Assembly (NCBI GenBank): GCA_964482515.1 | Contig: CAYZXT010000009.1 | Coordinates: 16,251-80,250 of the forward strand | Origin: an uncultured Elusimicrobia bacterium | Lineage (GTDB): Bacteria > Elusimicrobiota > Elusimicrobia > FEN-1173 | Direction of reading: 5' to 3' | DNA length: 64,000 nucleotides | In this document: positions 1 through 64,000 of the stretch, piece after piece | Layout of the letters: every line of letters begins with the position of its first letter | How positions within the stretch are numbered: position 1 is the first letter of the stretch | Made by a program: the position numbers and the translations under genes | The notes under the pieces: generated by a model | What the model was told of the DNA's origin: nothing | What the model saw: only the letters and a program-made list of their open reading frames with translations | The model's database searches: none

Positions 1-842
1 TTCTCCGACGGCGTAAAGGGGACTTCCTTGCCGTTCAAGATGGTGGTGGAGACCTGGTCGCGCCGCACGGGCGTGCCGGGGATGGAGAGCACCGTCTTGA
101 TGTGCCTTTTGACGAGGTTGGCCGATTCCGCGGCGATGTCCGCGCGGTCCGCGAAGTCGTCGGCCGTCCGCATCGGGGTCAGCATGTCGTAGGAAAAGAA
201 AGTCTCCGTGGAGATGTTCACGGCGGAGTCGATGTTCAGCCGCTTGCTGGAGGCCCAGACGTATTCCCGGTAATTGTAGCGCCGCAGCTCTTTCTTGGTC
301 CTCTTGTCGCGGCAGACCATCTTGGTGTTGACTTTGTAAAGCTGGACGGTCCGGTTGTTGACCTGGACCAGGGGGCCCGGCCCGTTAATGTCGGTGCGCG
401 ACTGGCACTCGCTCCGCTTCGTGGATTTGGCGGCGCTCTTCGCGGGGACCACCTTCTTCAGCGCCTTCGGGATCGGGCGTTCCGTGAAGGTCTTGGTTTT
501 CGGGTCAAGCCGGAATATCGTTTGCAGGTCGTGGCGGTGGATCTCGATCTGGATCGAGCTGTTCTCCTCAAGTTCGGAAAGGGTCTCGATCCGCTTGTTG
601 CCGCCCTGGAGGCTCCGGGCGATGGTGGTCACGTCGAGCCCGTCCGCGTTGAAGGAGTGCACGCGCGTGATCAGGGAGACGGCCTTGGCCGTGTCCGTGG
701 AGGCGGGGATGTCCGAGAGGTGGACCTGGGCTTCGGCGTCCTGGACGTCGGGGCGTATCCGGGAATGGCAGCCGAGAGCGATAAGAAGCGGCAAAAGGAG
801 CGCGGATGTTCGCGTGAAGAACGGCATGGAACGTTTCTGCAT
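1..842 (-). CDS. Putative lipoprotein of unknown function (C-terminus lies beyond the window start)
   Basis: Manual minus-strand translation from ATG at 842-840 gives MQKRSMPFFTRTSALLLPLLIALGCHSRIRPD..., with a lipobox-like LIALGC. The frame stays open to position 1, so it is missing from the ORF track (no stop in the window). Track ORFs 102..1736(+) and 355..846(+) are antisense to it. Confidence 0.6.
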   Translation of the reverse strand, partial: MQKRSMPFFTRTSALLLPLLIALGCHSRIRPDVQDAEAQVHLSDIPASTDTAKAVSLITRVHSFNADGLDVTTIARSLQGGNKRIETLSELEENSSIQIEIHRHDLQTIFRLDPKTKTFTERPIPKALKKVVPAKSAAKSTKRSECQSRTDINGPGPLVQVNNRTVQLYKVNTKMVCRDKRTKKELRRYNYREYVWASSKRLNIDSAVNISTETFFSYDMLTPMRTADDFADRADIAAESANLVKRHIKTVLSIPGTPVRRDQVSTTILNGKEVPFTPSE

Positions 843-935
843 ATAGGCAGATTATACAACCTTTTCTTTTTCCGCAAGGCCCGGAGGTCCTTTGAAATGC
901 GTGAAATCTCGACTGAAAAAATAAACAAAAACGCG

Positions 936-1193
936 CTATTTCGTGGAGCTCAGCCATTCGCGCATCAGGCGTTTGATCTGCGTCTGGTAGGGCGTGTCCC
1001 GCAAGCGGCAGCGTTCCCGGAAGGTCCGGAGCAAATCCTCCTCCACCTTGAGGCTGATCAGGCGGGTCTTCGCTTTTCCCGGGGCCGCGTGCAACCGGCG
1101 GAACTCGTCGAGGAAAACGGCCACCTGGAACGGCGTCATCTTCCGGCATTGCTCCAGGTATTCCTTGGAAAAATATTGGACGGGCCGCGTCAT
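936..1193 (-). CDS. BrnA/CopG-like ribbon-helix-helix protein (antitoxin-like)
   Basis: This is the C-terminal 85 aa of track ORF 936..1667(-): MTRPVQYFSKEYLEQCRKMTPFQ...TRLISLKVEEDLLRTFRERCRLRDTPYQTQIKRLMREWLSSTK. The tail matches the RHH/BrnA pattern (beta strand, then helices, then YQT.I...L). Its ATG overlaps the upstream stop in an ATGA at 1190-1193. Confidence 0.6.
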   Translation of the reverse strand: MTRPVQYFSKEYLEQCRKMTPFQVAVFLDEFRRLHAAPGKAKTRLISLKVEEDLLRTFRERCRLRDTPYQTQIKRLMREWLSSTK

Positions 1194-1648
1194 AGGCTCT
1201 CCAGCGCCTTGACGTCTTCCAGGTCCTGCGGGCGTCCGGCGGCGCGTTTCATGCGGATCAGATCGGGGACCGACAGCACCGGCAGCGACGCGCCTCCCAA
1301 CGGGAGGCGCATGACGGCCATGGACTTCAGGTCGTGGGTGATGATGACGTCGACCAGCTGCGACGGGTCGCTTGGGTTCACGAAGGACCAGGCGACCATG
1401 TTCCGCCGTTTGACGTACTCCTCGCGGAAATTGAACACGTCGGCGGCGGTCACGGGCAGGCGCGGGCGCAGGTTCAGGGAAGCGAGGGCCTTCTCCGCCG
1501 CCAGGAAGTTGTTCTTCGTCACGAGCAGCACCAGGTCCACGTCCACCGTTCCGCGGACGGCCCCGTGTAGGGCCACGGCGCAGCCGCCGGCGACGGCGTA
1601 TTTGACGCCGAAGCTCTTCAGCGCTTTGTCCAGTTCCAGTAAGAGCAT
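1190..1648 (-). CDS. Nucleotidyltransferase-fold protein (DUF2204/DUF6036-like)
   Basis: MLLLELDKALKSFGVKYAVAGGCAVALHGAVRGTVDVDLVLLV... carries a GG...(x)n...DVDLVL Pol-beta-type NTase signature. The start is taken at ATG 1648-1646; the track starts at a TTG at 1684. Confidence 0.65.
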   Translation of the reverse strand: MLLLELDKALKSFGVKYAVAGGCAVALHGAVRGTVDVDLVLLVTKNNFLAAEKALASLNLRPRLPVTAADVFNFREEYVKRRNMVAWSFVNPSDPSQLVDVIITHDLKSMAVMRLPLGGASLPVLSVPDLIRMKRAAGRPQDLEDVKALESL

Positions 1649-1655
1649 ATATACC

Positions 1656-1684
1656 AGTATATACCACCGGGCCCGGCTTGGCAA
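1656..1684 (-). promoter_or_regulatory. Sigma70-like promoter of the NTase-RHH pair (TTGCCA-17 nt-TATACT)
   Basis: The minus strand reads TTGCCA (1684-1679), a 17-nt spacer, then TATACT (1661-1656). The -10 ends 7 nt before ATG 1648, which implies a leaderless mRNA. The region contains the tandem repeat TGGTATATA-C-TGGTATATA. Confidence 0.45.
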
Positions 1685-1722
1685 GGGGCTTTGGCCGTCG
1701 TCGGAAAATAGGCTTCTGGACC

Positions 1723-1748
1723 GGTGCCGGAGTTGACAGTCTGACCTT
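1723..1748 (+). repeat. Copy 1 of the GT(G/A)CCGGAGTTGACA-N2-3-TGAC motif
   Basis: GGTGCCGGAGTTGACAGTCTGACC. Near-identical strings occur at 22009-22035 and 23142-23167, always just downstream of one gene and upstream of the next + strand cassette. Confidence 0.7.
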
Positions 1749-1784
1749 CTGACATCACATCCGGGTTCTCGCTCCCCGCCCCCG

Positions 1785-1838
1785 AATTCTTCATCCTCCT
1801 TTCAGCGTTTCTTCAGACCCAAGATGTAGTCTCTTCGC
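1785..1838 (+). promoter_or_regulatory. Conserved ORF6N leader, copy L1
   Basis: AATTCTTCATCCTCCTTTCAGCGTTTCTTCAGACCCAAGATGTAGTCTCTTCGC abuts ATG 1839. It aligns with 24249-24303 and 26288-26344 over the shared blocks TCTTCATCC, TTCTTCAGA and A(A/G)A(A/T)GTA. Confidence 0.7.
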
Positions 1839-2375
1839 ATGACGATCCAATCGATCAACGATATCCACCGGATGATTTACCTGATCCGCGGGCGGAAGGT
1901 GATGCTCGACCGCGACTTGGCCGCGCTCTACGGCGTTCCCGTGAAACGGCTGAATGAGCAGGTCCGGCGGAATCGAAAGCGATTTCCGTCCGATTTCAAG
2001 TTTCAGCTCTCAAGGGAAGAGGCGGGTTTTCTAAGGTCGCAAATTGCGACCTTAGAGCCGGGGCGGGGCAAATACAGTAAATATGTGCCGGATGCATTCA
2101 CCGAACATGGGGCCGTCATGTTGGCCAGCGTTTTAAGCAGCCCGCGCGCCATTCAAATGAGTGTTGATGTTGTCCGGGCCTTCATTGAAATGAGGCGAAT
2201 CATTTCTGCAACCCAAGGGTTGGAGGAGAAAATGGCGGCACATGAGAAGAGCATAATTGGCTTAACGAATGACTGCGAAATTTGTTCGAACTTCTCAAGC
2301 CGTTGCTGGAGGCGCCGCCCAAAACACCGGGCACTGTCGGCTTCCGCTAGTTCGGTGCCGGCGTTGATTTATTAA
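1839..2375 (+). CDS. ORF6N (KilA-N-related) DNA-binding domain protein, copy 1; the C-terminal tail appears frameshifted
   Basis: MTIQSINDIHRMIYLIRGRKVMLDRDLAALYGVPVKRLNEQVRRNRKRFPSDFKFQLSREEAGFLRSQIATLEPGRGKYSKYVPDAFTEHGAVMLASVLSSPRAIQ is the classic ORF6N pattern. After about 2279 the +1 frame (NLFELLKPLLEAPPKTPGTVGFR*, stop 2348-2350) matches paralog 2 (MFDLLQPLLDGPTKKPGKIGFG), whereas the annotated frame does not. Confidence 0.8.
   Translation: MTIQSINDIHRMIYLIRGRKVMLDRDLAALYGVPVKRLNEQVRRNRKRFPSDFKFQLSREEAGFLRSQIATLEPGRGKYSKYVPDAFTEHGAVMLASVLSSPRAIQMSVDVVRAFIEMRRIISATQGLEEKMAAHEKSIIGLTNDCEICSNFSSRCWRRRPKHRALSASASSVPALIY
2031..2055. repeat. Perfect 25-nt palindrome inside ORF6N copy 1 (12-bp arms)
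   Basis: CTAAGGTCGCAA-A-TTGCGACCTTAG, checked base by base. It encodes LRSQIATL. Confidence 0.9.
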
Positions 2376-2448
2376 CGGGAATTTTCATGATCTAAGTCAT
2401 CCCCCTTTATTCCCTCAATAGTATGATCCGGCCAAATAGGGGGTTGCC

Positions 2449-3063
2449 ATGAAAAATCGCACGCGGCGGGGCGCTTTAATGGCTTTGTTCCTGTTGGGTT
2501 CCACCGGGTTCTTCCAGGCGGCGTGGGCGGGAGGGGCCGATCCGCGGGTCGCGCTCGCCCTCCTGCTGGGGAAGAAGGATCTAAGCACCGCCGACTGGGG
2601 CGTCGTGCTGGACGAGCATGCTTTAGCCGGTTTCGAGTCGGAGTTCTACCTGCGCCGTTATCCCTTCAACCTGGTGGCGGACTACCGGGTGAGCGACGAC
2701 TCCGCCGTCCTCGGCCTGGGGGTGGAAGCGGACACGCGGGAAATCAGCCTGGGCGTGCGGAAACGCTGGCCGCGGGAGGCGAGCTGGTGGGGCGCGCACC
2801 TTTCCGCGGGGCCGGCCTGGGTGGAGGGCCGCCTGCAAACGGCCCGGTTGAACTTCAGCGGGGCGACAATCAATTCGGTGACCGTGGAAGACAAGGACGC
2901 GGCCCCGGGGGTTTGGCTGGGGAGCGGGGCGGAAGTGTATATCGCCAAGACGGTCTTCCTGGGACTGGATCTGCGGTACAGCTACGCCAAGGTCAAACTG
3001 TTCGGCACGGCCGCGAAAGCCGGCGGAACGAGTTACGCCGTGAAGACGGGGGTCCGGTTCTGA
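2449..3063 (+). CDS. Outer-membrane beta-barrel protein (OmpW/porin-like)
   Basis: It has a signal peptide (MKNRTRRGALMALFLLGSTGFFQAAWA), alternating beta-strand pattern, and a terminal ...YAVKTGVRF with C-terminal Phe. Confidence 0.65.
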   Translation: MKNRTRRGALMALFLLGSTGFFQAAWAGGADPRVALALLLGKKDLSTADWGVVLDEHALAGFESEFYLRRYPFNLVADYRVSDDSAVLGLGVEADTREISLGVRKRWPREASWWGAHLSAGPAWVEGRLQTARLNFSGATINSVTVEDKDAAPGVWLGSGAEVYIAKTVFLGLDLRYSYAKVKLFGTAAKAGGTSYAVKTGVRF

Positions 3064-3077
3064 CGCGGTCCGGGAAA

Positions 3078-3115
3078 TAAAAAACGGCGGCCGACCGCTC
3101 CGCCGTCTTTTCTTT
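3078..3115. terminator. Bidirectional intrinsic terminator
   Basis: AATAAAAA-ACGGCGG-ccgaccgct-CCGCCGT-CTTTTCTTT lies between convergent genes 2449..3063(+) and 3133..4569(-). Confidence 0.7.
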
Positions 3116-3132
3116 GTGTGAGCGAGGGGATG

Positions 3133-4569
3133 TTATTTCGACGGGGGAGCCTCCGCCGGGACGCTTGTTCCCGACGGCGATGACCCCGTCTTCGGGGCCG
3201 TGGACAGCGCCGCCAATATCCGTTTCTGCGCCGCGGCCGCTTCCTGGGTGCTCACGCCTTCCAGCCCGACGCGGCATTCCCGCAGCGCCGTTTCGTAATC
3301 GCCCAGCCCCTCGTAGGACAGTCCCTTCTGGAAATGGAAATAGGCGATGTCCTTCCGCAGCTCCTCCACCCGCTTGGCCTTGTCCGCCGAAGATGCGTCT
3401 TTTTCCAGGGCGTCCTGGGCGGCGTTGAAGTCCGCGGTGACGATCTTGATCAGGGAATCGTAGCTGTCGATGGCGGACTGGAAATTCTTGTCGTGGAACT
3501 GCGCCAGCGCCAGTCCCTTCCGCACGTCGAACATGTTGGGGTTCCTCGTCAGGGCCTTCTCGAACTCCACGCTCGCTTCGGTGAAATGCCCGAGCATCAG
3601 GTGGGCATGCCCCAGCTTGGCCTGGAGGGCTTCCTTGTTCAGGAAAGTTTTGGAGATTTCGACCTGGAGGAGCTCGATCGCCTTCGTCGCGTCCTTCTTC
3701 GCCTCCTCGGTCTTTCCGAGGGCGGCGTAGATCTGGGCCTCCTTGAAAAGGATGTCGCTGTTGTTCGGGGCGAGGGCCACGGCCTGTTTGATGCTGTTGA
3801 GCGCCTCGGCGTTGTTCCCCTGCTGCTGATAGATCAGCGTGAGGTCCAGGTGAGCGTCCACGACGACGGGCGATCCGGTGTAGTTGGAGGCGACATCTTT
3901 GTATATAGGTACGGCTTTGTCCGACTGGCCGGAAAGCCGCAGTCCCTTCGCTTGGGCGTAGCGGCACCTGGCCGTGTCGGCGAGGCTCACGGACGCGGAC
4001 CAGGCGAAATCCAGCAGGCGCTGGGCCGCCTCGTATTTCCCCAGGGCGACGCCCTCTTCGCCCGCGGCCAGGAGGTCCGCCGAGAGTTTGGAAAGCATCT
4101 TGTCGATTTCCGCGCCGAGGGATTCGTTGCCCGCGAGAAGCTTCTTCATGTCCTTGGCCTGGGCGATGACATCGCCGTACTTTTTGGCTTCGATCAGGTC
4201 CTGGGACAGCTGCAGCTGGGCCGCCACCATCAGTTTGGCGGCGGGGCCGGCGGAGGGCGTGTCGTGGAATTCGTTCAGGACGGCCTGGGCTTTGTCCCTG
4301 GCGGCGGCGAAATCGCCCGCGTCCAGGGTCAGCTTGGCCTGGGACAGCGTAAGAGCGGCCATGCCTTCGCGCCCTTCCTTGACCAGGGCGGGCTCGCGGG
4401 CGGGGTCCTTCTCCATGAGCTCTTTATAGATTTGTTTGGCGTCCTCCACCTTGCCCGCGGCGGCGAGTTTCTCGGCTTTCTTGGCTTTGGAGCTGAGCTC
4501 CGCCCGGGCGGCGGGGACGATCAAGGCGAACAGCATGACGAGGGCGAGCGACTTTTTCAAACCGGGCAT
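3133..4569 (-). CDS. Exported TPR-repeat protein
   Basis: It has a signal peptide (MPGLKKSLALVMLFALIVPAARA). Repeated A/L/Y-rich TPR-like helices run throughout, e.g. GNNAEALNSIKQAVALAPNNSDILFKEAQIYAALGKTEEAKKD. Confidence 0.75.
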   Translation of the reverse strand: MPGLKKSLALVMLFALIVPAARAELSSKAKKAEKLAAAGKVEDAKQIYKELMEKDPAREPALVKEGREGMAALTLSQAKLTLDAGDFAAARDKAQAVLNEFHDTPSAGPAAKLMVAAQLQLSQDLIEAKKYGDVIAQAKDMKKLLAGNESLGAEIDKMLSKLSADLLAAGEEGVALGKYEAAQRLLDFAWSASVSLADTARCRYAQAKGLRLSGQSDKAVPIYKDVASNYTGSPVVVDAHLDLTLIYQQQGNNAEALNSIKQAVALAPNNSDILFKEAQIYAALGKTEEAKKDATKAIELLQVEISKTFLNKEALQAKLGHAHLMLGHFTEASVEFEKALTRNPNMFDVRKGLALAQFHDKNFQSAIDSYDSLIKIVTADFNAAQDALEKDASSADKAKRVEELRKDIAYFHFQKGLSYEGLGDYETALRECRVGLEGVSTQEAAAAQKRILAALSTAPKTGSSPSGTSVPAEAPPSK

Positions 4570-4772
4570 AGATCCTCCTGAAAATATGTGTGATTATGCC
4601 CAAGGATAACCGCCCATGGCCCAAGATGCAAGGCCAAAAAAGGGGGGTGGCGGGCCTCCACAATAATACCCTTTTTCCGTCTGAAAATGCTATCCTCCTG
4701 CTTCCCCGAAGAGCAACGAACTCAATCTAAAATCCAATTTTCGCAGCGGACTTTCTGAAGGATCGGTGAATT

Positions 4773-5738
4773 ATGAGCGCTTCAATTACGGTCATCATGC
4801 CGACGCACAACAACGCCCCCTATCTGGCCGAAGCCGTCGAATCGGCCGCCAGCCAGGGCGTGCCCGGACTGAAGATCATCATCGTCGACGACGGGTCGAC
4901 GGACGATACGCCCCGGGTCGCGGCCGAACTGGTCAAGAAACACGGGCCGGCGACGGTCCATTACCTCCGCAAGGAACAGGGGGGCGTGGCGGCCGCGCGA
5001 AACAGCGCGAGGGCCTTCTGCGACGGGAAATACGTGGCCTTCCTGGACGGGGACGATGTTTGGCTGCCGGGGTCCCTCCGGGTGCGGATCGATTTTTTGG
5101 AAAAAACCCCCGAGGCCGGGTTGGTTTGCGCGGACGCCGAGACGTTCAACGAGAGAGGGATAATCGACGCCTCTTTCTTTGAATCCCGGAAGAGGTTCCG
5201 GAGTTTCGCGGAAGCGGGATTCAAGATCCTCGACATCTTCAACCACATCGTCAGGGTCTGTTTCGTCCTGACCTCGACCGTCGTGGTCCGCCGGGAATGC
5301 CTGGACGCCGTCGGCTGGTTCGATGAATCGCTCAAGGTGGGGGAAGACAAGGAGATGTATTTCAGGATCGCGCGGAAGTTCCGCATCATGGGCCTGCCGG
5401 AGAAAGTCGTGCGGCGGCGCATCCACGGACATAACCTGACCGCCGACCAGGTGCTGTCGCGCACGACCTATGTCGGACTGGTGGAGATGATCCGGAAGAA
5501 GGACCCTGCTTTCTACGAAGAGAACCGGACAAGGTTCCGCCACTGGCTCGGGGCGTTGCACCACGAGTTGGGCTACCAGATGCTGGGAAAGCGCCGTTTC
5601 GCGGAAGCGGCGTCGCGGCAGATCCAGAGCCTTTATTTCCGCCCGTCGGGCCGCGCCGCCTATTATTTAGGCGTGAGCATGGTGGGCCTCCTCGCCGGCG
5701 GAAACATCCTGGAGCGGTTTAGAGTCAGGCCCAATTGA
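4773..5738 (+). CDS. Family 2 glycosyltransferase
   Basis: SITVIMPTHNNAPYLAEAVESAASQGVPGLKIIIVDDGSTDDT...AARNSARAFCDGKYVAFLDGDDVW carries the GT2 DxD and nucleotide-sugar-binding motifs. Confidence 0.85.
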   Translation: MSASITVIMPTHNNAPYLAEAVESAASQGVPGLKIIIVDDGSTDDTPRVAAELVKKHGPATVHYLRKEQGGVAAARNSARAFCDGKYVAFLDGDDVWLPGSLRVRIDFLEKTPEAGLVCADAETFNERGIIDASFFESRKRFRSFAEAGFKILDIFNHIVRVCFVLTSTVVVRRECLDAVGWFDESLKVGEDKEMYFRIARKFRIMGLPEKVVRRRIHGHNLTADQVLSRTTYVGLVEMIRKKDPAFYEENRTRFRHWLGALHHELGYQMLGKRRFAEAASRQIQSLYFRPSGRAAYYLGVSMVGLLAGGNILERFRVRPN

Positions 5739-5780
5739 TCCGCCCCGCCCGAGACGGCGGAAAACGGCGGCGATTTAAAT

Positions 5781-5817
5781 AAAAAGACGGCGGTCGCGCT
5801 GACCCGCCGTCTTTTTG
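5781..5817. terminator. Bidirectional intrinsic terminator
   Basis: AAAAA-GACGGCGG-tcgcgctgac-CCGCCGTC-TTTTTG lies between convergent 4773..5738(+) and 5835..6410(-). Confidence 0.75.
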
Positions 5818-5834
5818 TCCGCTCGGAGAATCTT

Positions 5835-6410
5835 TTATTCGAAGCTGACCTTGGGCGCGGCCTTGGCCGTTTCCTCCGCCTCGAAGTAGGCGTCGGATTT
5901 CTCAAAGCCGGCGATGCCGGCGATGACGTTGGTCGGGAAGCGCCGCACCGTCACGTTATAGTCGCGGATGACCTGGTTGTAGCGCCGGCGCTCCACGGCG
6001 ATGCGGTTCTCGGTGCCCGCCAGCTCGTCCTGCAGCCGGAGGAAGTTCTCGTTGGCCTTCAGGTCCGGGTAGCGCTCCACCACGATCATGAGGCGGGACA
6101 GCGCGCCTTCCAGTCCCTGGGCGGCCTGGATCTTCGCCTGGGGGGTCTTGGCTTCGCCCCACTGGCTGCGCAGCCGCGTGACTTCCGTCAGGACTTCCTG
6201 TTCATGCTTCGCGTAGCCCTTCACCGTGTTGACCAGGTTCGGGATCAGGTCGTAGCGCCGCTGCAGGACGTTCTCCATCTGCGCCCAGGACTCGGGCACC
6301 GCTTCGTTGAGCGTCACCAGCCGGTTGTATCCCGAAACGCCGCAGCCTCCCAGCAAAACCAGAACGAACAGAATCGATCCCAGGACGATCCAAGACTTCT
6401 TCATTTTCAT
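5835..6410 (-). CDS. lemA: LemA family protein
   Basis: It has an N-terminal anchor followed by GYNRLVTLNEAVPESWAQMENVLQRRYDLIPNLVNTVKGYAKHEQEVLTEVTRLRS...RYPDLKANENFLRLQDELAGTENRIAVERRRYN. Confidence 0.9.
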   Translation of the reverse strand: MKMKKSWIVLGSILFVLVLLGGCGVSGYNRLVTLNEAVPESWAQMENVLQRRYDLIPNLVNTVKGYAKHEQEVLTEVTRLRSQWGEAKTPQAKIQAAQGLEGALSRLMIVVERYPDLKANENFLRLQDELAGTENRIAVERRRYNQVIRDYNVTVRRFPTNVIAGIAGFEKSDAYFEAEETAKAAPKVSFE

Positions 6411-6422
6411 TTCCTCCGTAAT

Positions 6423-7139
6423 TTAGTTGGTCCGGCCCACCCAGGCGTCCACCGCGTCAACCACCGTTTCCACGGACTTCAGGTAGCGGGCGAACAGCCC
6501 GAGGGCGTCCAGCCCCTTGTCTTTCTTGCCTTGCCTCATTTCATCAATCAGGCGAAATACTTCGTCGTCGAATTCGACGCGCTTCCTCAGCTCCGCCAGC
6601 GCTTCCAGTTTCTTGGCCGGGGGCGTTCCGCCGTGCAGCCGCAGCGCGGCGCGGAACAGCACCAGGAACGTGGAGAGGGAATTCATCAAAAGTTCGCGGA
6701 CCTTGTCTTCCTTGCCCTCCGTCAGGAGGAAGCGCTCCCGCAGCTGCAGCAGCTTGCCCTTGAGCTCGTGCTCCAGCTCGGCACGGAGATGTGCCGGGTT
6801 GATCACGGTGTCGGCCAGCGGATCTTCGCCGAAGAGAATGCGCCGCGTGTCGCGGATGTCGGCCAGCTCGATGGGGAACACGTCCGCCGACGCCCTGAGC
6901 CGGTCCCGGGTGAAGAGCAGGGGCGGCGGGTTGCCGTCCTTGGCCCAGCGGGCCGCGACCTTGGTGATGGACGTCAGCTCCTCCATGCCGAGCTTGTTGA
7001 GCACCGCGAGGATGTTGAAGTTGGACTTCCCGGCCACGTGGTCGCCCGCGGCCGCCGATCCGTACAACACCACGGACCGCAGATTGTTTCCGGCGGCGGC
7101 CCGCAGTTGCTCTGAAAGTTCTTCCGGCGTAAGCGTCAT
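6423..7139 (-). CDS. Nucleotidyltransferase-domain protein with substituted catalytic acidic pair
   Basis: VVLYGSAAAGDHVAGKSNFNILAVL fits the G-S-x11 pattern, but it is followed by N-F-N where Pol-beta NTases have D-x-D. A helical C-terminal domain follows. Confidence 0.6.
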   Translation of the reverse strand: MTLTPEELSEQLRAAAGNNLRSVVLYGSAAAGDHVAGKSNFNILAVLNKLGMEELTSITKVAARWAKDGNPPPLLFTRDRLRASADVFPIELADIRDTRRILFGEDPLADTVINPAHLRAELEHELKGKLLQLRERFLLTEGKEDKVRELLMNSLSTFLVLFRAALRLHGGTPPAKKLEALAELRKRVEFDDEVFRLIDEMRQGKKDKGLDALGLFARYLKSVETVVDAVDAWVGRTN

Positions 7140-7163
7140 CGTCTATCCTCCATGAATAAAATC

Positions 7164-7910
7164 CTACCAGCCGCGGCCGGCGCCCCCGCCTCCGGAGCCG
7201 CCCCCGCCGAACCCGCCGAAGCCCCCGCCGAACCCGCCGTCGCCGAATCCACCGCGCCCGCCCCGTCCGCCGCTCAGGAGCAGCAACAGCAGGAACGGGT
7301 TGCGGATGATGACCGGCGCCAGCACCAGCAGCAGGGCGATGAACAAAAGGTTGGAGAGCCACCCGCCGCGCTTGGATTGCCGGCCCGCCGGCACGCCGCC
7401 GGTGAGCTCGACGCCCCTGTCCCGCGCCACGATCGACGCCACGGCCGACGCGCCCCGCAGGACGCCGCCGGTGTAATCGCCCTTTCTGAAAAAGGGCACC
7501 ATGTGCTTGTCCAGAATTTCGCCGGCGAGCCCGTCCGGCAGGACGCCCTCCAGGCCGTAGCCGGTTTCAATCCGGGCCCGGCGGTCGTCCACGGACACCA
7601 GGATCAAGGCGCCCCGGTCCGTGGCTTTATTGCCGATGCCCCATTTCTCGTAGAGCCCGGCGGCGTAGCTTTCGGGGTCGCTGCCGCCCAGGTCCTTCAC
7701 CGTGACCACGGCGACCTGCGCGTCCGCCTTGGCTTCCAGTTCGGATAAAAGCCCCGAGAGCGCGGCGGCGGCCCGGCCGTCCAGCACCCCGGCCGCGTCG
7801 GTGACGTAGCCCCGCGGGGCGGGATATTCGTCCGCGCGCGCGCCCTCCGCCGGAAAGAATCCGGCGAGGGCGAGCCCTAATAGCGCGGCCGTGAGTTTTT
7901 TGCGGGGCAG
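7164..7910 (-). CDS. TPM-domain (YgcG-like) membrane protein with a Gly-rich tail; probable CTG start
   Basis: The TPM core is YVTDAAGVLD...QVAVVTVKDLGGSDPESYAAGLYEKWGIGNKATDRGALILVSVDDRRARIETGYGLEGVLPD, followed by a TM segment and a GGFGG tail. The track starts at GTG 7787. The same frame upstream encodes a textbook signal peptide (M)PRKKLTAALLGLALAGFFPAEGARA if CTG 7910-7908 is the start. Confidence 0.75.
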   Translation of the reverse strand: MPRKKLTAALLGLALAGFFPAEGARADEYPAPRGYVTDAAGVLDGRAAAALSGLLSELEAKADAQVAVVTVKDLGGSDPESYAAGLYEKWGIGNKATDRGALILVSVDDRRARIETGYGLEGVLPDGLAGEILDKHMVPFFRKGDYTGGVLRGASAVASIVARDRGVELTGGVPAGRQSKRGGWLSNLLFIALLLVLAPVIIRNPFLLLLLLSGGRGGRGGFGDGGFGGGFGGFGGGGSGGGGAGRGW

Positions 7911-7931
7911 GTCGATTTTGCTACCGGCTTT

Positions 7932-8459
7932 CTATCGCGGTTTTCCGGGTTTGTCCGGATGCATGGGCCGTTCCACGTTGGACCGGACGGGTCGTTCCGT
8001 CTTCATCCGCTCGGGGCGCTCCATCTTTTCCATCCGCTCGCGCTTCTCGATCCTTTCGCGCTTCGGATGGTCGACGTTCTTCGCGTTCCGGTCCACGGCG
8101 CGTATTTCCTTGTTCAGCTCGCCGAGGCTGAGATCGTATTTCTTTGCGATCTCACCCCAGCCCATGCCGTCGTTACGCAGGGCCATGATCGTGTCCGTGG
8201 TCTGGCCGGACTTCTGGGAGATCGCCAGCAGGTGCGACGCCTCGCCCCAGCCCATTCCCGACGCGCGAAGGTCCTCCACCGTCTTTTTCTCCACGCCGAA
8301 GCGGGTGGACAGTTTCTCCACCTGCTTTTCGGTGATGGCGGGCTCTTGTTTCAGGGTTTCGTCTTTCACGGCGTCGTCGCTCCGGGCGGGCGCGGTCGAA
8401 AGCATGGTTCCCAACAGCAGGAACGAAAACATCACAGCCCGTTTGGTCTTTGAGATCAT
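7932..8459 (-). CDS. Exported protein with duplicated GMGWGE motif and a charged ER(M/I)EK repeat tail
   Basis: It has a signal peptide (MISKTKRAVMFSFLLLGTMLSTAPARS), two copies of (S/D)GMGWGE(A/I), and a C-terminal KRERIEKRERMEKMERPERMKTERP. I recognise no family. Confidence 0.55.
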   Translation of the reverse strand: MISKTKRAVMFSFLLLGTMLSTAPARSDDAVKDETLKQEPAITEKQVEKLSTRFGVEKKTVEDLRASGMGWGEASHLLAISQKSGQTTDTIMALRNDGMGWGEIAKKYDLSLGELNKEIRAVDRNAKNVDHPKRERIEKRERMEKMERPERMKTERPVRSNVERPMHPDKPGKPR

Positions 8460-8563
8460 AGGTCATTCTCCTTTGGTTCGGGCATTCCCGAGAATCTTTA
8501 TCCTAGCTATAAGACACCCGAGACCGCAATAAGGTAATTCATTTGATAGGATAGGAAGTCTCC

Positions 8564-9322
8564 ATGAATCGTAGAACAACCATTTCATCCTGTATTAACG
8601 GTCTTATTTTCGTTGCGGTTTTTTTTAGCCCGCTCCGTGGGGAAGAGATGAAGCTCACGCCCAGCCTGGGCTACGAATACGTCACCGGCCTGCACGGTTA
8701 CTACTCCCACGGCGCTACCGGCGGCCTGGCCTTCGCGCTGCCGAACCGCGACCGTTTCTCGGCCTACTTCTCCGTCCTGAAGGACCGGGACTACAGCCGG
8801 ATGCATTCCTTCAACTTCCAATATAAGAAGCGCATGGACCCGGACTGGAAGATCGGCGCTGGGCTGCTGCGCTCCAGCGGAAAAATAAAAGGGAGCGACG
8901 ACGACGGCGATTCGACCTCGCTCGATCTGAAATCCATCCACGCGCTGACGGACGCGATCGAGGGCACTTTGGGGTACCGCTACACGCGCGGTGTCCTGAC
9001 TGTTTTCCAGATGCGCGAAGTCGCGACCGGCGTGTCGGGGACGCGGATCGAGCCCTTCGAGGACCAAAACAAATTCAAGTCCCACACCTTCTCCGGCATT
9101 CTGGACCATTGGGCGCTTCTGGGGACCCGCAGCCTGTTCAGCGCCGTCACCCTGTCCGCCACCTATCACGGCTACGACGATTCCTGGACGCTGACCGAGG
9201 GGATTGAAGCTTCCTACGAATGGATGAAGGATTTGTTCGGAGGCGTCGCCTACACGCTGGCCCAGAACAAGGAGCGCGAAGAGGGCCGGTACGTCAGCTT
9301 CTCTCTCACGAAATACTTTTAG
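8564..9322 (+). CDS. Outer-membrane beta-barrel protein, unknown function
   Basis: It has an N-terminal hydrophobic signal, alternating aromatic/Gly strands, and ends ...RYVSFSLTKYF (C-terminal Phe). Confidence 0.55.
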   Translation: MNRRTTISSCINGLIFVAVFFSPLRGEEMKLTPSLGYEYVTGLHGYYSHGATGGLAFALPNRDRFSAYFSVLKDRDYSRMHSFNFQYKKRMDPDWKIGAGLLRSSGKIKGSDDDGDSTSLDLKSIHALTDAIEGTLGYRYTRGVLTVFQMREVATGVSGTRIEPFEDQNKFKSHTFSGILDHWALLGTRSLFSAVTLSATYHGYDDSWTLTEGIEASYEWMKDLFGGVAYTLAQNKEREEGRYVSFSLTKYF

Positions 9323-9491
9323 TTCCCGACGGGGTTTTTCCGCAAAAAGCCGATCCGTCTCTTTCGTCCATGAAACCTTCGCGCGTTCGGCCGGAAGACC
9401 GACCTTCTGGATTTGGATTAGGGGTAAGGCGGGCGCCCTACCTTTGAAGCTGCGTTTGAACGTCGCGGAACGGAACGTCCTGCGGCGTTTT

Positions 9492-11012
9492 TTATTTTTG
9501 GGGCTTCTTGAGGATGATGTAGGAAACGGCGCAGCGGTTGCGGCGGCGTCCGGCTTCCGTGTCGTTGCCGGCGAGAGGACGTTTTTCGCCGAAGCCCTTG
9601 GCCACCAGGCGCTTCGGGTCGATCTTGTAGTTGTTGATGAGATATTTCCGCACCACGTTGGCGCGGTGGCGCGAGAGCCTCATGTTGAAGCCGGCGGGAC
9701 CGTCGCTGCTGGCGTGGCCCTCGATGAAGGCCTTCGCCTCCGGGTGGGCCTTGAGGAAGGCTGCGATCTTCTTCAAATGGTCGTGCCACTCCGGCCGGAT
9801 CTTGAACTTGTTCTTTTCGAACTGCACGTAGAGGACGGCCTGCGTGCCGGCCGCCTTGACGGCGGTCCAGCCGGCGGGCGGCGAGAGCGTGGGCTTGGGC
9901 GCCGGTTTTGACGGCGCCGCTCCAGGCGGGGGCGTCGCGGGCGCGGGCGGGGCGAAGCCGGGGATGGTCCGCACGGGCGCGGTGGAAATGGCGGGTTCCT
10001 CTTCGTCTCCCATCGCTTCTTCCAGGGCGGCGGCGCTTGCCGTGGACGTTTCGATCATCTCCATGCCGTTCGCGGCGGCGGTGGATTCCGCGATTTCCTC
10101 CGGCTCGGGTTCCTCCTTGACCTGCTTCTTCCTGTAGCCGAAACGGTGGGCGACGAAAACGCTTGTGGCCAGGGCGTGCCATTCGCTCTTGCCCGCGCCC
10201 GCTTTCGCGAAATAGAAATAATCGCCGGACAGCCCGACGGAAAGGTGCCGCGTGACGAAGGACTCGATCCCCAGTCCGGCGCGCCCGGAAATGTTCTTGA
10301 GCGACTTCGAATCCGGGCCGCTCCCGGTCCCGAGCCCGAAGGACACCAGCGGCGTCCACTTCTCCCAGGGCTGCAGCACGCGCGTCGCCGCGAGGTGCAC
10401 GGCCTTGGCGCGGGCCGAACCTTTCATAGAAAGTTCGGCGTAGGAAACCCCGGCGCGCCAGCGCGGGGCCGTCGCGTAGGTGAACCCGCCCTGCCACTGG
10501 GTCTTGCCGTTGGTCGTGCGCTGGACCGCGCGGGGCCCGACGACGCTGACGGCGCCGCCCCCGATCCAGGTCCGCCACTTCGCGTTCGACGGCGGCTCCC
10601 ACTCCGGTTTTTCTTCCTTCCGCTTTTTCTTCTTCGCTTCCAGCGCGGCTTTCTTCTTGGCCTTCGCCGCGGCTTCCTCTTCCTTGCTGAGCGCGGGTTT
10701 CTCCGGCGCGACCGCTTCCTTCTTCACGGGAACCGCGGTTTGCTCCGGCGCGGGAGCATTGTTTTTCTGGAGATCTTTTTTCGCGGGGACCGGGGTCTTC
10801 TCTTGCACGGCGGGAGCGGCCTGGGCGGGCGCGGGCTCCTCGGGCTGTTCGACATCGTCCACCAGGGGCGCCGCGTCCCCGTCCGACGGGTCGAACCATT
10901 CCTCGCCGGTGATGGGCACGTCGAAGGAATCGGATTCGGCGGCGCGGAGCCCGGCGCAGGCGAAGACCGCCAGCAACATTAAGAGGACCGCGCGGCGGAG
11001 GAGGGCTACCAC
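9492..11012 (-). CDS. OmpA-like protein: signal peptide, Lys/Glu/Pro-rich spacer, small beta-barrel, Pro-rich linker, OmpA_C peptidoglycan-binding domain
   Basis: The C-terminus reads FEKNKFKIRPEWHDHLKKIAAFLKAHPEAKAFIEGHASSDGPAGFNMRLSRHRANVVRKYLINNYKIDPKRLVAKGFGEKRPLA. The start is reassigned to GTG 11012-11010 ((M)VALLRRAVLLMLLAVFACAGLRA), which overlaps the PorV-like stop. The track ORF start at 11294 lies inside the upstream gene. Confidence 0.8.
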   Translation of the reverse strand: MVALLRRAVLLMLLAVFACAGLRAAESDSFDVPITGEEWFDPSDGDAAPLVDDVEQPEEPAPAQAAPAVQEKTPVPAKKDLQKNNAPAPEQTAVPVKKEAVAPEKPALSKEEEAAAKAKKKAALEAKKKKRKEEKPEWEPPSNAKWRTWIGGGAVSVVGPRAVQRTTNGKTQWQGGFTYATAPRWRAGVSYAELSMKGSARAKAVHLAATRVLQPWEKWTPLVSFGLGTGSGPDSKSLKNISGRAGLGIESFVTRHLSVGLSGDYFYFAKAGAGKSEWHALATSVFVAHRFGYRKKQVKEEPEPEEIAESTAAANGMEMIETSTASAAALEEAMGDEEEPAISTAPVRTIPGFAPPAPATPPPGAAPSKPAPKPTLSPPAGWTAVKAAGTQAVLYVQFEKNKFKIRPEWHDHLKKIAAFLKAHPEAKAFIEGHASSDGPAGFNMRLSRHRANVVRKYLINNYKIDPKRLVAKGFGEKRPLAGNDTEAGRRRNRCAVSYIILKKPQK

Positions 11013-11932
11013 AGGCGCTGCCTCCCGAACCGGAGCGTGAGCGAAAGCCGGTGCGTTTGCCCCGCGTCGAAATCGCCCATGGGCACCCAGGCGTAATCCA
11101 TGTCGAAGGTTTCCCAGCGCCAGCCCCAGCCGGCGCTGATCCCCAAAGTGTTGGAGGTCTTCTCGGTGCGCGTGAGGTAGCCGGCGCGGAGGAAGAAGGC
11201 GCCGCGCACGCTGGAGAAGACCTTGTATTCCGAGCCGAGGCTGAAGGCGTTGCCCGCTTCCTGGGAGACGTCGGCGTCGAGGGCCACGATCCACGGCAGC
11301 TTGGGCCGCCAGGACGATCCGATCCGCAGGCTGCGGGGCAGCGGGCTGGCTTCGCGGTCGAACTGCAGCGCCTGGCCCACGTTGCGCACCGACAGCGCCG
11401 CGCCCCAGCGCAGCCGCTGATAGGAAATCCCCGCGTCCGCGGCCATGGCGGCGGCGGTGTCGACGATCTTGGACTGCACCATCTTCCCGGCCACGCCGAA
11501 GGCCAGCCTTCGCCCGAGCGTGTGGCTCCAGCCCACGGCGTAGGCCGTGTCGACGGGGGAGAAGCGCCCGAGCTCCCGGCCCGTGTCATCGGTCCGGCGG
11601 ATGGACGGATAAATCAGGGTCTGGGCGGAGAGCCCGAAGGTCCCGAGGCCCGTGGGGGCCGCGATGGAAAGGGATTGCTGCTGCAGCGAGGCGACGTATG
11701 CGCCGTACATGAAGGAGGCGGAGGGGCTCTTCATGCGGGCCAGCCCCGCCGGGTTCCAGAACATGGCGTTGGAATCATCGACGACGGCGGCCGCGGTCTG
11801 GCCCATGGCCACGTAGCGCGCGCCGACCCCCATGGTCAGGAATTCGAGGGAGGTGGACCCGGCCCCGCCCGCCGCCCGGACGGAGTCCGCCGCGAAGAGC
11901 AGGACGGCGAGGGCGAGGGAAAGGCGGCGCAT
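11006..11932 (-). CDS. PorV/PorQ-family outer-membrane beta-barrel
   Basis: Signal peptide MRRLSLALAVLLFAADSVRA, then LEFLTMGVGARYVAMGQTAAAVVDDSNAMFWNPAGLA (characteristic N-terminal motif of the family), ending ...LSLTLRFGRQRLW. Confidence 0.7.
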   Translation of the reverse strand: MRRLSLALAVLLFAADSVRAAGGAGSTSLEFLTMGVGARYVAMGQTAAAVVDDSNAMFWNPAGLARMKSPSASFMYGAYVASLQQQSLSIAAPTGLGTFGLSAQTLIYPSIRRTDDTGRELGRFSPVDTAYAVGWSHTLGRRLAFGVAGKMVQSKIVDTAAAMAADAGISYQRLRWGAALSVRNVGQALQFDREASPLPRSLRIGSSWRPKLPWIVALDADVSQEAGNAFSLGSEYKVFSSVRGAFFLRAGYLTRTEKTSNTLGISAGWGWRWETFDMDYAWVPMGDFDAGQTHRLSLTLRFGRQRLW

Positions 11933-11935
11933 CGG

Positions 11936-12868
11936 TTACCTTTGCACGGCGAGCTGCGTCGTGTGCTTCTCGCCGCCGCTGCGCAGGATCGCCAGGTAGA
12001 TGCCGCTGGCGACGAGGGTGCCTTCGTCGTTCCGCGTGTCCCACACCGCGAGCCCGGACGAGTCCGCGGTGAGCTCGCGCACCGCCCGGCCCGTGATCGT
12101 GTAGATTTCAATCTTGGCGCCGGCCGGGATGTTCGTGATCCGCATGATCGTGTCGCCGTTCTTCGGCATGAAGGGGTTGGGGTAGACGAAGGGATCGCCC
12201 ACGCCCGCGCCCGGCAAAACTTCCAGCGCGCGCAGGATCCCGACGGCGGGGGTCTTGACGGTGATCGTATCCGCCGCGGCGTCCCGCGTCGCGTTGTCGA
12301 AGGCGAGCCAGCGCGTTTCCTCCGGCAGGTAGCGCTGCAGGGACAGCCGCGACTCGTCCGTCACGCCGCCCAGCGCGGAGGCGTTGTAGAAGAACTCGTA
12401 GGTGATGGCGCGGCCCGGCGTGGCGACCGGCACGGTCCGGGTGCGGACGCCGATGGGCGTGCCGATGATCTGGTTCGTCCGTGAGACCGCGTCGGGGTAC
12501 GTCGCGGGGATGTCGGCGAGGAAGGTGACGCTCTGGGAGTAGGTCCCCGCCGGGACCGTGATGCAGACGCGGCCGAAGGTACGCTCCAGGCAGAAATAGT
12601 TGTCGACCGTGTTGTCCAGGTCGATGATGTCCGTCGAAATGGATTCGAAGCCGAGCAGCGCCTGCATGAACCCGACGCCGAGGACGTAGTTCCCGGTGGA
12701 GAGTAGGTTGGCGGAAGCGGGCTGGCTGACGCTCGCCGTCAGGCGGTAGGACGCCGACGCCGCCGCTCCGCCGCCGGCTCCCGCGTTCAGGGCGGGCTTG
12801 TTGTCGGCCGCGAAGGCGGGCCCGAACATCAGGGCCGGGAGAATCAGGATCAGAAATAATTTCTTCAT
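11936..12868 (-). CDS. Secreted protein with a T9SS-type (FlgD-Ig-like) C-terminal sorting domain
   Basis: It has a signal peptide (MKKLFLILILPALMFGPAFA). The C-terminus reads FVYPNPFMPKNGDTIMRITNIPAGAKIEIYTITGRAVRELTADSSGLAVWDTRNDEGTLVASGIYLAILRSGGEKHTTQLAVQR. Confidence 0.7.
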   Translation of the reverse strand: MKKLFLILILPALMFGPAFAADNKPALNAGAGGGAAASASYRLTASVSQPASANLLSTGNYVLGVGFMQALLGFESISTDIIDLDNTVDNYFCLERTFGRVCITVPAGTYSQSVTFLADIPATYPDAVSRTNQIIGTPIGVRTRTVPVATPGRAITYEFFYNASALGGVTDESRLSLQRYLPEETRWLAFDNATRDAAADTITVKTPAVGILRALEVLPGAGVGDPFVYPNPFMPKNGDTIMRITNIPAGAKIEIYTITGRAVRELTADSSGLAVWDTRNDEGTLVASGIYLAILRSGGEKHTTQLAVQR

Positions 12869-12890
12869 GAAGATCCTATGAAGCGGTCGT

Positions 12891-14150
12891 TTACTTTCCC
12901 GCCGCTTTTTCCAGTTCCGCGACCCGCGCGGAAAGTGCGTCGTGCTCCGCGCTCAGTTCCTTGATCGCGTTCAGCATGCTCCACAAAATCGGATCGCTCC
13001 CGAGGGTCAGGTAGCCGTTGGACGTGGTGCGCACCGCTTCCGGGATCACCTTCTGCACGTCCTGGGCGATGAACCCCACGTTTTCCGCGTCGCTCGGGAT
13101 GCGCAGGGGGTTGTCCGCCTTGTAGCGGTAGCGGACCGGGTTCAGCTGGAGGACTTCCCGCAGGCCGTAGGTGAAGGGCCCGGTGACGTCTTTCAGCCGC
13201 GCGTCGGAAAAGGTCTGCCAGGTCCCGCCGCCCGCCTTGCTGGCGTCGCCGTTGACGCTCAGCGCGAAGTCGGGCGAGACCGTGCCGATGCCGACCCGCC
13301 GGTTGGTGATGACGAAGGTGTCGTCGCCGATGGTCACGTAGGGGTCCGCGCCGTCGATGATGAACCCGCCGGAGCTGATGTGCAGCTTGGCGGCGGGCGT
13401 TGGCGTGCCGATCCCCACCATGCCGCCGGTCACCACGAAGGTGCTGAGCCCGACGCTCATGGCGCTGCCCTGCACCGTGAGGGTGGAAGCGCCCACGAGC
13501 GTCAATTGGGTCGCGTCCACGGGAGGCAGCAGGACGCCCGGCAAAAGCCGGACGAGCTGGTCGGGGCCGTTGAAGGTGTTGCCCTGCATGGTGAAGGTGT
13601 CCGTGTCGATGTCCACGTCCACGCCGTCGGGGTCCGCGCTGACCACGACCTTGAAGCGGTTGGTGAAGTTGATGAAGCTGACGTCCGGGTGGACGTTGCC
13701 GCCGTTCAGCCGGATCCCCAGGGGGTTCAGGAGCCCGGGCAGCGTGGTGACGGAGGAGGGGATGTCGGCGATCTTGTCCCACCGCACCGACAGGGCGCTG
13801 GGGGCCGACGACAACGGGTAGCGCGGTGAGATCACCTGGCCCTCGATGGCCACCTGCAGCCACTTGTCGTCGGAGAAATCGATGGTGCCGAGGGCCTGGT
13901 TGACGGAGCCGAGGAGCACGCTGTAGACGCCGTTCTCGTCCGGCGTCACGGTCTGGGTCTCGGTGAAAAGGGCCGTTCCGCCCGTGGCCGCGCCCCAGAG
14001 GGTGAAGACCACGGACGTGGGCGCCGTGATCGGAATGCCGTCGCCGTCGACCAGCCGGCCCTGGAAGTTGAAGGTCTCCAGCAGCGCGTGGGCGGGCAGC
14101 GCCGCGGCGAAGAGCAGGGAAAAGAAAAGCAGGGATTTGGATAGTCTCAC
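12891..14150 (-). CDS. Tail-fibre-domain protein with an intramolecular chaperone (peptidase S74-like) C-terminus, paralog 2
   Basis: Signal peptide MRLSKSLLFFSLLFAAALPAHA, then an N-terminal FNFQGRLVDGDGIPI...NGVYSVLLG module. The C-terminus reads WQTFSDARLKDVTGPF...NPVRYRYK...VGFIAQDVQKVIPEAV...ILWSMLNAIKELSAE followed by a coiled coil. Confidence 0.8.
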   Translation of the reverse strand: MRLSKSLLFFSLLFAAALPAHALLETFNFQGRLVDGDGIPITAPTSVVFTLWGAATGGTALFTETQTVTPDENGVYSVLLGSVNQALGTIDFSDDKWLQVAIEGQVISPRYPLSSAPSALSVRWDKIADIPSSVTTLPGLLNPLGIRLNGGNVHPDVSFINFTNRFKVVVSADPDGVDVDIDTDTFTMQGNTFNGPDQLVRLLPGVLLPPVDATQLTLVGASTLTVQGSAMSVGLSTFVVTGGMVGIGTPTPAAKLHISSGGFIIDGADPYVTIGDDTFVITNRRVGIGTVSPDFALSVNGDASKAGGGTWQTFSDARLKDVTGPFTYGLREVLQLNPVRYRYKADNPLRIPSDAENVGFIAQDVQKVIPEAVRTTSNGYLTLGSDPILWSMLNAIKELSAEHDALSARVAELEKAAGK

Positions 14151-14164
14151 GAAACGGCCTCCGT

Positions 14165-15451
14165 CTAACGATTTCTCAAAAGTTCAAGTTGCGCGATCCG
14201 GGCCTTCAGAGCCTCGTTGCGCGCGCTCATCTCTTTGATCGCGTTCAGCATGCTCCACAAAATGGGGTCGCTCCCGAGGGAGAGATAACCGTTCGGGGCG
14301 TCGCGCACCGCCTCGGGGACCACGTCCCGCACGTCCTGGGCGATGAACCCGATGTTGTCTTTGTCGGACGGCAGGTTCAGGGGGTTCCCCGCCTTGTAGC
14401 GGTAGCGGACGGGGTTCAATCGGAGGACGTCGTCCAGGGAATGGGAAAATGGCCCCGTGACGTCTTTCAGCCGCGCGTCGGAAAAAGTCTGCCAGGTCCC
14501 GCCGCCCGTCTTGCTCGCGTCCCCGTTGACGGCGAGGGTGACGTCCGGCGACGCGGTGCCCATGCCGACGCGCCGGTTGGTGACCACGAAGGTCTGGTCG
14601 TTGATGTTCACGAAGGGATCGGCGCCGTCCAGGATGAACCCGCCGGAGCTGATGTGCAGTTTCGCCAAGGGCGCGGTTCTCCCGACCCCCACCATGCCGC
14701 CGCGCACCGTGAAGTCGTCCCCCGCCACGCTCATGGCGGCGCCCCGCACCGTGAGGGTGGACGCCAGCAGCGTCAGCGACTGCGCGTTCAGGGAAGGCAG
14801 GGCGCCGGCGCCGTTCAGTTGCAGGAGTTGGTTGGACCCGTTGAACGTGTTTCCCTGCAGGGTCGCCGAGGACGAGTTCATCTCAATGTCGATGGTCCAG
14901 TAGGGCGGCCCGAGCGGAGAGGTCTGCGGCGAGAAGATGGTGGAGAAGTTGAGGAACCCAGGGTCCAGGTGGACGGTGGCGCCGTTCAGCTGGACGTAGA
15001 CGTCCCGCTGCAGTCCCGATCCGTAAAGGTGTTGAGGGGGAACGCCCGAGACGGCCTGCCATTCGGCGGAGAGGGCGTTGGGGACCGACGACAGGGACAG
15101 CCGCGGGGCGAGGACCTCTCCCTCCACGTTCACCTCGAGCCAGGTGTCCGATCCGAAGTAGACGCCCGTCAGCGTTTGGTTGAGGGACCCGATGAGGGCG
15201 GTGTAGACCCCGTTGGCGTCGGGGGCGACGGTGTGGGTCTCCGTGTAGACGGCGAACTCCTCCTTTTGCAGCGAAACCTCCGCCGTCGACGACTTCCAGA
15301 GGCTGAAGATCACGGTCCGCGGGGTCGAGACCGGGTCGCCGGCGCTGTCGGTCAGGCGGCCCTGGAAATTGAAATGGGGCGTAAAGGCGGCGGAGGCGGG
15401 GACGGCGAGGGCGAAAAGCGCGAAGAACAACAGCGATTTGGAAATTTTCAA
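14165..15451 (-). CDS. Tail-fibre-domain protein with an S74-like C-terminus, paralog 1
   Basis: It has the same architecture as 12891..14150: FNFQGRLTDSAGDPV...; WQTFSDARLKDVTGPF...IGFIAQDVRDVVPEAV...ILWSMLNAIKEMSAR. The start is placed at TTG 15451 ((M)KISKSLLFFALFALAVPASA) by analogy with the paralog; the track uses TTG 15475. Confidence 0.8.
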   Translation of the reverse strand: MKISKSLLFFALFALAVPASAAFTPHFNFQGRLTDSAGDPVSTPRTVIFSLWKSSTAEVSLQKEEFAVYTETHTVAPDANGVYTALIGSLNQTLTGVYFGSDTWLEVNVEGEVLAPRLSLSSVPNALSAEWQAVSGVPPQHLYGSGLQRDVYVQLNGATVHLDPGFLNFSTIFSPQTSPLGPPYWTIDIEMNSSSATLQGNTFNGSNQLLQLNGAGALPSLNAQSLTLLASTLTVRGAAMSVAGDDFTVRGGMVGVGRTAPLAKLHISSGGFILDGADPFVNINDQTFVVTNRRVGMGTASPDVTLAVNGDASKTGGGTWQTFSDARLKDVTGPFSHSLDDVLRLNPVRYRYKAGNPLNLPSDKDNIGFIAQDVRDVVPEAVRDAPNGYLSLGSDPILWSMLNAIKEMSARNEALKARIAQLELLRNR

Positions 15452-15622
15452 GACGGTATCTCCGGTGTCGCGCAAAGTGTGGTCCCCCGGGAAAGCGCCG
15501 GACGGGCGGTTGCGGGGCGAGCTGTATAAATATGTGCCTAGAAATGAATAAATTCAACGATTTGTTGATTTTGTTTGGGGGAGGGGGGCGGCGGGTTCGT
15601 GAATTCGGGAACGAACGGCGGA

Positions 15623-16669
15623 TTACTTTTTTATGTAGACCTGGATTCCTTCGGAGAGGGCGGAGAAGAGGATTTGGAGGGCGTAGCTGAGCAGGGCGAT
15701 CACCACGATCACGATCAGCGTCATCAACTGTTCCATGCCGGCGTAGTTCGACACGAAGATCAACAGGGAAACGAACCCGGCGATCAGGCCCGTGGCCGCC
15801 GACAGCCGGCTGAGGAACCGCAGCATCTCGCTGACCTGCTGCAGGGTGCCGAAGGGGGAGAGGTTCAGCTTCTCGGGCGGGGCGGATTCCTGCAAAACGC
15901 TGCCGCAGGACGTGCAATACCAGGACGCCAGCCCGTTGTTGGCGTGGCAGCGGTCGCAGGTCTTGTGGTCGAGCTTGCCCACGAAGCGGCGCCGGAAGAT
16001 GAAGAAGCGCTCCGCCGTCGCGATGGCCGACCAGAGCGACAGTCCGATGATCCCGCCCAGCACGGCCTCGCTCAGCCGCCGCAGGACCCAGGAATCCATG
16101 GCCACGGTCTGGATCAAATAAACGTGGAACGAGGACCCGAGGTAGGCGCCGATGCCCCCGCCCAGAAACCCGCTGGCCACGCCCCAGAAGATTTTGTCCG
16201 CCCGCTTCTCCCACCAGGCGCTCACGGTGCCGATGGCCGCGCCCGCGATGGCCCAGTAAAGGAAGATCAGCCAGGGGATGAAGTCCGGCCCCAGGCGCGT
16301 CTGCAACAGTTGGAAGATCAGCCCGCCGGCGAGCCCGCCCAGTCCGCCTACCAGCGCGCCCCGGACGGTCTTCGGCGTGGACTCCTCCACCATGCCGTCC
16401 ACCGAACCCAGGAACGCCCCGCCCATGAGCCCCGTCAACCCGTAGATCGAATAGCCCGAGCCCGTCTGCGACAGGATGCGGGCCACCATGGGGATGAAGA
16501 ACCAGGCGATGACGCCGGCGGTCGAGCCCGCGCAGGCGCGGCGCAGGATCCAGTGCAGGTGGCCGCGGAACTTGGCGGCGGCGAAGGAGACGGGGTTGAA
16601 GGCCATGCGGCAGCGGCCGCAGTAGTTCAGCTGGATCGGGTTTTCATGGTCGCAGGAGGGGCATTTCAT
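15623..16669 (-). CDS. Polytopic membrane protein with two zinc-ribbon motifs
   Basis: MKCPSCDHENPIQLNYCGRCRM (CxxC-x11-CxxC) at the N-terminus; several Gly-zipper-like TM segments (GALVGGLGGLAGGLIF); a second ribbon HKTCDRCHANNGLASWYCTSCG; and further C-terminal TM helices. Confidence 0.65.
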   Translation of the reverse strand: MKCPSCDHENPIQLNYCGRCRMAFNPVSFAAAKFRGHLHWILRRACAGSTAGVIAWFFIPMVARILSQTGSGYSIYGLTGLMGGAFLGSVDGMVEESTPKTVRGALVGGLGGLAGGLIFQLLQTRLGPDFIPWLIFLYWAIAGAAIGTVSAWWEKRADKIFWGVASGFLGGGIGAYLGSSFHVYLIQTVAMDSWVLRRLSEAVLGGIIGLSLWSAIATAERFFIFRRRFVGKLDHKTCDRCHANNGLASWYCTSCGSVLQESAPPEKLNLSPFGTLQQVSEMLRFLSRLSAATGLIAGFVSLLIFVSNYAGMEQLMTLIVIVVIALLSYALQILFSALSEGIQVYIKK

Positions 16670-16716
16670 CTCGAAGGATTTTTATCATATGCGTTGCCGC
16701 CAGGCAACGTGCCGGT

Positions 16717-16785
16717 CCTTGTCCGCTAGGCATGGTCCCGGTCTGTCGGATGGGATTGTCGGATGGCACAGGCCACGGGACAATT
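16717..16785 (+). repeat. Dispersed island repeat, copy A
   Basis: Core CCTTGTCCGCTAGGCATGGTCCCGGTCTGTCGGATGGG plus a second block TGGCACAGGCCACGGGACAATT. Homologous copies lie at 19005-19088 (same orientation), 22131-22201 and 23809-23845 (inverted). Confidence 0.75.
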
Positions 16786-16789
16786 GGTA

Positions 16790-16818
16790 AAATTGTGCAG
16801 CAAGTTGCTGCACAATTT
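16790..16818. promoter_or_regulatory. Perfect 29-nt palindrome upstream of the YhcG-like gene
   Basis: AAATTGTGCAGCAA-G-TTGCTGCACAATTT (14-bp arms, checked base by base) ends 38 nt before ATG 16857. A second, imperfect palindrome TGCCACAGCTTGCGGCA follows. Confidence 0.6.
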
Positions 16819-16856
16819 AAAACTGCCACAGCTTGCGGCAGAATTAGGTGAACATT

Positions 16857-17942
16857 ATGCCGCGTCAGAAAAAATCCCATCCAATAGTGAAACAAGCTGC
16901 TTCATCATTTCCGATGCCCGTTGATTTGTTGTCGGACATTCGAGGGTTTATTGAGACAACCCGTTCCCGGACGGCGCAGGCCGTCAATGCCGCATTGGTC
17001 ATGCTCTATTGGCGCATCGGGCGGCGTATCCAAGACGATGTTCTTAAAAACAAGCGGGCCGGTTATGGGGAAGAGATTGTGCAGACACTGTCGACACAAT
17101 TGGTCCCTGAATTCGGGGAGGGATTTGGCAAGCGGGTTCTTTTTCGGATGATTCGGTTCGCCGAGGCTTTCCCGGACGAACAGATTGTGTCGACGCTGTC
17201 GACACAATTGGGATGGTCTCATTTTGTGGAAATCATTCCCTTGGACGATCCGCTCAAGCGGAATTTCTACGCCGAGATGTGTCGGCTGGAGGGCTGGAGC
17301 GTGCGGAAGTTGCGGGAGAAAATCAGCGGGATGCTTTTTGAGCGGACGGCCCTTTCTAAGAAACCCGCCAAACTCGCTGAGTTGGAGCTGAAGAAGCTTC
17401 GCGAAGAGGACAAGCTCACGCCGGACCTGGTTTTCCGGGACCCTTATTTCCTGGATTTTCTCGGTCTTAAAGGTGTGTATCTGGAAAAGGATTTGGAAGC
17501 CGCGATCTTGCGGGAGATGGAGACGTTCATCCTGGAGTTGGGGGCCGGTTTTTCCTTCGTCTCTCGGCAAAAACGCATCCAGATCGGCGGAGAGGATTTT
17601 TATTTGGACCTTTTGTTCTATCACCGTAAACTGCGCCGCCTCGTCGCCGTGGAATTGAAATTGGGGAAGTTTAAACCCCAGTTCAAAGGCCAGATGGAGC
17701 TTTACCTTCGCTGGCTGGACAAGCACGAACGGCAGTCCGGCGAAGAAGCGCCGCTCGGACTCATCCTTTGCGCGGACAAGTCCGACGAACAGGTGGAGTT
17801 GTTGCAACTTGAAAAGAGCGGCATTCGCGTTGCTCAATATATGACTGCCTTGCCGTCTCGAAAGGTATTGGAAAATAAACTCCACCAAGCCATCCGCCAT
17901 GCGCGGGAACGCTTGGAAACCATAAAAGAATCCGGCGATTAG
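16857..17942 (+). CDS. YhcG/DUF1016 family PD-(D/E)xK nuclease
   Basis: The DUF1016_N region has the duplicated IV(Q/S)TLSTQL and WSHFVEIIPL motifs. The C-terminal nuclease core is GEDFYLDLLFYHRKLRRLVAVELKLGKFKPQFKGQMELYLRWLD. ATG 16857 is preceded by AGGTG; the track starts at GTG 16848. Confidence 0.85.
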   Translation: MPRQKKSHPIVKQAASSFPMPVDLLSDIRGFIETTRSRTAQAVNAALVMLYWRIGRRIQDDVLKNKRAGYGEEIVQTLSTQLVPEFGEGFGKRVLFRMIRFAEAFPDEQIVSTLSTQLGWSHFVEIIPLDDPLKRNFYAEMCRLEGWSVRKLREKISGMLFERTALSKKPAKLAELELKKLREEDKLTPDLVFRDPYFLDFLGLKGVYLEKDLEAAILREMETFILELGAGFSFVSRQKRIQIGGEDFYLDLLFYHRKLRRLVAVELKLGKFKPQFKGQMELYLRWLDKHERQSGEEAPLGLILCADKSDEQVELLQLEKSGIRVAQYMTALPSRKVLENKLHQAIRHARERLETIKESGD

Positions 17943-18011
17943 TGACCCCGTTGGCCCGTTTCTTTGGTTACTTTCTTTCGGGCACGCGAAAGAAAGTGAC
18001 ATAATGTCCGC

Positions 18012-18983
18012 ATGCCACCCCCGTGGAAACCGATATTACTTGTCGGGCTATGCCTGATATCCACCGGCGCGGCGCATCCCTGGTCCCGCGCCGGGCATGA
18101 AGCCTCCGCCCTCATCGCCGAAGGCCGCCTCGACCCCGCCACCCAAGCCAAAATCCGCGCGCTCCTCGGGCCCGGCGTCGGGCTGGACGACATCGCCCTC
18201 TGTTCCGACGCCATCAAGCGCCGCTCCGTGAACTGCGCCGGCGCCTTCTTCGTCAAGCGCGCGCCCCACACCAAGGCCTGGCATTACATCGACATCCCCA
18301 TTTCCGACGAACCCGCCGCCGGCGGCCTGCAGCAGTATTGCCCCAACGACGATTGCGTGACGGACCGCATCGCCGACCAAACCAAGGTCCTCAAAGACCC
18401 CGCCGCCCCGCGGCTGGAGAAGCAGGTCGCGCTCATGCACCTGGTCCATTTCGTGGGCGACCTGCACCAGCCGCTGCACTGCGCCGACGACAGGGACGCC
18501 GGCGGCAACGGCAAGAAGGTCTGGTTCATGGCGGGTCCCCGCGCCCGGAAGCCCGCCACCCTCCACCAGCTCTGGGACAACATGGTGGAGAAGGATTCCG
18601 TGCACGACAGGCTGGACGTCCGCGGCCTGGCCCGGTCCCTGGACGGCGCGATCACGGAGGAGGAAGCCGCGGCCTGGGCCAGGGGCTCCACCCACCAATG
18701 GACGATCGAAAGCCACCGCATCGCCCGGAACACGATCTATCCGCAGTACGCGCGGGACAAGGGGAAGGATTTGGGCAAGGACTACCAGGACGCCATGCGC
18801 CCCATCGCCCATGAACAGGTTCAAAAGGCCGGCGTCCGGCTGGCGGTGCTGCTGGACAAGACCCTGGCCGGCGTCACGGTGGAAGACCTCACCCGCGAAG
18901 CCCCGAAGCGGAAGGCGACGCCCGTTCCCACCGGACAAAAACCGCCCAAAGGCGGCGGCCCCATCCCCCTGCCGGGAAGATAG
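18012..18983 (+). CDS. Exported S1/P1-family nuclease
   Basis: Signal peptide then ...HPWSRAGHEASALIAE, WHYIDIPI, ALMHLVHFVGDLHQPLHC and LHQLWD (zinc ligand motifs of the S1-P1 family), with a Pro/Lys-rich tail. Confidence 0.8.
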   Translation: MPPPWKPILLVGLCLISTGAAHPWSRAGHEASALIAEGRLDPATQAKIRALLGPGVGLDDIALCSDAIKRRSVNCAGAFFVKRAPHTKAWHYIDIPISDEPAAGGLQQYCPNDDCVTDRIADQTKVLKDPAAPRLEKQVALMHLVHFVGDLHQPLHCADDRDAGGNGKKVWFMAGPRARKPATLHQLWDNMVEKDSVHDRLDVRGLARSLDGAITEEEAAAWARGSTHQWTIESHRIARNTIYPQYARDKGKDLGKDYQDAMRPIAHEQVQKAGVRLAVLLDKTLAGVTVEDLTREAPKRKATPVPTGQKPPKGGGPIPLPGR

Positions 18984-19004
18984 GTTTTTGATGTCATTCC
19001 GGCG

Positions 19005-19088
19005 CCTTGCCGCTAGGCATGGTCCCTCTTTGTAAGAAGGGGGGTAGGGTGAGGGTGGGCATTTATCGTGGCACAGCCCGGCCAAATT
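19005..19088 (+). repeat. Dispersed island repeat, copy B
   Basis: CCTTGCCGCTAGGCATGGTCCCTCTTTGTAAGAAGGGG ... TGGCACAGCCCGGCCAAATT. It starts 22 nt after the S1/P1 stop. Confidence 0.75.
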
Positions 19089-19190
19089 TCCTAATATGGC
19101 GAAGTGGTTTTCAGACGGAAACAGCGAGGGCGTCTTGAGGGAATCATGGGGCGCGTGAGGTTTGTTTTGGGAAATGATTAGGAGGATTGT

Positions 19191-21977
19191 TTGCCTTTAA
19201 GTTGGAATGAGATTCGTCATCGAGCTATTGGATTTTCACGCGAATGGGCAACGGCTGTGCGTGAAAGATCGGAATCCCAAACTTTTTGGAATGAATTTTT
19301 CCTGGTCTTTGGCTTCCCGCGGAAGAAAGTCGCCCTCTTTGAGGAACCAGTAAAGAAGTTGTCTGGGGAATATGGGTATATCGATCTCATCTGGCCGGGA
19401 ACGTTGTTGGTTGAACATAAGAGTTTCGGTCAAGACTTAAGCAAGGCTGAGTCTCAAGCTTTCCGCTATGCCAGGAGTTTGAACCAAGAGGATTCTCCCC
19501 GCTACATCATCGTTTCGGATTTCGCCCGCATCTCTCTCCACGATTTGGAAGAGGACAAAAGTATTACCTTTCCACTGACTGACTTTCATAAACACATCCA
19601 CGACTTCGCATTTATGTCCGGGTATCAGCAGCATACCTTTCAAGATCAAGATCCTATCAATATCGAAGCCGTCGAAATCATGGGTAAACTCCATGATGTT
19701 CTTGGGGACGGTGGCTACAGCGGCCATAAACTGGAGCGGTTTCTAGTCCGCATTCTTTTTTGCCTCTTCGCAGAGGATACGGGTATTTTCGAACGTGAGG
19801 AATTTCACTTCTTTATACGGAACAGCACCTCCGAGGATGGCTCAGATTTAGGGAACCATCTTGCCCGACTGTTTGACGTCCTAAACACACCAAAAGAAAA
19901 ACGCCAAAAGAACCTCGATGAATCCCTTGCAGATTTACCTTATGTAAATGGGGAACTGTTCGCGGAGAACCTTGGTTTCGCGGACTTCAATAGCGATATG
20001 CGCAATGCGCTTTTGGCCTGCACGCGGTTTGATTGGTCCAAGATATCTCCAGCCATCTTCGGCTCTCTATTCCAAGCGGTAATGGAACCGAAAGAGCGCC
20101 GCCAAATCGGAGCACACTATACCAGCGAGAGGGATATATTGAAAGTTGTTCGGAGTCTATTTCTTGATGATCTCCGCGTAGAATTTGAGGGTATCAAGAG
20201 ATCCACTGGTCAAAGTCGTAAATCTGGATTGAAACGCTTCCATGAAAAAATCTGCGCTTTACGTTTTCTTGATCCGGCCTGTGGTTGCGGTAATTTTCTT
20301 GTTATTACCTACCGTGAACTCCGTGAATTGGAATTGGAAACATTACGGGAGTTGCATCTTACAGGCACCGGTGAGGCAAAAGGATTCCAGCAGGAATTAA
20401 CGCTTGAGGAAGTAAACAGACTATCACTTGTTGATGTGGACCAACTATACGGCATTGAATTGAAGGAATGGCCCGTAAGAATCGCCGAAGTGGCTCTTTG
20501 GTTAATGGATCATCAAATGAACATCAAGGTTTCCGAGACCTTCGGCCAATTGTATCAAAGGCTTCCTCTGAAGAAACGTCCCAACATCGTGCAAGGTAAC
20601 GCTTTACGAATGGATTGGAAAGAAGTCATTCCCCCAGAGAAATGCAGTTACATCCTTGGGAACCCGCCATTTGTGGGGGCCATGTATATGGAGCCAGAGC
20701 AACGGCACGATATGCTGCTTGCAGCGAATAATTTAAATGGTGTTGGTGTTTTGGATTATGTTTCGGCATGGTATTTTGTCGCTTCGGGCTATGTAACGGG
20801 GACAAAAATAAGAGTTGGTTTTGTTTCAACCAACTCGATTACACAAGGCGAGCAGGCGGGAATTTTATGGTCTGAACTGTTTAATCGGGGAGTGAAGATT
20901 CATTTTGCACATCGGCCATTCGCCTGGGATAGTGAGGCCAGAGGAAAGGCTCATGTTCACGTTGTGATAATAGGATTTGGTGTTTTCGACATCCCGGCAA
21001 AAATAATATTTGATTATGATGCTAATCCCGGGAAACCAATCTTGTCGCAGGTTCGTAATATTAATCCTTATTTAGTTGAGGGCATGGACATTTGCATTCG
21101 TAATCGAAGTGAGCCGATTTGTAATGTTCCCAAAATGGCTTGGGGAAGCCAGCCTCGGGATGGGGGAAATTTCCTGATGAGTTCCGAGGGAAAAAAGGAT
21201 CTATTACGTAAGGAACCTGCTGCAATAAAATGGATTAGACCATTCATGGGGGCTGAAGAGTTTTTAAATGGCGTAGAACGATGGTGCCTTTGGTTGGTGG
21301 GTATTCAGCCGCAAGAACTTAACAGCCTTGTTGAAGTCAAAAATAGAGTTGAAGGTGTAAAGCAAATGCGTCTTTCTAGTAAAGCGGAAGCGACCCGAAA
21401 AAAAGCGAGCACACCAACATTATTTGCCCAAATTGCACAGCCAAACTCTGATTATCTTCTGGTCCCATTGGTAAGTTCTGAACGCCGTTCAATTATTCCA
21501 TTTGGCTTCATGTCCAAAGAGGTTATTGCCAGCAATCTTTGTTGCATAGTTTCGGATGCTACGCCATATCATTTCGGAATACTCTCATCGTCTATGCATA
21601 TGGCCTGGGTTCGTCAGATTTGTGGTAGGCTCGAATCTCGTTACAGGTATTCAAAGGATATCGTCTACAACAATTACCCTTGGCCGCAAAATCCGACGGA
21701 CAAACAGAAAGTCGCGGTGGAAGAGGCGGCGCAAAACGTCTTGGACGTCCGAAAGGAATATTCAAAATCCACGTTGGCCGATCTTTACGATCCACTGTCC
21801 ATGCCGCCGAAGCTTGTCAAGGCTCACGCGAACTTAGACCGGGTTGTTGACCTTTGCTATCGCAAGGAATCGTTCACCAGCGAACGCCAGCGCGTGGAAT
21901 ATCTTTTCAATTTATATGAGCGATTGACCGAACCGTTGGTTGCTATGTCTAGTCGGAAAAAGCGAACCAAGACTTAG
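19191..21977 (+). CDS. MmeI-family type IIL restriction-modification enzyme (single-chain endonuclease plus N6-adenine methyltransferase)
   Basis: The N-terminus reads SWNEIRHRAIGFSREW...ESQTFWNEFFLVFG...YGYIDLIWPGTLLVEHKS (D...ExK). The SAM motif is RFLDPACGCGNFLV and the catalytic motif is LGNPPFVG. It is 928 aa with a TTG start preceded by AGGAGG, and is clearly AT-richer than the flanks. Confidence 0.85.
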   Translation: MPLSWNEIRHRAIGFSREWATAVRERSESQTFWNEFFLVFGFPRKKVALFEEPVKKLSGEYGYIDLIWPGTLLVEHKSFGQDLSKAESQAFRYARSLNQEDSPRYIIVSDFARISLHDLEEDKSITFPLTDFHKHIHDFAFMSGYQQHTFQDQDPINIEAVEIMGKLHDVLGDGGYSGHKLERFLVRILFCLFAEDTGIFEREEFHFFIRNSTSEDGSDLGNHLARLFDVLNTPKEKRQKNLDESLADLPYVNGELFAENLGFADFNSDMRNALLACTRFDWSKISPAIFGSLFQAVMEPKERRQIGAHYTSERDILKVVRSLFLDDLRVEFEGIKRSTGQSRKSGLKRFHEKICALRFLDPACGCGNFLVITYRELRELELETLRELHLTGTGEAKGFQQELTLEEVNRLSLVDVDQLYGIELKEWPVRIAEVALWLMDHQMNIKVSETFGQLYQRLPLKKRPNIVQGNALRMDWKEVIPPEKCSYILGNPPFVGAMYMEPEQRHDMLLAANNLNGVGVLDYVSAWYFVASGYVTGTKIRVGFVSTNSITQGEQAGILWSELFNRGVKIHFAHRPFAWDSEARGKAHVHVVIIGFGVFDIPAKIIFDYDANPGKPILSQVRNINPYLVEGMDICIRNRSEPICNVPKMAWGSQPRDGGNFLMSSEGKKDLLRKEPAAIKWIRPFMGAEEFLNGVERWCLWLVGIQPQELNSLVEVKNRVEGVKQMRLSSKAEATRKKASTPTLFAQIAQPNSDYLLVPLVSSERRSIIPFGFMSKEVIASNLCCIVSDATPYHFGILSSSMHMAWVRQICGRLESRYRYSKDIVYNNYPWPQNPTDKQKVAVEEAAQNVLDVRKEYSKSTLADLYDPLSMPPKLVKAHANLDRVVDLCYRKESFTSERQRVEYLFNLYERLTEPLVAMSSRKKRTKT

Positions 21978-22008
21978 ATCAAAAAGGTGTTTTTATGAAA
22001 AAGAAACC

Positions 22009-22035
22009 GGTACCGGAGTTGACAGATTGACAATC
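22009..22035 (+). repeat. Copy 2 of the GT(G/A)CCGGAGTTGACA motif
   Basis: GGTACCGGAGTTGACAGATTGACAATC, 32 nt after the MmeI-like stop. Confidence 0.7.
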
Positions 22036-22076
22036 AGGTTCAGTACTAGATTTGATTTGTTGAAGGAGCCCCCGCA

Positions 22077-22223
22077 ATGAAAACCAAAAAGCCCCTCTGC
22101 CAAGCCATCAACACGAAAGGGAAGAAGTGCATTGTCCCTGCCGTGCCCGGCAGCAAATTCTCACCTTCCTACAGACAGGTGCCACGGCTAGCGCCGACGG
22201 GTTTCCGACATAAGAAGAAATAA
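22077..22223 (+). CDS. 48-aa basic protein with a short Cys motif (possibly degenerate)
   Basis: GAAGGAG lies 9 nt upstream of the ATG. The product is MKTKKPLCQAINTKGKKCIVPAVPGSKFSPSYRQVPRLAPTGFRHKKK. It is too short for the ORF track, and its 3' half is made of island repeat copy C. Confidence 0.4.
   Translation: MKTKKPLCQAINTKGKKCIVPAVPGSKFSPSYRQVPRLAPTGFRHKKK
22131..22201 (-). repeat. Dispersed island repeat, copy C (inverted)
   Basis: The reverse complement reads CCCGTCGGCGCTAGCCGTGGCACCTGTCTGTAGGAAGGTG ... GGCACGGCAGGGACAAT. Confidence 0.7.
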
Positions 22224-22369
22224 CTGTCCTTTTCTCCCGTTATTCCCAGCCCGTTTCCCTAAAACTTCAGATTAAATCCCGCTAAGCTCCAGATTCTTCC
22301 TCTATGATGAGGTGAGATATGGTTCTTGATGGTCGTTCACATATATGTTAACCTTGAGGAGATGGCGGC

Positions 22370-22792
22370 GTGAGCACTCATTCTGAGAAGCGGAATTGCG
22401 TGCTTTATTCCGGCCGGTTCTATTCGGCCGAATGGTATTACAGGGAGGACGGCGGGATGCCGGCTCTCGAATATTATCGGGAACTCCCTATCCATGATCG
22501 AGTGCGGCTATTACAGATCATTAAGCACCTGTGCGACGCTCCCTACGGGACAATCCTTCCCGTGACGCTTTACAGGATCGAAGATCGGGAAAACAAGATT
22601 TACGCGTTTAAGCCGAGGGACGAGCGATTCTTCAGTTTTACGATGGAGGGCGCAAGGGTCATCGTTACGAACGCTTACCGCAAGCATTCACAACAGATGA
22701 CCAAGGCGGATCTGGAGTCCTTGAAAACAGCTGTTCGCTATCGGAACGATTATTTGAGGCGCCTGAAAGAGGGGACATATTATGAAGGCTAA
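22370..22792 (+). CDS. RelE/ParE-superfamily toxin (Gp49/DUF891-like)
   Basis: ...KIYAFKPRDERFFSFTMEGARVIVTNAYRKHSQQMTKADLE. The GTG start is preceded by GAGGAG, and the gene overlaps the downstream HTH gene by 11 nt. Confidence 0.65.
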   Translation: MSTHSEKRNCVLYSGRFYSAEWYYREDGGMPALEYYRELPIHDRVRLLQIIKHLCDAPYGTILPVTLYRIEDRENKIYAFKPRDERFFSFTMEGARVIVTNAYRKHSQQMTKADLESLKTAVRYRNDYLRRLKEGTYYEG

Positions 22793-23132
22793 AAAGAAAA
22801 TCAAAAAGGCAAAGAGCACCTTTGATCGGGAAATGGAAAACCCGGAATTCAGGAATCTTTTCGAGGAATCTTGGCCCGCCTTCCAAGTGGAAGTCCAGCT
22901 GCTGAAAGCCTTGGAAGGCAAGCAATGGTCCTATTCCGACCTCGCGAAGGTATTGCACACGCAGAAGAGCGCCATTTCGCGCGACCTGAAAGGCGGCGGC
23001 ATTCGGTCTGCTTCCATCACGCGGATCGCGAAGATGGCGGAAGCCCTGGGAATGAGATTTATCCCGTTCTGCGTCTCCGAGAAGAAGGCGAGGGAAATTC
23101 TTCCCGCTATCAAGAAACTCCTGGCCGCGTAA
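22782..23132 (+). CDS. HTH (XRE-like) antitoxin
   Basis: WSYSDLAKVLHTQKSAISRDLKGGGIRSASITRIAKMAEALGMRF is a helix-turn-helix pattern. The gene is small and translationally coupled to the toxin gene. Confidence 0.65.
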   Translation: MKAKKKIKKAKSTFDREMENPEFRNLFEESWPAFQVEVQLLKALEGKQWSYSDLAKVLHTQKSAISRDLKGGGIRSASITRIAKMAEALGMRFIPFCVSEKKAREILPAIKKLLAA

Positions 23133-23141
23133 TAGGGATTC

Positions 23142-23167
23142 GTGCCGGAGTTGACACGTTGACAATC
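23142..23167 (+). repeat. Copy 3 of the GT(G/A)CCGGAGTTGACA motif
   Basis: GTGCCGGAGTTGACACGTTGACAATC, 10 nt after the antitoxin stop and 32 nt before ATG 23199. Confidence 0.7.
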
Positions 23168-23198
23168 GACCAGCCTATTCTTTAAGTACAATACCTCC

Positions 23199-24242
23199 AT
23201 GCCGAAAGAATCCATCCCCTCGGTCGCCCATCCCGCCTACGCCAAGCTCCGTTCCGCCGTCCACAAAACCCTCCTCCTCGGTCAGAAACAAATCGAACAA
23301 GCCAAAGTCCGTACCTACTACGAAACCGGAAAACACATCCAAGAACATATCGCCCGCTACGGTTCGCGCTCCGAGCATTACGGCGCTCAAGTGGTGGAGA
23401 AGCTTTCGGTTGATTTGGGGATTAGCACCCGGGTCTTGCGGCAGTGTGTGCAGTTCGCCCGGAACTTCAAGATTGTGAACGCGCGTTCACAATCTTTGCC
23501 GGCCCAATTGCCTTGGACGCATTACCGTCAACTGATGACCATTCCGGATGAGGACGCGCGGATTTCCCTGATGAAAAGGGCCGAGAAGTCCGAATGGAGC
23601 GAACGCCAGCTGGCGGAGAAGATCCGCCTTGAGGTGCGAGAAGCAAAGTCCCCGTCAACCAACGGCGGGCATAGTTCAATGGTAGAAAAGAAGTATCCCA
23701 AGCTCATTCCCAAGCGCGGCGAGCTTTACACGTACCGCCTCATTGCGCCGGAAGCGGTTGATGGCGAAGCGGGTCTGTGGATTGATTTGGGTTTCCAGGT
23801 GCGGCGCACCTTTCCACAAACAGGTGCCATGGCTAGCGCCAAGGGCGGACAGATCGTGGAATCCAAAAAGACGGGGGAAATCTATTCCGCGGTCCCGTCC
23901 AAGCGGACGGAGGCGGACTTGTTCACCTTCCAGGCGCCGGTGGAGCGGGTGGTGGACGGCGACACGCTGATCGTGAACGTCGACCTGGGGTTCGACACGG
24001 GCGTGCGGCAATACCTGCGGTTGCGCGGCATCAATTGCCCGGAGCTGGACACGCCGGAGGGCAAGCGGGCCAAGGCCTTCGTGGAAAAGGAATTGGGGAA
24101 AGCGCGGCGGATCATCCTGACGAGCTCCCGGTCCGACAAGTACGACCGCTACCTGGCGGACGTGTTTATTGAGTCCACCAACGGCGAACGATATCTGAAC
24201 CAGGCGCTGCTGGACGAAGGCCTCGCGGTCCGGATGGAATAG
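23199..24242 (+). CDS. DUF1016_N domain fused to a staphylococcal-nuclease (SNase)-like domain
   Basis: The N-terminal 150 aa parallels the YhcG N-domain (…WTHYRQLMTIPDEDARISLMKRAEKSEWSERQLAEKI). The C-terminus reads VVDGDTLIVNVDLGF...YLRLRGINCPELDTPEGKRAKAFVEKEL...DKYDRYLADVFI...YLNQALLDEGLAV. Confidence 0.75.
   Translation: MPKESIPSVAHPAYAKLRSAVHKTLLLGQKQIEQAKVRTYYETGKHIQEHIARYGSRSEHYGAQVVEKLSVDLGISTRVLRQCVQFARNFKIVNARSQSLPAQLPWTHYRQLMTIPDEDARISLMKRAEKSEWSERQLAEKIRLEVREAKSPSTNGGHSSMVEKKYPKLIPKRGELYTYRLIAPEAVDGEAGLWIDLGFQVRRTFPQTGAMASAKGGQIVESKKTGEIYSAVPSKRTEADLFTFQAPVERVVDGDTLIVNVDLGFDTGVRQYLRLRGINCPELDTPEGKRAKAFVEKELGKARRIILTSSRSDKYDRYLADVFIESTNGERYLNQALLDEGLAVRME
23809..23845 (-). repeat. 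Dispersed island repeat, copy D (inverted, inside a CDS)
   Basis: The reverse complement reads CCCTTGGCGCTAGCCATGGCACCTGTTTGTGGAAAGG. On the + strand it encodes TFPQTGAMASAKG in the linker of the DUF1016_N-SNase protein. Confidence 0.65.
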
Positions 24243-24248
24243 CCCTCC

Positions 24249-24303
24249 CAATCTTCATCCCTCCTTCAGTCGTTCTTCAGACTTAAAAAGTAATCTCTCC
24301 TCC
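24249..24303 (+). promoter_or_regulatory. Conserved ORF6N leader, copy L2
   Basis: CAATCTTCATCCCTCCTTCAGTCGTTCTTCAGACTTAAAAAGTAATCTCTCCTCC, followed by an ATG (24304) that hits a stop after 4 codons. Confidence 0.7.
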
Positions 24304-24334
24304 ATGAATTGTGCATGATGAATGGGAGGACTAG

Positions 24335-24359
24335 AGGTGGTCGCAAATTGCGACCGCCT
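24335..24359. repeat. Near-perfect palindrome in the ORF6N-2 5' region, sharing a 17-nt core with the copy-1 in-gene palindrome
   Basis: AGGTGGTCGCAA-A-TTGCGACCGCCT has one T:G mismatch. The core GGTCGCAAATTGCGACC (24339-24355) is identical to 2035-2051. Confidence 0.8.
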
Positions 24360-24386
24360 TCGACCACTCAAATTCTTGGAGGTTTT

Positions 24387-24914
24387 ATGCGAGCTGTAAT
24401 GAAAACCGAACACATTCAATCGATGATATTCCTGATTCGCGGGCGCAAGGTCATGTTGGACCGTGATTTGGCGGCGCTTTATGGCATTGCCACAAAGGTC
24501 CTTAAGCAGGCTGTTAAGCGGAATCATTTGCGATTCCCGGAGGATTTCATGTTTGAACTGTCTGCGGAAGAGCAGTCAAATTGGAGGTCACAATTTGTGA
24601 CCTCCAATTCTTCCCTGAATAAGGGACTCCGGTGGCGTTCAATGGCATTCACTGAGTATGGTGTGGCCATGCTTTCCGGCGTTCTGAAAAGTGAAAGGGC
24701 CGTTCAGGTTAATATCGCCATCGTTCGGGCATTTATCGACATGCGGCGGATGATTTCGGAAACACGAGGGTTGGCGGAGAAATTGGCGGAGCATGAGAAA
24801 AAGATCGGGGGACTGGCGAACGATGTCCGGCATATGTTCGACCTGCTACAGCCGTTGCTGGATGGACCCACTAAAAAACCCGGGAAGATCGGGTTCGGAA
24901 TGCGACAGATTTAG
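24387..24914 (+). CDS. ORF6N domain protein, copy 2 (apparently intact)
   Basis: MRAVMKTEHIQSMIFLIRGRKVMLDRDLAALYGIATKVLKQAVKRNHLRFPEDFMFELSAEEQSNWRSQFVTSN...[35 protein letters not shown] lies 4 nt before ATG 24387; the frame is open from 24309. Confidence 0.85.
   Translation: MRAVMKTEHIQSMIFLIRGRKVMLDRDLAALYGIATKVLKQAVKRNHLRFPEDFMFELSAEEQSNWRSQFVTSNSSLNKGLRWRSMAFTEYGVAMLSGVLKSERAVQVNIAIVRAFIDMRRMISETRGLAEKLAEHEKKIGGLANDVRHMFDLLQPLLDGPTKKPGKIGFGMRQI
24579..24609. repeat. Perfect 31-nt palindrome inside ORF6N copy 2 (15-bp arms)
   Basis: AATTGGAGGTCACAA-T-TTGTGACCTCCAATT, checked base by base. It encodes NWRSQFVTSN. Confidence 0.9.
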
Positions 24915-25570
24915 CGGGCGATGAGGGCGTTGTACGCCCGGATGGCGGCGTAGGCGTCGTTGGCGGCGTAGAGGAGTTGCAGTTCGCTGAGGATCGGGAG
25001 CCCCCAGTTGGACGTGCCCTGCTTTTTGGATTTGAGGAAGCGTTGTTTGAAGAGCAGCGCGATGCCCACCTTGGAGCCCACGCCGCGGCCGAAGCCCTTT
25101 TCGGCGAAGAGCGTTTCGAGGTCCACCACGCCGTGGGGCTCGACGCGCAGTTTCTTGCGGATGCGCGACAGGTCGTCCCCCAGGCCGAAACCCACTTTTT
25201 TGAGGCTCTTAAAAGAGATGAGTTCGGCGGCGGCCTGGCGGCATTCCGGCTGGTTCAGCATGAACACGTAGCCGCGCGTGGCGGTGGCGAACTGGACGAC
25301 GTGGGGGCCGGTGGAGACCTGTCCTTTATGGAAGGTGGGTTTGGATTCGGTGTCGAAGCCCACCACGCTTTCGGCCGCGAGCTCCTTGAACGCCCGCTGC
25401 GCGAGGGCCGGCGTGTTCACCGCGAGGATGTCCCCGCGGCGCAGGGCGTGGAACGGCGGAAGGGCCGCCATTTCCTCGCGCGTGGGCCAGTGGGCCGGGC
25501 GCTGGCGGTTCGGGACGCGCGGCGGCGCGGAGGGTTTGAACAGTTTTTTGAGCCAGCGGCGGATGACCAA
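24911..25570 (-). CDS. 3'-5' exonuclease, DEDDy (RNase D / WRN-exo-like) family
   Basis: VVGFDTESKP (DxE), KKVGFGLGDDLSRI and LLYAANDAYAAIRAY (Yx3D). Confidence 0.75.
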   Translation of the reverse strand: MVIRRWLKKLFKPSAPPRVPNRQRPAHWPTREEMAALPPFHALRRGDILAVNTPALAQRAFKELAAESVVGFDTESKPTFHKGQVSTGPHVVQFATATRGYVFMLNQPECRQAAAELISFKSLKKVGFGLGDDLSRIRKKLRVEPHGVVDLETLFAEKGFGRGVGSKVGIALLFKQRFLKSKKQGTSNWGLPILSELQLLYAANDAYAAIRAYNALIAR

Positions 25571-25576
25571 GGGGGA

Positions 25577-26212
25577 TTACGGTTTCCGGAACAGCGAGGC
25601 GTCCACCGGGCCGGGGGTGAACTCGACGGCTTCCTCGGTCCGCCGGAAGACGGTGGTGTTGGCCTGGGAGGAGTGCAAAACGATTTCGGCCTTCAGGACC
25701 GCGCCCGTCTCGGCGTCCACCCAGGCGTCGACGCTGCGCACGGAGTCCGGCAATTTCACCTTGGCGTGGTAGCGCCGGGCCTTGCGGCCCGCCACTGTTT
25801 CGGTCTCGCCCGCCTCGCCGGTGTAGGCCTTCCGCCAGAAGCGGATCTCGTGGAGCTCCGCCTCCGTGGGTTTGTGGGAATACTCGGAGGGCTCCGTGGC
25901 GTGCGCGCCGTCGGGCGAAGGGGCGTAGACGATCTTTTCGAACAGGGTCTCGCCGTCGAAGAACCGCGTCACCTTGTATTCGGCGGGGGGCGCCATGAAG
26001 CGGTCCTCCCGCGCGTCGGCCTCGGTGCGGAAGCGCTTCCCGTCGGTGTGGATCCTGACGCGCTCCGCGGTTTTCGTGCCGGCCGTTTCGTTCTCCCGGA
26101 TGACCGTCCAGGTGCCGCTGAAGGGCGAGTCCTGGACGCGGCTGGGCGAGCATTTCTTGAGCAGGAAAGCGAAGGCGGCGACGGCGAGGACGGCCAGGAG
26201 CAGGTTCTTCAT
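25577..26212 (-). CDS. Exported or anchored protein of unknown function
   Basis: It begins MKNLLLAVLAVAAFAFLLKKCSPS and is soluble and beta-rich afterwards. There is a 6-nt gap to the downstream exonuclease gene. Confidence 0.5.
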   Translation of the reverse strand: MKNLLLAVLAVAAFAFLLKKCSPSRVQDSPFSGTWTVIRENETAGTKTAERVRIHTDGKRFRTEADAREDRFMAPPAEYKVTRFFDGETLFEKIVYAPSPDGAHATEPSEYSHKPTEAELHEIRFWRKAYTGEAGETETVAGRKARRYHAKVKLPDSVRSVDAWVDAETGAVLKAEIVLHSSQANTTVFRRTEEAVEFTPGPVDASLFRKP

Positions 26213-26287
26213 GGCCTGATTGTAAGAAACAACCGCCGCCGGTTCAAGGGCGGAGATTCACCCGACCCGCTTCCGAGGCCTTCCTCC

Positions 26288-26344
26288 CAATCTTCATCCT
26301 CCCTCCCGCGGTTCTTCAGAATCAAAAAGTAACCTTTCCTGCGG
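26288..26344 (+). promoter_or_regulatory. Conserved ORF6N leader, copy L3
   Basis: CAATCTTCATCCTCCCTCCCGCGGTTCTTCAGAATCAAAAAGTAACCTTTCCTGCGG is fused directly to mid-gene ORF6N sequence. Confidence 0.7.
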
Positions 26345-26551
26345 TTCCCGGAAGATTTCGCATTTCGCCTGAATAAAGAGGAATATGAGTCTTTAAGATT
26401 CCAAACTGGAATCTTAAAGAGAGGACAGCACGCCAAGTATCTGCCATTGGTATTCACTGAGCAAGGCGTTGCCATGCTCTCGAGCGTTCTCCGGAGCAAA
26501 CAGGCGGTTCAAGTGAACATCGCCATCATGCGAGTTCCCCTACTCCCTTGA
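26333..26551 (+). pseudogene. ORF6N relic (copy 3), lacking both the N-terminal and C-terminal parts
   Basis: A frame without a start codon reads ...[64 protein letters not shown], then PLLP*. The IRG.KVMLD.DLA..YGV N-terminal segment is missing. Confidence 0.8.
26390..26420. repeat. Perfect 14-bp-arm palindrome inside the ORF6N relic
   Basis: TCTTTAAGATTCCA-AAC-TGGAATCTTAAAGA, checked base by base. It encodes [11 protein letters not shown]. Confidence 0.9.
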
Positions 26552-26577
26552 TAGTAAGTAGCTTATAAACTACACTT

Positions 26578-26925
26578 ATGGAGGCCGGGTTGGAAATCAA
26601 ACCCCTGAAGATTGAATATTATTACGCGAGGGATGGCCGGGTTCCCTATAGGGAATGGTTTTATTCCTTGAAAGATATGAAAACCCGGCAGATTATCATT
26701 GCACGCTTAACGCGGGTGGAGCGGGGATTGTTGGGAGATTCTAAGTCCATTGGTTCGGGCGTTCATGAACTCCGGATTGATAAAGGACCAGGATATCGTA
26801 TTTATTTTGGACGACAGGGCGATCACGTCATCCTGCTTTTATTAGGCGGCACTAAGAGCAGCCAAAGGAAAGACATTGAAAAAGCCCATGATTATTGGGT
26901 GGATTATTTAAGGAGACAAGGATGA
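26578..26925 (+). CDS. Addiction-module killer protein (RelE/HigB-like, COG3657-type)
   Basis: ...DGRVPYREWFYSLKDMKTRQIIIARLTRVERGLLGDSKSIGSGVHELRIDKGPGYRIYFGRQGDHVILLLLGGTKSSQRKDIEKA. Confidence 0.8.
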   Translation: MEAGLEIKPLKIEYYYARDGRVPYREWFYSLKDMKTRQIIIARLTRVERGLLGDSKSIGSGVHELRIDKGPGYRIYFGRQGDHVILLLLGGTKSSQRKDIEKAHDYWVDYLRRQG

Positions 26926-27236
26926 AGAAGCCCACGTACCATGAAGATCTCATTGAAAGCTTGAAGGACCCTAAATACGCCTTGGGGTATCTGAACGCCT
27001 GTTTGGAAGATGAGGACGAAGGGGTGTTCCTCCTGGCATTGAAGCATGTGGCCGAAGCCCATGGCGGGTTGAGCGGACTGGCGAAGAAAACGGGATTGAA
27101 CCGGGAACATCTTTTTCGAATGTTGTCCAAGAACGGGAATCCGCGCCTGGAAAACCTGCGGCAGGTGGCCGGCGCGTTCGGGTGGAAGATCCGCTTCGTG
27201 GAGATGAAATCCCCGAAACTGCGCCGCGCCGCTTAA
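26922..27236 (+). CDS. Addiction-module antidote protein (HigA-family HTH)
   Basis: MKKPTYHEDLIESLKDPKYALGYLNACLEDEDEGVFLLALKHVAEAHGGLSGLAKKTGLNREHLFRMLSKNGNPRLENL. It has an ATGA start/stop overlap with the toxin gene. Confidence 0.8.
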   Translation: MKKPTYHEDLIESLKDPKYALGYLNACLEDEDEGVFLLALKHVAEAHGGLSGLAKKTGLNREHLFRMLSKNGNPRLENLRQVAGAFGWKIRFVEMKSPKLRRAA

Positions 27237-27253
27237 GCCCCGCCCGGTTTCCG

Positions 27254-27451
27254 TCAGATTTCGAACTTGTGCCGTCCCACCAGCACGCTCTCCGCGTGCT
27301 CGATCCGGTAGGCCCCCGGGTCCCGCAGGAATTCCGCCTTGCACTCCGGGCTGCAGAAATAAACCGTCCAGCCGCCGGAGAGCGTTTGTTCCGTGTGCAG
27401 CGCGAAATCGAGCTGTCGTCCGCAAACAGGGTCTTTGACCATGGCGATCAC
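27254..27451 (-). CDS. YHS/TRASH-type small metal-binding domain protein
   Basis: VKDPVCGRQLD...YFCSPECKAEFLRDPGAY. Confidence 0.55.
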   Translation of the reverse strand: MIAMVKDPVCGRQLDFALHTEQTLSGGWTVYFCSPECKAEFLRDPGAYRIEHAESVLVGRHKFEI

Positions 27452-27604
27452 CTCTGGAAAAAAATCGAAGGGGGGTCCTGTTGATTGGTGGGAAAGCGTG
27501 GGGGCGTCTCTACTTCTAGTTTAGCAAACCCGCCGGGGGATTGGTCGCCTGGACATAAGTTGTTTTCCGGGCAAGACTTATCCGCGAGTTCTATAATACT
27601 CCCC

Positions 27605-28528
27605 ATGCCCTCGAGCCGCACGTTTCAAAGGATGGTTTTGCTGGCCGCTTTCTTCGCGTCCGCGCCCGGATTTGTCTTCGCGGCGCCGGAGGAAGCGTCG
27701 ACCGCCGAACGGCAGCGGCACCACCAGCTGGGCGTCGACGTGGGGTCCGACGTCGATCCCGACATCCTGTCGCCCTCCGCGCCCCAGGGCCTCGACCGCC
27801 GCTTCGAGTGGGACTACCGCTTCGTGATCAGGGAAGATCGGGCGGGCGTCAACGCCCAATACCACAATCCCAAACGCCTTCAAAAACTCAGCTTCAGCTA
27901 CCGCCAACGCATGGACTTCCCCAGTCGCGCGGGGCTGGGCCCGACGCGAAACCGCCTGTACAAATCCCTCGGCCAGAAGACGCGCTCGCGGGACGTGAGC
28001 GGCTACGTGGCGGGATCCGCCTTGGTGTTGAACCCCTATTGGGGGATCAGCCTGGTGCACGACGAATATGTGAAAGACAACGCCAACGAGCTTTTCAACC
28101 AGCACGCCACGACCCTTGGGCTGGGCTACAGTCCCCTGGGCGACAACCGGGGCCGGCCCTGGAGCTACACCATTGATCCTTCCGTGACCTACGCGCGGTT
28201 CCACGGGCTCAAACCGGTGCCCAACCAGCATTGGGAAAGCTTCGGCTATTCCCTCGGATCAAGCTTCTATTACGGCCTCGACTGGGTCCGCGTTCCCCTC
28301 GGGCGGTCGTTCAAATTGGACCGCCTGAAGCTGAGCGTGTCCGTGTCCGACGCCGAGGTTTCGGACTTCGCGATCAACGGGGGCGTCGACCTGACGGCCT
28401 ACGCCACCCGCCACATCAAGCTGAAGCTGGGCGTCGAAAACAGCTACACGCCCGAAACGGGGAAGCATTCCTTCCGCCTGCGCGCGGGGCTGAGCCTGCG
28501 GCTGACCTGGTCCGACCTGAACTTCTGA
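27605..28528 (+). CDS. Outer-membrane beta-barrel protein, unknown function
   Basis: Taken from the internal ATG: MPSSRTFQRMVLLAAFFASAPGFVFAAPEE (signal peptide). It ends ...LSLRLTWSDLNF. Confidence 0.55.
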   Translation: MPSSRTFQRMVLLAAFFASAPGFVFAAPEEASTAERQRHHQLGVDVGSDVDPDILSPSAPQGLDRRFEWDYRFVIREDRAGVNAQYHNPKRLQKLSFSYRQRMDFPSRAGLGPTRNRLYKSLGQKTRSRDVSGYVAGSALVLNPYWGISLVHDEYVKDNANELFNQHATTLGLGYSPLGDNRGRPWSYTIDPSVTYARFHGLKPVPNQHWESFGYSLGSSFYYGLDWVRVPLGRSFKLDRLKLSVSVSDAEVSDFAINGGVDLTAYATRHIKLKLGVENSYTPETGKHSFRLRAGLSLRLTWSDLNF

Positions 28529-28542
28529 CGATAAACACTGTT

Positions 28543-28562
28543 GCCGCATCGTGCGGCTTTTG
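28543..28562 (+). terminator. Intrinsic terminator
   Basis: GCCGCA-tcg-TGCGGC-TTTTGG, 15 nt after the stop at 28528. Confidence 0.55.
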
Positions 28563-28634
28563 GTATCTTTCCTCCGTGCCGTCCATCCCCGGCCCGACTC
28601 TCCCCACTCAAAAGAAAATGGAACCCATCTAAAC

Positions 28635-29531
28635 ATGCAAAACCGACACCAAGACGATAACGAACGCCGGTTCTACGCCGGACAAGCCGTCGATCCCTCG
28701 CCCCGCATCCGCCTCGAAGACGGCAGCTCGGAGCTGACCATGCGCGCCATGGACCTGGTGAGCCCCATCGGCATGGGGCAGCGCGGCTACATCGTCGCGC
28801 CGCCGGGTTCCGGCAAGACCACTTTCCTCAAGCACATCTGCAACGCCGTGGCGAAGTCCCACCCGGAGATCAAGCTTTACTGCCTGCTGATCAACGAGCG
28901 GCCGGAGGAAGTGACGGACTTCAAGCGGAGCGTGACGGCCGAAGTGCGGGCGTCGTCCTCCGACGAGAGCTACGAGCACCACGCGCAGATGGCGGACGCG
29001 CTGATGCGGCAGGCCATCCGCGAGGCGGGCGAGGGGAAAAACGTGATGATCGTGATCGATTCGCTGACGCGGCTGGCGCGGGTGCACAACGCGCAGCGGC
29101 ATTCCAGCGGGCGCACCATGTCCGGCGGCCTGGACTCCGGGGCGCTGGAAATCCCGCGGCGGATCTTCGGCGCGGCGCGGAAGATCGAGAACGGCGGTTC
29201 CCTGACGATCCTGGCGACGGTGCTCGTGGAGACCGGCAGCCGAATGGACGACGTGATCTTCGAGGAGTTCAAGGGCACGGGCAACATGGAAATATTTCTG
29301 TCGCGGGAGATGTCCAGCCTGCGGATCTTCCCGGCGGTGGACATCGCCAAGAGCGGCACCCGCAAGGAAGAGCTGCTGTTCGACGCCGACGAGCTCGACG
29401 CGGTGCGGAAACTGCGCCGGGCGCTGTCCCAGATGAAGCCCGTGGACGCGGCGCGGGAGCTCGTCGACCAGTTGAAAAGCTATCCCACCAACAAGGCGTT
29501 CCTCGCCGCGGTCAAAAGCTCCGGGATTTAA
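28635..29531 (+). CDS. Rho-like RecA-type ATPase lacking the N-terminal primary RNA-binding domain
   Basis: MQNRHQDDNERRFYAGQAVDPSPRIRLEDGSSELTMRAMDLVSPIGMGQRGYIVAPPGSGKTT (Walker A), VMIVIDSLTRLARVHN (Walker B), a Q-loop-like RHSSGRTMSGGLDSGAL, an R-loop-like TGSRMDDVIFEEFKGTGN, and FPAVDIAKSGTRKEELL. It is only about 298 aa. The sequence upstream in frame is not NTD-like. Confidence 0.8.
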   Translation: MQNRHQDDNERRFYAGQAVDPSPRIRLEDGSSELTMRAMDLVSPIGMGQRGYIVAPPGSGKTTFLKHICNAVAKSHPEIKLYCLLINERPEEVTDFKRSVTAEVRASSSDESYEHHAQMADALMRQAIREAGEGKNVMIVIDSLTRLARVHNAQRHSSGRTMSGGLDSGALEIPRRIFGAARKIENGGSLTILATVLVETGSRMDDVIFEEFKGTGNMEIFLSREMSSLRIFPAVDIAKSGTRKEELLFDADELDAVRKLRRALSQMKPVDAARELVDQLKSYPTNKAFLAAVKSSGI

Positions 29532-29554
29532 CCCTCCGAAACGGCAAACCTGCC

Positions 29555-30085
29555 ATGGAACTCAAAAGCGTCGCGGCAACCCTGAAGCGATGGGGGATGA
29601 TCGTCCTCGGCGCGTCGGTCATATTTTCATTTTGCGCGGGCATCGTGACGATGCTCGGCGCGGTCAACGAATTGCGCCTGATGAAGGCGGCCCGCTCCTG
29701 GGAAGGGCGTCCCGGGATCATCCGGGTGTCCTACGCGCGCGAACTCCGGGGCCCCGCCGTCAAGAAACCCCGTTGGAAGGTGGAAGCGGCGGGGGATTAC
29801 GCCGACGGATCGGGGTCCTTCGCCGTCATGCGTTTGGCGTACGGGTTCGGCAACGGCGGCGGCACGCGGAGGCGCGGCGCGGAAGCGGCGGCGAAGCGTT
29901 ATCCTCCGGGGACGGAACTGACGGTCTATCCCGCGCCCGGACGTCCGAAATGGGTTGTCCTGGACAACGACCCGCCCGCGCGGCTCACGTACGCCGGGCT
30001 GTTGGCGGGGTTCGCGGGGGCGCTGCTGCCTTTTATTTTGTTCTTCCTGGGAACTTTCCGGCGCCGGGCCCGTTCTCAGGGATGA
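29555..30085 (+). CDS. Two-TM membrane protein (DUF3592-like)
   Basis: It has an N-terminal TM (MIVLGASVIFSFCAGIVTMLGAV), a beta-rich middle, and a C-terminal TM (YAGLLAGFAGALLPFILFFLGTF). Confidence 0.45.
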   Translation: MELKSVAATLKRWGMIVLGASVIFSFCAGIVTMLGAVNELRLMKAARSWEGRPGIIRVSYARELRGPAVKKPRWKVEAAGDYADGSGSFAVMRLAYGFGNGGGTRRRGAEAAAKRYPPGTELTVYPAPGRPKWVVLDNDPPARLTYAGLLAGFAGALLPFILFFLGTFRRRARSQG

Positions 30086-30115
30086 TATACCTCACATTCT
30101 AATTTAGGTATTCTC

Positions 30116-30144
30116 TTGACAAGAATAATGTTTCCTGGTATAAA
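30116..30144 (+). promoter_or_regulatory. Sigma70-type promoter (TTGACA-17 nt-TATAAA)
   Basis: TTGACA 30116-30121, a 17-nt spacer, TATAAA 30139-30144, and AGGAGG before ATG 30169. Confidence 0.65.
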
Positions 30145-30168
30145 ATAACCGTCGCCAGGAGGCGGGCC

Positions 30169-30501
30169 ATGGGCAGGGTCGCGGTCTATTCGGTTTCGGT
30201 GGTCAAGCGGGAGAGGAACACTCCGGTCTACAACATCGGCGTGATGTCGCGGCTGACCGGGCTTCCCGTGCACACGCTGCGGTGGATCGAGCAGCAGGGG
30301 CTGATCTCCCCGTTCCGGACCGACGGAAACCAAAGGCTCTTTTCGGAGGAGGATGCGGACTTGATCCAGCGGATCCGCGAGTTGATGGACCAGCACGTCA
30401 ACCTGCCGGGGATTCGGATCATCCTCCAGCTGAAGACGGGAAAAGCCGGGGCTTCCCGGCCGGCGCAGAAAACAAAACGGCCAGCCCGACCGCCCAAGTA
30501 G
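30169..30501 (+). CDS. MerR-family transcriptional regulator (heat-shock HspR-like context)
   Basis: YNIGVMSRLTGLPVHTLRWIEQQGLISPFRTDGNQRLFSEEDADLIQRIRELM. It lies directly upstream of two hsp20 genes. Confidence 0.8.
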   Translation: MGRVAVYSVSVVKRERNTPVYNIGVMSRLTGLPVHTLRWIEQQGLISPFRTDGNQRLFSEEDADLIQRIRELMDQHVNLPGIRIILQLKTGKAGASRPAQKTKRPARPPK

Positions 30502-30526
30502 GGTCTATATTTTTTTACCGCATAAA

Positions 30527-30551
30527 TGGCACTCGCGTCGCGTGAGTGCCA
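30527..30551. promoter_or_regulatory. Inverted repeat between the merR-like gene and hsp20 (operator or RNA hairpin candidate)
   Basis: TGGCACTCGCG-tcg-CGTGAGTGCCA (11-bp arms, one G:T position), 7 nt upstream of the AAAGGAGG SD of hsp20. Confidence 0.45.
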
Positions 30552-30573
30552 GAACAAAAAGGAGGTAACCGCC

Positions 30574-31005
30574 ATGCTGTTAGCAGAACTCACCAACAAA
30601 ATCTGGGATCCGCTTGAGGCCGTCAGCCAGATCCGCAACGAGATGAACCGGATGTTCCGGGAGAGGACCGGGTTCCCGGCCTTCCCCGCCTTGAACATTT
30701 GGGCGGGCGAAAACCAGGCCGTCGTCACGGCCGAGATGCCGGGCGTCGATCCCCAGGACATCGACATATCCGTGGAGGAGAACGTCCTCTATTTGTCGGG
30801 CTCCCGGAAATGGGACGAGCCGAAGGCGGAAGACGTCGTCCATCGGGTCGAATGTCCCAACGGTTCTTTCAGCCGCACGCTGAAGCTGCCGTTCCGCGTG
30901 GACGCGGATCGCATCCAGGCGACCTGTTCCAAGGGCGTCCTCACCGTCGTCTTGCCGCGCGCGGAGCAGGACAAGCCGAAAAAAATCCAAGTGAAAGCGG
31001 CCTAA
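30574..31005 (+). CDS. Hsp20/alpha-crystallin small heat-shock protein
   Basis: ...PALNIWAGENQAVVTAEMPGVDPQDIDISVEENVLYLSGSRK...FSRTLKLPFRVDADRIQATCSKGVLTVVLPR. ATG 30574 is preceded by AAAGGAGG. Confidence 0.9.
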   Translation: MLLAELTNKIWDPLEAVSQIRNEMNRMFRERTGFPAFPALNIWAGENQAVVTAEMPGVDPQDIDISVEENVLYLSGSRKWDEPKAEDVVHRVECPNGSFSRTLKLPFRVDADRIQATCSKGVLTVVLPRAEQDKPKKIQVKAA

Positions 31006-31028
31006 AAGCCGGAAGGAGGAGATGAGTT

Positions 31029-31421
31029 ATGTCCAACAATATGACCGTGCAGCAAAGCCAGGAAACCCAGCCCGTCCGGGCGGAGCGGAAGGTGTTCGTG
31101 CCCGCCGTGAACATCTACGAGACGAAGGAAAACATCGTGCTCATGGCGGACATGCCGGGCGTGGATGAAAACAGTGTCGACATCACGCTGGAGAACGACG
31201 TGCTGACCGTGCAGGGACGGTCGTCGGTGGAGGCGCCCCGGGGGCTTGAGCCGGCCTACGCCGAGTATTCCTCGGGCGACTACCGCCGCTCCTTCACGCT
31301 CTCGGCGAACCAGATCAACCGGGACGGCATCGAGGCCGCGCTGAAGAACGGCGTGCTGAAGGTGACGCTGCCCAAGACCGAGGCCGTGAAGCCGAAGAAG
31401 ATCGCGGTGAGGGTGGAATAG
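31029..31421 (+). CDS. Hsp20/alpha-crystallin small heat-shock protein
   Basis: ...PAVNIYETKENIVLMADMPGVDENSVDITLENDVLTVQGR...YRRSFTLSANQINRDGIEAALKNGVLKVTLPK. Confidence 0.9.
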   Translation: MSNNMTVQQSQETQPVRAERKVFVPAVNIYETKENIVLMADMPGVDENSVDITLENDVLTVQGRSSVEAPRGLEPAYAEYSSGDYRRSFTLSANQINRDGIEAALKNGVLKVTLPKTEAVKPKKIAVRVE

Positions 31422-31448
31422 GGCCCGCGCGCCGGCGCCAAAAGAAAA

Positions 31449-31480
31449 GACCCCGCTGCCGAGGCACGGGGTCTTTTTTT
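31449..31480. terminator. Intrinsic terminator (bidirectional context)
   Basis: AAAAGAAAA-GACCCCG-ctgccgaggca-CGGGGTC-TTTTTTT lies between hsp20(+) and 31528..31935(-). Confidence 0.8.
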
Positions 31481-31527
31481 ATAAGCGGCGCTTCAACGAA
31501 TCTTTATGGCGACGGGCGGTTTGACGC

Positions 31528-31935
31528 TCAGGGGCCGTAGACGGTCCTGATCCGGCAGCGGAGCTCGAAGCCGCAGGGTTCCTTGGAGCCGTCGAACAGG
31601 GTCTCCATGCAAGTGCCCCGGCTTTCCGAAGAGGTCTCTCCGCCCTCGATGACGGACTTGATCTTGCCGGCGAGGTCGAAGGACCCGTGCCCGCAGCGTC
31701 CGGGGCAGGGGACGGTGAAATCGCACTGGTCCCCGGGAGTGTAGACGCGCGTCTGGTTGTCCATCAAATGTTGCTGCGGCGTGCGGAACTCCAGGTCCAC
31801 GGTCAATTTCTGGACGGAGGGATACCGCTCGCGGAGCGGTCCGATGGAGCGCGCCATCTTCTCGCGCATCACCTTCTGCTCGTTCTTGTTGGGGCCGGCG
31901 GGGGCCCGGCGTTTCTTTTTAAACGGTTGCGCCAT
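31528..31935 (-). CDS. Cys-rich hypothetical protein with a basic N-terminus
   Basis: MAQPFKKKRRAPAGPNKNEQK...DQCDFTVPCPGRCGHGSF...GTCMETLFDGSKEPCGFELRC. It starts 27 nt after the DEAD-box gene stop on the same strand. I recognise no family. Confidence 0.5.
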   Translation of the reverse strand: MAQPFKKKRRAPAGPNKNEQKVMREKMARSIGPLRERYPSVQKLTVDLEFRTPQQHLMDNQTRVYTPGDQCDFTVPCPGRCGHGSFDLAGKIKSVIEGGETSSESRGTCMETLFDGSKEPCGFELRCRIRTVYGP

Positions 31936-31962
31936 GTCTCGTGTCTTCCTATCTCTTGAGTT

Positions 31963-33207
31963 TTACTTCCACCGTCGCCGGTGTTGTTGTGGTTTCTGGT
32001 GCTGATGGTGTCCGTGGGAAGAATGCCGGTTGTGGTGCTGCCCCGGGCGGCTGGAGGACGCGTTCACGGGCAGCCTGGGCGGGTTGTTGTACCGGAAGTC
32101 CGGCACCACGGCCCGCGGGAAGACGACCCGGATGAACCGCTCGATGGCCTTCAGGAAACTTTCCTCCGACGGATCGTAGAGCGTGATGGCGTCGCCCACG
32201 CCGTAGGCCCGGGCGGTGCGTCCGACCCGGTGGACGTAGTCCTCGGGGTGGCGGGGCACGTCGAAGTTCACCACGTGGCTGATGTGGCGCACGTCGATGC
32301 CGCGCGCCGCGATGTCGGTGGCCACCAGGATCTGCGTGCGGCCGTGGCGGAAATCCTCCATGGCGGTGACGCGCTGGTTCTGGGACCTGTTGGAGTGCAG
32401 CGTGCCGACGCGGTAGCCCTTTTGCTGGAGCCGCTTCGCCACCTTGTCCGCGCCGTGCTTGGTCCGCATGAACACCAGGACCGATTTCATTTCCGTGGAA
32501 GACAGCAGCGTTTCCAAGAGCTCGAACTTCTGCGATTGGATCACGGGGTAGGCGATCTGGGCGATGCCCTCGGCCACCGTGGTCGGCTTGGAGATCTGGA
32601 TGCGCAGCGGGTTGTGCATGGCGAAGGCCGCGATGCGCTCGATCTCGTCGTGGAGCGTGGCGGAGAAAAGCTGCGTCTGCCGCTGTTTCGGGACGCGGCC
32701 CAGGATGGCCTTGATGTCCGGCAGGAAACCCATGTCGAGCATGCGGTCCGCTTCGTCGAGGATCAGGTGTTCCACGCGGTCCAGGTTGAAACTGCCGCGC
32801 TTCAGGTGATCGAGGAGGCGTCCGGGCGTGGCGACCAGAATGCCGGCGCCGTGCCGAACCGCCGAGACCTGGGGCCCGTATCCCACGCCGCCGATGACCA
32901 CGGCGACTTTCATGTGGGTGAACTTGGCGCATTCCCTCACCGTCTGCTCGACTTGCGCCGCGAGCTCCCGCGTGGGGACCAGGATCAGCGCCCGGAGCCC
33001 GGGCTTCGGGTTCTTGAGGAGATGGTTCAGGAGGGGGAGCGTGAAGGCCGCGGTCTTTCCGCCGCCGGTCTGGGCGCAGCCGAGGATGTCGCGGCCTTCC
33101 AGCGCCGACGGGATCGCCTGCGTTTGGATGGGGGTCGGTTCCTTGAACCCCATGGCGCCGACGGCGCGCACGAGGTCGTGATGAAGTCCTAGTTTTTGAA
33201 ATGGCAT
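31963..33207 (-). CDS. DEAD-box ATP-dependent RNA helicase (RhlE-like)
   Basis: Q-motif GFKEPTPIQ, AQTGGGKT, PTRELA, DEAD (ILDEADRMLDMGF), SAT, ARGIDV and HRVGRTAR, with a His/Gln/Arg-rich tail. Confidence 0.95.
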   Translation of the reverse strand: MPFQKLGLHHDLVRAVGAMGFKEPTPIQTQAIPSALEGRDILGCAQTGGGKTAAFTLPLLNHLLKNPKPGLRALILVPTRELAAQVEQTVRECAKFTHMKVAVVIGGVGYGPQVSAVRHGAGILVATPGRLLDHLKRGSFNLDRVEHLILDEADRMLDMGFLPDIKAILGRVPKQRQTQLFSATLHDEIERIAAFAMHNPLRIQISKPTTVAEGIAQIAYPVIQSQKFELLETLLSSTEMKSVLVFMRTKHGADKVAKRLQQKGYRVGTLHSNRSQNQRVTAMEDFRHGRTQILVATDIAARGIDVRHISHVVNFDVPRHPEDYVHRVGRTARAYGVGDAITLYDPSEESFLKAIERFIRVVFPRAVVPDFRYNNPPRLPVNASSSRPGQHHNRHSSHGHHQHQKPQQHRRRWK

Positions 33208-33231
33208 AGTGTCTGTGTGTTGGACCGGGGC

Positions 33232-33723
33232 CTACCAGCGCTCGGATCCACCTCCGTCGTTGCCGCCGCGTCGTCCGCCGTCCCGCCGCCCGCCGCGTCC
33301 GCCTCCGCGTCCACCGCGACCGCCTCCGCGTTCGCCGCCGCCGAACCCGCCGAAGCCACCGCCGCCCTGGCCGCCGCGATCGCCGAAGTCGCCGCCTTGT
33401 CCGCCGCGCCCTCCGCCGAAACCGCCGCCACCACCGCGTCCGCCGCCGAACCCGCCCCCGCCGCCGAAGCTGCGCTTCTCCATGGGACGGGCCTCATTGA
33501 CCACCAGGGTCCGCGATCCCATGGGGCTGCCGTGCATTTTTTGGATGGCCGTCGCCGCGTTTTCGTCCGACGTGATTTCCACGAACCCGAAGCCCTTGGA
33601 GCGCCCGGTCTCACGGTCCATGATCAGCTGTACTTTTCCCAACGGGCCAAATGGTTTAAACATCTCGAGCAGCTGGTCTTCGGTCACGTCGTAGGGCAGG
33701 CTGCCGACAAATAATTTTTTCAT
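33232..33723 (-). CDS. RRM-type RNA-binding protein with a Gly/Arg-rich tail
   Basis: RNP2 KLFVGSLPY, RNP1 KGFGFVEI, then GGGGFGGGRGG repeats. Confidence 0.9.
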   Translation of the reverse strand: MKKLFVGSLPYDVTEDQLLEMFKPFGPLGKVQLIMDRETGRSKGFGFVEITSDENAATAIQKMHGSPMGSRTLVVNEARPMEKRSFGGGGGFGGGRGGGGGFGGGRGGQGGDFGDRGGQGGGGFGGFGGGERGGGRGGRGGGRGGRRDGGRRGGNDGGGSERW

Positions 33724-33869
33724 TTAATTCTCCTTTAAAAACGAAAACCGCAAAGGCCAAGGCCGTCGCGGTTGGTCCAATCCTATTTTTTAATGTGAGC
33801 GGCCAAGGCCGCCTTGTCTTTCACGGGGACATTCTAGCTTTTAAGTCGGAGGTCCGATAGGGGAGCGGA

Positions 33870-35024
33870 TTAATAGGCGAAGGCGATGCCGGCGCCGAGG
33901 TAGCGCACGTCGAGCTGGTAAAACTGTCCGTGTGGGTAATGGCCTTCGTAATATTCCAGCAGCACCTGGAAGGAGCGGGTTTCCTTGTAGGGACTGGTGA
34001 ACATCATCCCGGCCTTGACGCTGAAGTCCTGGTCCCAGCCCGTCTCTTCCCAGGATTGGACGCCGGCGCCGGCGATGAAACGGGCCCGCCGCCAGCCGGC
34101 CGGCGCTCCGCGGTATTCGATCCCGTATTGGTAGCGGTCTCGCCCGAGCGGCGTCTGCGACGAAACGATGCGCGACGGACCGCCGTAGGCGCGCAGGCCT
34201 TTCCAGTCGTAGGAGAGCAGGGTCTCCAGCTCCTCGTAGCTGATGTTGATCCGGGGCCCGACGGAGATGGGCTGGGGCAGGAGGAGGAATTCGTCCCCGA
34301 GGTGTGACGACTGGTGGAAGATCCGCGCGCGGGCGGACCATCCCCGGCGGCGGACGCTGAGCGGGAAGCCGACGATGTAGTCCGCGTTGAGCAGGTCCTT
34401 CGAGTAGGTGTGCATGTTGAAGATCGCGAAGACCGCGGCGCTGACGCCGAACTGCACGCCGTCCCCTTCGTGGCGGCGGCTGCGGAGACGGACCAGGCCG
34501 AAATTCTCGCCGAACCCCACCGCCGCGAAATTGAAGGAGCCGAAACCGGTGCGCAGCCGCTGCATCGTGGTGTGGAAGCGCGGCTGCTTCGGGTCGGCCA
34601 GGGGCGCGAGGAAAACGTCTCCGCGGGGAAAACCGATCCAGCGCTTTCCGGGACGCGCCTCGTTCCAGTCGGCCCAGGAGCTCCATCGGGAATATTTTTT
34701 CGGGTTGACGACAAGGAGGTCGACCACGTCTTCGACGCCGTCGAAGGATTCGATCTCCTTGGCGATCGCGCGGCCGACCTGCTCGGACTCCACGGTGCCC
34801 GTGAGAGTGACCGTGCCGTCGTCCGCCTTCACTTCGATCTGGCCCGGGGCGACGGCGCGGGAATGCCGCAGCCACGATTCGACGTACCCGCGGATGTAGC
34901 CGTCGGAATAATCGACGGATTTATTTTTTTGCGCGGCCGAAGATATGGACGGGAATGTCCCGCAGAGGAGCAAAGACAAAACGATGCTCGCCGAAACGAA
35001 AAGGATTGCTTTGATCCTGTTCAT
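33870..35024 (-). CDS. Exported BON-domain plus DUF1207-like protein
   Basis: Signal peptide, then a BON-like IEVKADDGTVTLTGTVESEQVGRAIAKEIESFDGVEDVVDLL, then FPRGDVFLAPLADPKQPRFH... (DUF1207-like), ending GAGIAFAY. Confidence 0.6.
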   Translation of the reverse strand: MNRIKAILFVSASIVLSLLLCGTFPSISSAAQKNKSVDYSDGYIRGYVESWLRHSRAVAPGQIEVKADDGTVTLTGTVESEQVGRAIAKEIESFDGVEDVVDLLVVNPKKYSRWSSWADWNEARPGKRWIGFPRGDVFLAPLADPKQPRFHTTMQRLRTGFGSFNFAAVGFGENFGLVRLRSRRHEGDGVQFGVSAAVFAIFNMHTYSKDLLNADYIVGFPLSVRRRGWSARARIFHQSSHLGDEFLLLPQPISVGPRINISYEELETLLSYDWKGLRAYGGPSRIVSSQTPLGRDRYQYGIEYRGAPAGWRRARFIAGAGVQSWEETGWDQDFSVKAGMMFTSPYKETRSFQVLLEYYEGHYPHGQFYQLDVRYLGAGIAFAY

Positions 35025-35198
35025 GCGGATCCTCCGATGGAAATCCTAGCTTAATAAAAACCGCTTGGTCGAGGCGTTTTTAATTCCGCAAAATATTTCG
35101 CGCAAAAAATGATTGATGTGGAGTAAAATGTTTTTTTAATGATAAGATCATGTGAGAAGCGAATATTCTCAATGCCGAAAACCAAGGAGGCTCAGTTC

Positions 35199-35258
35199 AT
35201 GGCAAAAAAGAAAGCAAAATCGAAAAAGAAAAAGAAATCCGGAAAAAAACGTAAATAG
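35199..35258 (+). CDS. 19-aa poly-lysine micro-ORF (candidate small protein or leader peptide)
   Basis: AAGGAGG lies 8 nt upstream of the ATG. The product is MAKKKAKSKKKKKSGKKRK*, encoded by A-runs (A6, A5, A5, A7). It is too short for the ORF track. Confidence 0.35.
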   Translation: MAKKKAKSKKKKKSGKKRK

Positions 35259-35270
35259 CTATTTTCTTCT

Positions 35271-35325
35271 CCGTCGGGGACGGGCCGGAGCGGCGGCGTT
35301 CGTCGCTCCGCCCGTCCTTGGACGG
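35271..35325 (+). other. Long GC-rich hairpin immediately after the micro-ORF
   Basis: CCGTC-GG-GGACGGGC(C)GGAGCG-loop-CGCTCCGCCCGTCC-TTG-GACGG forms about 14 + 5 bp with one bulge, by manual pairing. There is no clean U-tract. Confidence 0.5.
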
Positions 35326-35680
35326 AAGTTTTGATCCCGCCCCGTTCATTCTTCGCTCGATATAGTCCCGAACCGATTTCCATGAAATGATTTCCCCTTT
35401 CGCCTTTATGCCGGCGCGCCCGTCCCATTTTATCGGCGATGAGCCCGGTCGCGAATGACACCGAGGGGCGCCGTGAACCGGGACATCACTCAGGGTCGCT
35501 GGAAACGGCGGATGCGAGATGGGGAAAACCGCCGATCATGAAAGCCGTTCCGCCTCGGCGCGGAGTGGTTTTTTGACTTGGAACCAATCCGCTCCTCTCG
35601 CTGTTACCTATATAAGGACCACTTCAGATGGGGGAATTCAGCGGCCCTTTCCTGATATCTCAAAATAGAAGGAGAACACA

Positions 35681-36334
35681 ATGTCCCAAGCCTTGCAGAA
35701 TGCCTACGCCTCCTATAAAGTCCGGCAGGACCTTAAGCCGAAAGGGTTGGATGGATTGTCGGAAAAACTGATCGACCAGCATTGGAAACTCTATGAGGGG
35801 TACGTGACCAACACGAACCTTCTCAATAAATTGATATGGGATGCGGCGGACGCGAACGAGGAATTGAACAACGCGAAGCACGCCGAGATCCAAAGGCGCC
35901 TCGGGTTCGAATACAACGGGATGGTCCTGCATGAATATTATTTCGGCGCGCTGAAGAAAGGCGCCGGGGAGAGGCCCTCCTCTTCCGCGGCGTCGAAGTT
36001 CGCGGAGGATTTCGGCGGGTTCGACCGCTGGAAGAAGCAGTTCACCGAGATCGGCAAAATGAGGGGCGTGGGTTGGGCCGTCTTGAATTACGACCCGTCC
36101 CTGGGCCGGCTGAACAATTTCTGGATAACGGACCATGAGGTGGGAAACATCGCAGGGTTCGTTCCCATCCTGGTCATGGACGTGTGGGAACACGCCTACG
36201 TGCTGGATTACGGAGCGTCCGCCGCGCCGGGAGCGGGAAGGGCGGCGTATTTGGAGGCGTACTTCAGGAACATAGACTGGGAGACGGTCGCGGCCCGGCT
36301 CGAGGCCGCTCGCGCGCAAAAGCCGTCGCGATAG
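35681..36334 (+). CDS. Fe/Mn-family superoxide dismutase
   Basis: ...LSEKLIDQHWKLYEGYV...EYNGMVLHEYYF...GWAVL...LVMDVWEHAYVLDYG... carries the DxWEHAY signature. The ATG is preceded by AAGGAG. Confidence 0.85.
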   Translation: MSQALQNAYASYKVRQDLKPKGLDGLSEKLIDQHWKLYEGYVTNTNLLNKLIWDAADANEELNNAKHAEIQRRLGFEYNGMVLHEYYFGALKKGAGERPSSSAASKFAEDFGGFDRWKKQFTEIGKMRGVGWAVLNYDPSLGRLNNFWITDHEVGNIAGFVPILVMDVWEHAYVLDYGASAAPGAGRAAYLEAYFRNIDWETVAARLEAARAQKPSR

Positions 36335-36480
36335 AGATAGGGCCCCGCGCCGGCGGAAAGTTTCATCCAGGCCGTGGAATCCCTGGACCCCGCGAAGGAT
36401 TCGGCGATCGCCAGATGAAGGTTCTCCCGCCCGGCGCGTCGTTCCGCGAGGGATGTCCGCCAATAAGTTAAAATAACCGC

Positions 36481-37581
36481 ATGGATCCCAATCCCGCCGG
36501 ATCGAAGTGGAAAATCATCCAGCTGCTGCGCCGCTATCACAACGTCGCGCTGTTCCTCGGCGGGTTCATCTTCGACGCCGTGACGATCGTGCGCATCGAC
36601 TCCTGGCTGGACATCATGCTGCAGTTCGTGTATCTGCTGGCCTTGACGATAATCCTCGTCCTTCAATACCGTGAAAGCAAAGACGCCTGGCGTCCCAAGC
36701 GCTTCTTCTCGCGGATCTGGCGGTACAACGTCGAGGTACTGCATTTTCTGTACGGCGGTTTGCTGAGCGCCTACACGATCCTCTACTTCAAGAGCAGTTC
36801 CGGCTCTCGCCCCATCGTCTTCTTCCTGCTGATCGTCATCCTGCTCATCGTCAACGAAATGCCCCAGATCCGGAAATACGGCCACCGGCTGCGGCTGGGG
36901 CTTTACGCCTTTTGCCTGGCCTCTTACATGATCTACCTGGTGCCGATCCTGGTCGGCAGCATGGGCCCCTTCGTTTTTGTTTTGTCCCTGGCCCTGGCGG
37001 GGATCATGGTCTGGATCGTGGCCGGGATCCTGGCGCGGGGAACGGAAGACGCCCATCAAACGCGGGGACGGCTCTTCGCGCCCGCCGGCGCGGTCCTGGT
37101 CCTCATCGCCTTGTTTTACATGTTCCGGTTGATTCCGCCCGTGCCCCTCTCCGTCCAGTTCGCCGGGATTTACCACGCGGTGGAAAAGTCGCCGGAAGGA
37201 TACGTGCTTAAGACGCCCCGTCCGCCCTGGTACCGGTTCTGGCGGAAGCAGTCGCGGCCGTTCCTGGCGAGGCCGGGGGATTCGATCATGTACTTCGTGA
37301 GGATCTACGCGCCCTCGCGCTTCCGCCACAACGTGCGGATCCGCTGGCTGTACCGGCAGAACGGGAAGTACGTCACGAGCGACGTCATGCCGCTGTCCGT
37401 CATCGGAGGGCGGATGGCGGGCTTTCGCGGCTACGCGGGCAAGGCGAATTACAGTCCGGGGAAATGGCGCGTGGTGGCCGAAACCGACGACGGCCGCGCC
37501 ATCGGTTCGGTGTCGTTCCTGGTGGAGCCGGACGGGAGCGTCCACGAGAGGGAGTGGCTCGTCCTTCGGGACAGGAGCTGA
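36481..37581 (+). CDS. Polytopic membrane protein with a C-terminal DUF2914-like domain
   Basis: It has about 8 TM helices, then ...GDSIMYFVRIYAPSRFRHNVRIRWLYRQNGKYVTSDVMPLSVIGGRMAGFRGYAGKANYSPGKWRVVAETDDGRAIGSVSFLV. Confidence 0.55.
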   Translation: MDPNPAGSKWKIIQLLRRYHNVALFLGGFIFDAVTIVRIDSWLDIMLQFVYLLALTIILVLQYRESKDAWRPKRFFSRIWRYNVEVLHFLYGGLLSAYTILYFKSSSGSRPIVFFLLIVILLIVNEMPQIRKYGHRLRLGLYAFCLASYMIYLVPILVGSMGPFVFVLSLALAGIMVWIVAGILARGTEDAHQTRGRLFAPAGAVLVLIALFYMFRLIPPVPLSVQFAGIYHAVEKSPEGYVLKTPRPPWYRFWRKQSRPFLARPGDSIMYFVRIYAPSRFRHNVRIRWLYRQNGKYVTSDVMPLSVIGGRMAGFRGYAGKANYSPGKWRVVAETDDGRAIGSVSFLVEPDGSVHEREWLVLRDRS

Positions 37582-37791
37582 TTATTTTATTTCGAAGGTG
37601 ACGTAGGCCCAGCGAAAGGCGAGGACGGCGAGGCCGAGCATGAAGGCCGCCAGTAGGACCGAGAGGAAAGACATCCAGGCGCGGCAGCGGGAGCAGTAGG
37701 GCAGGGACAATTCCTGCCAGAGCCACATCCCCGCGTGGAACGGCCCCAGCGCCATGGCGCCGGGAAGTTTAATAAAAACAGGGACCCTGCG

Positions 37792-37818
37792 ATCCTCGCC
37801 TGCGGCGAGGATTTTTTT
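37792..37818 (+). terminator. Intrinsic terminator-like hairpin
   Basis: ATCCTCGCC-tgc-GGCGAGGAT-TTTTTTT. It lies about 210 nt after the stop at 37581 and 42 nt below the 3' end of the minus-strand gene 37860..38219. Confidence 0.5.
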
Positions 37819-37859
37819 ACAGCGTCCGCATATGTTTATGGCATGGGCCTCGGTCGTTG

Positions 37860-38219
37860 TCAGGCCTCGACGATGGTGGAAAATCCGCCGTAGGTCATGC
37901 GGTTCACGTCGAAGGGCATTTCCTTCATGTCCCCCATTTTCTCCATCTCCTTCATCACTTTGGCGTTGACGCGGTCGCGGTGTGCCCGCGATTTGTAAAC
38001 GATGTAGGCGAAGATCACGGTTTCACCGGGCTTGGCCTTCGCCAGGCGGGGGAACGGAAGACCGCACCCCGGCTGCACCCTAAAGTCTTCGCCGACGCAC
38101 TCCTTGTAATCCAGCGCGCCGTGTTTCATCCACGCTTTTTTACCAAACTCTGCCATGCGCTTGTAGGCTTTCAGGTTTTTCCTGGGAATGGGAATGACGA
38201 ATCCATCGACGTATGACAT
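37860..38219 (-). CDS. DUF1428 family protein
   Basis: MSYVDGFVIPIPRKNLKAYKRMAEFGKKAWMKHGALDYKECVGEDF... is the typical family N-terminus. Confidence 0.75.
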   Translation of the reverse strand: MSYVDGFVIPIPRKNLKAYKRMAEFGKKAWMKHGALDYKECVGEDFRVQPGCGLPFPRLAKAKPGETVIFAYIVYKSRAHRDRVNAKVMKEMEKMGDMKEMPFDVNRMTYGGFSTIVEA

Positions 38220-38255
38220 GGGAATCCCTCCGATCAGTTAATTGAGGCCAATTCT

Positions 38256-38663
38256 CTAATTGGTTGCTTTCTTCCGCCGCATCAACGCGTCGAGGCTCCA
38301 GGCGCCGCCGCCGTGGGCCGCGTAGAGGAGGAATATGAAGCAGAACAGGACCGCCGGTTCGCCCTGGTTCTGGATCGGCCAGAAGCCGCTGGGCTGGTGG
38401 AACTGGAAATAGGCGACGGCCATTTCGCCGGAGATGATGAAGGCGACGGGCCGCGTGAAGAGCCCGAGAAGCAACATTGCGCCGCCGACCAGCTCCAACA
38501 GTCCGCCGATCCCCATCTGGGACATCAGCGCGGGCTTTCCCCCGAACTGCGCGGGGACGCCGCCGAACCAGTTGAGGACCTTCATGCCGCCCGCCTGCAT
38601 GAACAAAAGCCCGGAAACGAAGCGCAGCAGGAAGAACGTGATTTTATTCGCTTTTTCCATCAT
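38256..38663 (-). CDS. DoxX family membrane protein
   Basis: FLLRFVSGLLFMQAGGMKV...GGLLELVGGAMLLLGLFTRPVAFIISGEMAVAY...GGGAWSLD. Confidence 0.7.
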   Translation of the reverse strand: MMEKANKITFFLLRFVSGLLFMQAGGMKVLNWFGGVPAQFGGKPALMSQMGIGGLLELVGGAMLLLGLFTRPVAFIISGEMAVAYFQFHQPSGFWPIQNQGEPAVLFCFIFLLYAAHGGGAWSLDALMRRKKATN

Positions 38664-38719
38664 GATTGACTTCTCCTTGTGGGGATGGTATTTACCGCCG
38701 TTCGTGGGAACGCTGCGGC

Positions 38720-39262
38720 TTACGACCGCTCTGCGCCGGATTCCACCAGCGTTTTCATCTGGGCCAGGCCCTTATCGAAATCGCCGCCGACCATCTTGTC
38801 CATGTCCATGACCAGGTGGACGGCCTTCGCCATGAAGTTGTTTTTTCCGGACATGGCCCAGGTCACGACGGTTTGGTTGCCCTCGGGGACGAAGGTGAAT
38901 TCCGTTTCGTTGCTGGCGGAGAAGGGCTTCAGAAATACGAGCCGGATGCGGACGAGCTCGGGCGCGCGGCTTTCCGTGATCGTCATGCTCCCTTCTCCGA
39001 CCTTTTTGTTGCCGGCCCAGGCGTAGGACGCGCCCACGCCGGACTCCGGGCCGGTGAAGGTTTTCTTCATGCCCGGGTCCAGCTTCTCCCAGGGCGACCA
39101 GCCGGCCCAATTCCGAAAATCGTTCACTTGTTCGAACACCGCTTCCGGCGGGGCGGATATCGTCGTGGCGCGCGCGACCCGGAACTCGTCGGGCTGCAGC
39201 CTTACGATTATGGTGATGATGGCGGCGATCACCAGGAGGGCGATCACTATTTTTTTAAACAT
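38720..39262 (-). CDS. SRPBCC (START/polyketide-cyclase-like) protein with an N-terminal anchor
   Basis: It is taken from the internal ATG 39262 (GGAGG upstream): MFKKIVIALLVIAAIITIIV...ISAPPEAVFEQVNDFRNWAGWSPWEKLDPGMK.... The upstream part of track ORF 38720..39733 is R/P/A-rich and non-coding-like. Confidence 0.6.
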   Translation of the reverse strand: MFKKIVIALLVIAAIITIIVRLQPDEFRVARATTISAPPEAVFEQVNDFRNWAGWSPWEKLDPGMKKTFTGPESGVGASYAWAGNKKVGEGSMTITESRAPELVRIRLVFLKPFSASNETEFTFVPEGNQTVVTWAMSGKNNFMAKAVHLVMDMDKMVGGDFDKGLAQMKTLVESGAERS

Positions 39263-39392
39263 GGAGCCTCCATATTTTATGGATGAGATTTTTGCGCAAA
39301 TTATCAGCCCGGACCCATTGACGTGGCCAACCTCGACTATGATACTCAAGAATTGCGGGGGGCCGAAAGAGGGAATTAGGTAGAATGCTGCC

Positions 39393-40253
39393 ATGCCTTC
39401 GTTTCCGGGAATGAGATATGTTTTTCGATGGACGCTTTTAGGCGCATTGGTCGTTTTTGCGGCGGCCGGTTTGGCCGGAGGCGGAGAGCTGAGCGTGGCG
39501 TTCATCGATTGCGGCCGCGGCGACGCGATCCTCATCCGGACGCCGGCGGGGGAGAATGTTTTGCTGGATGCCGGCCCGTCTCCCCAACAGGCCCGCCGCG
39601 AGGGCCGTCCCGGGGCGGTGCGGAAGTATCTCCGCAAAGCGGGCGTCAGGCGTTTGGACGCGGCCATCCTTTCGCACGGACACCCCGACCACGCCGGCGG
39701 ATTTTCCTCCGTCATCCGGTCCTTTCCCGTCAAAAACTTCTACGAGTCCGGGCGCGCGGACGTTTCTCCCGAGTATCGAGGCCTTCAGCGTACTCTGCGG
39801 CGAAAAGAGATCCGGCGCGTCCTGGTCAAAGCGGGCGACGTCGTCAATTTGGACACATCCGTCGACATCCAGGTGCTTTGGCCGGACGAGACGCCTCCGG
39901 GCGGCGACCTGAACGACAATTCCCTCGTGATCAGGCTGACCTACGGGGAGACGTCCGTCCTTTTTCCGGGGGACGTGGGCGCTGGAGCGGAGGAAGCGTT
40001 GGTCCGGCGGTACGGCGAATCTTTGGAAAGCGGGGTCCTGAAAGTCCCCCATCACGGGCTGGGTTCCTCCGCCTCGGCCGGTTTCCTCCTGAGCGTCAAA
40101 CCGGAAATCGCGGTCATCTGCATCGGCGGCGGAGTCCAGCCGGACGCGGCGATTCTGGAACGTTTGAGTGAATCCGGCGCGCGGGTTTATCGGACGGACC
40201 AGGCAGGGACGGTCCGGGTCGTCTCCGACGGAAAAACTTGGGAGGTCCGGTGA
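39393..40253 (+). CDS. MBL-fold metallo-hydrolase (ComEC C-terminal-domain-like)
   Basis: FIDCGRGDAILIRTP...LDAAILSHGHPDHAGGF...NDNSLVIRLTYGETSVLFPGDVG...LKVPHHG. Confidence 0.8.
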   Translation: MPSFPGMRYVFRWTLLGALVVFAAAGLAGGGELSVAFIDCGRGDAILIRTPAGENVLLDAGPSPQQARREGRPGAVRKYLRKAGVRRLDAAILSHGHPDHAGGFSSVIRSFPVKNFYESGRADVSPEYRGLQRTLRRKEIRRVLVKAGDVVNLDTSVDIQVLWPDETPPGGDLNDNSLVIRLTYGETSVLFPGDVGAGAEEALVRRYGESLESGVLKVPHHGLGSSASAGFLLSVKPEIAVICIGGGVQPDAAILERLSESGARVYRTDQAGTVRVVSDGKTWEVR

Positions 40254-40777
40254 CGCCGGAGCGCCGTTCGCTTTTTTTCGCCTGGGCGGCGGCCGGTTAC
40301 CTCGCCCTGATTTATTCGACGCTGGGCGCGATGCGGGATATTCAGCTGGTTTTTCAGAAAACGGCCGGCGCGCTGGCGTCTTCGATCATCAACGCCGCGA
40401 TCCTTTTGTGCGGAGGGATCCTGTTGTGGGGGCGGCGCGTGGTTCTCCGGTCTCAACGGCGGTGGATCTGGGCGCTGCTGGTGGGGGCGGGTTATATCGC
40501 CGCGTCGCGATGGCTCCCCGTTTCGGAGGAGAAGTTTCACTTGGTCCAGTACGGTTTTTTGTCGTTCCTCGTCACGGAGTCCCTTCGGGGACGCGCCGCG
40601 CCCTGGGCCCGGCACGCGATGTCCTTTGCGATCGTATGCCTCGCCGGGACCCTGGACGAAGCTATCCAGTATTTCCTTCCGAACCGCGTCGGCGACGTCC
40701 GCGATGTGATCATTAATTTCGTGTCCGCCGGGCTGGCCCAGGGGGCCCTGGCGATTTTGGATTCCGATAAAAAATAA
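40250..40777 (+). CDS. VanZ-like membrane protein
   Basis: ...EKFHLVQYGFLSFLV...LDEAIQYFLPNRVGDVRDVIINFVSAGLAQG. GTG 40250 forms a GTGA overlap with the upstream stop; the track starts at TTG 40238. Confidence 0.6.
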   Translation: MTPERRSLFFAWAAAGYLALIYSTLGAMRDIQLVFQKTAGALASSIINAAILLCGGILLWGRRVVLRSQRRWIWALLVGAGYIAASRWLPVSEEKFHLVQYGFLSFLVTESLRGRAAPWARHAMSFAIVCLAGTLDEAIQYFLPNRVGDVRDVIINFVSAGLAQGALAILDSDKK

Positions 40778-40872
40778 TTTAGCGACACGGTTTTACCGAC
40801 GGAAAACAGGGTATAATACCTGTTCTTTGTGCAGAATAAATCCGATGTAACGGGAATCCTCAAAGAGGCGTC

Positions 40873-41940
40873 ATGCTAATGAAGGCGGATCAAACCAATC
40901 CTTCCGTTGACCTTGAGTGGGAACAGGCCATAGAAAACTGTTCCTACGCGACATTTTTCCATACCCGCGCCTGGGCGCGCATTTTGGTGGCTGGTTTCGG
41001 CCGGTTGTTCCACCCCTCGCCGAAAATCATTCCGCTGGGGCAGGGGAAGCGCGGCATTCTTCCGTTGATGGAGACCGAGTATCAAGGGAAAGGTTTTTTC
41101 CGGGCTCTTCACGCCGGCGCCCTGGGTGTGTATGGCGGACCCCTTTTGCCTGACGGCGGTGCTCCGAGGGTCGTAAAAGAAATACTCTCCGGGTTACATT
41201 CCGCACAAACGTCAAACGTGTTTATTTTTGGAAACCCATACGCGCCCAGTGAATTTCAAAATCTCTGGGAAGATCCGCGCCGAGTTGTCCAATTCACGCA
41301 GATTGTCGATTTTCAAGGCATGCGAGACGAAAATGACCTCTTTTCCATCTATTCCAAGAGCGTGAGGAAGAGGATCCGGGCGGTTCCTGAGACCCGCTAC
41401 GTGGTGCGCCCGGCGGCGTCAATCGAAGACGTGCGCTCCGTGGAACGAATATATCGAGAGAGGTTGGCTCAATGGGGCGATCGCGCCACGAATTCTCATC
41501 CACTCAGCCTATTCGAAGCTATTTATAATTTGGGCGGGGAAGCCGCCAGGATTTGGATCGTTGAGAGCGGCGGTGAAATCGTGGCCGGCAATGTCAATTT
41601 TTATTTCCGAAACACCTGCGTCGATTGGCTTCATATTTGCAATAAAGATCACCTCCCGATGGGCTTAAGTCATTATTTTACCCATTGGTTGGTCCGGGAC
41701 GCCTGGTCCCGCGGTTATTCTGTTTATGATTTCAATCCCAGCGGTGGCCATGAGGGCGTGGTTGCTTTCAAGCGCAGCTTCGGTGCTGTTGAAAAACCGT
41801 TCAGCGGATATTCGTGGGGGGGAAGTTACTTGTACCAAATGTTTAATAAGATGTCGTTTCTGCGGACTCGCTACCTGGCCTCGGCGATTCCCTACGTCGG
41901 TGAAGATTTAGGGGTCTTTCAGTTGCTCACAATGGGATAA
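40873..41940 (+). CDS. FemAB/GNAT-like acyl- or aminoacyl-transferase
   Basis: It is about 355 aa. ...SYATFFHTRAWARIL...; a C-terminal GNAT-like block reads WIVESGGEIVAGNVNFYFRNTCVDWLHICNKDH...FNPSGGHEGVVAFKRSFGA. Confidence 0.5.
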   Translation: MLMKADQTNPSVDLEWEQAIENCSYATFFHTRAWARILVAGFGRLFHPSPKIIPLGQGKRGILPLMETEYQGKGFFRALHAGALGVYGGPLLPDGGAPRVVKEILSGLHSAQTSNVFIFGNPYAPSEFQNLWEDPRRVVQFTQIVDFQGMRDENDLFSIYSKSVRKRIRAVPETRYVVRPAASIEDVRSVERIYRERLAQWGDRATNSHPLSLFEAIYNLGGEAARIWIVESGGEIVAGNVNFYFRNTCVDWLHICNKDHLPMGLSHYFTHWLVRDAWSRGYSVYDFNPSGGHEGVVAFKRSFGAVEKPFSGYSWGGSYLYQMFNKMSFLRTRYLASAIPYVGEDLGVFQLLTMG

Positions 41941-41960
41941 AAGATTCAAGCGACCGTAAA

Positions 41961-42000
41961 ACAAAAGGCGTCCCCCGCGAGGAGGACGCCTTTTGTTTTA
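41961..42000. terminator. Bidirectional intrinsic terminator
   Basis: AAAACAAAA-GGCGTCC-cccgcgagga-GGACGCC-TTTTGTTTT lies between convergent 40873..41940(+) and tpx(-). Confidence 0.8.
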
Positions 42001-42011
42001 ATACGCTTGTG

Positions 42012-42521
42012 TTAAGCCGGCTGTTTGAGCGCGTTCAGTGCGGCGTCGTAGTTGGGCTCCTGGGTGATTTCCGGGACCTGTTCGGTGTAGACGACTTTGC
42101 CGCTCTCGTTGAGTATGACCACGGCACGGGACAGGAGCCCCGCCATGGGGCCGTCGGCGATGCGCGCGCCGTAGGCCGTTCCAAAGGAAGAATCGCGCAG
42201 CTCGGACGTCGTGATCACGTTGTTAATGCCTTCGGCGCCGCAGAACCGCTTCAGCGCGAAGGGAAGGTCGCGGGAGACCCCGAGGATGACGGTGTTGTTC
42301 AGCTTCGCGGCCTCCTGGTTGAACTTGCGCACGGACGCGGCGCAGACGCCGGTGTCGATGCTGGGGAATATGTTCAGGATGACCTTCTTGCCGGCGAAGT
42401 CCTTCAAGCTGACGTCGGACAGGTCGGCCTTGGTGAGTCTAAAGTCGGGCGCCGCGGATCCGGTCGCGGGAAGGTTCCCGGCGGTGTTGATCATGTTTCC
42501 TTTGAGTTTGATCTGGGCCAT
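42012..42521 (-). CDS. tpx: Thiol peroxidase (atypical 2-Cys peroxiredoxin)
   Basis: ...[45 protein letters not shown]...[14 protein letters not shown].... Confidence 0.9.
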
Positions 42522-42565
42522 ATTTTCTCCTTGGGGATGAGGTAACTTTACCTGAATTATATACT

Positions 42566-43171
42566 TTGCGGACCGGCGGCGTAAGCGGCTTTGGAAAGTG
42601 TTTTTTTATATATGATATGCCCATGGACGTACTAATATTTTCTTCGGAAAGCGGCATGCGGACGCTGGGCGTCTTGCCGCTGCTTTTTTTTGCGGCCATG
42701 GTATGGACCCATTGGCGAAAGGGAAAGATCTCGGAGTGTCTGTGGATGTGCCACGTCTCGAACCTCCTCCTGGCCGCGGGGATGCTGTTCGATCAGCCGG
42801 TTTTGATCCAGGCGGCCACGCCGTGGCTCATCCTGGGCGTCCCTCTCTGGATTTTGGACATGCTCTTTTCCCGCTCCCTGATCCCCGCTTCGGTCGTGTC
42901 CCACGCCGGCGGGACGGCGGTGGGCCTGTTCGCCCTCAGCCACGCCGGCGCCCGTCCTTCCATGTGGCTGTCCTCTTTTGTTTTTTATCTCGCCATGCAG
43001 CTTGTTTCCCGCTGGCTGACCCCGCACCACCTCAACGTCAATCTCTCGCAGCGGACCTATGATGAAGTCCGGGGATATTTCCCGAATTACGGCGTTTTTT
43101 GGGTTTCCGCCACCGGCCTGACGGCGGTCGTCCTTTGGGGCCTTTCCTATGTATTGAACCGTTGTTTCTGA
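42566..43171 (+). CDS. Hypothetical polytopic membrane protein
   Basis: There are five or six hydrophobic helices ([33 protein letters not shown], ...). The start is uncertain and I recognise no family. Confidence 0.45.
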
Positions 43172-43184
43172 TGGGGAAAGTTCG

Positions 43185-43640
43185 GTGACCCGGAACCCCT
43201 ATAAACGCGACCCCGGCGAGACGCCCTATACCCCGCCGGGCGGGCTCCCCTCCGTGACCCCGCCTTCCGCCGACATCTACGCGGCCATGGGGGAGGACAA
43301 CATCTTCCGCTTGTGCGAGGATTTCTATTCCGCCCTCGAAAAGACCGAGATCCGCCCCATGTTCCCGGAGGACATGAAGGAAGCGTCGAAGAGGCTGGCG
43401 GCGTTCCTGGTTTTCCGTTTGGGCGGGCCGCCCCTCTACCAACAACGCCACGGCCAGCCCATGCTCCGGGGGCGGCACATGCCCTTCCGGATAGATGAAA
43501 AATCCCGCCTGATCTGGCTGACGGCTTTTCGGGAGATATTGGTCGTCGCACAGGAAAAATATAAATTCCCCAAGGAACACCTGCCCGGATTCCTGGATTT
43601 CCTGGAGAAATTTTCCTTCTGGATGGTGAACGCCGCCTAG
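43185..43640 (+). CDS. Truncated (2-on-2, group II/YjbI-like) globin
   Basis: IYAAMGEDNIFRLCEDFYSALEKTEIRPMFPEDMKEASKRLAAFLVFRLGGPPLYQQRHGQPMLRGRHMPFRIDEKSRLIWL. Confidence 0.7.
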   Translation: MTRNPYKRDPGETPYTPPGGLPSVTPPSADIYAAMGEDNIFRLCEDFYSALEKTEIRPMFPEDMKEASKRLAAFLVFRLGGPPLYQQRHGQPMLRGRHMPFRIDEKSRLIWLTAFREILVVAQEKYKFPKEHLPGFLDFLEKFSFWMVNAA

Positions 43641-43728
43641 CTGAAAACGGTGTAGGATTTCTCGAATAAAAAAAGGCTGTGCCGCCCGAAGCGACACAGC
43701 CTTTTATATTGAACGGCGGCTTGTTGAA

Positions 43729-45651
43729 TTAGAAGGACGCCCTGACGCCGAGGGTGACGGTGCGGCCCGCGGTTCCGTAGCTGAACACCTGCTGATATTC
43801 TTTGTCGGCCAGGTTTTCGACGCGCCCGAACAGCCGGAGATAGGGAAGGACTTGATAGGACGTCCCCAGGTTTATGAGGGTGTAGGAACCGAGCACGACC
43901 CTTTGGGACGGGAAGCCGGTGAAGTCCGTATCGAAACGGCGTCCCACGAAGACGCCATCGAGGTGGACGTTCCCTTTGGTGGAAAAATCATAATCCACGG
44001 AAGCGCCGGACTGGTTCCGCGGGCGGCGGATCAGCCGGTCGCCCGTGGAGACGTCCTCCGCGTGGGTGATGGTGTGGTTGGCCCGCAGCGTGAGCCCGTC
44101 CATGGGGCGGCAGCGTGCCGTGAACTCCCATCCGCGGGTCATGGCCCTGTCCCGGTTCGCGTATTGGCCCAAACCGCCCAGAGCCGCGGCGTCGAAGTCG
44201 ATGAGGTCTTCGAAGTCATTGCGGAAGAACGTCGCGCCGATGGAGCTACGCCCGCCGTAGAATTCCTGCTCTACGCCGGCGTCCCATCCTTTGCTTCTCT
44301 CCGGATCCAGGTTTGCGTTCCCGTAGAGAGAAAACAACTGGTAGAGGGACGGCGCTTTGAAGCCCGTTCCGTAGGTGCCCTTCACTTTCGTGTATTGAAG
44401 GGGCCAGTAAGCCGCGGTGGCGCGATAGGTCCCGACGGAACCGAAGCGGCTGTGTTTGTCCACGCGGCCCCCCACCGTGCCGAAGAAGGAATCGCCCACT
44501 TTGAGCTGGTCCTGTGCGTAGAAGCCGTTGGTGTACGCCGTTTCCCGGTCGAAGCTGCTGACGAAGGGGCCGAAGAAACTGGTGGAGACGGAATCGAACC
44601 GGCCGATCTCCTGTTCGAGGTCCGCGCCCAGGGTCAGCGTGTTGAACTTCACGAAGCGGAAGTCGTGCTGCCAATCCTGCTTGATGATGCTGCTTTTGTA
44701 GGCGGCGTGGAGCGAGTCCAGCGGGTGCGCCGCGTCGGTGAAGTCGTCATAGTTCCGGTCGTGGTGCGTGATGGAAAACCCGATCTTCTGGTCCCAGATG
44801 TCATCGAACAGAGACAGTTGTCCCTGGCCGCGGGCAAAGATCTCGCGCACGTCGGCGACATAGTTGGGATCGTCCTGCCCGGAGCTGTCGTCAAGATTAT
44901 TGTGAGACGCGTTGTAGCGCGACGTGAAGTCGATGGATGAGTTTTTCGTAGGGACGAAGCCGAGCCGCGCTGAGGCCGACGTGTTGCCGTAGCGGTCCGT
45001 CTCGCTGTTGCCGCGGGAGTCGTCGGCTTGGGAAAAACCGGCGGTATCGAAGCGGGACGCCTGCACGGCGTAGTTCACTTTCTCGGTGCCGCCTCTGATG
45101 CCTGCCTGCTCGCGGGAGGTCTGGTAGGTCCCGCCCTCATACTGGACGAACCCCTGCGGAGCGCCCACGCCTTTCTTGGTGATGATGTTGATCACGCCGC
45201 CCATGGCGTCGGAGCCGTACAGGGTGCTCTGGGGGCCGCGAATGATTTCGATCCTCTCGATGTTGTCCACGCTCAGGTGCGCGAGGTCGAAGAAGCGGCT
45301 GGTGGTGCTGGGGTCGCCGGTTTCGATGCCGTCGATCATGATCAGTGTGTGGCCCGAGTCGGCGCCGCGGATGAAGACGGAAGAGGGGCTGCCCACTCCG
45401 CCTGACTGGACCGTGTTGAGGGCGGGTTGAATGCGGAGCAGGTCGAGGACGTGGGTCTTCTGGCTGTTCTGGATGTCTTTTTGGTCGATGACGCTTACGG
45501 CGCTGGCGATATCCCGTTCCGAGGTCTCCAGCCGCGTGGCGGAGACGAGCAGGGCCGCGCTGACGATCGTGGGATCGAAGGCGTGGCTGGGAGCGGATAG
45601 GGCGAGAGTGATGGCTACGGATAGGATGGCGGAAAGTCTTTGACGGCGCAT
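43729..45651 (-). CDS. TonB-dependent receptor (BtuB-like, riboswitch-controlled)
   Basis: It is taken from the internal ATG 45651: MRRQRLSAILSVAITLALSAPSHA. The plug reads DIQNSQKTHVLDLLRIQPALNTVQSGGVGSPSSVFIRGADSGHTLIMIDG. The terminal strand is VTLGVRASF. Confidence 0.9.
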   Translation of the reverse strand: MRRQRLSAILSVAITLALSAPSHAFDPTIVSAALLVSATRLETSERDIASAVSVIDQKDIQNSQKTHVLDLLRIQPALNTVQSGGVGSPSSVFIRGADSGHTLIMIDGIETGDPSTTSRFFDLAHLSVDNIERIEIIRGPQSTLYGSDAMGGVINIITKKGVGAPQGFVQYEGGTYQTSREQAGIRGGTEKVNYAVQASRFDTAGFSQADDSRGNSETDRYGNTSASARLGFVPTKNSSIDFTSRYNASHNNLDDSSGQDDPNYVADVREIFARGQGQLSLFDDIWDQKIGFSITHHDRNYDDFTDAAHPLDSLHAAYKSSIIKQDWQHDFRFVKFNTLTLGADLEQEIGRFDSVSTSFFGPFVSSFDRETAYTNGFYAQDQLKVGDSFFGTVGGRVDKHSRFGSVGTYRATAAYWPLQYTKVKGTYGTGFKAPSLYQLFSLYGNANLDPERSKGWDAGVEQEFYGGRSSIGATFFRNDFEDLIDFDAAALGGLGQYANRDRAMTRGWEFTARCRPMDGLTLRANHTITHAEDVSTGDRLIRRPRNQSGASVDYDFSTKGNVHLDGVFVGRRFDTDFTGFPSQRVVLGSYTLINLGTSYQVLPYLRLFGRVENLADKEYQQVFSYGTAGRTVTLGVRASF

Positions 45652-45685
45652 TGGAATTCTCCTTGTTCCCCCCGAGGGGATATGA

Positions 45686-45925
45686 AATAAAAAACCCACT
45701 TCCAACGCGGAAATGGGTAACGGAGAATCAAACGCCGTAGATGCCGGCGGCCTCCCTATAAATAGGAACAACGCTACCGGCGAGCCCTTCCCGCGAAGGA
45801 AAATCTACCTTTTAGTCGACCGGACTTAGACGCGTTTGCGCGCGCCCATTACCGTTGCGGGGCAGTCCCGGAATCACACCGGGTTCCTCTAAAAGGGAGT
45901 GAGCGAAAGAACTGGCCTGAGTATG
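45686..45925 (-). ncRNA. Cobalamin riboswitch with a terminator expression platform
   Basis: The minus strand reads ...AGAGGAACCCGGTGTGATTCCGGGACTGCCCCGCAACGGTAATGGG...AAGTCCGGTCGAC...GCGGGAAGGG... (the conserved AGGGAA/GGTG.GA.TCC/CCCGC.AC.GTAA core plus a B12-box-like segment). It is followed by CCCATTTCC-gcgt-TGGAAGTGGG-TTTTTTA, and then the receptor gene. Confidence 0.75.
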
Positions 45926-45948
45926 AGAAATTAATCGGCGGGTGTAAA
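45920..45948 (-). promoter_or_regulatory. Candidate promoter for the riboswitch-receptor transcript (TTTACA-17 nt-CATACT)
   Basis: Minus strand: TTTACA (45948-45943), a 17-nt spacer, CATACT (45925-45920). Confidence 0.45.
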
Positions 45949-46001
45949 GTAAAAATAATTGGAACTGTTTTGTGGATAGGGGCGTTCCCTTAATTTCAAG
46001 C

Positions 46002-46031
46002 TTGACAGGTGGCGCGGCTGACTTCTATAGT
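46002..46031 (+). promoter_or_regulatory. Sigma70-type promoter of the TolC-RND operon (TTGACA-18 nt-TATAGT)
   Basis: TTGACA 46002-46007, an 18-nt spacer, TATAGT 46026-46031. It is divergent from the riboswitch promoter. Confidence 0.6.
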
Positions 46032-46088
46032 AGTGTTTCGTTTCTTCCACTGAATGAGACGCTAAAACCCGTTCACTCATAACAACAC

Positions 46089-47408
46089 ATGAAGCAATCC
46101 CCCATGGCGCACGCGCGTACAATATATGGATTCGTCATTTTACTTGCCCTTTTGGGAGCGGCGTCCTTTGGGTTCGGGGCTGCTCCGGCGGGTCCGTCCC
46201 CGGTCACGCTCCGCCAATGTTACGAATGGGCGAAGGCGCGGAACGAGGACCTCAAGATCCGGCAGGAAGACATCGTCCAGTCCAAGGCCCGCGCCCGCGC
46301 GGCCCTGGGCGGCGCCTATCCCAGCGTGGACTGGAAATGGACGGACACCTGGCAGGACCCCAAGGGCGTGGACAAGCTCGAGTCCCGGGGGTTCAGCGGG
46401 TTCGTGGAAAAGAGCCAAATCGATTCCCGGTTTTCCGTCAACCAGCCGATTTTCTCCGGGTTGAGGGAATTTTCCGCCTACAAGGGGTTCAAGCGGGAAA
46501 GCGCCAAGAACGCGCTGCTGCTGGAAAGGGCCGACAAAGAACTTTTCGCCAGGACGGCCGACGTTTTCTACACGGTGGTGCTGCATGAGACCGACCGGGA
46601 AAACACCGAGGCCTCGCTCCGCCTGGCCCAGGACCGCGTCAAGGACCTGGGCCGGTTCAAGCGCCTGGGCAAGGCCCGGGACAGCGAAGTGTTCACGGCC
46701 GAGGCCCACGCCGCCGCGCTCAAGGCCCGCCTGCAGCAGATCCAGTCCCGCCTCGGCTCCGCCCGCGAGGAGCTTTCCTATTTAACCGGCCAGGACCTCT
46801 CCACCCTTCCGATTTTGGACGAAATCCCCAACCCGCCGGACGTCAGCGACCTGGACGCATTCCTGGTCCAGGGGAAGAACCGCACGGACCTGCAGGCCCA
46901 GCGGGAAGACGTCGCCGCGCGCCGGCTCCGGATCCGGTACGAGAAGGGGTCCTATTGGCCGAGCGTGGACGTGACCGGGAATTATTACACGCAGCGGGCC
47001 ACCTTCCTCGAAGACATTCAGTGGGACGTGATCCTGGCGCTGGAGGTCCCGCTTTTCCAGGGGGGAGCGGTTTCGGCCCGCGTGAAGGAAGCCACCGCCG
47101 CCTATCGCCAGTCGATCCTCACGCTGCAGGCCATGGAGCGCGAAGTCTATCACTCCATCCGGCAGACCCACGGCGAACTCCTTGCCGCCATGCGGGAAAC
47201 CCAATCCTTGGAAGAGGCCTCCGCGGCCGCGCAAAAAAGTTATGACGCGCTGCTGGACGAATACAAGCTGGGCCTGGTCACGAACCTGGACGTCCTGCAG
47301 GCCCTCGACCTGTTGCAGGCCCAGAACAGCGCCCGCGACGCGGCCCGCGTCAACATGAAGATGTTGTTCATCCGGCTCAACGTCACCGTGGAGAAAATGG
47401 CGTCATGA
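46089..47408 (+). CDS. TolC-family outer-membrane efflux protein
   Basis: Signal peptide, LRQCYEWAKARNEDLKI, two repeated halves with ...QPIFSGL... / ...VPLFQGGAVSARV..., and YKLGLVTNLDVLQA. Confidence 0.85.
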   Translation: MKQSPMAHARTIYGFVILLALLGAASFGFGAAPAGPSPVTLRQCYEWAKARNEDLKIRQEDIVQSKARARAALGGAYPSVDWKWTDTWQDPKGVDKLESRGFSGFVEKSQIDSRFSVNQPIFSGLREFSAYKGFKRESAKNALLLERADKELFARTADVFYTVVLHETDRENTEASLRLAQDRVKDLGRFKRLGKARDSEVFTAEAHAAALKARLQQIQSRLGSAREELSYLTGQDLSTLPILDEIPNPPDVSDLDAFLVQGKNRTDLQAQREDVAARRLRIRYEKGSYWPSVDVTGNYYTQRATFLEDIQWDVILALEVPLFQGGAVSARVKEATAAYRQSILTLQAMEREVYHSIRQTHGELLAAMRETQSLEEASAAAQKSYDALLDEYKLGLVTNLDVLQALDLLQAQNSARDAARVNMKMLFIRLNVTVEKMAS

Positions 47409-50400
47409 GACTTTCCGACATATCCATCAAGAACCCCGTCTTCGCCTGGATGCTGATGATCGGCATGATCCTGTTCGGGATCATCGGCTTCACGCAGATC
47501 GGCAAGAGCATGCTGCCGGACGTGGATTTCCCGGTGCTCACCATCTCCACGAAATGGGAAGGCGCCTCGCCCGAGGTGATGGAGACGGAAGTGGTGGACA
47601 CGATCGAAGACTCCATGACGTCGGTGAAGGGCGTCAAGAAGATTTCGTCCGTCACCCGCCAGGGCCAGGCCATGATCACCATCGAGTTCGAGCTCAAGAC
47701 CGACGTGGACGTGGCGCTCCAGGAAGTGCAGAGCAAGATCTCCCAGACCCAGTACGAGCTTCCCAAGGACATGGACCCGCCGATCATCAGCAAGATCAAC
47801 CCCGACGACCAGCCGTTCATGTGGATCTCCCTCTCCGGCGACCGCCCGGTGCGGGACATGATGGAGTACGTCAACGACGACCTGAAGGACAAGTTCACCA
47901 CCATCCCGGGCGTGGGCGACATCTTCCTGGGCGGGTTCATCGAACCGTCCGTCCGCGTCTGGCTCGATCCGGAAAAGATGCGCCAGCGCGAGATCACCGT
48001 GGACGACGTCCTCGCCGCTCTGCGCAACGAGCACACCGAGCTTCCGGCGGGATATCTGGCCACCCAGGAAAAAGAATGGAACCTGCGGGTCATGGGCGAA
48101 GCCCAGAGCCTCGAAGATTTGGAGAACCTCATCATTTCGGACCGGAGCGGCCGGCCCATCTACACGCCGTTCCGCTTGAAGGACGTCGCGGAGATCGAGG
48201 ACGGGCTGTCCGATCCCCGCGGCATGTCGCGTGTCAACGCGCGCCCGGCGGTCGGGCTCGGGATCCTGAAACAGCGCAACGCGAACATGGTGGACGTGGG
48301 CACGCGGGTCAAGGCGCGGGTCGAGGAACTGCAAAGCACCCTGCCCAAGGGGATGATCCTGGCCGTCAACTACGACGGGACCAAGTTCGTCGAAGACTCG
48401 ACCGAGGAACTGAACTTCAACCTCATCCTGGCCGCGGTCCTCACGTCCCTCATCTGCTGGCTGTTCCTCGGGTCCTGGAGCTCGGCGGTCAACATCATCC
48501 TGGCGATCCCCACGTCGATCCTGGCGACCTTCATCGTCCTCTATTTCCTCGGCTACACGCAGAACACCTTCACGCTGCTCGGGCTGACGCTCGTCATCGG
48601 CATCGTGGTGGACGACGCCATCATGGTGCTGGAGAACATCGTGCGCCACCGCGAGGAGGGGGAGTCCCAGGTCCACGCCGCCCTCCTGGGCGCGCGGGAG
48701 ATCTATTTCCCGGCCATGGCCGCGTCCGTGGCCATCCTGGCGATCTTCGTGCCGGTGCTGTTCGTCAAAGGCGTGATCGGCAAATACTTCATGCAGTTCG
48801 GCGTCACGATCTCGGCGGCCGTCATGTTCTCGCTGCTGGAGGCGCTGACGCTGGCGCCCATGCGCTGCGCGCAGTTCCTGAAGGTCGGCGAGCACCGCGG
48901 GCCGTCGAAATGGGTGGACAACGCCGTGGAGTGGATGACCGTGAAGTACAAGCAGGTCCTGTCCTGGATATTCGATCCGGCCGCCGCCGGCCACGGGCCC
49001 CGGAACGTCCCGACGAAGACGTATTCGTTCTTCATGACGCTCGTCCTGGCCGCCATCGCCCTCGGCGCCGGTCTGGCGTTGAACGCCGGGATCTTCATGG
49101 CCGGGCTGAAACTTTTCCACGTCGAAAAACCGATGCCGTGGGCCGTGGGCCTGGCCGTGGCACACATGATGTTCTGGCCGGTCTTCGTTTCCTGGAGGCA
49201 CCATCGCTTCAGCCTCTGGAAGCCCTACTGGGGTTTCTTCACCGCGATCTATCGCCACATGACGGACCGCCCAGTCGTGATCGTGACCGCGGCATCGTTC
49301 ATCTTCCTCGCGTCGCTGTCGCTCTTCGGGGTCATTAAAAAGGAACTGATGCCGTCCCAGGACCAGAGCATGCTCCTGGTCTCGCTCGAAACGCCCGTGG
49401 GGTCGTCCCTCCAATTCACCGACGATACCTTCAAGAAAGCCGAGGACTACATCCTGAAGCGCGGCGAGGTGGAGCGCTACTACACGGCGGTGGGCGGTTT
49501 TGAGGGCGGAGAGATCAACTCCGGCATGATCTTCGTCACTTTGAAGCAGCCGAAGGAACGCCCGGTCCCGCAGGGGCGCAAGAAGCCGTTTTCCCAGTCG
49601 GAACTGATGGCCGAGTTCCGGCGCGACCTGGGCGCGATCCAGGGCGTTTCGAAGGCGTTGTTGATCGACCTTTCGCAGGGCGGCAATGACGCGGGCAGCG
49701 GTTTCCCCGTCGAGTTCACCCTTCAGGGGCGCGACTGGGGCCAGCTGGCCGACCTCAGCGAAAAGTTGCAGGAAAAGATGAAGGCGTCGGGCATGATGGT
49801 GGACGTGAACTCGAACTACAAGCTCGGCATGCCGGAGGTGCAGATCTGGCCCGACCGGCAGGAAGCCGCGCTCCGCGGCGTGAGCGTCGCCTCCATCGGC
49901 AACGCGGTGAACGCGACCCTGGGCGGCGTCCGCGCCGGAAAGTTTTCCAAGGGCGGCCACCGCAACGACATCCGCGTGCGCTTCAAGCCCGTCGACCGGA
50001 CGAAGAAGGAAGACATCGGCAAGATTTTGGTCCGGAACAACCGCGGCCAGGTCGTGCCGCTGCCTCAGGTCGTGAACGTGACCGAGAAGCAGAGCCTGCT
50101 CAGCATCACGCGGCAGAACCGTTCCCGCGCCATCACGCTCTACGCCAACGTCGCCCCGGGGAAATCCCAGGCCGAGGCACTGGCGGCGGTGAAGCAGATG
50201 GGGAAGGAGCTTCCCGAGGGCGTCCGGCTCGTCCCGTCGGGCGCGGCCGAGACGTTCCAGGAGGCCTTCGTGGGCCTCGTGTTCGCGCTGGTCCTGGGGG
50301 TCATCGTGGCCTACATGGTCCTGGGCGCGCAGTTCAACAGTTTCATCCACCCCGTTTTGGTTTTGATCGCCCTGCCCTTCAGCGTCACGGGCGCGGTTCT

Positions 50401-50821
50401 GGCCCTGGTGATCGGGAACCAGTCCCTCAACATGTTCAGCATGATCGGCCTCGTGCTTTTGATGGGCATCGTGAAGAAGAACTCCATTTTGCTGGTGGAC
50501 TTCACCAACGAGCGGCGGAAGAAAGGCCTTTCCGTCACGGACGCTTTGGTCGACGCCTGCCCGATCCGGCTGCGGCCCATCGTCATGACCTCCGTCGCGA
50601 CGATCTCCGCCGCCATACCGCCCGCCCTGGCGCTCGGCCCCGGCGCCGAGACCCGCGTGCCCATGGCGCTGGTGATCATCGGGGGCGTGGCCGTCTCCGC
50701 GTTCCTCACTCTCTTCGTCGTCCCCTGCGCCTACAGCCTCATGGCCCACCTGGAATCGCACAAACACGACAAGCAGCTGAAGGAAGCCCTACGCGAACTG
50801 GGCGAGCTCCCGCCCGCCTAG
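47405..50821 (+). CDS. RND-superfamily efflux transporter (AcrB/HAE1-like) with an extra hydrophobic insert in the central cytoplasmic linker
   Basis: MRLSDISIKNPVFAWMLMIGMILFG...; it has the typical RND TM and porter pattern, and an ATGA overlap with the TolC-like stop. At 1138 aa it includes an extra segment of roughly 90 aa (about 48970-49265) with two hydrophobic stretches. Confidence 0.9.
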   Translation: MRLSDISIKNPVFAWMLMIGMILFGIIGFTQIGKSMLPDVDFPVLTISTKWEGASPEVMETEVVDTIEDSMTSVKGVKKISSVTRQGQAMITIEFELKTDVDVALQEVQSKISQTQYELPKDMDPPIISKINPDDQPFMWISLSGDRPVRDMMEYVNDDLKDKFTTIPGVGDIFLGGFIEPSVRVWLDPEKMRQREITVDDVLAALRNEHTELPAGYLATQEKEWNLRVMGEAQSLEDLENLIISDRSGRPIYTPFRLKDVAEIEDGLSDPRGMSRVNARPAVGLGILKQRNANMVDVGTRVKARVEELQSTLPKGMILAVNYDGTKFVEDSTEELNFNLILAAVLTSLICWLFLGSWSSAVNIILAIPTSILATFIVLYFLGYTQNTFTLLGLTLVIGIVVDDAIMVLENIVRHREEGESQVHAALLGAREIYFPAMAASVAILAIFVPVLFVKGVIGKYFMQFGVTISAAVMFSLLEALTLAPMRCAQFLKVGEHRGPSKWVDNAVEWMTVKYKQVLSWIFDPAAAGHGPRNVPTKTYSFFMTLVLAAIALGAGLALNAGIFMAGLKLFHVEKPMPWAVGLAVAHMMFWPVFVSWRHHRFSLWKPYWGFFTAIYRHMTDRPVVIVTAASFIFLASLSLFGVIKKELMPSQDQSMLLVSLETPVGSSLQFTDDTFKKAEDYILKRGEVERYYTAVGGFEGGEINSGMIFVTLKQPKERPVPQGRKKPFSQSELMAEFRRDLGAIQGVSKALLIDLSQGGNDAGSGFPVEFTLQGRDWGQLADLSEKLQEKMKASGMMVDVNSNYKLGMPEVQIWPDRQEAALRGVSVASIGNAVNATLGGVRAGKFSKGGHRNDIRVRFKPVDRTKKEDIGKILVRNNRGQVVPLPQVVNVTEKQSLLSITRQNRSRAITLYANVAPGKSQAEALAAVKQMGKELPEGVRLVPSGAAETFQEAFVGLVFALVLGVIVAYMVLGAQFNSFIHPVLVLIALPFSVTGAVLALVIGNQSLNMFSMIGLVLLMGIVKKNSILLVDFTNERRKKGLSVTDALVDACPIRLRPIVMTSVATISAAIPPALALGPGAETRVPMALVIIGGVAVSAFLTLFVVPCAYSLMAHLESHKHDKQLKEALRELGELPPA

Positions 50822-50935
50822 CCGGCTTCCCATCCATTACGGGCCGCGACGCCTTTCCGACGGAGGTTTGACATCGTCGACGGAAAGCTGTCTAATGTAC
50901 TGGACAAAGGTTCGACCTATTCGCCGACAAGAACG

Positions 50936-50972
50936 CCCAGGGAGGTGGTTTGTCCTGGGTTTGTTTTATTTT
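50936..50972 (+). terminator. Intrinsic terminator after the RND gene, or attenuator ahead of the pelD-like gene
   Basis: CCCAGGG-loop-(T)CCTGGG followed by TTTGTTTTATTTT. Confidence 0.55.
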
Positions 50973-51005
50973 CAGGCGGCGGAACAATTTGATGCGGAGG
51001 AATGA

Positions 51006-52400
51006 ATGCGTCCCTTTCGGATGAGAAGTCTGCTCGACAGCCTGTTGTTTCTGGGGATCGCCACCGCCCTCAATTACGCCTGGCTGATCAACAACCCCGC
51101 TTTCCGCGATTGGCCCTGGCACCCGTACCTGATGATCATCGCCCTCATCGGTTTGTTCTACGGCTTCTGGGAAAGCCTCGCCTGTCTCTGCCTCTGCGCC
51201 CTGTTCTATACCACGCAGTTGACGGTCCTGGGCATGCCTCTGGAGGCGATCTTCGCCGGCCAGGACGCCCGGAACCTTTTCGCTTTCCTTCTGGCTTCTC
51301 TTTTCTTCGGCGAAACGGGCGAGCTTTACAGACGGAACATCGAAATGTCCCGCGAACGCGCCCTCGCGGCCGAGGCCGCGAAGAACAAAACCGCCGACGA
51401 GAACCAAAGCCTTTGGGAAGTCAACCGCGAGCTGCAGGAGCGCGTGCGTTTCATGGAGTCCCACCTGACCACGCTGCGGGAGACGTCGGACCGGCTTCAG
51501 TCGCTTGACGAGCGGAATGTCCTGGACGGCGCGCTGGAATTCCTGATGAAGATGACCGGGGCCGAGGGCGTGTCCCTGTATCTGCTGGACGGGAAGAACA
51601 ACGCTTTCTGGCGGCAGGCATCTATCGGCAAATCCCCTGAGCCGGCGAACCCGGTTTCCGTCCCCGCCGATGCGTTCCCGTTCAACCGGCTCATGCAGAA
51701 GCCGGCCGTCTATTCCGTGCGCGAAAAACCGGACCGCGCGGGCGGCGGGTCCGCATTGAGGTGGATGGCCGCCATGCCGCTGCTGCGGCGGGGCATGCCG
51801 GAAGGCGTCTTCTTCGTGGAGACCATGCCGCTCCTCCGTTTGACCGAGCAGCTTTTACAGGACATGGAAGCCGTTTCCGAGGTCGTCAACCGCTGCGTGG
51901 CCAACGCGCAGGTCTTCCAGGCTAAGACCGAGTCCGCCCCGGCGGGCGGCGTGCTTGTGTCCGGGGACCTGTTCCGCGATCTCGTCGATAAGGAACTGAT
52001 GCGGACCCGCCGCCATAAATCCGCGGCCAGCCTTTTGAGTTTCCGGATCAACGGTTACGAAGGCCTGCGCGAAAGGATGGGCGAGGACGTGGCGCGCTTC
52101 ATCCTCGACCGCGTCATTCAGATCGCCGGCAGGAACAAACGACAGACCGATGTGCTTTGCCACCTCGGCGCGGGACAATTTTCCATGCTCATGCCACACA
52201 CATCGCCGGACCAGATCCATCCCTTCATTTACCGGACGCGGGAAGAAACGGCCCAGCTCCCCCTGGACGGTTCATCCGAAGAGCGCGTCGGCCTTTCCTT
52301 CGGCGTCTACGGCCTGGACGAAAAAACCAGCGACGCCGTGGACGTCATCCAGGGCGCGGAGCGCATGCTGAAGGAATCCTTCGAAGGCGGGAACAACTAG
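51006..52400 (+). CDS. pelD: PelD-like c-di-GMP receptor: TM segments, coiled coil, GAF-like domain, degenerate GGDEF domain with intact I-site
   Basis: There are four N-terminal TM helices. The GGDEF-fold C-terminus has GAGQF in place of GG(D/E)EF, and RQTD lies exactly 5 residues upstream (RQTD-VLCHL-GAGQF), i.e. RxxD I-site geometry. It sits at the head of a Pel-like gene set. Confidence 0.65.
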   Translation: MRPFRMRSLLDSLLFLGIATALNYAWLINNPAFRDWPWHPYLMIIALIGLFYGFWESLACLCLCALFYTTQLTVLGMPLEAIFAGQDARNLFAFLLASLFFGETGELYRRNIEMSRERALAAEAAKNKTADENQSLWEVNRELQERVRFMESHLTTLRETSDRLQSLDERNVLDGALEFLMKMTGAEGVSLYLLDGKNNAFWRQASIGKSPEPANPVSVPADAFPFNRLMQKPAVYSVREKPDRAGGGSALRWMAAMPLLRRGMPEGVFFVETMPLLRLTEQLLQDMEAVSEVVNRCVANAQVFQAKTESAPAGGVLVSGDLFRDLVDKELMRTRRHKSAASLLSFRINGYEGLRERMGEDVARFILDRVIQIAGRNKRQTDVLCHLGAGQFSMLMPHTSPDQIHPFIYRTREETAQLPLDGSSEERVGLSFGVYGLDEKTSDAVDVIQGAERMLKESFEGGNN

Positions 52401-52415
52401 AAGGCCAATTCATCC

Positions 52416-53081
52416 ATGACGGCCCAAACCCCCACCCTTAAAACCCATAAAAAGATGGGATTGGACATCCTGCCCTACCGGATCCTCGTGCGGCACTGGA
52501 GCCCGAAAGAGCGCATGCGTTTGAACCAGGCGCTTTACGACAGCGGCCACGCCGAGGCGAGTCGGATCCTGCACGAATCCCTGGGCGCGCGGGAAGAGCC
52601 GGTCCGTCTGTTCGCGGCCCAGGCCCTGGAGTTCATCTCGACGCGGCGCTTCGCGGCCATCGAGTCCCTGCGCGCGGCGCTGCGCAAGACGCCGAACGAC
52701 GCGTCCCTTCGCCTGGAGATCGCCGACCGGTTGAAAGAGTACGCGGAGGAAGGCGTTTTCGTGGATTCGATCCGCCACCATTTTTTCCGCGAAGCCGCGG
52801 AGCATTTGTCTTTGGCCCTGGCGAAATCGCCGGAGGCGCCGGCTTTCCTGTTCCGGCTCGGAGAGCTCCATTTCCTTTTGGGCGAGAACGCGGCGGCCGC
52901 GGAACCGCTGGAAAAAATCCTCCCCGACGCCGATGAATATCCCCGGGCCCGCTGGCTGTTGGCGGAGATCGCGTTTAAAGAGGGTCGGATCGATGCTGTC
53001 CGGGCCGAATGCGCGCGGCTGTCCGGTTTCGCGATGCCGCCGGAGATCCATCGGGCGGTTCAGCATTGGAAGGCCCAATGA
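52416..53081 (+). CDS. TPR-like helical-repeat protein (PelE- or PelB-TPR-like)
   Basis: All-helical repeats: ...FLFRLGELHFLLGENAAAAEPLEKILPDADEYPRARWLLAEIAFKEGRIDAV.... The stop overlaps the next start (ATGA). Confidence 0.5.
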   Translation: MTAQTPTLKTHKKMGLDILPYRILVRHWSPKERMRLNQALYDSGHAEASRILHESLGAREEPVRLFAAQALEFISTRRFAAIESLRAALRKTPNDASLRLEIADRLKEYAEEGVFVDSIRHHFFREAAEHLSLALAKSPEAPAFLFRLGELHFLLGENAAAAEPLEKILPDADEYPRARWLLAEIAFKEGRIDAVRAECARLSGFAMPPEIHRAVQHWKAQ

Positions 53082-54298
53082 GCGGCTCCTTCGCCCGCCA
53101 ACGCCGCTGGATCGGTTTTTCCGCGTTCTTCGCCGCGAGCCTGCTGCTTCCCTGGTCCCTGCGCACGCTTTTCTCCCAGCCGTCCGGTCCGCTCGCGGAG
53201 CGGCGGGAATTCCCGCCCGAGCAACCCGTCTGGGGCGATCCTTCCGGCGACGCCGAATCCGTCCGCGCGCGAAATTTCGAAAACAATCTGGCCTGGGTCC
53301 GCGGCGGCACGACCGAGGTCCCGTACGATGGGATCATCGGTCCGCCGGGCGATGGGGCGGAGGATGGATCCGCCGATGCGTCCGGGGCGGCGGACCCCGC
53401 CGTCGCGGAAGTCCTCTCCCCGGGGATATACGCCGCCTACATGCGATCCTGGGACAGCCTGGACATCGTCCGCCGGCGCGACGAGCTGGGGATCTATATT
53501 TATCCGTCTCCCCGGACGCGCCTGGAAGCTTACGTCAGCCGCCACCGTTTCACCGACGACGCCGACGCGATCGAAGGGCACGGCGGCGGGCTGCGGGCGG
53601 CGCAGATCGTCGGCGACCGCGTCTTCCTGGAAGAGGGGATCGGCGTCAACGGCTACGACGGGATCCGCCGGTCGGTCGAAGGGTACGCGCGGGCCGGCTA
53701 TTCGCCGCGGGAAAACCTTTTCCTCAGTTTGGACGCGCGGGTGGAGGACGTGTGGGAGCGCCTGCCCAATATCCGCGACGGGCTCCGTTTGTGGAGCGTC
53801 TCTCCCTATCTGTATTTCTCCTTCCTGACGAACTATTGGGTTTCCGGCTATTGGTCCCTGGGGTATTTCAGCGACCACAACTTCCGCCAGGTGCTCGAGG
53901 GCGAGCTGGGGCGTTTCCTTTCGCGCAAGATCGGGCTCAGCGTTTCGGGCGGCGTGCAGACCTACCAGTTCCGCGAGCCGCGCGGCACCTATTGGACGCC
54001 GTCCTATTACCAATATCTTTTCGGCCGCGTGCGCCTGTCGAAGAATTTCGAAAGCGACATCTGGGAACGCCGCGCGCGGGAGAACTTCCCTCGCCGGATC
54101 GGCTACCTGGCCGAGTACACCGCGGGCACGACCGAAAACCGCGACTTCGACCAGACCCTCCGCGGCGGCCTCTCCTTCCGCCTGTTCGACCGTTGGATCC
54201 TGCGGGCCGAGGCCTACCATCTGAACGCCAACGCGCGGTTCACGTCGGACAACTATTATGAGAACCGCATCGACGGGAGGATCGATTTTGAGTTTTAG
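53078..54298 (+). CDS. Outer-membrane beta-barrel (candidate Pel export porin, PelB-C-terminal analogue)
   Basis: It is taken from ATG 53078: MSGSFARQRRWIGFSAFFAASLLLPWSL.... The second half has alternating aromatic strands, ending ...NRIDGRIDFEF. Confidence 0.5.
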   Translation: MSGSFARQRRWIGFSAFFAASLLLPWSLRTLFSQPSGPLAERREFPPEQPVWGDPSGDAESVRARNFENNLAWVRGGTTEVPYDGIIGPPGDGAEDGSADASGAADPAVAEVLSPGIYAAYMRSWDSLDIVRRRDELGIYIYPSPRTRLEAYVSRHRFTDDADAIEGHGGGLRAAQIVGDRVFLEEGIGVNGYDGIRRSVEGYARAGYSPRENLFLSLDARVEDVWERLPNIRDGLRLWSVSPYLYFSFLTNYWVSGYWSLGYFSDHNFRQVLEGELGRFLSRKIGLSVSGGVQTYQFREPRGTYWTPSYYQYLFGRVRLSKNFESDIWERRARENFPRRIGYLAEYTAGTTENRDFDQTLRGGLSFRLFDRWILRAEAYHLNANARFTSDNYYENRIDGRIDFEF

Positions 54299-54334
54299 AA
54301 ATCAGGGACTAAGAGAATTTTATCCGCTCCTGCT

Positions 54335-54357
54335 CCCTCTCCCTGGAGGGGAGAGGG
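54335..54357. repeat. GC-rich hairpin of the CCCTCTCCC...GGGAGAGGG type
   Basis: CCCTCTCCC-tggag-GGGAGAGGG followed by TCGGGGTGAGGGG. It would translate as PLPGGERVGVRG if read in the track ORF that starts at 54258. Confidence 0.6.
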
Positions 54358-54362
54358 TCGGG

Positions 54363-56531
54363 GTGAGGGGAGTCTTACGGGCGGTCCTTGGTATCGTATT
54401 GCTTGTCTCATTCTTAACCGCACGTGTCGACGCTTTTCCCTCCTCCCCCGACGGATGGCAGGAGATCAAGCGCCGCGTGCTCGTCCTCTACAAAAGCTCC
54501 GAAGGCGATCGTCCGGACTTCAACCGCGCCGCCGGATTGCTGGAGCAGCCCCTCGACAGCCTGGGCCTCGTGGCGGATTATTACGATATCGACGCCGGGT
54601 TCCCGTCGGAGGAAGCGATGTCGCCCTACCGCGGCGTGGTGACCTTCTTCAACGGTCCGTCGATGAAAAATCCGGAAGCCTACGCGGACTGGTTCGCCGG
54701 GCAGGTCCGCGCCGGCCGGCGCATGGTCGTCTTCGGCGATTACGGCGCGTTCACGGACCGCGGGACGGACCGCTTCATCGCGCACAAGGACGTCAACCGG
54801 GCCTTCGGCGCCCTCGGGCTGGAGTATGACGGCTTCTGGGAAGAGCGGACGGGGAACCTCGTGCTGCGGAGCGTCGACAACGAATTCATGGCCTTCGAAG
54901 AGCCCGTCCACGAGAAGGAGCTGAACGAATACATCCTGGTCCGTTCCCGGAACCCGGCCAACCGCGTTTTTCTCTCGGTCGCCCGCGCCGACATGGACGA
55001 CAGCGACAGCGCCTTGGCCGTGGCCACGCCCTGGGGCGGTTATGCCTTTTCGCCGCTCATGCTTTATGACTACCGTCAGGGCGACGTCGCCAAGCAGCGC
55101 TGGCATCTGGACCCCTACAAATTCCTCGCGGAAGCGCTCGGCCTCGGGGACGAGCCGCGGATGGACGCGGCGAGCCTGAACGGCCGCCGGCTGTGGATGG
55201 CGCAGGCGGACGGGGACGGGTTCACGACCTCCGCGCCGGCCAACCGGTTGGCGTCGGAGAACATTCTGGCGGTCCTGAAAAAATATTCGCTGCCCGTCAC
55301 GGCTTCCGTCATCACGGGCGAGCTGGAGGACAATCCCAGGGCCAGGGACGTGGCCCGCGCCGTGTTCGCGCTGCCGAACGCGGAACCGGCGAGCCATTCC
55401 GAGACGCACCCCGTGGATTGGCTGGCCGAGGGCGTCGATCTGAAAAAGGAAATCACGGGTTCCGTCGAAAAGATCGAGACGGACCTTTTGCCAGAGGAGA
55501 AAGAAGTCCGCGTCTTCGCTTGGACCGGCTGGTGTAATCCGGGGATTGAAGCCATGAAAACGGCCCAGGCCGCGGGTCTGGTCACCATGAACGGCCTGCA
55601 AACCACCAACGGGTTCGTGAACCGCTTCGACGCGCTTTATCCGTCCCGCACCTACCTTTCCCCGCTCGTCCGCCGGGTGGGGGATTTCATTCAGTTGAAC
55701 CACCGCGCCGTGAATGATTACGACCTTGCACGGGAATGGAAGAGCCCGGGCGAATACCGGCACATCATCGAGACTTTCCAGGGGACCGTCCGCAACCCGG
55801 AGATCCCCGTCCACGTTTATTTCCACTGGTACAGCGGGGCCGACGTCGCGTCGCTCGCCGCCTTGGACCGGGTATTCCGCTGGAGCGCTTCCCAGGAGAT
55901 CAGCCCCGTCTTCGTCTCGGACTATGCCGACATCGTGACGGACTTCCGTGGCGCGCGGATTTGGCGTTCCGGCCCGGGGCGGTTCATCGTCCGCAACAAC
56001 GGCCATTGCCGCACCGTGGTGTTTTCATCCACGACCTCCGCTGTCGACATGGAACGGTCCAGAGGCGTCCTGGGTTATGCGCCGCGCTTCGGCCAGCTGT
56101 ATGTTTTCCTGGACGAAGGCCGCGAGCATGAGATCGTTCTGACGGAAGAGGAAACGTCCGCTCCGCGCGTGGTATCGGCCTCGGGCTGGCTGGAGAATTG
56201 GAAAGTCGACGGCAGCCGTTATTCTTTCGACATGAGGGCCTACGGTCCGGCGACCGTGACGCTTGCAGGCTTGAACGGTTATTATACGGTGAGCGTCCGT
56301 CCCGAAAAGCGGGCCAAGTCCGTTTCCTATCAAAGGTTCACGCGTAAGACGGAGGACGGCCTTCTCGTTTTGGAATTTTCCGCCGCCGGGCTTTCGCACA
56401 TGACGGTGGAACCGACGGGCGCCGTTTATGCCATGGCGCAGGTGGCGAGCGTCCCCCTGGTGGCGGGGTTCACGTCGATCTACGCGTTTTGGTTTTTATG
56501 GCTGGCGAAGAAACGGCGGAGGGGCCTGTGA
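54363..56531 (+). CDS. Exported polysaccharide deacetylase-like protein (CE4-type motifs) with a C-terminal TM anchor; PelA-deacetylase analogue
   Basis: GTG 54363 gives (M)RGVLRAVLGIVLLVSFLTARVDA (signal peptide). The mid-protein has QADGDGF and ASHSETHP (the D-D and H-S-x-x-H CE4-like motifs). The tail TM is VPLVAGFTSIYAFWFLWLAKKRRRGL. Confidence 0.55.
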   Translation: MRGVLRAVLGIVLLVSFLTARVDAFPSSPDGWQEIKRRVLVLYKSSEGDRPDFNRAAGLLEQPLDSLGLVADYYDIDAGFPSEEAMSPYRGVVTFFNGPSMKNPEAYADWFAGQVRAGRRMVVFGDYGAFTDRGTDRFIAHKDVNRAFGALGLEYDGFWEERTGNLVLRSVDNEFMAFEEPVHEKELNEYILVRSRNPANRVFLSVARADMDDSDSALAVATPWGGYAFSPLMLYDYRQGDVAKQRWHLDPYKFLAEALGLGDEPRMDAASLNGRRLWMAQADGDGFTTSAPANRLASENILAVLKKYSLPVTASVITGELEDNPRARDVARAVFALPNAEPASHSETHPVDWLAEGVDLKKEITGSVEKIETDLLPEEKEVRVFAWTGWCNPGIEAMKTAQAAGLVTMNGLQTTNGFVNRFDALYPSRTYLSPLVRRVGDFIQLNHRAVNDYDLAREWKSPGEYRHIIETFQGTVRNPEIPVHVYFHWYSGADVASLAALDRVFRWSASQEISPVFVSDYADIVTDFRGARIWRSGPGRFIVRNNGHCRTVVFSSTTSAVDMERSRGVLGYAPRFGQLYVFLDEGREHEIVLTEEETSAPRVVSASGWLENWKVDGSRYSFDMRAYGPATVTLAGLNGYYTVSVRPEKRAKSVSYQRFTRKTEDGLLVLEFSAAGLSHMTVEPTGAVYAMAQVASVPLVAGFTSIYAFWFLWLAKKRRRGL

Positions 56532-57943
56532 GGAAAAAGATTTGCTTGATCCTGGAGGGGACCTATCCCTACGTGCGCGGCGGCGTGGGCATGTGGGCCC
56601 ACGACCTGATCCGCCGCTCGCCGCAGCATGACTTCACGGTCGTGGCCGTGACGGATTCGCCCAAGGGTCCGCGGGATGTCCTCTACGAGCTTCCGCCCTA
56701 CGTGCTTGACGTCGTCACAGTGAACCTGAACAAAAAGCTGCCTTCGACCTTGACGGCGACGGCCGCCCCGCGCACTTCCGACAGCGGGCGCTTGGCCCTC
56801 GGCATCGTGGAGACGCTCAAGGAAATGGAAGCGGGCGATTTCAGCGGGCTGGAACGCCTCGTCCAGGAGTGCGACCGGACGACCTTCGCGTTCGCGGACC
56901 TCCTTTTCAACGAAGCGCTCTGGAAGCAATTCGTCGGATACGCTTCACGGCTGGACGGGGAAAACCCCTTCGCGGGATTGTTCTGGACCTGGCAGGTCCT
57001 CTTCGAGACCACGGCGCGGCTGCTGCGCGCGCCCATTCCGGAGGCGGACGTCTACCACAGTGCGTCGACGGGCTACGCGGGGCTGCTCGCCTGCCTGGCG
57101 AAGGTCCGGACCGGCAAGCCCTTCGTCCTTTCCGAGCACGGGCTCTATCTCCAGGAGCGCCAGATGGAACTGGCTTTCCACGGCGTCCTGCGCGGCGCCC
57201 AACGGGAGTTCGTCGAAGGATTTTTCTCCGGCGTGAGCCGCTGGTGCTACGGGCTGGCGGACGAGATCACCTCGCTCTGCGGACCGATCCGCGAGCACCA
57301 GATTTCCCTCGGCGCGGCCCCCGCGAAGACGTTCATCGTCCCCAACGGGATCAACGTGCAGCGCTTCGCTTCCCTGCCGCGCGTCGCGCACGAAGGTTTC
57401 CACATCGGCTTGGTGGGCCGGGTGGCGCCGGTGAAGGACGTGAAGCTGCTCATCTTCGCGGCCAAGGAGCTTTTGTCGCGGATCCCGGAGCTGCGCGTTT
57501 CCATCGCGGGCCCCTCCGCGGACCCCGGCTATTTCCGCGAATGCCAGGAACTGGTTGCGCGGCTCGGCTTGGAGCGCGTGGTGCGCTTCCTGGGTTTCGT
57601 CGACGCGGCGCGGCTCTATCCGGAGCTGGACATGCTGGTGCTCTGCAGCCTGAAGGAAGTGCAGCCCCTGGCCGTTTTGGAAGCCATGGCCGCGCGCATC
57701 CCGGTGGTGGCGACCCAGAGCGGCGGCATTCCGGAGATCCTGGGCGGCATCGGCGCGCTCGTGCCGCCCCGGAACCTGGACGCGCTGGTGAAAACCATCC
57801 GGCGCGTGTACGAGGACAAGGCGATGCGCGAGGTGATGGTGCGCCTGGGCTTCGAGCGGGTCTCCTCGACCTACGCGCACGAAAAAAGTTTGGACCAGTT
57901 CCACCGTTTCTACGCGGCGACGGAACCCGTGGTCCGGGGATAA
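56528..57943 (+). CDS. pelF: PelF-like GT4 glycosyltransferase (DUF3492 N-domain)
   Basis: GTGA overlap start. (M)RKKICLILEGTYPYVRGGVGMWAHDLI is the characteristic PelF N-terminus. The C-terminal GT4 EX7E region is ...SLKEVQPLAVLEAMAARIPVVATQSGGIPEIL. Confidence 0.8.
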   Translation: MRKKICLILEGTYPYVRGGVGMWAHDLIRRSPQHDFTVVAVTDSPKGPRDVLYELPPYVLDVVTVNLNKKLPSTLTATAAPRTSDSGRLALGIVETLKEMEAGDFSGLERLVQECDRTTFAFADLLFNEALWKQFVGYASRLDGENPFAGLFWTWQVLFETTARLLRAPIPEADVYHSASTGYAGLLACLAKVRTGKPFVLSEHGLYLQERQMELAFHGVLRGAQREFVEGFFSGVSRWCYGLADEITSLCGPIREHQISLGAAPAKTFIVPNGINVQRFASLPRVAHEGFHIGLVGRVAPVKDVKLLIFAAKELLSRIPELRVSIAGPSADPGYFRECQELVARLGLERVVRFLGFVDAARLYPELDMLVLCSLKEVQPLAVLEAMAARIPVVATQSGGIPEILGGIGALVPPRNLDALVKTIRRVYEDKAMREVMVRLGFERVSSTYAHEKSLDQFHRFYAATEPVVRG

Positions 57944-57952
57944 GGGGACACC

Positions 57953-59383
57953 ATGGCGGGCGTCGGCATCGAACTGCAGGCATCGTTCCTGAAGCGGCGG
58001 AGTTATCTCCGACTCCTGAAAATTTTCGGCTACGCCACCTCTCTGGCCGGCGGGCCGTGGCTGGTGGCCAGCATCACGGTGGCGCTGCTCTGCGTCTTCG
58101 GGATCAAGCAATATTCCTGGCATGAGATGACGCTCTTCGCCGTGGTCGTGATGTACGCCTTCGCGGGCTCGGTCCTCTTCGTCAGTCCCTTCGCCCTTTC
58201 CTTCGGGCGCTACCTGGCGGACCAGACCTTCGTCGGGCGGCTGAACCAGCGGCGGATGTTCCTGCTGCTCGAGGCCGTGATCGTGCCGCTCGCGGCGGTG
58301 ACGGGGTACTTCGCGGCGCGGCATTTCCTGCCGGACAGCGTGGTCCACGCCAGCGCTTACCGCCTCCTGGCCGCGGCGCTCTTCACGTTTCTCGCGGGGC
58401 TTTGGCCGGTGATGACCTACCTTGATTTCCGGCGTCGGCTGTCGCATCCGATGATCGCCTTCGTGGCCGGATCGCTTGCCGCCCTGGCGAGCTCCTGGTG
58501 GTTCCGGCGATACCTCGACTCCACCGGCTACATGGCCGGGTTCACGTTGGGCATGGGCCTGATCTACGCCGCGCTTTTCTTTTCCGCGCTTCACCGCCCG
58601 GTGGGAGCCGCCCGCGATCTGAAAGCCGAAAAACCTTATCTCGAGGCGGCGCGGCCCAAGTTCGCGGCCCTGATCCTCATCGGCGTCTTCTACAACCTCG
58701 GCATCTGGATGGATAAGTTCGTGATCTGGTCCACGCGCGGGACCGTCGTGTGGCCCGAGAGCCCGCTGCGCGTCCTGCACGTCTACGACATCGCCACCTT
58801 CATGGCCTACCTGCTCCTGATCCCGGGCATCGCCTATTTCCTCCTGGTGGTGGAATCTTCCTTCTACGAAAAATTCCGCGAATACCTCGCCGGCCTGGAG
58901 AGCGATCCCTATCATGAGGTCGAGGAAAAGCGGGCCGGCCTGGTGCGCGGCTTGTTCCGCCAGGCGGCGTACCTCGCCGAACTGCAGGCCATCCTAACGG
59001 TGATCGCGTTTTTCATCGGGCCCGCGCTCTTCCGCACGCTCGGATTACCCGCGGAGGGCGTCCCGATCTACCGCGTGCTCATCTGGGCCGCGTCGTTCCA
59101 GGTGATGTTGTGGATGGGGATCCTCCTGTTGCTTTATTTCGAGTTCCGGCGCGAGGCGTTGCTCGCGGCGGTCGGTTTTTGTTTCGCCAACACCGTTTTG
59201 ACATATGCCAGTCTGAATTCTCCCGGCTGGGTTTTAGGCTGGGGGTACGCGTTGTCTGCGCTGGCCGCCGGCGTCTTCAGCCTATGGGCGCTGCACGTAC
59301 GTCTTAAGGACCTCCACCGGCATATTTTCCGGCTGCACTTCGTGGAGCCCCCGCCGGTCCTCGATGAGAGCGCGCAAGGCTAA
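57953..59383 (+). CDS. pelG: PelG-like polysaccharide export membrane protein
   Basis: MAGVGIELQASFLKRRSYLRLLKIFGYATSLAGGPWLV..., about 12 TM helices, 476 aa. Confidence 0.75.
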   Translation: MAGVGIELQASFLKRRSYLRLLKIFGYATSLAGGPWLVASITVALLCVFGIKQYSWHEMTLFAVVVMYAFAGSVLFVSPFALSFGRYLADQTFVGRLNQRRMFLLLEAVIVPLAAVTGYFAARHFLPDSVVHASAYRLLAAALFTFLAGLWPVMTYLDFRRRLSHPMIAFVAGSLAALASSWWFRRYLDSTGYMAGFTLGMGLIYAALFFSALHRPVGAARDLKAEKPYLEAARPKFAALILIGVFYNLGIWMDKFVIWSTRGTVVWPESPLRVLHVYDIATFMAYLLLIPGIAYFLLVVESSFYEKFREYLAGLESDPYHEVEEKRAGLVRGLFRQAAYLAELQAILTVIAFFIGPALFRTLGLPAEGVPIYRVLIWAASFQVMLWMGILLLLYFEFRREALLAAVGFCFANTVLTYASLNSPGWVLGWGYALSALAAGVFSLWALHVRLKDLHRHIFRLHFVEPPPVLDESAQG

Positions 59384-60314
59384 ACTCGCCGCGGCGTTCC
59401 TGTTTTGCGCTTCGCACCTCGCGGCGGCGCATCCGGCCGCCTCAACTCCTACCCAAAACGCCCCGTCCGACAAACCGGGACCACGACTAGCGTCGACGGC
59501 CTTCGCCTGTTATTACGGCTACGGCCGCCTCGAGGAACTGAAAAATTACCGCCTCGTCGTCCTCCAGCCCTCCGCCTATAATCCGTCCGATATCGCCGCG
59601 CTCAAAGAAGCGGGCGTCACCGTGCTCGCGTACATTTCCCTCGGCGAGGACGAGGAGCTGCGCCGCGGCAACGGGCGCGGCCCCGGCGGCTGGGCGGATT
59701 GGTATCTGGACGAGTTCAAGGGGGCCGGGTTCGCGTACCCGGGCCCGGACGGACAGCCGGACAAGCACGCCGCCTGGGGCTCCTACTACGTGGACCCATC
59801 CCGTTCCGGTTGGAGGAAGCGCGCGCTTCAATCGGCCGAACGATTTAAATCCGTATTTGGGTTCGACGGTCTTTTCTTGGACACGATGCTTCTCCCGCGG
59901 GACGCCTTCCGCGAAAAGACCGAGCGGCGGATGGACAAGGGAATGAAGCGCCTGCTGGCGGAGCTGCGGCGGGATTGGCCCGGCGGATACTTTTTGGGGA
60001 ACAATGCCTGGGAGTTTTTAGAACAGGAGAAGTTGCTCAACGGCGTCATGCTGGAGAGCGCCCTGGGGGAAGACCCCTCCGGCTTCCAAAAGATCGGCCG
60101 TCTGGTCAAAGAGGTTCAGCAATTGAGGCCCTTGGACGCGTTCCTCCTGGAAACAATTTCTCCCGGAGCGGGGGCGAAGGCGGACGCCGTCTGCGCGACT
60201 GCCGATCTCCTGGGTTTTTCGGCCGCCCTCTACTCAGACGACGAGGCAGGCCGGTCGCTGACTGTTTTTCCGTGGAAGACGTGCGGCCCGGGTCCATCCG
60301 CGTTAAAGCGGTGA
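59364..60314 (+). CDS. Exported TIM-barrel glycoside hydrolase (GH114 / PelA-hydrolase-like)
   Basis: Signal peptide MRARKAKLAAAFLFCASHLAAAHP. ...YRLVVLQPSAYNPSDIAALKEAGVTVLAYISLGE...YYVDPSRSGWRKRALQSAERFKSVFGFDGLFLDTM.... It overlaps the pelG-like 3' end by 20 nt. Confidence 0.55.
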   Translation: MRARKAKLAAAFLFCASHLAAAHPAASTPTQNAPSDKPGPRLASTAFACYYGYGRLEELKNYRLVVLQPSAYNPSDIAALKEAGVTVLAYISLGEDEELRRGNGRGPGGWADWYLDEFKGAGFAYPGPDGQPDKHAAWGSYYVDPSRSGWRKRALQSAERFKSVFGFDGLFLDTMLLPRDAFREKTERRMDKGMKRLLAELRRDWPGGYFLGNNAWEFLEQEKLLNGVMLESALGEDPSGFQKIGRLVKEVQQLRPLDAFLLETISPGAGAKADAVCATADLLGFSAALYSDDEAGRSLTVFPWKTCGPGPSALKR

Positions 60315-60434
60315 CGCTATCTCATTCACTGTAACCGGTCGGCTTTACGAGGGTCATATCACTGTATAATAAAAGGATCGAGAAAGTTTTTTTCGAACAC
60401 TAAACCTTGTGCGGTTCACCCGTTCAAGCGTTTT

Positions 60435-61088
60435 GTGTTGTTTCCTATGAGAGGAATTGTGGACATTTCTGACATAAAAGACGTCTCCGATAAGCAGTTA
60501 GTGGCCGAGGCTCAAAACGGCCAAGAGAGAGCTTTTAGCCGTTTGCAGCAAAGATATCAGGCATCGCTCTTCATTATGGTTTTTCGCCATCTCGGACATC
60601 GGGAAGAGGCGGAAGACGTCGTACAACAGTCCTTCTTGAAAGCCTATCAGCACATCAACGATTTCCGCGGCGAATCTAAATTTTATACATGGCTGTACAC
60701 CATCGCGTTGAACCTTAGCCGCAACCACATACGCCAGCGCCACAGCCGCCGGACGGTTTCTTTGGACGATATGAGTTCCCAGTATGACGGTCCTCCGCCT
60801 CAGTGGATCGAAAAAGGGCCTACTCCGGAAGAGGAAGCCGACCGCCATGCCGACCTTGAAGCCATCCGGGATTCCTTGGAGTGTTTGGGGGAGGAGCAAA
60901 GGACGATCTTCGTTTGGCATTATTTCCAGCAGCTTTCGTTGGATGAGGTCGCCCGGCGCCTCGGCCGTCCCGTGGGGACCGTCAAGGTCTATCTCCATCG
61001 GGCCCGTAAGACAATTTATAAGGCCTTGACCGGCAATGGAGGGAACAAGAAATTTAAAAGCATTCTGTTTGTTGAAAGGACATCTTAG
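60435..61088 (+). CDS. ECF-type sigma-70 family factor
   Basis: Region 2: AEDVVQQSFLKAYQHINDFRGESKFYTWLYTIALNLSRNHIRQ. Region 4: LSLDEVARRLGRPVGTVKVYLHRARKTI. The exact start is uncertain (GTG 60435 or ATG 60447). Confidence 0.85.
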   Translation: MLFPMRGIVDISDIKDVSDKQLVAEAQNGQERAFSRLQQRYQASLFIMVFRHLGHREEAEDVVQQSFLKAYQHINDFRGESKFYTWLYTIALNLSRNHIRQRHSRRTVSLDDMSSQYDGPPPQWIEKGPTPEEEADRHADLEAIRDSLECLGEEQRTIFVWHYFQQLSLDEVARRLGRPVGTVKVYLHRARKTIYKALTGNGGNKKFKSILFVERTS

Positions 61089-61153
61089 TCCCATAGATGT
61101 AATTTTATCGTCGCAGGCGTGTCGAATAAACGGGTTTCAAGGAGCGTATTCGG

Positions 61154-61306
61154 ATGAGTCGAGTCTGGATCATAAGTTTCCTCGCCCTGATCGCCGTCTT
61201 TTTGCCGGTATGGTCGTACAGCCAGAATTGGGGTTATCAGGCCAGCGCCGGTATCGGAGCAATTTTTCTTATCTTCCTGCTCTTGAACAAGTTTCACGTT
61301 ATATGA
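61154..61306 (+). CDS. 50-aa two-TM membrane protein (possible anti-sigma or accessory peptide)
   Basis: AAGGAG lies 8 nt upstream of the ATG. The product is MSRVWIISFLALIAVFLPVWSYSQNWGYQASAGIGAIFLIFLLLNKFHVI*. It is too short for the ORF track. Confidence 0.45.
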   Translation: MSRVWIISFLALIAVFLPVWSYSQNWGYQASAGIGAIFLIFLLLNKFHVI

Positions 61307-61326
61307 CGCTATTTTAGGACGATATC

Positions 61327-63306
61327 ATGAATGGACTTTCTCCCCTAACCGAACGGCCAAGCAACCCGATCTCCTCCCCGCTGCTTCAAAAAAGCCTTTC
61401 CGGGTTTTTATTGAAGCCCATCCTGCGATCCGCGGCGCTGTCGAACCGTTTGACCACGACCGGAAGCTCTCTGGCCGTGGGCGTGAGCGTCGCTGTTCTG
61501 ATCGGGCATGCTTTGCCGACGTATTGGCAAACGTTCATCTGGTGGATAGGCCGGCCGACGGTTTTGTCCTCGATAGCTTTCATCCTTCTTGGCTTAACGC
61601 TTATTCTTGAGAATAAGCGGTTGGTTCGGCGTGATTTTTTGCTCGTCGGCGTGGGGACCTTCGTCAGCGGTTTTGTTTTTCTGCATCCATGGCTCAGGAC
61701 GTTGGCTCAAAACGGGTCGCTGCCGGGCTGGGAAAAATATTTTTACCCTGGAGCGTTGACCTACAAACTCGCTGAAAGCTATTTTTCCGTCGCGGCCCTT
61801 TTCCTGTTCGGCCTTTGTCTGGCGCTTTGCCGCATGGTCACGCGTCGCCATACCCGGTTGGGGGACTACATGGGCGCGGTGCTTGTGTGCCTCGGCATGA
61901 TCCATACCCTTTTCTTCCTTGGGTATTTATACGGAAAGCCGTCCTTCATCGGGGGGAATTTAGTGGCGCCGCCTTTTCCAAGCGTGTTATCGACGGGCTT
62001 CTTGACTTTGGCCCTCTTGGGGCGGCTCGGCCCGGGCTATTTCCCCATGCGGCCTATGGTGGGCCCCACCATCCCCGCCGTTCTTCTCCGTAAGTTTCTT
62101 CCCGTCACGCTGGCCGCGGTCCTCATATACTCGTTTTCCCGGGAAAGCCTTTTGGTGTTTCTGTCTCCCGCTGTCGCCACGTTCATCACTCTGCTTCTTT
62201 CCCTGATGATCGTTGTTTTCCTCGTGATGAAGTCTTCCGCCGTTCTAAGCGCCGAGCTTGGGGACGCGTTGAAGGAAACGGAGCAAAGGTTCAGGCATTT
62301 GGTCAGCAGCCTGAAAGATCACGGCATGTCGTTGACGGACCAGTACGGGCAGATCCTTTTGTGGAACGTCGGAGCGGAGCGATTGACGGGATACGACGCT
62401 TCCGAAGTCGTGGGGGAACAGCTTACCCGCCTGTTGCGGAGCCCGGGCCACGCGCTGGAAAGCGCGCTGGCGCGCGCCCGGGAAAATAAAAGCTCGATGA
62501 TCCAAAGCTGGATCGAACGGAACGACGGAACGTTGTTTTGGGCGGAAATCATGATCAGCGCCTTGCCAGACGAGGAGGGGCAAACGCAGGCGTACTCCGT
62601 GGTGATCCGTGATTTTACGGAGCGGAAAAAAGCGGACGAGAAGCTTCAGGCGTCGTTGCGCGAGAAAGAAGCCATGCTCAAGGAAATACACCACCGCGTC
62701 AAAAACAACCTGCAGGTGATCTCCAGCCTGCTGCGCCTGCAGTCGGAAAAAGCCCACGATAAGGAAACATTGGCGCTTTTCCAGGACAGCCAGGAGCGCG
62801 TCCGGTCCATGGCCATGGTCCACGAATATCTCTATCAGTCCAACGATCTGGCCAGGATCGATTTTCGGGGATATGTCACCAGTTTGGTCCGAAATCTGTG
62901 CCGCTCCTACGGGTATACAACGGTCGATGATAGGTTTCAGATCCATGTCGATGAGGCGCTATTGAATTTGGACATCGCGGTTCCCTGCGGACTCATTTTG
63001 ACTGAATTGGTTTCCAACGCTTTGAAGTATGCGTATTCAAGCGATAAGCAAGGCCCGATCCGTGTGAGCTTCCGCAACATATCGGACAACGCCTATGAGT
63101 TGACGGTGGCGGACGAAGGCGTTGGTTTGCCGAAAGAATTCGACATGGAAAACGCTTCATCCCTGGGCTTGCGGTTGGTCCACATCCTGACGGAGCAGTT
63201 GCATGGCCAGATACGGCTGGGAACCGGCAATGGGACGAAATTTATCATCTCGTTCAAGAGACCTGAGGAAAACATTGAGAGTCTTGGAGGAAATAAAAAT
63301 GCCTGA
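61327..63306 (+). CDS. Sensor histidine kinase, HisKA_2/HWE-type, with a polytopic N-terminal sensor and a PAS domain
   Basis: It has about 8 TM helices and a PAS domain (...GMSLTDQYGQILLWNVGAERLTGYDASEVVG...). The H-box is KEIHHRVKNNLQVISSLLRLQ, and the ATPase motifs include NALKYA and DEGVGLP. Confidence 0.85.
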   Translation: MNGLSPLTERPSNPISSPLLQKSLSGFLLKPILRSAALSNRLTTTGSSLAVGVSVAVLIGHALPTYWQTFIWWIGRPTVLSSIAFILLGLTLILENKRLVRRDFLLVGVGTFVSGFVFLHPWLRTLAQNGSLPGWEKYFYPGALTYKLAESYFSVAALFLFGLCLALCRMVTRRHTRLGDYMGAVLVCLGMIHTLFFLGYLYGKPSFIGGNLVAPPFPSVLSTGFLTLALLGRLGPGYFPMRPMVGPTIPAVLLRKFLPVTLAAVLIYSFSRESLLVFLSPAVATFITLLLSLMIVVFLVMKSSAVLSAELGDALKETEQRFRHLVSSLKDHGMSLTDQYGQILLWNVGAERLTGYDASEVVGEQLTRLLRSPGHALESALARARENKSSMIQSWIERNDGTLFWAEIMISALPDEEGQTQAYSVVIRDFTERKKADEKLQASLREKEAMLKEIHHRVKNNLQVISSLLRLQSEKAHDKETLALFQDSQERVRSMAMVHEYLYQSNDLARIDFRGYVTSLVRNLCRSYGYTTVDDRFQIHVDEALLNLDIAVPCGLILTELVSNALKYAYSSDKQGPIRVSFRNISDNAYELTVADEGVGLPKEFDMENASSLGLRLVHILTEQLHGQIRLGTGNGTKFIISFKRPEENIESLGGNKNA

Positions 63307-64000
63307 TGAAAAAATATTTATCGTGGAAGATGAAAGGATAGTCGCGGAGGATTTAAAAAGAATGCTCGAGCGGCTCGGGTATAAAGTGGTCGGCAGCGCG
63401 GTCAATGGGGCGGACGCCATTCGTCAGGTTGAAGCGAGCAGGCCGGATCTGGTCCTCATGGATATCCGGATCCAGGGCGCCATGGACGGTATTGAAGTGG
63501 CCGAACACATCTACACGCATTTCGATATCCCCGTAAGCTATCTAACCGCTTACGCTGACGAAACGACGCTGGAGCGCGCCAAAGCCACCATGCCCTTTGG
63601 ATATATATTAAAGCCGTTCGAAGAGCGGAATCTAAAAACAACCATCGAGCTGGCCCTGTATAGGCACCAGATGGACTCGATGTTGAAAGGGCTGGAGAAT
63701 TGGCACGCGGCCGCCTTGCAGGACTTGAGTGAAGCCGTTGTTGCGGCGGATACTCAGGGGCGAATAATGTTTATAAACAGGGAGGCGGAAACCTTGATGG
63801 GGCGTTCGCTGGATCAGGTGTACGGAAAATTTTTAGACCAGTTCGTGACATTCCGCGGGACCGGCGGGGCAGAATCGGAAGCTTTGGTTGAGCGGTCGGG
63901 CCGGAAGATCGTTTTGCGGGCCACTTGCACAACGATCAAAGCCGCCAACGGGCGCGCGACAGGTTCTGCCTGGGTTATTAAGGAAGCGGCCCCGTCCGTT
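63299..64000 (+). CDS. Response regulator (REC domain) fused to a PAS domain; 3' end lies beyond the window
   Basis: Manual translation: MPDEKIFIVEDERIVAEDLKRMLERLGYKVVGSAVNGADAIRQVEASRPDLVLMDIRIQGAMDG...YILKPF..., then a PAS-like AVVAADTQGRIMFINREAETLMG. It overlaps the kinase stop by 8 nt and the frame is open to 64000 (absent from the track). Confidence 0.8.
   Translation, partial: MPDEKIFIVEDERIVAEDLKRMLERLGYKVVGSAVNGADAIRQVEASRPDLVLMDIRIQGAMDGIEVAEHIYTHFDIPVSYLTAYADETTLERAKATMPFGYILKPFEERNLKTTIELALYRHQMDSMLKGLENWHAAALQDLSEAVVAADTQGRIMFINREAETLMGRSLDQVYGKFLDQFVTFRGTGGAESEALVERSGRKIVLRATCTTIKAANGRATGSAWVIKEAAPSV

What the first reader, a model, noticed from the sequence alone, without database searches (positions are those of the whole stretch)
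23199..24242. Domain swap: YhcG-type N-terminal domain fused to an SNase-like nuclease instead of PD-(D/E)xK
The first roughly 150 aa parallel the DUF1016_N region of the YhcG-like protein 6 kb upstream. The C-terminus, however, is a staphylococcal-nuclease fold (VVDGDTL...LRLRGINCPE...DKYDRYLADV) rather than the restriction-endonuclease-like core. The roughly 80-aa linker contains island repeat copy D. Two proteins in one island share a targeting or regulatory head but carry different nuclease warheads, and a repeat sits at the junction. This suggests modular effector exchange.
Basis: partly seen in the sequence, partly recalled or inferred. Interest (0 to 1): 0.5.

Follow-up and report, generated by a model that had tools for sequence, protein, structure and literature searches.

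The report
Nuclease gene carrying its own DNA-binding site
The gene is an ordinary member of a large, old family that joins a YhcG-type head to a staphylococcal-type nuclease, but that head looks like a DNA-reading module whose palindromic target lies inside its own gene, which gives the long-uncharacterised YhcG/DUF1016 family a testable function.

Summary

The "island repeat" is four ATTGTG…CACAAT palindromes. Copy D (23469-23496) lies inside the DUF1016_N coding region (K91-S99), not at a junction.

Such a palindrome sits at the same codon position in about 75% of 83 fusion genes, in classic YhcG genes, and in E. coli K-12 yhcG, far above synonymous-codon shuffles. The head resembles ParB/KorB DNA-binding domains. 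Residues on one face of its helix-turn-helix recognition helix (78, 81, 82) covary with the palindrome's variable bases with sensible chemistry (Arg↔G). The same positions covary in the classic family.

Best reading: a self-contained nuclease cassette whose DNA-binding head recognises an operator inside its own gene, probably for autoregulation. DNA binding and its purpose are inferred, not shown.

The parts
23199..24242 (+). ORF of 347 aa: DUF1016_N head, short linker, β-module, SNase-like nuclease
   Evidence: ORF. Pfam. Full-length homologues. Structure model with pLDDT 88.
23232..23639 (+). DUF1016_N helical domain (aa 12-147; Pfam match aa 29-145). Fold resembles ParB/Spo0J/KorB/SopB DNA-binding domains.
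23379..23465 (+). Predicted helix-turn-helix: helix aa 61-73, turn G74-I-S76, recognition helix aa 77-89 (T77 R78 V L R81 Q82 C V Q85 ...)
   Evidence: Secondary structure. Residues 78, 81 and 82 covary with palindrome bases at z 9-17 against a background maximum of 5.1. Nearest-relative pair test. The homologous positions covary in classic YhcG.
23469..23496 (.). It encodes K91-S99 in a low-confidence loop and starts 4 nt after the recognition-helix codons. Proposed cognate operator of the head.
   Evidence: Present at the same position in 62/83 family genes at score >=10, against 0.4% of synonymous shuffles. Half-site logo.
23649..23684 (+). True flexible linker (aa 151-162, pLDDT below 50)
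23691..23930 (+). Conserved β-rich middle module (aa ~165-244) with no Pfam match. It is contiguous with the SNase domain.
   Evidence: Invariant columns. Strands. No Pfam hit. PHROG 452 endonuclease profile covers aa 218-346.
23931..24239 (+). SNase-like nuclease domain (aa 245-347). D255, R274, E282 and R317 correspond to SNase D21, R35, E43 and R87. N279 is at the D40 position. It lacks the last SNase helix.
23807..23845 (+). 39-nt sequence shared with 22162-22200 (85% identity). Encodes the variable loop aa 203-216. Unexplained.
23138..23167 (+). Conserved intergenic element with two TTGACA hexamers, directly upstream of the ORF. Copies at 22006-22035 and 1720-1745.
   Evidence: The consensus promoter scan did not call it.
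16848..17942 (+). Classic YhcG paralogue (DUF1016_N + PD-(D/E)xK). The start is probably the ATG at 16914. Its recognition-helix codons (17130-17171) are flanked by palindromes B and C.
   Evidence: P0255, 342 aa.
16791..16817 (.). Palindrome A: AATTGTGCAGCAA-G-TTGCTGCACAATT, upstream of the YhcG start
   Evidence: Upstream copies are rare in relatives: 5 of 76 upstream regions carry any palindrome, two of those are run-over artefacts, and only L086 has a site like A.
17076..17100 (.). Palindrome B (9 of 11 arm pairs) inside YhcG. Encodes IVQTLSTQL, the first HTH helix.
   Evidence: Site B is significant in 36/80 classic genes.
17184..17208 (.). Palindrome C (11+3+11, perfect) inside YhcG. Encodes IVSTLSTQL. 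Its position is homologous to palindrome D.
   Evidence: Site C is significant in 56/80 classic genes.

Best explanation
The ORF encodes a cytoplasmic, stand-alone nuclease of a large and old family, found mainly in Omnitrophota, Elusimicrobiota and relatives.

Architecture: a DUF1016_N head, a ~12-residue linker, a conserved β-module, and a catalytically intact but C-terminally shortened SNase-like nuclease.

The head is a ParB/KorB-like helix-turn-helix DNA-binding domain. Its recognition helix (aa 77-89) reads a two-fold symmetric site of ~22-28 bp: outer AATT boxes, variable specificity bases, GC-rich core. That site is embedded in the gene itself, starting 4 nt after the codons for the recognition helix. 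Reader and site are therefore inherited, diverge and move as one unit, and paralogues in one genome carry different sites. The classic YhcG (PD-(D/E)xK) family uses the same arrangement, with two sites flanking the recognition-helix codons and three tandem sites in E. coli K-12.

Most likely purpose (inferred): the protein, probably as a dimer, binds its own gene as an internal operator or roadblock. This would keep a potentially toxic nuclease autoregulated wherever the cassette lands in a defence island. What triggers the nuclease, and on which substrate, is unknown.

What is shown and what is inferred:
- Shown computationally: domain identities, family size and age, palindrome conservation beyond codon constraints, residue-base covariation.
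- Inferred: physical DNA binding, dimerisation, autoregulation, defence role.
For: Domains and fold:
- Pfam.
- Model with pLDDT 88.
- Catalytic residues D255, R274, E282 and R317 are invariant in 30 homologues.

Family size and age:
- 462 clusters at E<=1e-30; at least 469 loci, several copies per genome.
- One clade of 72 SNase-type heads.

Palindrome:
- In about 70 of 85 genes the best palindrome of the whole gene falls at query residue ~95-103.
- Mean score is 11.05 against 4.85 in synonymous shuffles. 62/83 genes score >=10 against 0.39% of shuffles.
- The centre is in the same codon phase in 65/65 genes, with conserved AATT and CCGC|GCGG boxes.
- Symmetry runs to the centre and mismatches show no G:U bias.
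- Classic YhcG has two sites, significant in 36/80 and 56/80 genes against 0.2-0.5% of shuffles.
- E. coli K-12 yhcG has three tandem palindromes.

Covariation:
- Residues 78, 81 and 82 reach z 9.3, 17.1 and 11.6, against a maximum of 5.06 for 176 background columns. Flanking variable columns stay at z<=3.
- Arg82↔G(-5) 36/47, Arg78↔G(-6) 12/12, Lys/Asn81↔G, Glu↔C, Tyr/His/Trp81↔T.
- Nearest-relative pair test: p=3e-4, 2e-5 and 3e-3.
- The homologous positions 74, 77, 78 and 81 covary in classic YhcG at z 10-17 against a background maximum of 5.0.
- The code is the same there: Arg74↔G(-6) 19/23 at site C and 15/18 at site B; Arg78↔G(-5) 35/43.
- Sites B and C within one gene are more alike than between genes, p<0.0002.

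Stand-alone cassette in defence islands:
- No conserved neighbour gene.
- Neighbours in homologue loci include RM, AbiE, GmrSD, Hachiman and ORF6N genes.
- The window has an MmeI-type RM, two toxin-antitoxin pairs, and PADLOC candidates PDC-S02 and PDC-S05.
Against: - No experiment shows DNA binding, and no protein-DNA model was built.
- The covariation statistics do not fully correct for shared ancestry. The background columns and the sister-pair test only partly do, and one control column (res 89) reached p=0.007 in the pair test.
- The classic-family sample is narrow, at least 59% identical to the window's YhcG.
- About 20-25% of family genes have a weak palindrome or none.
- An operator about 270 nt inside an ORF is an unusual place for autoregulation, and no second site exists near the promoter.
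- N279 replaces the Ca2+-ligand Asp (SNase D40) in this protein, so its activity or metal requirement may differ.
- The one PDC-S02 (classic YhcG) representative tested against T4, T5 and T7 was not among the protective candidates (10.1101/2024.09.26.614923), so a defence role is unproven.
- In E. coli, yhcG deletion interacts genetically with replication genes (PMC2672614). That points to chromosome biology rather than defence.
Confidence: 0.68

Rival explanations
1. A recent domain swap within this island exchanged a PD-(D/E)xK warhead for an SNase warhead on a shared head, mediated by an island repeat at the junction.
For: Both architectures occur 6 kb apart. ATTGTG…CACAAT palindromes occur in both genes.
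Against: - The heads are only 29% identical.
- The fusion family is huge and diverse and its heads form one clade.
- The palindrome lies mid-head at codons 91-99, not at the junction.
- The palindrome is present in essentially all family members irrespective of island.
- The 'linker' is a conserved domain.
Confidence: 0.03
2. The intragenic palindrome is a non-functional, self-maintaining quasi-palindrome. A protein motif (I..TLS..QL or I.AAR.QL) makes the DNA partly symmetric. Template-switch repair then keeps the arms perfect in a loop that tolerates any peptide.
For: - The encoded loop is poorly ordered and variable.
- The conserved AATT and core boxes coincide with semi-conserved residues.
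- From general knowledge, quasi-palindrome correction is a known mutational bias.
- There is no extra copy elsewhere in the flanks.
Against: - It does not predict covariation of the palindrome's variable bases with residues 78, 81 and 82 on one helix face, with Arg↔G-type chemistry, while adjacent variable columns show none.
- It does not predict the same code appearing in a second family.
- It does not predict sites B and C of one gene matching each other.
Confidence: 0.08
3. The palindrome acts as an mRNA hairpin, for example a ribosome pause, an RNase III site or an attenuator, that controls expression of the nuclease. It is not a DNA site for the head.
For: A GC-rich stem of 11-14 bp would be very stable in RNA. 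It lies early in the ORF of a potentially toxic protein.
Against: - Symmetry extends through the centre: zero loop in most genes, which an RNA loop does not require.
- Mismatches show no G:U tolerance bias: 25 G/T, 16 A/C and 29 other in the fusion family; 20, 29 and 87 in the classic family.
- There is no T-run terminator and no Rfam match.
- It does not explain the residue-base covariation.
Confidence: 0.07
4. The head does read the palindrome, but the site is a cleavage target rather than an operator. On this view DUF1016_N proteins are very-long-site, homing- or restriction-like endonucleases built as a reader plus a non-specific cleavage domain, as in FokI or I-TevI. The chromosomal copy would be spared, for example because cleavage needs two sites, and incoming DNA carrying the same site would be cut.
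For: - A sequence reader is tethered by a flexible linker to a non-specific nuclease.
- The same head is used with two unrelated nuclease folds.
- The sites are long (22-28 bp) and each paralogue has its own specificity.
- The genes are mobile and live in defence islands.
Against: The only known copy of each site is in the gene itself, so there is no identified foreign target, and self-cleavage would be suicidal. No methylase or immunity partner is conserved. No activity data exist.
Confidence: 0.14

Closest known systems
YhcG / DUF1016 family (Pfam PF17761 + PF06250; PADLOC candidate PDC-S02)
   Same: Homologous N-terminal DUF1016_N head. An intragenic palindrome sits at the homologous codon position, and the homologous recognition-helix positions covary with it. 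Both are stand-alone genes in defence and mobile contexts with no conserved partner (PMC1189080).
   Different: The C-terminal nuclease is an SNase OB-fold preceded by a β-module, not PD-(D/E)xK. The gene has one zero-loop palindrome with a CCGC|GCGG core, instead of two or three palindromes with a 3-nt centre and a GAC…GTC core.
Staphylococcal nuclease / thermonuclease family (PF00565; Nuc, YncB, phage TNase-like endonucleases, PHROG 452)
   Different: - No signal peptide is evident from the sequence, so it is likely cytoplasmic.
- It lacks the C-terminal helix: the Pfam match covers profile positions 2-75 of 107.
- Asn replaces the D40 Ca2+ ligand in this protein.
- It is fused to a DNA-binding head.
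- It scores far below the NCBIfam NucI and EcnA equivalog cut-offs.
ParB/Spo0J-parS, KorB-OB and SopB-sopC DNA-binding domains
   Same: The helical HTH domain has a similar fold. The inferred site is a two-fold symmetric palindrome.
   Different: No ParB N-terminal CTPase/Srx-like domain was detected. The domain is fused to a nuclease. There is one site per gene, immediately next to the recognition-helix codons, and nothing suggests partition or spreading.
I-TevI (GIY-YIG homing endonuclease that also represses its own promoter) and FokI-type modular nucleases
   Same: Architecture of a sequence-reading domain, a flexible linker and a largely non-specific nuclease. For I-TevI, the same DNA-binding domain binds an operator at its own gene without cutting (from my own knowledge; not tested here).
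   Different: The folds are unrelated and the domain order is reversed. The site here is inside the ORF and palindromic. There is no intron or homing context.
Rickettsia palindromic elements (protein-coding palindromes; Ogata et al., cited in PMC4316617)
   Same: Palindromic DNA is carried in frame inside protein-coding genes, in surface loops.
   Different: Those are multi-copy mobile repeats inserted into unrelated genes. Here a single site sits at a fixed position in one gene family and covaries with that protein's recognition helix.

Membership tests
DUF1016_N (PF17761) | Profile match above Pfam's gathering score | tested here: met
   73.8 bits against a cut-off of 32.8, aa 29-145, covering profile positions 14-133 of 137.
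YhcG / DUF1016 nuclease family sensu stricto (PF06250; PADLOC PDC-S02) | C-terminal YhcG_C PD-(D/E)xK nuclease domain | tested here: not met
   No PF06250 match. PDC-S02 models match only the head, aa ~10-155. The C-terminus is SNase.
SNase / thermonuclease (PF00565) | Profile match above the gathering score, and the SNase OB-fold | tested here: met
SNase / thermonuclease (PF00565) | Catalytic and Ca2+-binding residues D21, R35, D40, T41, E43, R87 | tested here: inconclusive
   D255, R274, E282 and R317 are present and invariant in the family. The D40 position is Asn279 here (Asp in most relatives), and the T41 position is Cys280. Activity was not tested.
SNase / thermonuclease (PF00565) | Complete domain including the C-terminal helices | tested here: not met
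   The match covers profile positions 2-75 of 107. The protein and its homologues end right after the helix at 333-339.
NCBIfam equivalogs: thermonuclease NucI, calcium-activated nuclease EcnA | Score above the curated equivalog cut-off | tested here: not met
   36.7 bits against 250, and 35.8 bits against 180.
ParB/KorB-type HTH DNA-binding domain | Fold similarity of the DNA-binding domain | tested here: met
ParB/KorB-type HTH DNA-binding domain | Sequence-profile membership (PF17762 HTH_ParB) | tested here: not met
   E=0.06, 13.9 bits against a cut-off of 22.6. Only two homologues carry a precomputed PF17762 hit.
ParB family proper | N-terminal ParB/Srx-like CTPase domain | tested here: not met
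   No such Pfam match in the protein.
ParB/KorB-type HTH DNA-binding domain | Specific binding to a palindromic DNA site | not testable with these tools
   Supported indirectly by residue-base covariation. A binding assay is needed.
Tudor-SN (SND1-like) | Tudor domain inserted in or next to an SN domain | tested here: not met
Validated anti-phage defence system | Experimental protection against phage | not tested
   Only context evidence is available. One classic PDC-S02 representative was not among the protective candidates in 10.1101/2024.09.26.614923.

The most novel reading that the evidence does not exclude
DUF1016_N proteins, both the classic YhcG type and this SNase fusion, may be self-specifying sequence-directed nucleases. 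The in-gene site would then be more than an autoregulatory operator. It would act as a 'self' address: it would park or license the nuclease on its own locus and let it discriminate or attack other DNA carrying the same address, for example a second copy of the element, a replicated sister copy, or an incoming relative. That would also give the E. coli y-gene yhcG a mechanism linked to replication and chromosome handling.
Probability: 0.2. Interest if true: 0.85.

Novelty: new variant of a known kind. Interest (0 to 1): 0.6.

Why it matters
The domain fusion itself is ordinary. It is already catalogued, and sources name it 'DUF1016 N-terminal domain-containing protein' or 'thermonuclease family protein'.

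It is a family-wide palindrome embedded in the coding sequence of the DUF1016_N head, and it covaries with the head's predicted recognition helix.

- The head of YhcG has had no assigned fold or function since it was first analysed in 2005 (PMC1189080).
- YhcG is an uncharacterised E. coli K-12 protein.
- The family is one of the most abundant candidate defence genes (PADLOC PDC-S02).

The result supplies three things: a concrete DNA ligand for each family member, a residue-to-base recognition code (helix positions 2, 5 and 6 reading bases -6, -7/-8 and -5), and a simple experiment in E. coli.

It is also a clean natural example of a DNA-binding protein and its site evolving as one physically linked unit. 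That is useful for studying how specificity evolves and for building orthogonal reader-site pairs.

Tried and rejected
1. The 21978-22369 segment as a decayed second copy of the gene. Only two short collinear pieces match, a 26-mer and the 39-mer, with nothing between them. Rejected as a simple pseudogene. The 39-mer remains unexplained.
2. The 39-mer as an insertion in the protein. Rejected, because the loop has normal length compared with homologues.
3. Rfam scan of 21500-24800 at E<=1 gave no match.
4. The consensus promoter and terminator scan did not call the TTGACA element or any terminator after the gene.
5. A search for a conserved partner gene (immunity protein, methylase) in 82 loci found none. 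ORF6N was the most frequent neighbour, at 8 of 82 loci.
6. A search for extra copies of each gene's palindrome arm within ±10 kb found 2 of 65, consistent with chance. Upstream palindromes are rare in the classic family: 5 of 76 upstream regions were listed, two of those are run-over artefacts, and only L086 has a site like palindrome A.
7. The RNA-hairpin test by G:U mismatch bias showed no bias.
8. Looked for classic YhcG genes in the flanks of the fusion loci. None were found, so they were fetched separately.
9. The NJ tree including E. coli YhcG gave no clean split. Without that long branch the SNase-type heads are one clade. The classic sample is too narrow to date the fusion.
10. The afdb50 fold library was unavailable. 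The viral fold library matched only the SNase module. The PDB sequence search found nothing for the head or the β-module.
11. Literature searches for palindromes in yhcG or DUF1016, PF17761 and PDC-S02 found no prior description of the feature.
Full report
**1. Checking the observation**

The ORF is real: 23199..24242 on the + strand, 347 aa. Pfam finds DUF1016_N at aa 29-145 (E=1.9e-20, 73.8 bits, cut-off 32.8) and SNase at aa 273-344 (E=1.8e-9, 38.5 bits, cut-off 21). The ORF at 16848..17942 is a classic YhcG carrying DUF1016_N and the YhcG_C PD-(D/E)xK domain. Its start is probably the ATG at 16914, as in the database entry P0255. The two heads align over aa 32-142 with 29% identity, E=2e-11.

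The nuclease call holds up well.
- An AlphaFold model built from 30 homologues has mean pLDDT 88.
- Foldseek aligns about 110 columns to staphylococcal nuclease at about 2 Å and 28% identity.
- A profile alignment to SNase maps D21, R35, E43 and R87 onto D255, R274, E282 and R317, all invariant in the family.
- The Ca2+ ligand D40 is Asn279 in this protein. It is Asp in most relatives.
- The domain ends before the last SNase helix, in this protein and in its homologues.

The "roughly 80-aa linker with repeat copy D" is not confirmed. Only residues 151-162 are disordered. Residues ~165-245 form a β-rich module with several invariant positions. This module has no Pfam match.

The first is a 39-nt match between 23807-23845 and 22162-22200. 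It is 85% identical, has two copies only, and 0.01 matches are expected by chance. It encodes aa 203-216, a variable surface loop of normal length, so nothing has been inserted. The other copy lies in a 48-aa ORF between the MmeI-type gene and a toxin gene. Apart from a 26-nt element upstream of both, nothing else in that segment resembles the gene. I could not explain this repeat.

The second is a set of four ATTGTG-N(10-13)-CACAAT palindromes at 16792-16816, 17076-17100, 17184-17208 and 23472-23493, against 0.02 expected. These fit "island repeat copies A-D". The fourth extends to a perfect 14+14 palindrome at 23469-23496. It encodes K91-S99, which is inside the DUF1016_N domain, not in the linker and not at a domain junction.

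**2. The fusion is common and old**

- A word-indexed search returned more than 120 full-length relatives at 40-61% identity, nearly all with the same two Pfam domains. Sources name them "DUF1016 N-terminal domain-containing protein", "thermonuclease family protein" or "endonuclease YncB".
- An exhaustive HMMER search of 1.84 billion cluster representatives found 462 at E<=1e-30. The best 150 essentially all align end to end.
- A scan of one genome per GTDB species found at least 469 loci, mostly in Omnitrophota, with some in Elusimicrobiota, Latescibacterota, Opitutaceae and deltaproteobacterial MAGs. Several copies per genome are common.
- Head-domain identity averages 38% within the fusion family and 28% to classic heads.
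- All 72 fusion-type heads form one clade once a single long-branch E. coli sequence is removed. The classic sample is narrow, so this test is limited.

**3. Genomic context**

The window region is a defence-island-like patch:
- S1/P1 nuclease (18012-18983).
- Classic YhcG, PADLOC candidate PDC-S02.
- A low-GC MmeI-type IIG restriction-modification gene (19191-21977).
- A Gp49/HigB-like toxin with an HTH antitoxin (22370-23132).
- The fusion gene itself.
- An ORF6N gene, PDC-S05 (24309-24914).
- A 3'-5' exonuclease gene.
- A second toxin-antitoxin pair (26578-27236).

Homologues of the fusion gene sit next to RM, AbiE, GmrSD, Hachiman and ORF6N genes. Clustering all neighbours within 4 kb in 82 loci shows no conserved partner. 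The commonest neighbour is ORF6N, in 8 loci and adjacent in 6. The gene is a stand-alone cassette.

**4. What the "repeat" really is**

Scanning 85 family genes for their best palindrome gave an unexpected result. In about 70 of them the strongest palindrome in the whole gene is a perfect or near-perfect 22-38-nt palindrome, usually with zero loop. It is centred at the same protein position (query residue ~95-103), and its arms differ from gene to gene.

This is not a by-product of the protein sequence or of codon usage.
- In the region of residues 85-110 the mean palindrome score is 11.05, against 4.85 for synonymous-codon shuffles.
- 62 of 83 genes score >=10, against 0.39% of shuffles.
- 69 of 83 genes beat all 50 of their own shuffles.

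The site has a fixed architecture. The centre is in the same codon phase in 65 of 65 genes. The AATT boxes at ±9-12 are conserved, positions ±5-8 are variable, and the core is CCGC|GCGG. The arm sequence is almost never found again within ±10 kb (2 of 65). Paralogues in one genome carry different arms (L014, L041, L044). The encoded peptide is the low-confidence loop 94-98.

Classic YhcG genes show the same thing. In 80 metagenomic relatives, palindromes of the form AATTGTnnnGAC-NNN-GTCnnnACAATT occur at exactly two positions, residue ~55 and residue ~95, and almost nowhere else in the gene. 36/80 and 56/80 score >=9, against 0.2-0.5% of shuffles. The window's copies B and C are these two sites. 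Copy C is at the position homologous to copy D. E. coli K-12 yhcG has three tandem palindromes in the same region:
- AATTCACCAGAC·AAT·GTCTGGCGAATT
- GGGAATTCCGCAGAC·ACC·GTCTGCAGAATTCCC
- GGCAAAGATTTGGCAGAC·GCT·GTCTGCCAAATCTTTCCC

The window's "island repeat" is therefore two instances of a superfamily-wide feature. The shared ATTGTG ends follow from the family-conserved ATTGT and from an Arg that both proteins carry (see section 5).

**5. What reads the palindrome**

I tested whether the protein covaries with the palindrome's variable bases, using 72 genes. Apart from residues encoded by the palindrome itself, only residues 78, 81 and 82 stand out, at z=9.3, 17.1 and 11.6. By comparison, 176 equally variable columns elsewhere have mean z 2.05, a 95th percentile of 4.05 and a maximum of 5.06. 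The variable neighbours 77, 79, 83 and 87-89 have z<=3.

The spacing i, i+3, i+4 marks one face of a helix, and the pairings make chemical sense:
- Arg82 with G at -5 (36/47).
- Arg78 with G at -6 (12/12).
- Lys or Asn at 81 with G at -7.
- Glu with C.
- Tyr, His or Trp at 81 with T.

Among 54 nearest-relative pairs, the base changes when the residue changes: p=3e-4 for res82, 2e-5 for res81 and 3e-3 for res78.

The result replicates in the classic family. The top non-encoded columns are R74, F77, R78 and R81, with z of 10-17 against a background maximum of 5.0. By the alignment these are the homologues of residues 78, 81, 82 and 85. The code is also the same relative to the ATT box:
- Arg74 with G at -6: 19/23 at site C and 15/18 at site B.
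- Lys74 with C at -6: 31/32.
- Arg78 with G at -5: 35/43.
- Asn78 with C at -5 and A at -4: 10/10.

Sites B and C of one gene resemble each other more than sites from different genes do: 1.51 against 2.89 differences, p<0.0002.

In the window both proteins obey the code. R78 and R74 pair with G at -6, and Q82 pairs with A at -5.

**6. RNA or DNA**

The symmetry runs through the centre, which an RNA loop would not require. Arm mismatches show no G:U-type bias. There is no terminator-like T-run and no Rfam match. Together with the covariation, this favours a two-fold symmetric double-stranded DNA site bound by a dimer.

**7. Mechanism**

Shown computationally: the architecture, intact catalytic residues, a family-wide intragenic palindrome under DNA-level constraint, and residue-base covariation at a predicted recognition helix, in two families.

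Inferred:
- The head binds the site.
- It binds as a dimer. The 43-residue helix 12-54 is a candidate dimerisation element.
- Binding inside the ORF autoregulates a potentially toxic nuclease. An internal operator would work whatever promoter the mobile cassette lands behind, and tight linkage keeps reader and site together.

A serious alternative for the purpose of binding is site-directed cleavage, in a FokI- or I-TevI-like design. I rate it lower because the only known copy of each site is in the gene itself.

What activates the nuclease is unknown. A defence role rests on context only. One classic PDC-S02 representative was not among the protective candidates in a published test (10.1101/2024.09.26.614923). 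E. coli yhcG shows synthetic lethality with parE, dnaN and dnaB hypomorphs (PMC2672614).

**8. Comparison with what is known, and novelty**

- The protein is a member of DUF1016_N and of the SNase superfamily.
- It is not a YhcG/PDC-S02 member in the strict sense, because it has no PD-(D/E)xK domain.
- It is not a ParB, because it has no CTPase domain and no profile membership.
- It is not a Tudor-SN.

The fusion itself is already catalogued. I found no description of the intragenic palindromes or of a function for the head. The 2005 analysis of YhcG found the N-terminal domain to have no recognisable fold (PMC1189080). I therefore rate this as a new variant of a known kind.

**9. Verdict**

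Followed through, it gives a specific and testable function for the DUF1016_N head across a very large family that includes E. coli yhcG. Interest 0.6.

**Limitations.** There is no binding experiment. The covariation is only partly corrected for phylogeny. The classic-family sample is narrow. About a fifth to a quarter of the genes have weak sites. The purpose of binding is inferred.

Noticed in passing
window 23807-23845 and 22162-22200: A discrete 39-nt direct repeat, 85% identical, with only two copies in the window. One copy encodes a variable loop of the fusion protein. The other lies in a different frame inside a 48-aa ORF (22077-22223) that a public gene caller also called. Similarity stops exactly at the 39-mer ends. 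Its origin is unexplained.
   Followed up: partly
window 1720-1745, 22006-22035, 23138-23167: A conserved intergenic element of 26-30 nt containing TTGACA hexamers (ACCGGTGCCGGAGTTGACA...). It sits directly after the MmeI-type gene, directly before the fusion gene, and before an ORF6N paralogue. It may be a shared promoter or regulatory box, but the consensus promoter scan did not call it.
   Followed up: partly
window 1780-1837, 24244-24301, 26283-26340 (plus 24640-24727 / 26445-26532 and 2280-2344 / 24832-24896): A 58-nt leader is conserved upstream of ORF6N (PADLOC PDC-S05) genes. There are two intact ORF6N paralogues (1839-2375 and 24309-24914) and what looks like a third, truncated copy around 26340-26540.
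   Followed up: no
L085 (E. coli K-12 NC_000913.3) 13130-13243, inside yhcG: Three tandem palindromes of 27-39 nt with a shared CAGAC-NNN-GTCTG core and AATT/GATT outer boxes. They encode a triplicated IxQTxSxx motif. I found no mention of them in the searchable literature.
   Followed up: partly
window 19191-21977: A complete MmeI-type IIG restriction-modification gene with all five MmeI Pfam domains, in a segment of 45-47% GC within a window of about 60-65% GC. This suggests recent horizontal acquisition.
   Followed up: no
window 22370-23132 and 26578-27236: Two toxin-antitoxin-like pairs flank the fusion and ORF6N genes. One is a weak Gp49/HigB-like toxin with an HTH_37/HTH_3 antitoxin. 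The other is a PHROG 3445 toxin with a PHROG 4268 repressor.
   Followed up: no
window 16791-16817: A perfect 13+1+13 palindrome upstream of the YhcG start. It resembles the in-gene sites B and C and could be an extra operator. Only the closest relative, L086, has a similar upstream site.
   Followed up: partly
window 12891-14150 and 14165-15475: Two tandem paralogous genes on the - strand with signal-peptide-like N-termini. Their C-terminal parts are closely similar, and the DNA is 78% identical over 300 nt.
   Followed up: no
loci L014, L041, L044 (one Omnitrophota MAG); L019, L054, L058 (another MAG): Single genomes carry three paralogues of the fusion gene. In the first MAG each has a different palindrome arm sequence, as expected for orthogonal reader-site pairs.
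   Followed up: partly
window 7150-7264 and 33257-33482: Long GC-rich runs with 9-12-nt periodicity (CCGCCG-type repeats) that probably encode low-complexity Gly/Ala/Pro-rich protein segments.
   Followed up: no

Follow-up and report, generated by a model that had tools for sequence, protein, structure and literature searches.

The palindrome carried inside ORF6N genes is probably the cognate operator of the protein that the same gene encodes, and the ORF6N relic in the 64,000-nt stretch of DNA analysed here (the window) is, on the same reading, a recently truncated copy that carries an orphaned operator-like box of the TC class. We infer both the physical binding of ORF6N proteins to these boxes and its regulatory outcome from comparisons of sequences. 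An in-gene operator design throughout the ORF6N family has, as far as we found, apparently not been described before; among the papers searched, none connected ORF6N or DUF1016 with a palindrome inside the gene.

The window contains two longer ORF6N copies and the relic, copy 3 (Table 1). The palindromes were located by a purpose-made scan, as a standard inverted-repeat finder missed them at the settings used. Five palindromes with arms of at least 13 nt were observed in the window, compared to ~0 in block shuffles. Boxes of the ORF6N type number only four in the 64 kb, every one in or beside an ORF6N gene. In 350 kb of other loci, 65 boxes occupied the gene site, and most of the remaining 16 lay a short way upstream of ORF6N. 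The boxes thus do not behave as a REP- or MITE-like dispersed repeat.

Table 1. Positions, within the window, of the three ORF6N copies, their leaders, palindromic boxes and relic junctions.
Feature	Coordinates	Strand	Basis
Leader, copy 1	1778..1837	+	Three-leader profile, DNA alignment
ORF6N copy 1, 1-nt frameshift at ~2273 in C-terminal coiled-coil part	1839..2350	+	tblastn, Pfam
Copy 1 in-gene palindrome, CG class, TCTAAGGTCGCAA a TTGCGACCTTAGA	2030..2056		Palindrome scan; encodes LRSQIATLE
Leader, copy 2	24242..24301	+	Three-leader profile, DNA alignment
Copy 2 upstream stand-alone box, CG class, GGTGGTCGCAA a TTGCGACCGCC	24336..24358		Same position as upstream boxes in other phyla
ORF6N copy 2, intact, 175 aa	24387..24914	+	Pfam; translation
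Copy 2 predicted recognition-helix codons, TKVLKQAV	24492..24515	+	AlphaFold2 helix 36–45; mutual-information peak at residues 38 and 41
Copy 2 in-gene palindrome, CA class, AATTGGAGGTCACAA t TTGTGACCTCCAATT	24579..24609		Palindrome scan; encodes NWRSQFVTSN
Leader, copy 3	26282..26340	+	Three-leader profile
5′ junction, leader 3′ end fused to codon for residue ~48 of copy 2 (LRFPEDF)	26338..26344		Three-copy DNA alignment, translation
ORF6N-homologous relic, LRFPEDF...NIAIMR	26339..26538	+	tblastn, Pfam PF10543, HMM score
Relic in-gene palindrome, TC-class ORF6N box, TCTTTAAGATTCCA aac TGGAATCTTAAAGA	26390..26420		Own palindrome scan; class from helix-to-NN code
3′ breakpoint and non-homologous tail VPLLP*	26537..26577		Protein alignment; promoter-like match 26548–26576
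Gp49/HigB-like toxin (26578–26925) and HI1420-type antidote (26922–27236)	26578..27236	+	Pfam PF05973 (below cut-off), PF21716

The relic occupies a 72-codon open frame (26333–26551) that is preceded by a TAA at 26330–26332 and contains no ATG or GTG start, its sole start-like codon being a TTG at 26447. It aligns with positions 38–86 only of the 86-position Pfam ORF6N profile, at 55.8 bits against a gathering score of 27.8 bits that all three copies pass. A sequence-only reading of this DNA had described a gene without a start codon and without either terminus, which translation and alignment bear out, but the N-terminal loss is ~43–47 residues relative to copies 1 and 2 rather than the ~38 it gave, and it removes the entire predicted helix-turn-helix along with the start codon. 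The direct fusion of the leader to ...FPEDF, also described there, is real: within ~2 nt the leader passes into CTG CGG TTC CCG GAA GAT TTC, which encodes LRFPEDF. At the other end, the coiled-coil part has lost ~61 residues, homology ceases after ...NIAIMR at ~26536, and the tail overlaps a promoter-like site for a downstream toxin–antitoxin pair that stands where the 3′ portion of the ORF6N gene would be; a look-up of this toxin returned no database record. By its GC content of 0.49, compared to 0.605 for the window, the relic looks foreign, and it lies in a low-GC island with an MmeI-type restriction-modification enzyme, toxin–antitoxin pairs and YhcG nucleases.

Although it had been called decayed, the relic is truncated at both ends and has no internal stop, no frameshift and no loss of conserved residues. 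Over the same 65 residues, it scored 55.8 bits against Pfam ORF6N, compared to 45.8 bits for copy 1 and 47.6 bits for copy 2, and against an HMM derived from 90 homologues it ranked at the 86th percentile. The perfect palindrome is present as reported, with arms of 14 and 14 nt around 3 nt, and codes for 11 residues. Its retention had been put forward as a sign either of very recent truncation or of a function or maintenance mechanism at the nucleic-acid level, with the proviso that an equally undecayed remainder would make the retention uninformative; because the remainder is equally undecayed, the relic palindrome says nothing when taken alone. Random substitutions numbering 5–10 in the 195-nt fragment would spare all 28 paired bases with a probability of 0.46–0.21. 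The palindrome would still be intact because too little time has elapsed, and not through any demonstrable selection on the relic. The truncation appears to be recent, and the relic, as an ordinary truncation of this kind, adds no independent information through its palindrome. A search for the same locus in related genomes, by exact-protein look-up of a neighbouring gene, retrieved only three short contigs, 100% identical to the window. A nucleic-acid-level function is nevertheless upheld by data from the whole family, namely an excess of the palindrome over what the peptide explains, covariation of its arms, stand-alone boxes and a match to the predicted recognition helix.

Across the family, the palindrome lies at the same codons (~65–75) in ~90 homologues from more than 15 phyla, with the consensus CTTTAAGGT-NN-CAA-w-TTG-nn-ACCTTAAAG. 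Averaged over 94 ORF6N copies, the longest perfect arm was 10.4 nt, compared to 4.9 nt after synonymous-codon resampling, and 56 of the 57 copies with arms of at least 10 nt were unmatched in 200 resamplings, which excludes a peptide-only origin. The centre is a single nucleotide on the Q codon in 88 of 94 copies and occasionally 3 nt; in the 1-nt register, 14 of 16 positions of the relic are paired and the innermost pair is A·C, a variant also seen in 14 of 85 homologues. Two-sided changes occurred in 13 of 16 arm pairs (211 cells) and 87% of cells were paired, values matched by none of 500 shuffles, whereas slid controls were paired at 28–47%. These compensatory changes alter amino acids. 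The NN dinucleotide occupies positions 4–5 from the centre in each arm, placing the two NN 10 bp apart. Arm lengths range from 12 to 20 nt among copies, and symmetry reaches 13–20 nt from the dyad, beyond the usual footprint of a helix-turn-helix dimer, so the long arms may reflect an added constraint such as wing contacts, hairpin or cruciform extrusion, or homogenisation of the arms.

An AlphaFold2 model of moderate confidence (pLDDT 76) consists of a β-hairpin, helix 25–32, a turn, helix 36–45 and a long helix 103–158. Its best fold match is the Dachshund/Ski winged-helix DNA-binding domain, with a probability of 0.96 but a weak E value of 0.11, and the ORF6N C-terminus resembles coiled coils. 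ORF6N proteins are thus predicted to be dimeric DNA binders that combine an N-terminal winged helix-turn-helix-like domain with a long C-terminal coiled coil.

The identity of NN is tied to this predicted recognition helix. When NN was compared with each protein column, mutual information was ~0 except at residues 68 and 71, which NN itself encodes, at residue 38 (1.28 bits) and at residue 41, where it reached 1.67 of 1.89 bits. Residue 41 (numbered as in copy 2) is position 6 of the predicted recognition helix, and its pairing with NN was Q with CA in 25/25 cases, E with CG in 17/18, R with GC in 17/18, K with TC in 10/10 and L with TG or TT in 3/3, counts from sequences that are not phylogenetically independent and for which Fisher p-values are inflated. 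Glutamine with A, glutamate with C, and arginine or lysine with G are canonical amino-acid/base preferences. The coupling extends to synonymous codons: where residue 41 is Q, Ser68 is encoded by TCA (25/25), and where it is E, by TCG (17/18); likewise, Gly71 is GGA beside K (10/10) and GGC beside R (17/17), while the codons of residues 38 and 41 themselves vary freely among synonyms. As the codon used for Ser68 or Gly71 follows residue 41 even where the encoded amino acid does not change, the coupling acts on nucleotides, and a contact within the protein between residue 41 and residues 68 or 71 is excluded as its source. Among close pairs that differed in NN, residue 41 differed as well in 122 of 125; among distant pairs that agreed in NN, it was shared by 31 of 32. 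This presence of the coupling in both close and distant pairs, together with ~0 information in the intervening variable columns, also rejects subfamily phylogeny or block inheritance. The code recurred in 189 independent proteins from metagenomes and in 21 unique genes of plasmids or viruses, and box position 7 is in turn coupled to K37, position 2 of the helix.

Copies 1 and 2 score 104.6 and 100.5 bits, respectively, against Pfam ORF6N. From its recognition helix, VKRLNEQV (1941–1964), copy 1 is predicted to read the CG class, and from V38 and Q41, copy 2 is predicted to read the CA class; no reader of the TC class (N38/K41) is encoded in the 64-kb window. Copy 2, whose reading frame is open also from an ATG at 24315, has in addition a stand-alone box between the leader and the ribosome-binding site, 247 nt from its in-gene box. 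Origin of this box as the leftover of another ORF6N gene was rejected, as equivalent boxes in other phyla lack flanking ORF6N similarity. Besides copy 2, at least nine loci from several phyla carry intergenic boxes 238–299 nt upstream of the in-gene centre, where ~0 are expected, and many ORF6N start codons have extra boxes 20–80 nt upstream. In ~5 of 9 loci, the class of the upstream box differs from that of the adjacent gene's reader, copy 2 being one of them (CG box, CA reader). Simple self-repression therefore does not fit at these loci and cross-regulation must be invoked; the upstream box of copy 2 is of the class that copy 1 is predicted to read.

Each ORF6N copy in the window is preceded by a conserved, pyrimidine-rich leader of ~60 nt (..CCCAATCTTCATCC..GTTCTTCAGA..AAAAAGTAA..), and a profile of the three leaders found exactly these three occurrences in the window. 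The leaders of copies 2 and 3 are 84% identical across 50 nt. The profile had no match in 80 homologous loci, a pattern scan of metagenomes gave 20 chance matches with none near ORF6N, and no leader precedes the nearest relatives of copy 2, at 65% identity; the leader is, by these comparisons, specific to this genome. It had no Rfam match and no convincing sigma-70 promoter. The junction between its 3′ end and ORF6N differs in each copy, falling 72 nt ahead of the start codon in one, directly at that codon in another and ~130 nt within the gene in the third, which is only suggestive of the leader-associated rearrangement raised in the sequence-only reading.

We propose that residue 41, at recognition-helix position 6 and aided by residue 38, reads the NN of each half-site, and that the 10-bp spacing of the two NN would correspond to one helical turn. 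The peptide LRSQ(I/F)(V/A/G)T would then be conserved because the operator is written in the coding sequence, with the DNA site dictating the peptide and not vice versa, and a switch in specificity would require the helix and both arms to change jointly. Auto- or cross-regulation, whether by promoter occlusion, roadblock or looping, would move with a highly mobile gene. The relic would descend from a horizontally acquired TC-class copy that was recently truncated, losing the reading head and the dimerisation helix and keeping the leader and the orphaned box. More tentatively, and possible rather than probable in our estimate, ORF6N genes may be portable regulator–operator cassettes of at least five insulated classes (Q/CA, E/CG, R/GC, K/TC and L/TG), akin to the immunity groups of mobile elements, in which stand-alone or relic boxes (24336–24358 and 26390–26420) wire paralogues into cross-regulation of a defence island, in a design that may extend to DUF1016/YhcG.

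Covariation alone suits any base-paired structure, and the sense-strand stems are perfect over 13–17 bp, so the palindrome could be read as an mRNA stem-loop acting in stability, RNase III processing or ribosome pausing, with the upstream boxes, some of which abut the ribosome-binding site (for example at locus L033), as 5′-UTR hairpins. We regard this as very unlikely: among mismatches, G·T (15) was not enriched over A·C (28), as tolerance of G·U pairs in an RNA stem would predict; a 1-nt centre is typical of a duplex dyad and not of an RNA loop; Rfam gave no match at the gathering score or at E values up to 5; and the helix-turn-helix residue that tracks NN, synonymous sites included, would be left unexplained. 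None of the three in-gene palindromes is followed by a T-run, and a scan for intrinsic terminators omits all three. It is unlikely, too, that the palindrome forms a hairpin or cruciform in DNA, or acts as a site of recombination, for nearby integrases or invertases that rearrange ORF6N cassettes, producing relic truncations and tandem arrays. ORF6N genes do adjoin integrases, a Tn3 transposase and type I restriction-modification genes, they occur in tandem arrays (four copies at locus L004, three each at L056 and L064), the box is duplicated within some genes (L107, L070 and L041), and the arms exceed normal operator length. Yet a tyrosine-recombinase core site needs a 6–8-bp crossover spacer, absent from palindromes with such short centres, the relic breakpoints (~26341 and ~26537) lie away from the palindrome, the classes coexist without signs of exchange, and the helix-to-NN code implicates the ORF6N protein, not a recombinase, as the reader.

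Joint change of the arms even where this alters amino acids, arms of varying length and the perfect palindromes of other truncated copies (L056 copy 1, L069 and L023) would also follow if the palindrome were functionless and self-perpetuating, its arms equalised by template switching or intra-strand gene conversion and tolerated by the protein, with the perfection of the relic owed to the same maintenance. There is precedent in the coding palindromes of Nematomorpha mitochondria, whose arms evolve in concert (PMC6649704). Such a mechanism may help to keep the outer arms perfect; as the whole explanation it is very unlikely, since it accounts neither for the near one-to-one match of NN to a residue encoded 27–30 codons upstream nor for position-specific upstream boxes in many phyla. 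A final alternative concerns the relic only, whose box might be under selection because a TC-class reader encoded elsewhere in the genome binds it as a decoy or an auxiliary operator, or because it belongs to a transcript that the leader drives into the toxin–antitoxin pair. At L056, an N-truncated copy has retained a perfect CA box next to a reader of the CA class with a degenerate box of its own, and the upstream box of copy 2, being of the class of copy 1, suggests cross-talk between paralogues. We consider selection on the relic box unlikely nonetheless, as the window lacks a reader for it and the entire fragment is as intact as the box.

A cognate operator within the regulator's own gene has partial parallels in known systems. 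In 1998, Lin and Grossman reportedly described parS within the spo0J/parB gene of Bacillus subtilis, which resembles the ORF6N box as a short palindromic site of a helix-turn-helix protein, located in the protein's own gene and co-conserved with it. parS, however, nucleates chromosome partition complexes, has many copies near the origin and is essentially invariant in sequence, whereas the ORF6N boxes fall into at least five specificity classes that covary with the recognition helix and sit at one fixed codon position, where they shape a family-defining peptide motif. The intragenic auxiliary operators lac O2 in lacZ and gal OI in galE are bound by an oligomeric repressor and, like the ORF6N boxes, combine a promoter-proximal operator with a second one that lies a few hundred bp off within coding sequence, but they lie in regulated structural genes rather than in the regulator's own and constrain no conserved motif; for ORF6N, looping is only a candidate mechanism. 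As predicted for ORF6N, Cro and cI of phages lambda and 434 bind a dyad site as dimers, contact bases through helix positions 1, 2 and 6, have half-site contacts one helical turn apart and form classes that are immunity groups. ORF6N differs from them in its predicted distinct fold variant (best structural match the Dachshund/Ski winged helix), in a longer site with a symmetry of 27–33 bp and in the location of that site within coding sequence. The Nematomorpha mitochondrial palindromes are perfect coding inverted repeats of up to 284 bp in many unrelated genes of few genomes; both of their arms are coding and persist despite conflict with the protein sequence, as in ORF6N, but they have no identified reader, whereas the ORF6N box spans 27–33 bp, belongs to one family across phyla and is matched to a recognition helix (PMC6649704). 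The relic resembles an ordinary truncated pseudogene of a defence or mobile-element island in all but the element it carries.

If the in-gene operator reading is true, the most conserved motif of a widespread family, LRSQ-I/F-V/A/G-T, is a translated DNA binding site, and a nucleic-acid constraint can mimic protein conservation, which affects the reading of motifs and of selection statistics. It would provide a first concrete hypothesis for ORF6N proteins, uncharacterised and abundant in type I restriction-modification operons, conjugative elements and defence islands, as sequence-specific DNA binders under auto- or cross-regulation. For genes that cross phyla, an operator carried along in the gene itself would be well suited, as control would be independent of context. 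The proposed natural code, in which one helix residue specifies one dinucleotide, would offer several orthogonal protein–site pairs usable in synthetic biology.

Genes for DUF1016/YhcG nucleases also contain a palindrome that covaries and keeps to a fixed codon position. In a comparison of this palindrome with the protein columns (n = 39), the information was only diffuse and phylogeny-like.

Three copies of ORF6N (Pfam PF10543) are present in the window, all on the + strand, of which only copy 2 is fully intact (see table). In copy 1, the homologous reading (RNLFELLKPLLEAPPKTPGTVGFR*) continues in a different frame after ...GLTND because of a single-nucleotide frameshift, making this copy either a pseudogene or a product of sequencing error. 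The third copy, a start-less fragment that we call the relic, had been described in the sequence-only reading as carrying a leader junction and a perfect palindrome, and open-frame, Pfam, and palindrome scans confirmed these features: the 3' end of the leader, a ~60-nt repeat ahead of each ORF6N copy, abuts CTG CGG TTC CCG GAA GAT TTC (LRFPEDF), and the palindrome is present without a mismatch. The Pfam match is restricted to profile positions 38–86 of 86. N-terminal residues are indeed missing, although the loss relative to the paralogues is ~43–47 residues rather than the ~38 first estimated, and the whole predicted helix-turn-helix is gone. We also count ~61 C-terminal residues as missing because homology stops after ...NIAIMR, near 26536; a Gp49/HigB-like toxin gene and an HI1420-type antidote gene lie directly 3' of the relic. 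Palindromes with arms of at least 13 number five in the window, three of them in ORF6N copies, compared to essentially none in composition-preserving shuffles of the window.

Features of the window and of homologous loci from other genomes (L-numbers); bare coordinates are window positions
Feature	Position	Strand	Remarks
ORF6N copy 1	1839-2350	+	1-nt frameshift at ~2273; predicted CG-class reader (R/E)
Copy 1 CG box	2030-2056
ORF6N copy 2	24387-24914	+	intact; predicted CA-class reader (V/Q)
Copy 2 CA box	24579-24609
Copy 2 upstream box	24336-24358		CG-class; between leader and copy 2 ribosome-binding site
Leader ATG (24315) to copy 2 start (24387)	24315-24386		72 nt, frame open
Relic (third ORF6N copy)	26333-26551 (open frame)	+	TAA just before, no ATG/GTG start
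Relic palindrome	26390-26420		perfect 14+3+14
Leader CTTCA repeats	1785-1817; 24249-24281; 26288-26320
DUF1016/YhcG palindromes	16790-16818; 17184-17208; 23469-23496		also loci L113-L200
YhcG gene	16857-17942
Hairpin past YhcG stop codon	17970-17997		probably terminator-like
DUF1016_N-SNase gene	23199-24242
Low-GC island	19000-27300		GC 0.52
MmeI-family restriction-modification enzyme	19191-21977		in low-GC island
ORF and adjoining HTH-domain gene	22370-23132		in low-GC island; ORF without Pfam match
Cobalamin riboswitch RF00174	45762-45922	-	32.7 bits
ORF6N tandem arrays	L056 (2561, 3115, 3824); L004; L064; L040; L079		L004: four copies, ~600-nt spacing
Tandem in-gene box units	L107 3010-3561; L070; L041/L042; L081

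The relic had also been called decayed, with retention of its palindrome taken as informative, but the rest of the relic proved equally undecayed. Over the same 65 residues, the Pfam ORF6N score was 55.8 bits for the relic compared to 45.8 for copy 1 and 47.6 for copy 2. The relic ranked at the 86th percentile in a model built from 90 homologues; we added the independent Pfam comparison because these homologues had been picked by similarity to the relic. The fragment contains no internal stops or frameshifts, and 5–10 random substitutions in its 195 nt would leave the 28 paired bases untouched with a probability of 0.46–0.21. Thus, the intact palindrome is uninformative by itself, and the relic appears from its sequence to be an ordinary, recent truncation. 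All other contigs with this locus were 100% identical to the window, with no divergent allele among them. The GC content of the relic (0.49) is like that of copy 2 and the toxin–antitoxin pair, compared to 0.605 for the window, and fits foreign DNA acquired not long ago. Its surroundings in the low-GC island include the MmeI-type enzyme, YhcG nucleases, and toxin–antitoxin pairs; the island also contains the DUF1016_N-SNase gene, copy 2, a 3'-5' exonuclease, the Gp49/HI1420 pair, and an ORF with an HTH-domain gene that by layout is a possible toxin–antitoxin pair.

The accompanying suggestion of a nucleic-acid-level function does not follow from the relic, but family-wide evidence indicates that the palindrome does work at the DNA level. 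A genome scan yielded 80 loci from >15 phyla with 51–78% identity to the relic peptide. In nearly all of 94 ORF6N copies, 12 or more of the 16 positions flanking the conserved Gln codon are paired, and the palindrome centre is 1 nt in 88. The mean longest perfect arm was 10.4, compared to 4.9 when synonymous codons were resampled with each peptide kept, and 56 of the 57 copies with arms of at least 10 were never equalled in 200 resamplings. In a register alignment, both sides had changed in 13 of 16 pairs (211 cells), and 87% of cells were paired versus 73% in shuffles and 28–47% in slid controls; none of 500 shuffles attained any of these measures. Compensatory arm changes swap amino acids (Ser/Phe/Cys/Leu before Gln, Val/Ala/Gly after), and thus DNA symmetry overrides the peptide. 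Plasmid-borne ORF6N members at 32–45% identity (Legionella, Treponema, Butyrivibrio, Sulfuricurvum, Bacteroides) retain a palindrome at these codons, including those in which the peptide has diverged. Mapped onto an AlphaFold2 model of the copy 2 protein, the palindrome's codons cover the last part of helix 60–69 and a low-confidence loop, which would be an odd site for near-invariant residues were the constraint on the protein. Mismatches in near-perfect copies were 15 of G.T type versus 28 of A.C type, with no enrichment of G.U; a dyad of 1 nt is what duplex symmetry usually shows, no Rfam family matches, and no T-run follows the stems at the window's ORF6N copies. Some ORF6N genes contain two tandem box units within the coding sequence (e.g. 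...LRSQIATLEKGADDETNLRSQTVTS...), adding ~15 codons; in L041/L042, unit one is degenerate and unit two perfect.

The AlphaFold2 model (pLDDT 76) predicts a beta-hairpin, helix 25–32, a 3-residue turn, and helix 36–45, which together form a helix-turn-helix, then further elements and one long helix, 103–158; the C-terminus resembles coiled coils by sequence. The best structural match was the Dachshund/Ski winged-helix DNA-binding domain (probability 0.96, but E = 0.11). Genes were classed according to which dinucleotide (NN) fills the variable position of AAGGT-NN-CAA, and we determined its mutual information with every protein column (copy 2 numbering). Values were ~0 except at residues 68 and 71, which NN encodes, and in helix 36–45, where residue 41 gave 1.67 of a possible 1.89 bits, residue 38 gave 1.28 bits, and residues 42 and 40 gave weaker signals. 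The mapping is near one-to-one: Q41 with CA (25/25), E41 with CG (17/18), R41 with GC (17/18), K41 with TC (10/10), and L41 with TG/TT (3/3). Residue 41 also tracks synonymous codons, as Ser68 is TCA with Q41 (25/25) and TCG with E41 (17/18), and Gly71 is GGA with K41 (10/10) and GGC with R41 (17/17), which excludes an intraprotein contact as the source of the coupling; at residues 38 and 41, by contrast, synonymous codons are used interchangeably, which excludes nucleotide–nucleotide pairing. Of 125 pairs of close relatives with unlike NN, 122 have different residues at position 41, tandem paralogues in L004, L008, and L040 among them; distant pairs with the same NN share residue 41 in 31 of 32 cases, and variable columns between helix and box carry no information on NN. 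By these comparisons, the coupling is independent of relatedness. It recurred among 189 independent metagenomic proteins and again among 21 unique plasmid or viral genes, and box position 7 couples to K37 as well. Taken together, the nucleotide coupling and the relatedness and replication controls support direct read-out of NN. Residues 36, 37, and 41 are positions 1, 2, and 6 of the predicted recognition helix, the classical base-contacting positions, and the Gln–A, Glu–C, and Arg/Lys–G pairings seen here are the canonical amino-acid/base preferences. Within a box, the two NN dinucleotides are spaced at 10 bp and share one face of the helix.

Read most simply, the palindrome would serve its own gene's protein as the cognate operator, with binding by that protein inferred from these sequence patterns. 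Arm symmetry reaches 13–20 nt, past the usual dimer footprint, and further constraint may come from wing contacts, cruciform extrusion, or arm homogenisation. Conjecturally, binding within the gene could act as a roadblock, form a loop to the upstream box ~270 bp away, or serve something unrelated to transcription.

Palindromes of this type are also present outside the gene. Ten sites lie 238–299 nt upstream of the in-gene centre, 20–80 nt before the ORF6N start codon, in Planctomycetota, Bacteroidota, Acidobacteriota, Omnitrophota, and deltaproteobacteria; some stand-alone boxes are tandem, a few are found immediately 3' of the gene, and the chance expectation is ~0. They are not gene remnants because their flanks lack ORF6N similarity. 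The class of the upstream box differs from that of the adjacent reader, the ORF6N protein whose predicted recognition helix matches a class, in ~5 of 9 cases, a pattern that at those sites favours cross-regulation over simple self-repression. The CG box ahead of copy 2 matches the predicted reader of copy 1, not that of copy 2, and suggests cross-regulation between these paralogues. The relic box is TC-class, for which the matching reader is of N/K type; with no such reader in the window and the relic's own helix lost, it is a putative orphaned operator. A role as a decoy or auxiliary site is conjecture, entertained because in L056 an N-truncated copy with a perfect CA box adjoins a CA-class reader with a degenerate box of its own. 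The interest is in the putative embedded operator of the whole family and its readable specificity code. Tandem arrays of ORF6N genes are frequent, with members of differing classes. In plasmid loci L107-L112, ORF6N genes adjoin integrases, a Tn3 transposase, ArdA, and JAB/RadC leading-region genes, and in Treponema one lies within a type I restriction-modification operon (hsdM, winged-helix gene, ORF6N, hsdS, Fic); these neighbourhoods fit a regulator carried by mobile and defence elements.

The leader occurs exactly three times in the window, was absent from the 80 homologous loci and copy 2's closest relatives, and had chance matches only in the metagenome collection, and appears private to this genome. 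Copies 2 and 3 share 84% identity over 50 nt of leader, compared to 56% in their coding DNA. Each ORF6N protein is nearer to homologues in other phyla than to its window paralogues, with identities of 64–72% versus 47% and 43% for the relic and 65% (best foreign match) versus 54% (copy 1) for copy 2. The leader's 3' join lies 72 nt before the start codon in copy 2, at the start codon in copy 1, and ~130 nt inside the gene in the relic. This pattern fits a separately maintained, lineage-specific 5' module, which could be either a promoter/regulatory region or a gene-conversion product. Two or three direct CTTCA repeats in the leader, ~11–12 nt (one helical turn) apart as read from the sequence, resemble sites of direct-repeat-recognising regulators.

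Palindromic binding sites inside the gene of their own binding protein are known from parS in spo0J, and lac O2 and gal OI are intragenic auxiliary operators; the ORF6N box resembles the former in lying within its putative binder's gene and the latter as a putative operator inside a gene. Coding palindromes with concerted arms occur in Nematomorpha mitochondria (PMC6649704). The ORF6N box, as a putative operator, differs from all of these on three counts: its codon position is fixed throughout the family, it dictates the family's signature peptide, and its sequence has co-evolved with the recognition helix into several discrete classes. Our literature search found no ORF6N–palindrome link, and we rate ORF6N with its embedded box as a variant of a helix-turn-helix regulator with its operator.

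A coding palindrome also recurs in a second family, the DUF1016/YhcG PDDEXK nucleases, where it immediately precedes the QLSWSH motif at a fixed position; in the literature searched, DUF1016 and RhuM are reported only as neighbours of inversion-targeted defence genes (PMC9881135). The window's YhcG gene carries ATTGTGTCGAC gct GTCGACACAAT, with a related stand-alone palindrome 40 nt upstream of the gene, and the DUF1016_N-SNase gene carries AAGATTGTGAACGC|GCGTTCACAATCTT. At least 10 of 12 positions were paired in 65 of 75 plasmid or viral homologues, synonymous resampling reduced the mean perfect arm from 8.4 to 4.3, and covariation between the arms is widespread; a search for reader residues (n=39) gave no clean signal. 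The perfect 11-bp-arm hairpin just past the YhcG stop codon (ACTTTCTTTCG ggcacg CGAAAGAAAGT) is probably a terminator-like element. The cobalamin riboswitch, just above its gathering score, is unrelated to the ORF6N finding.
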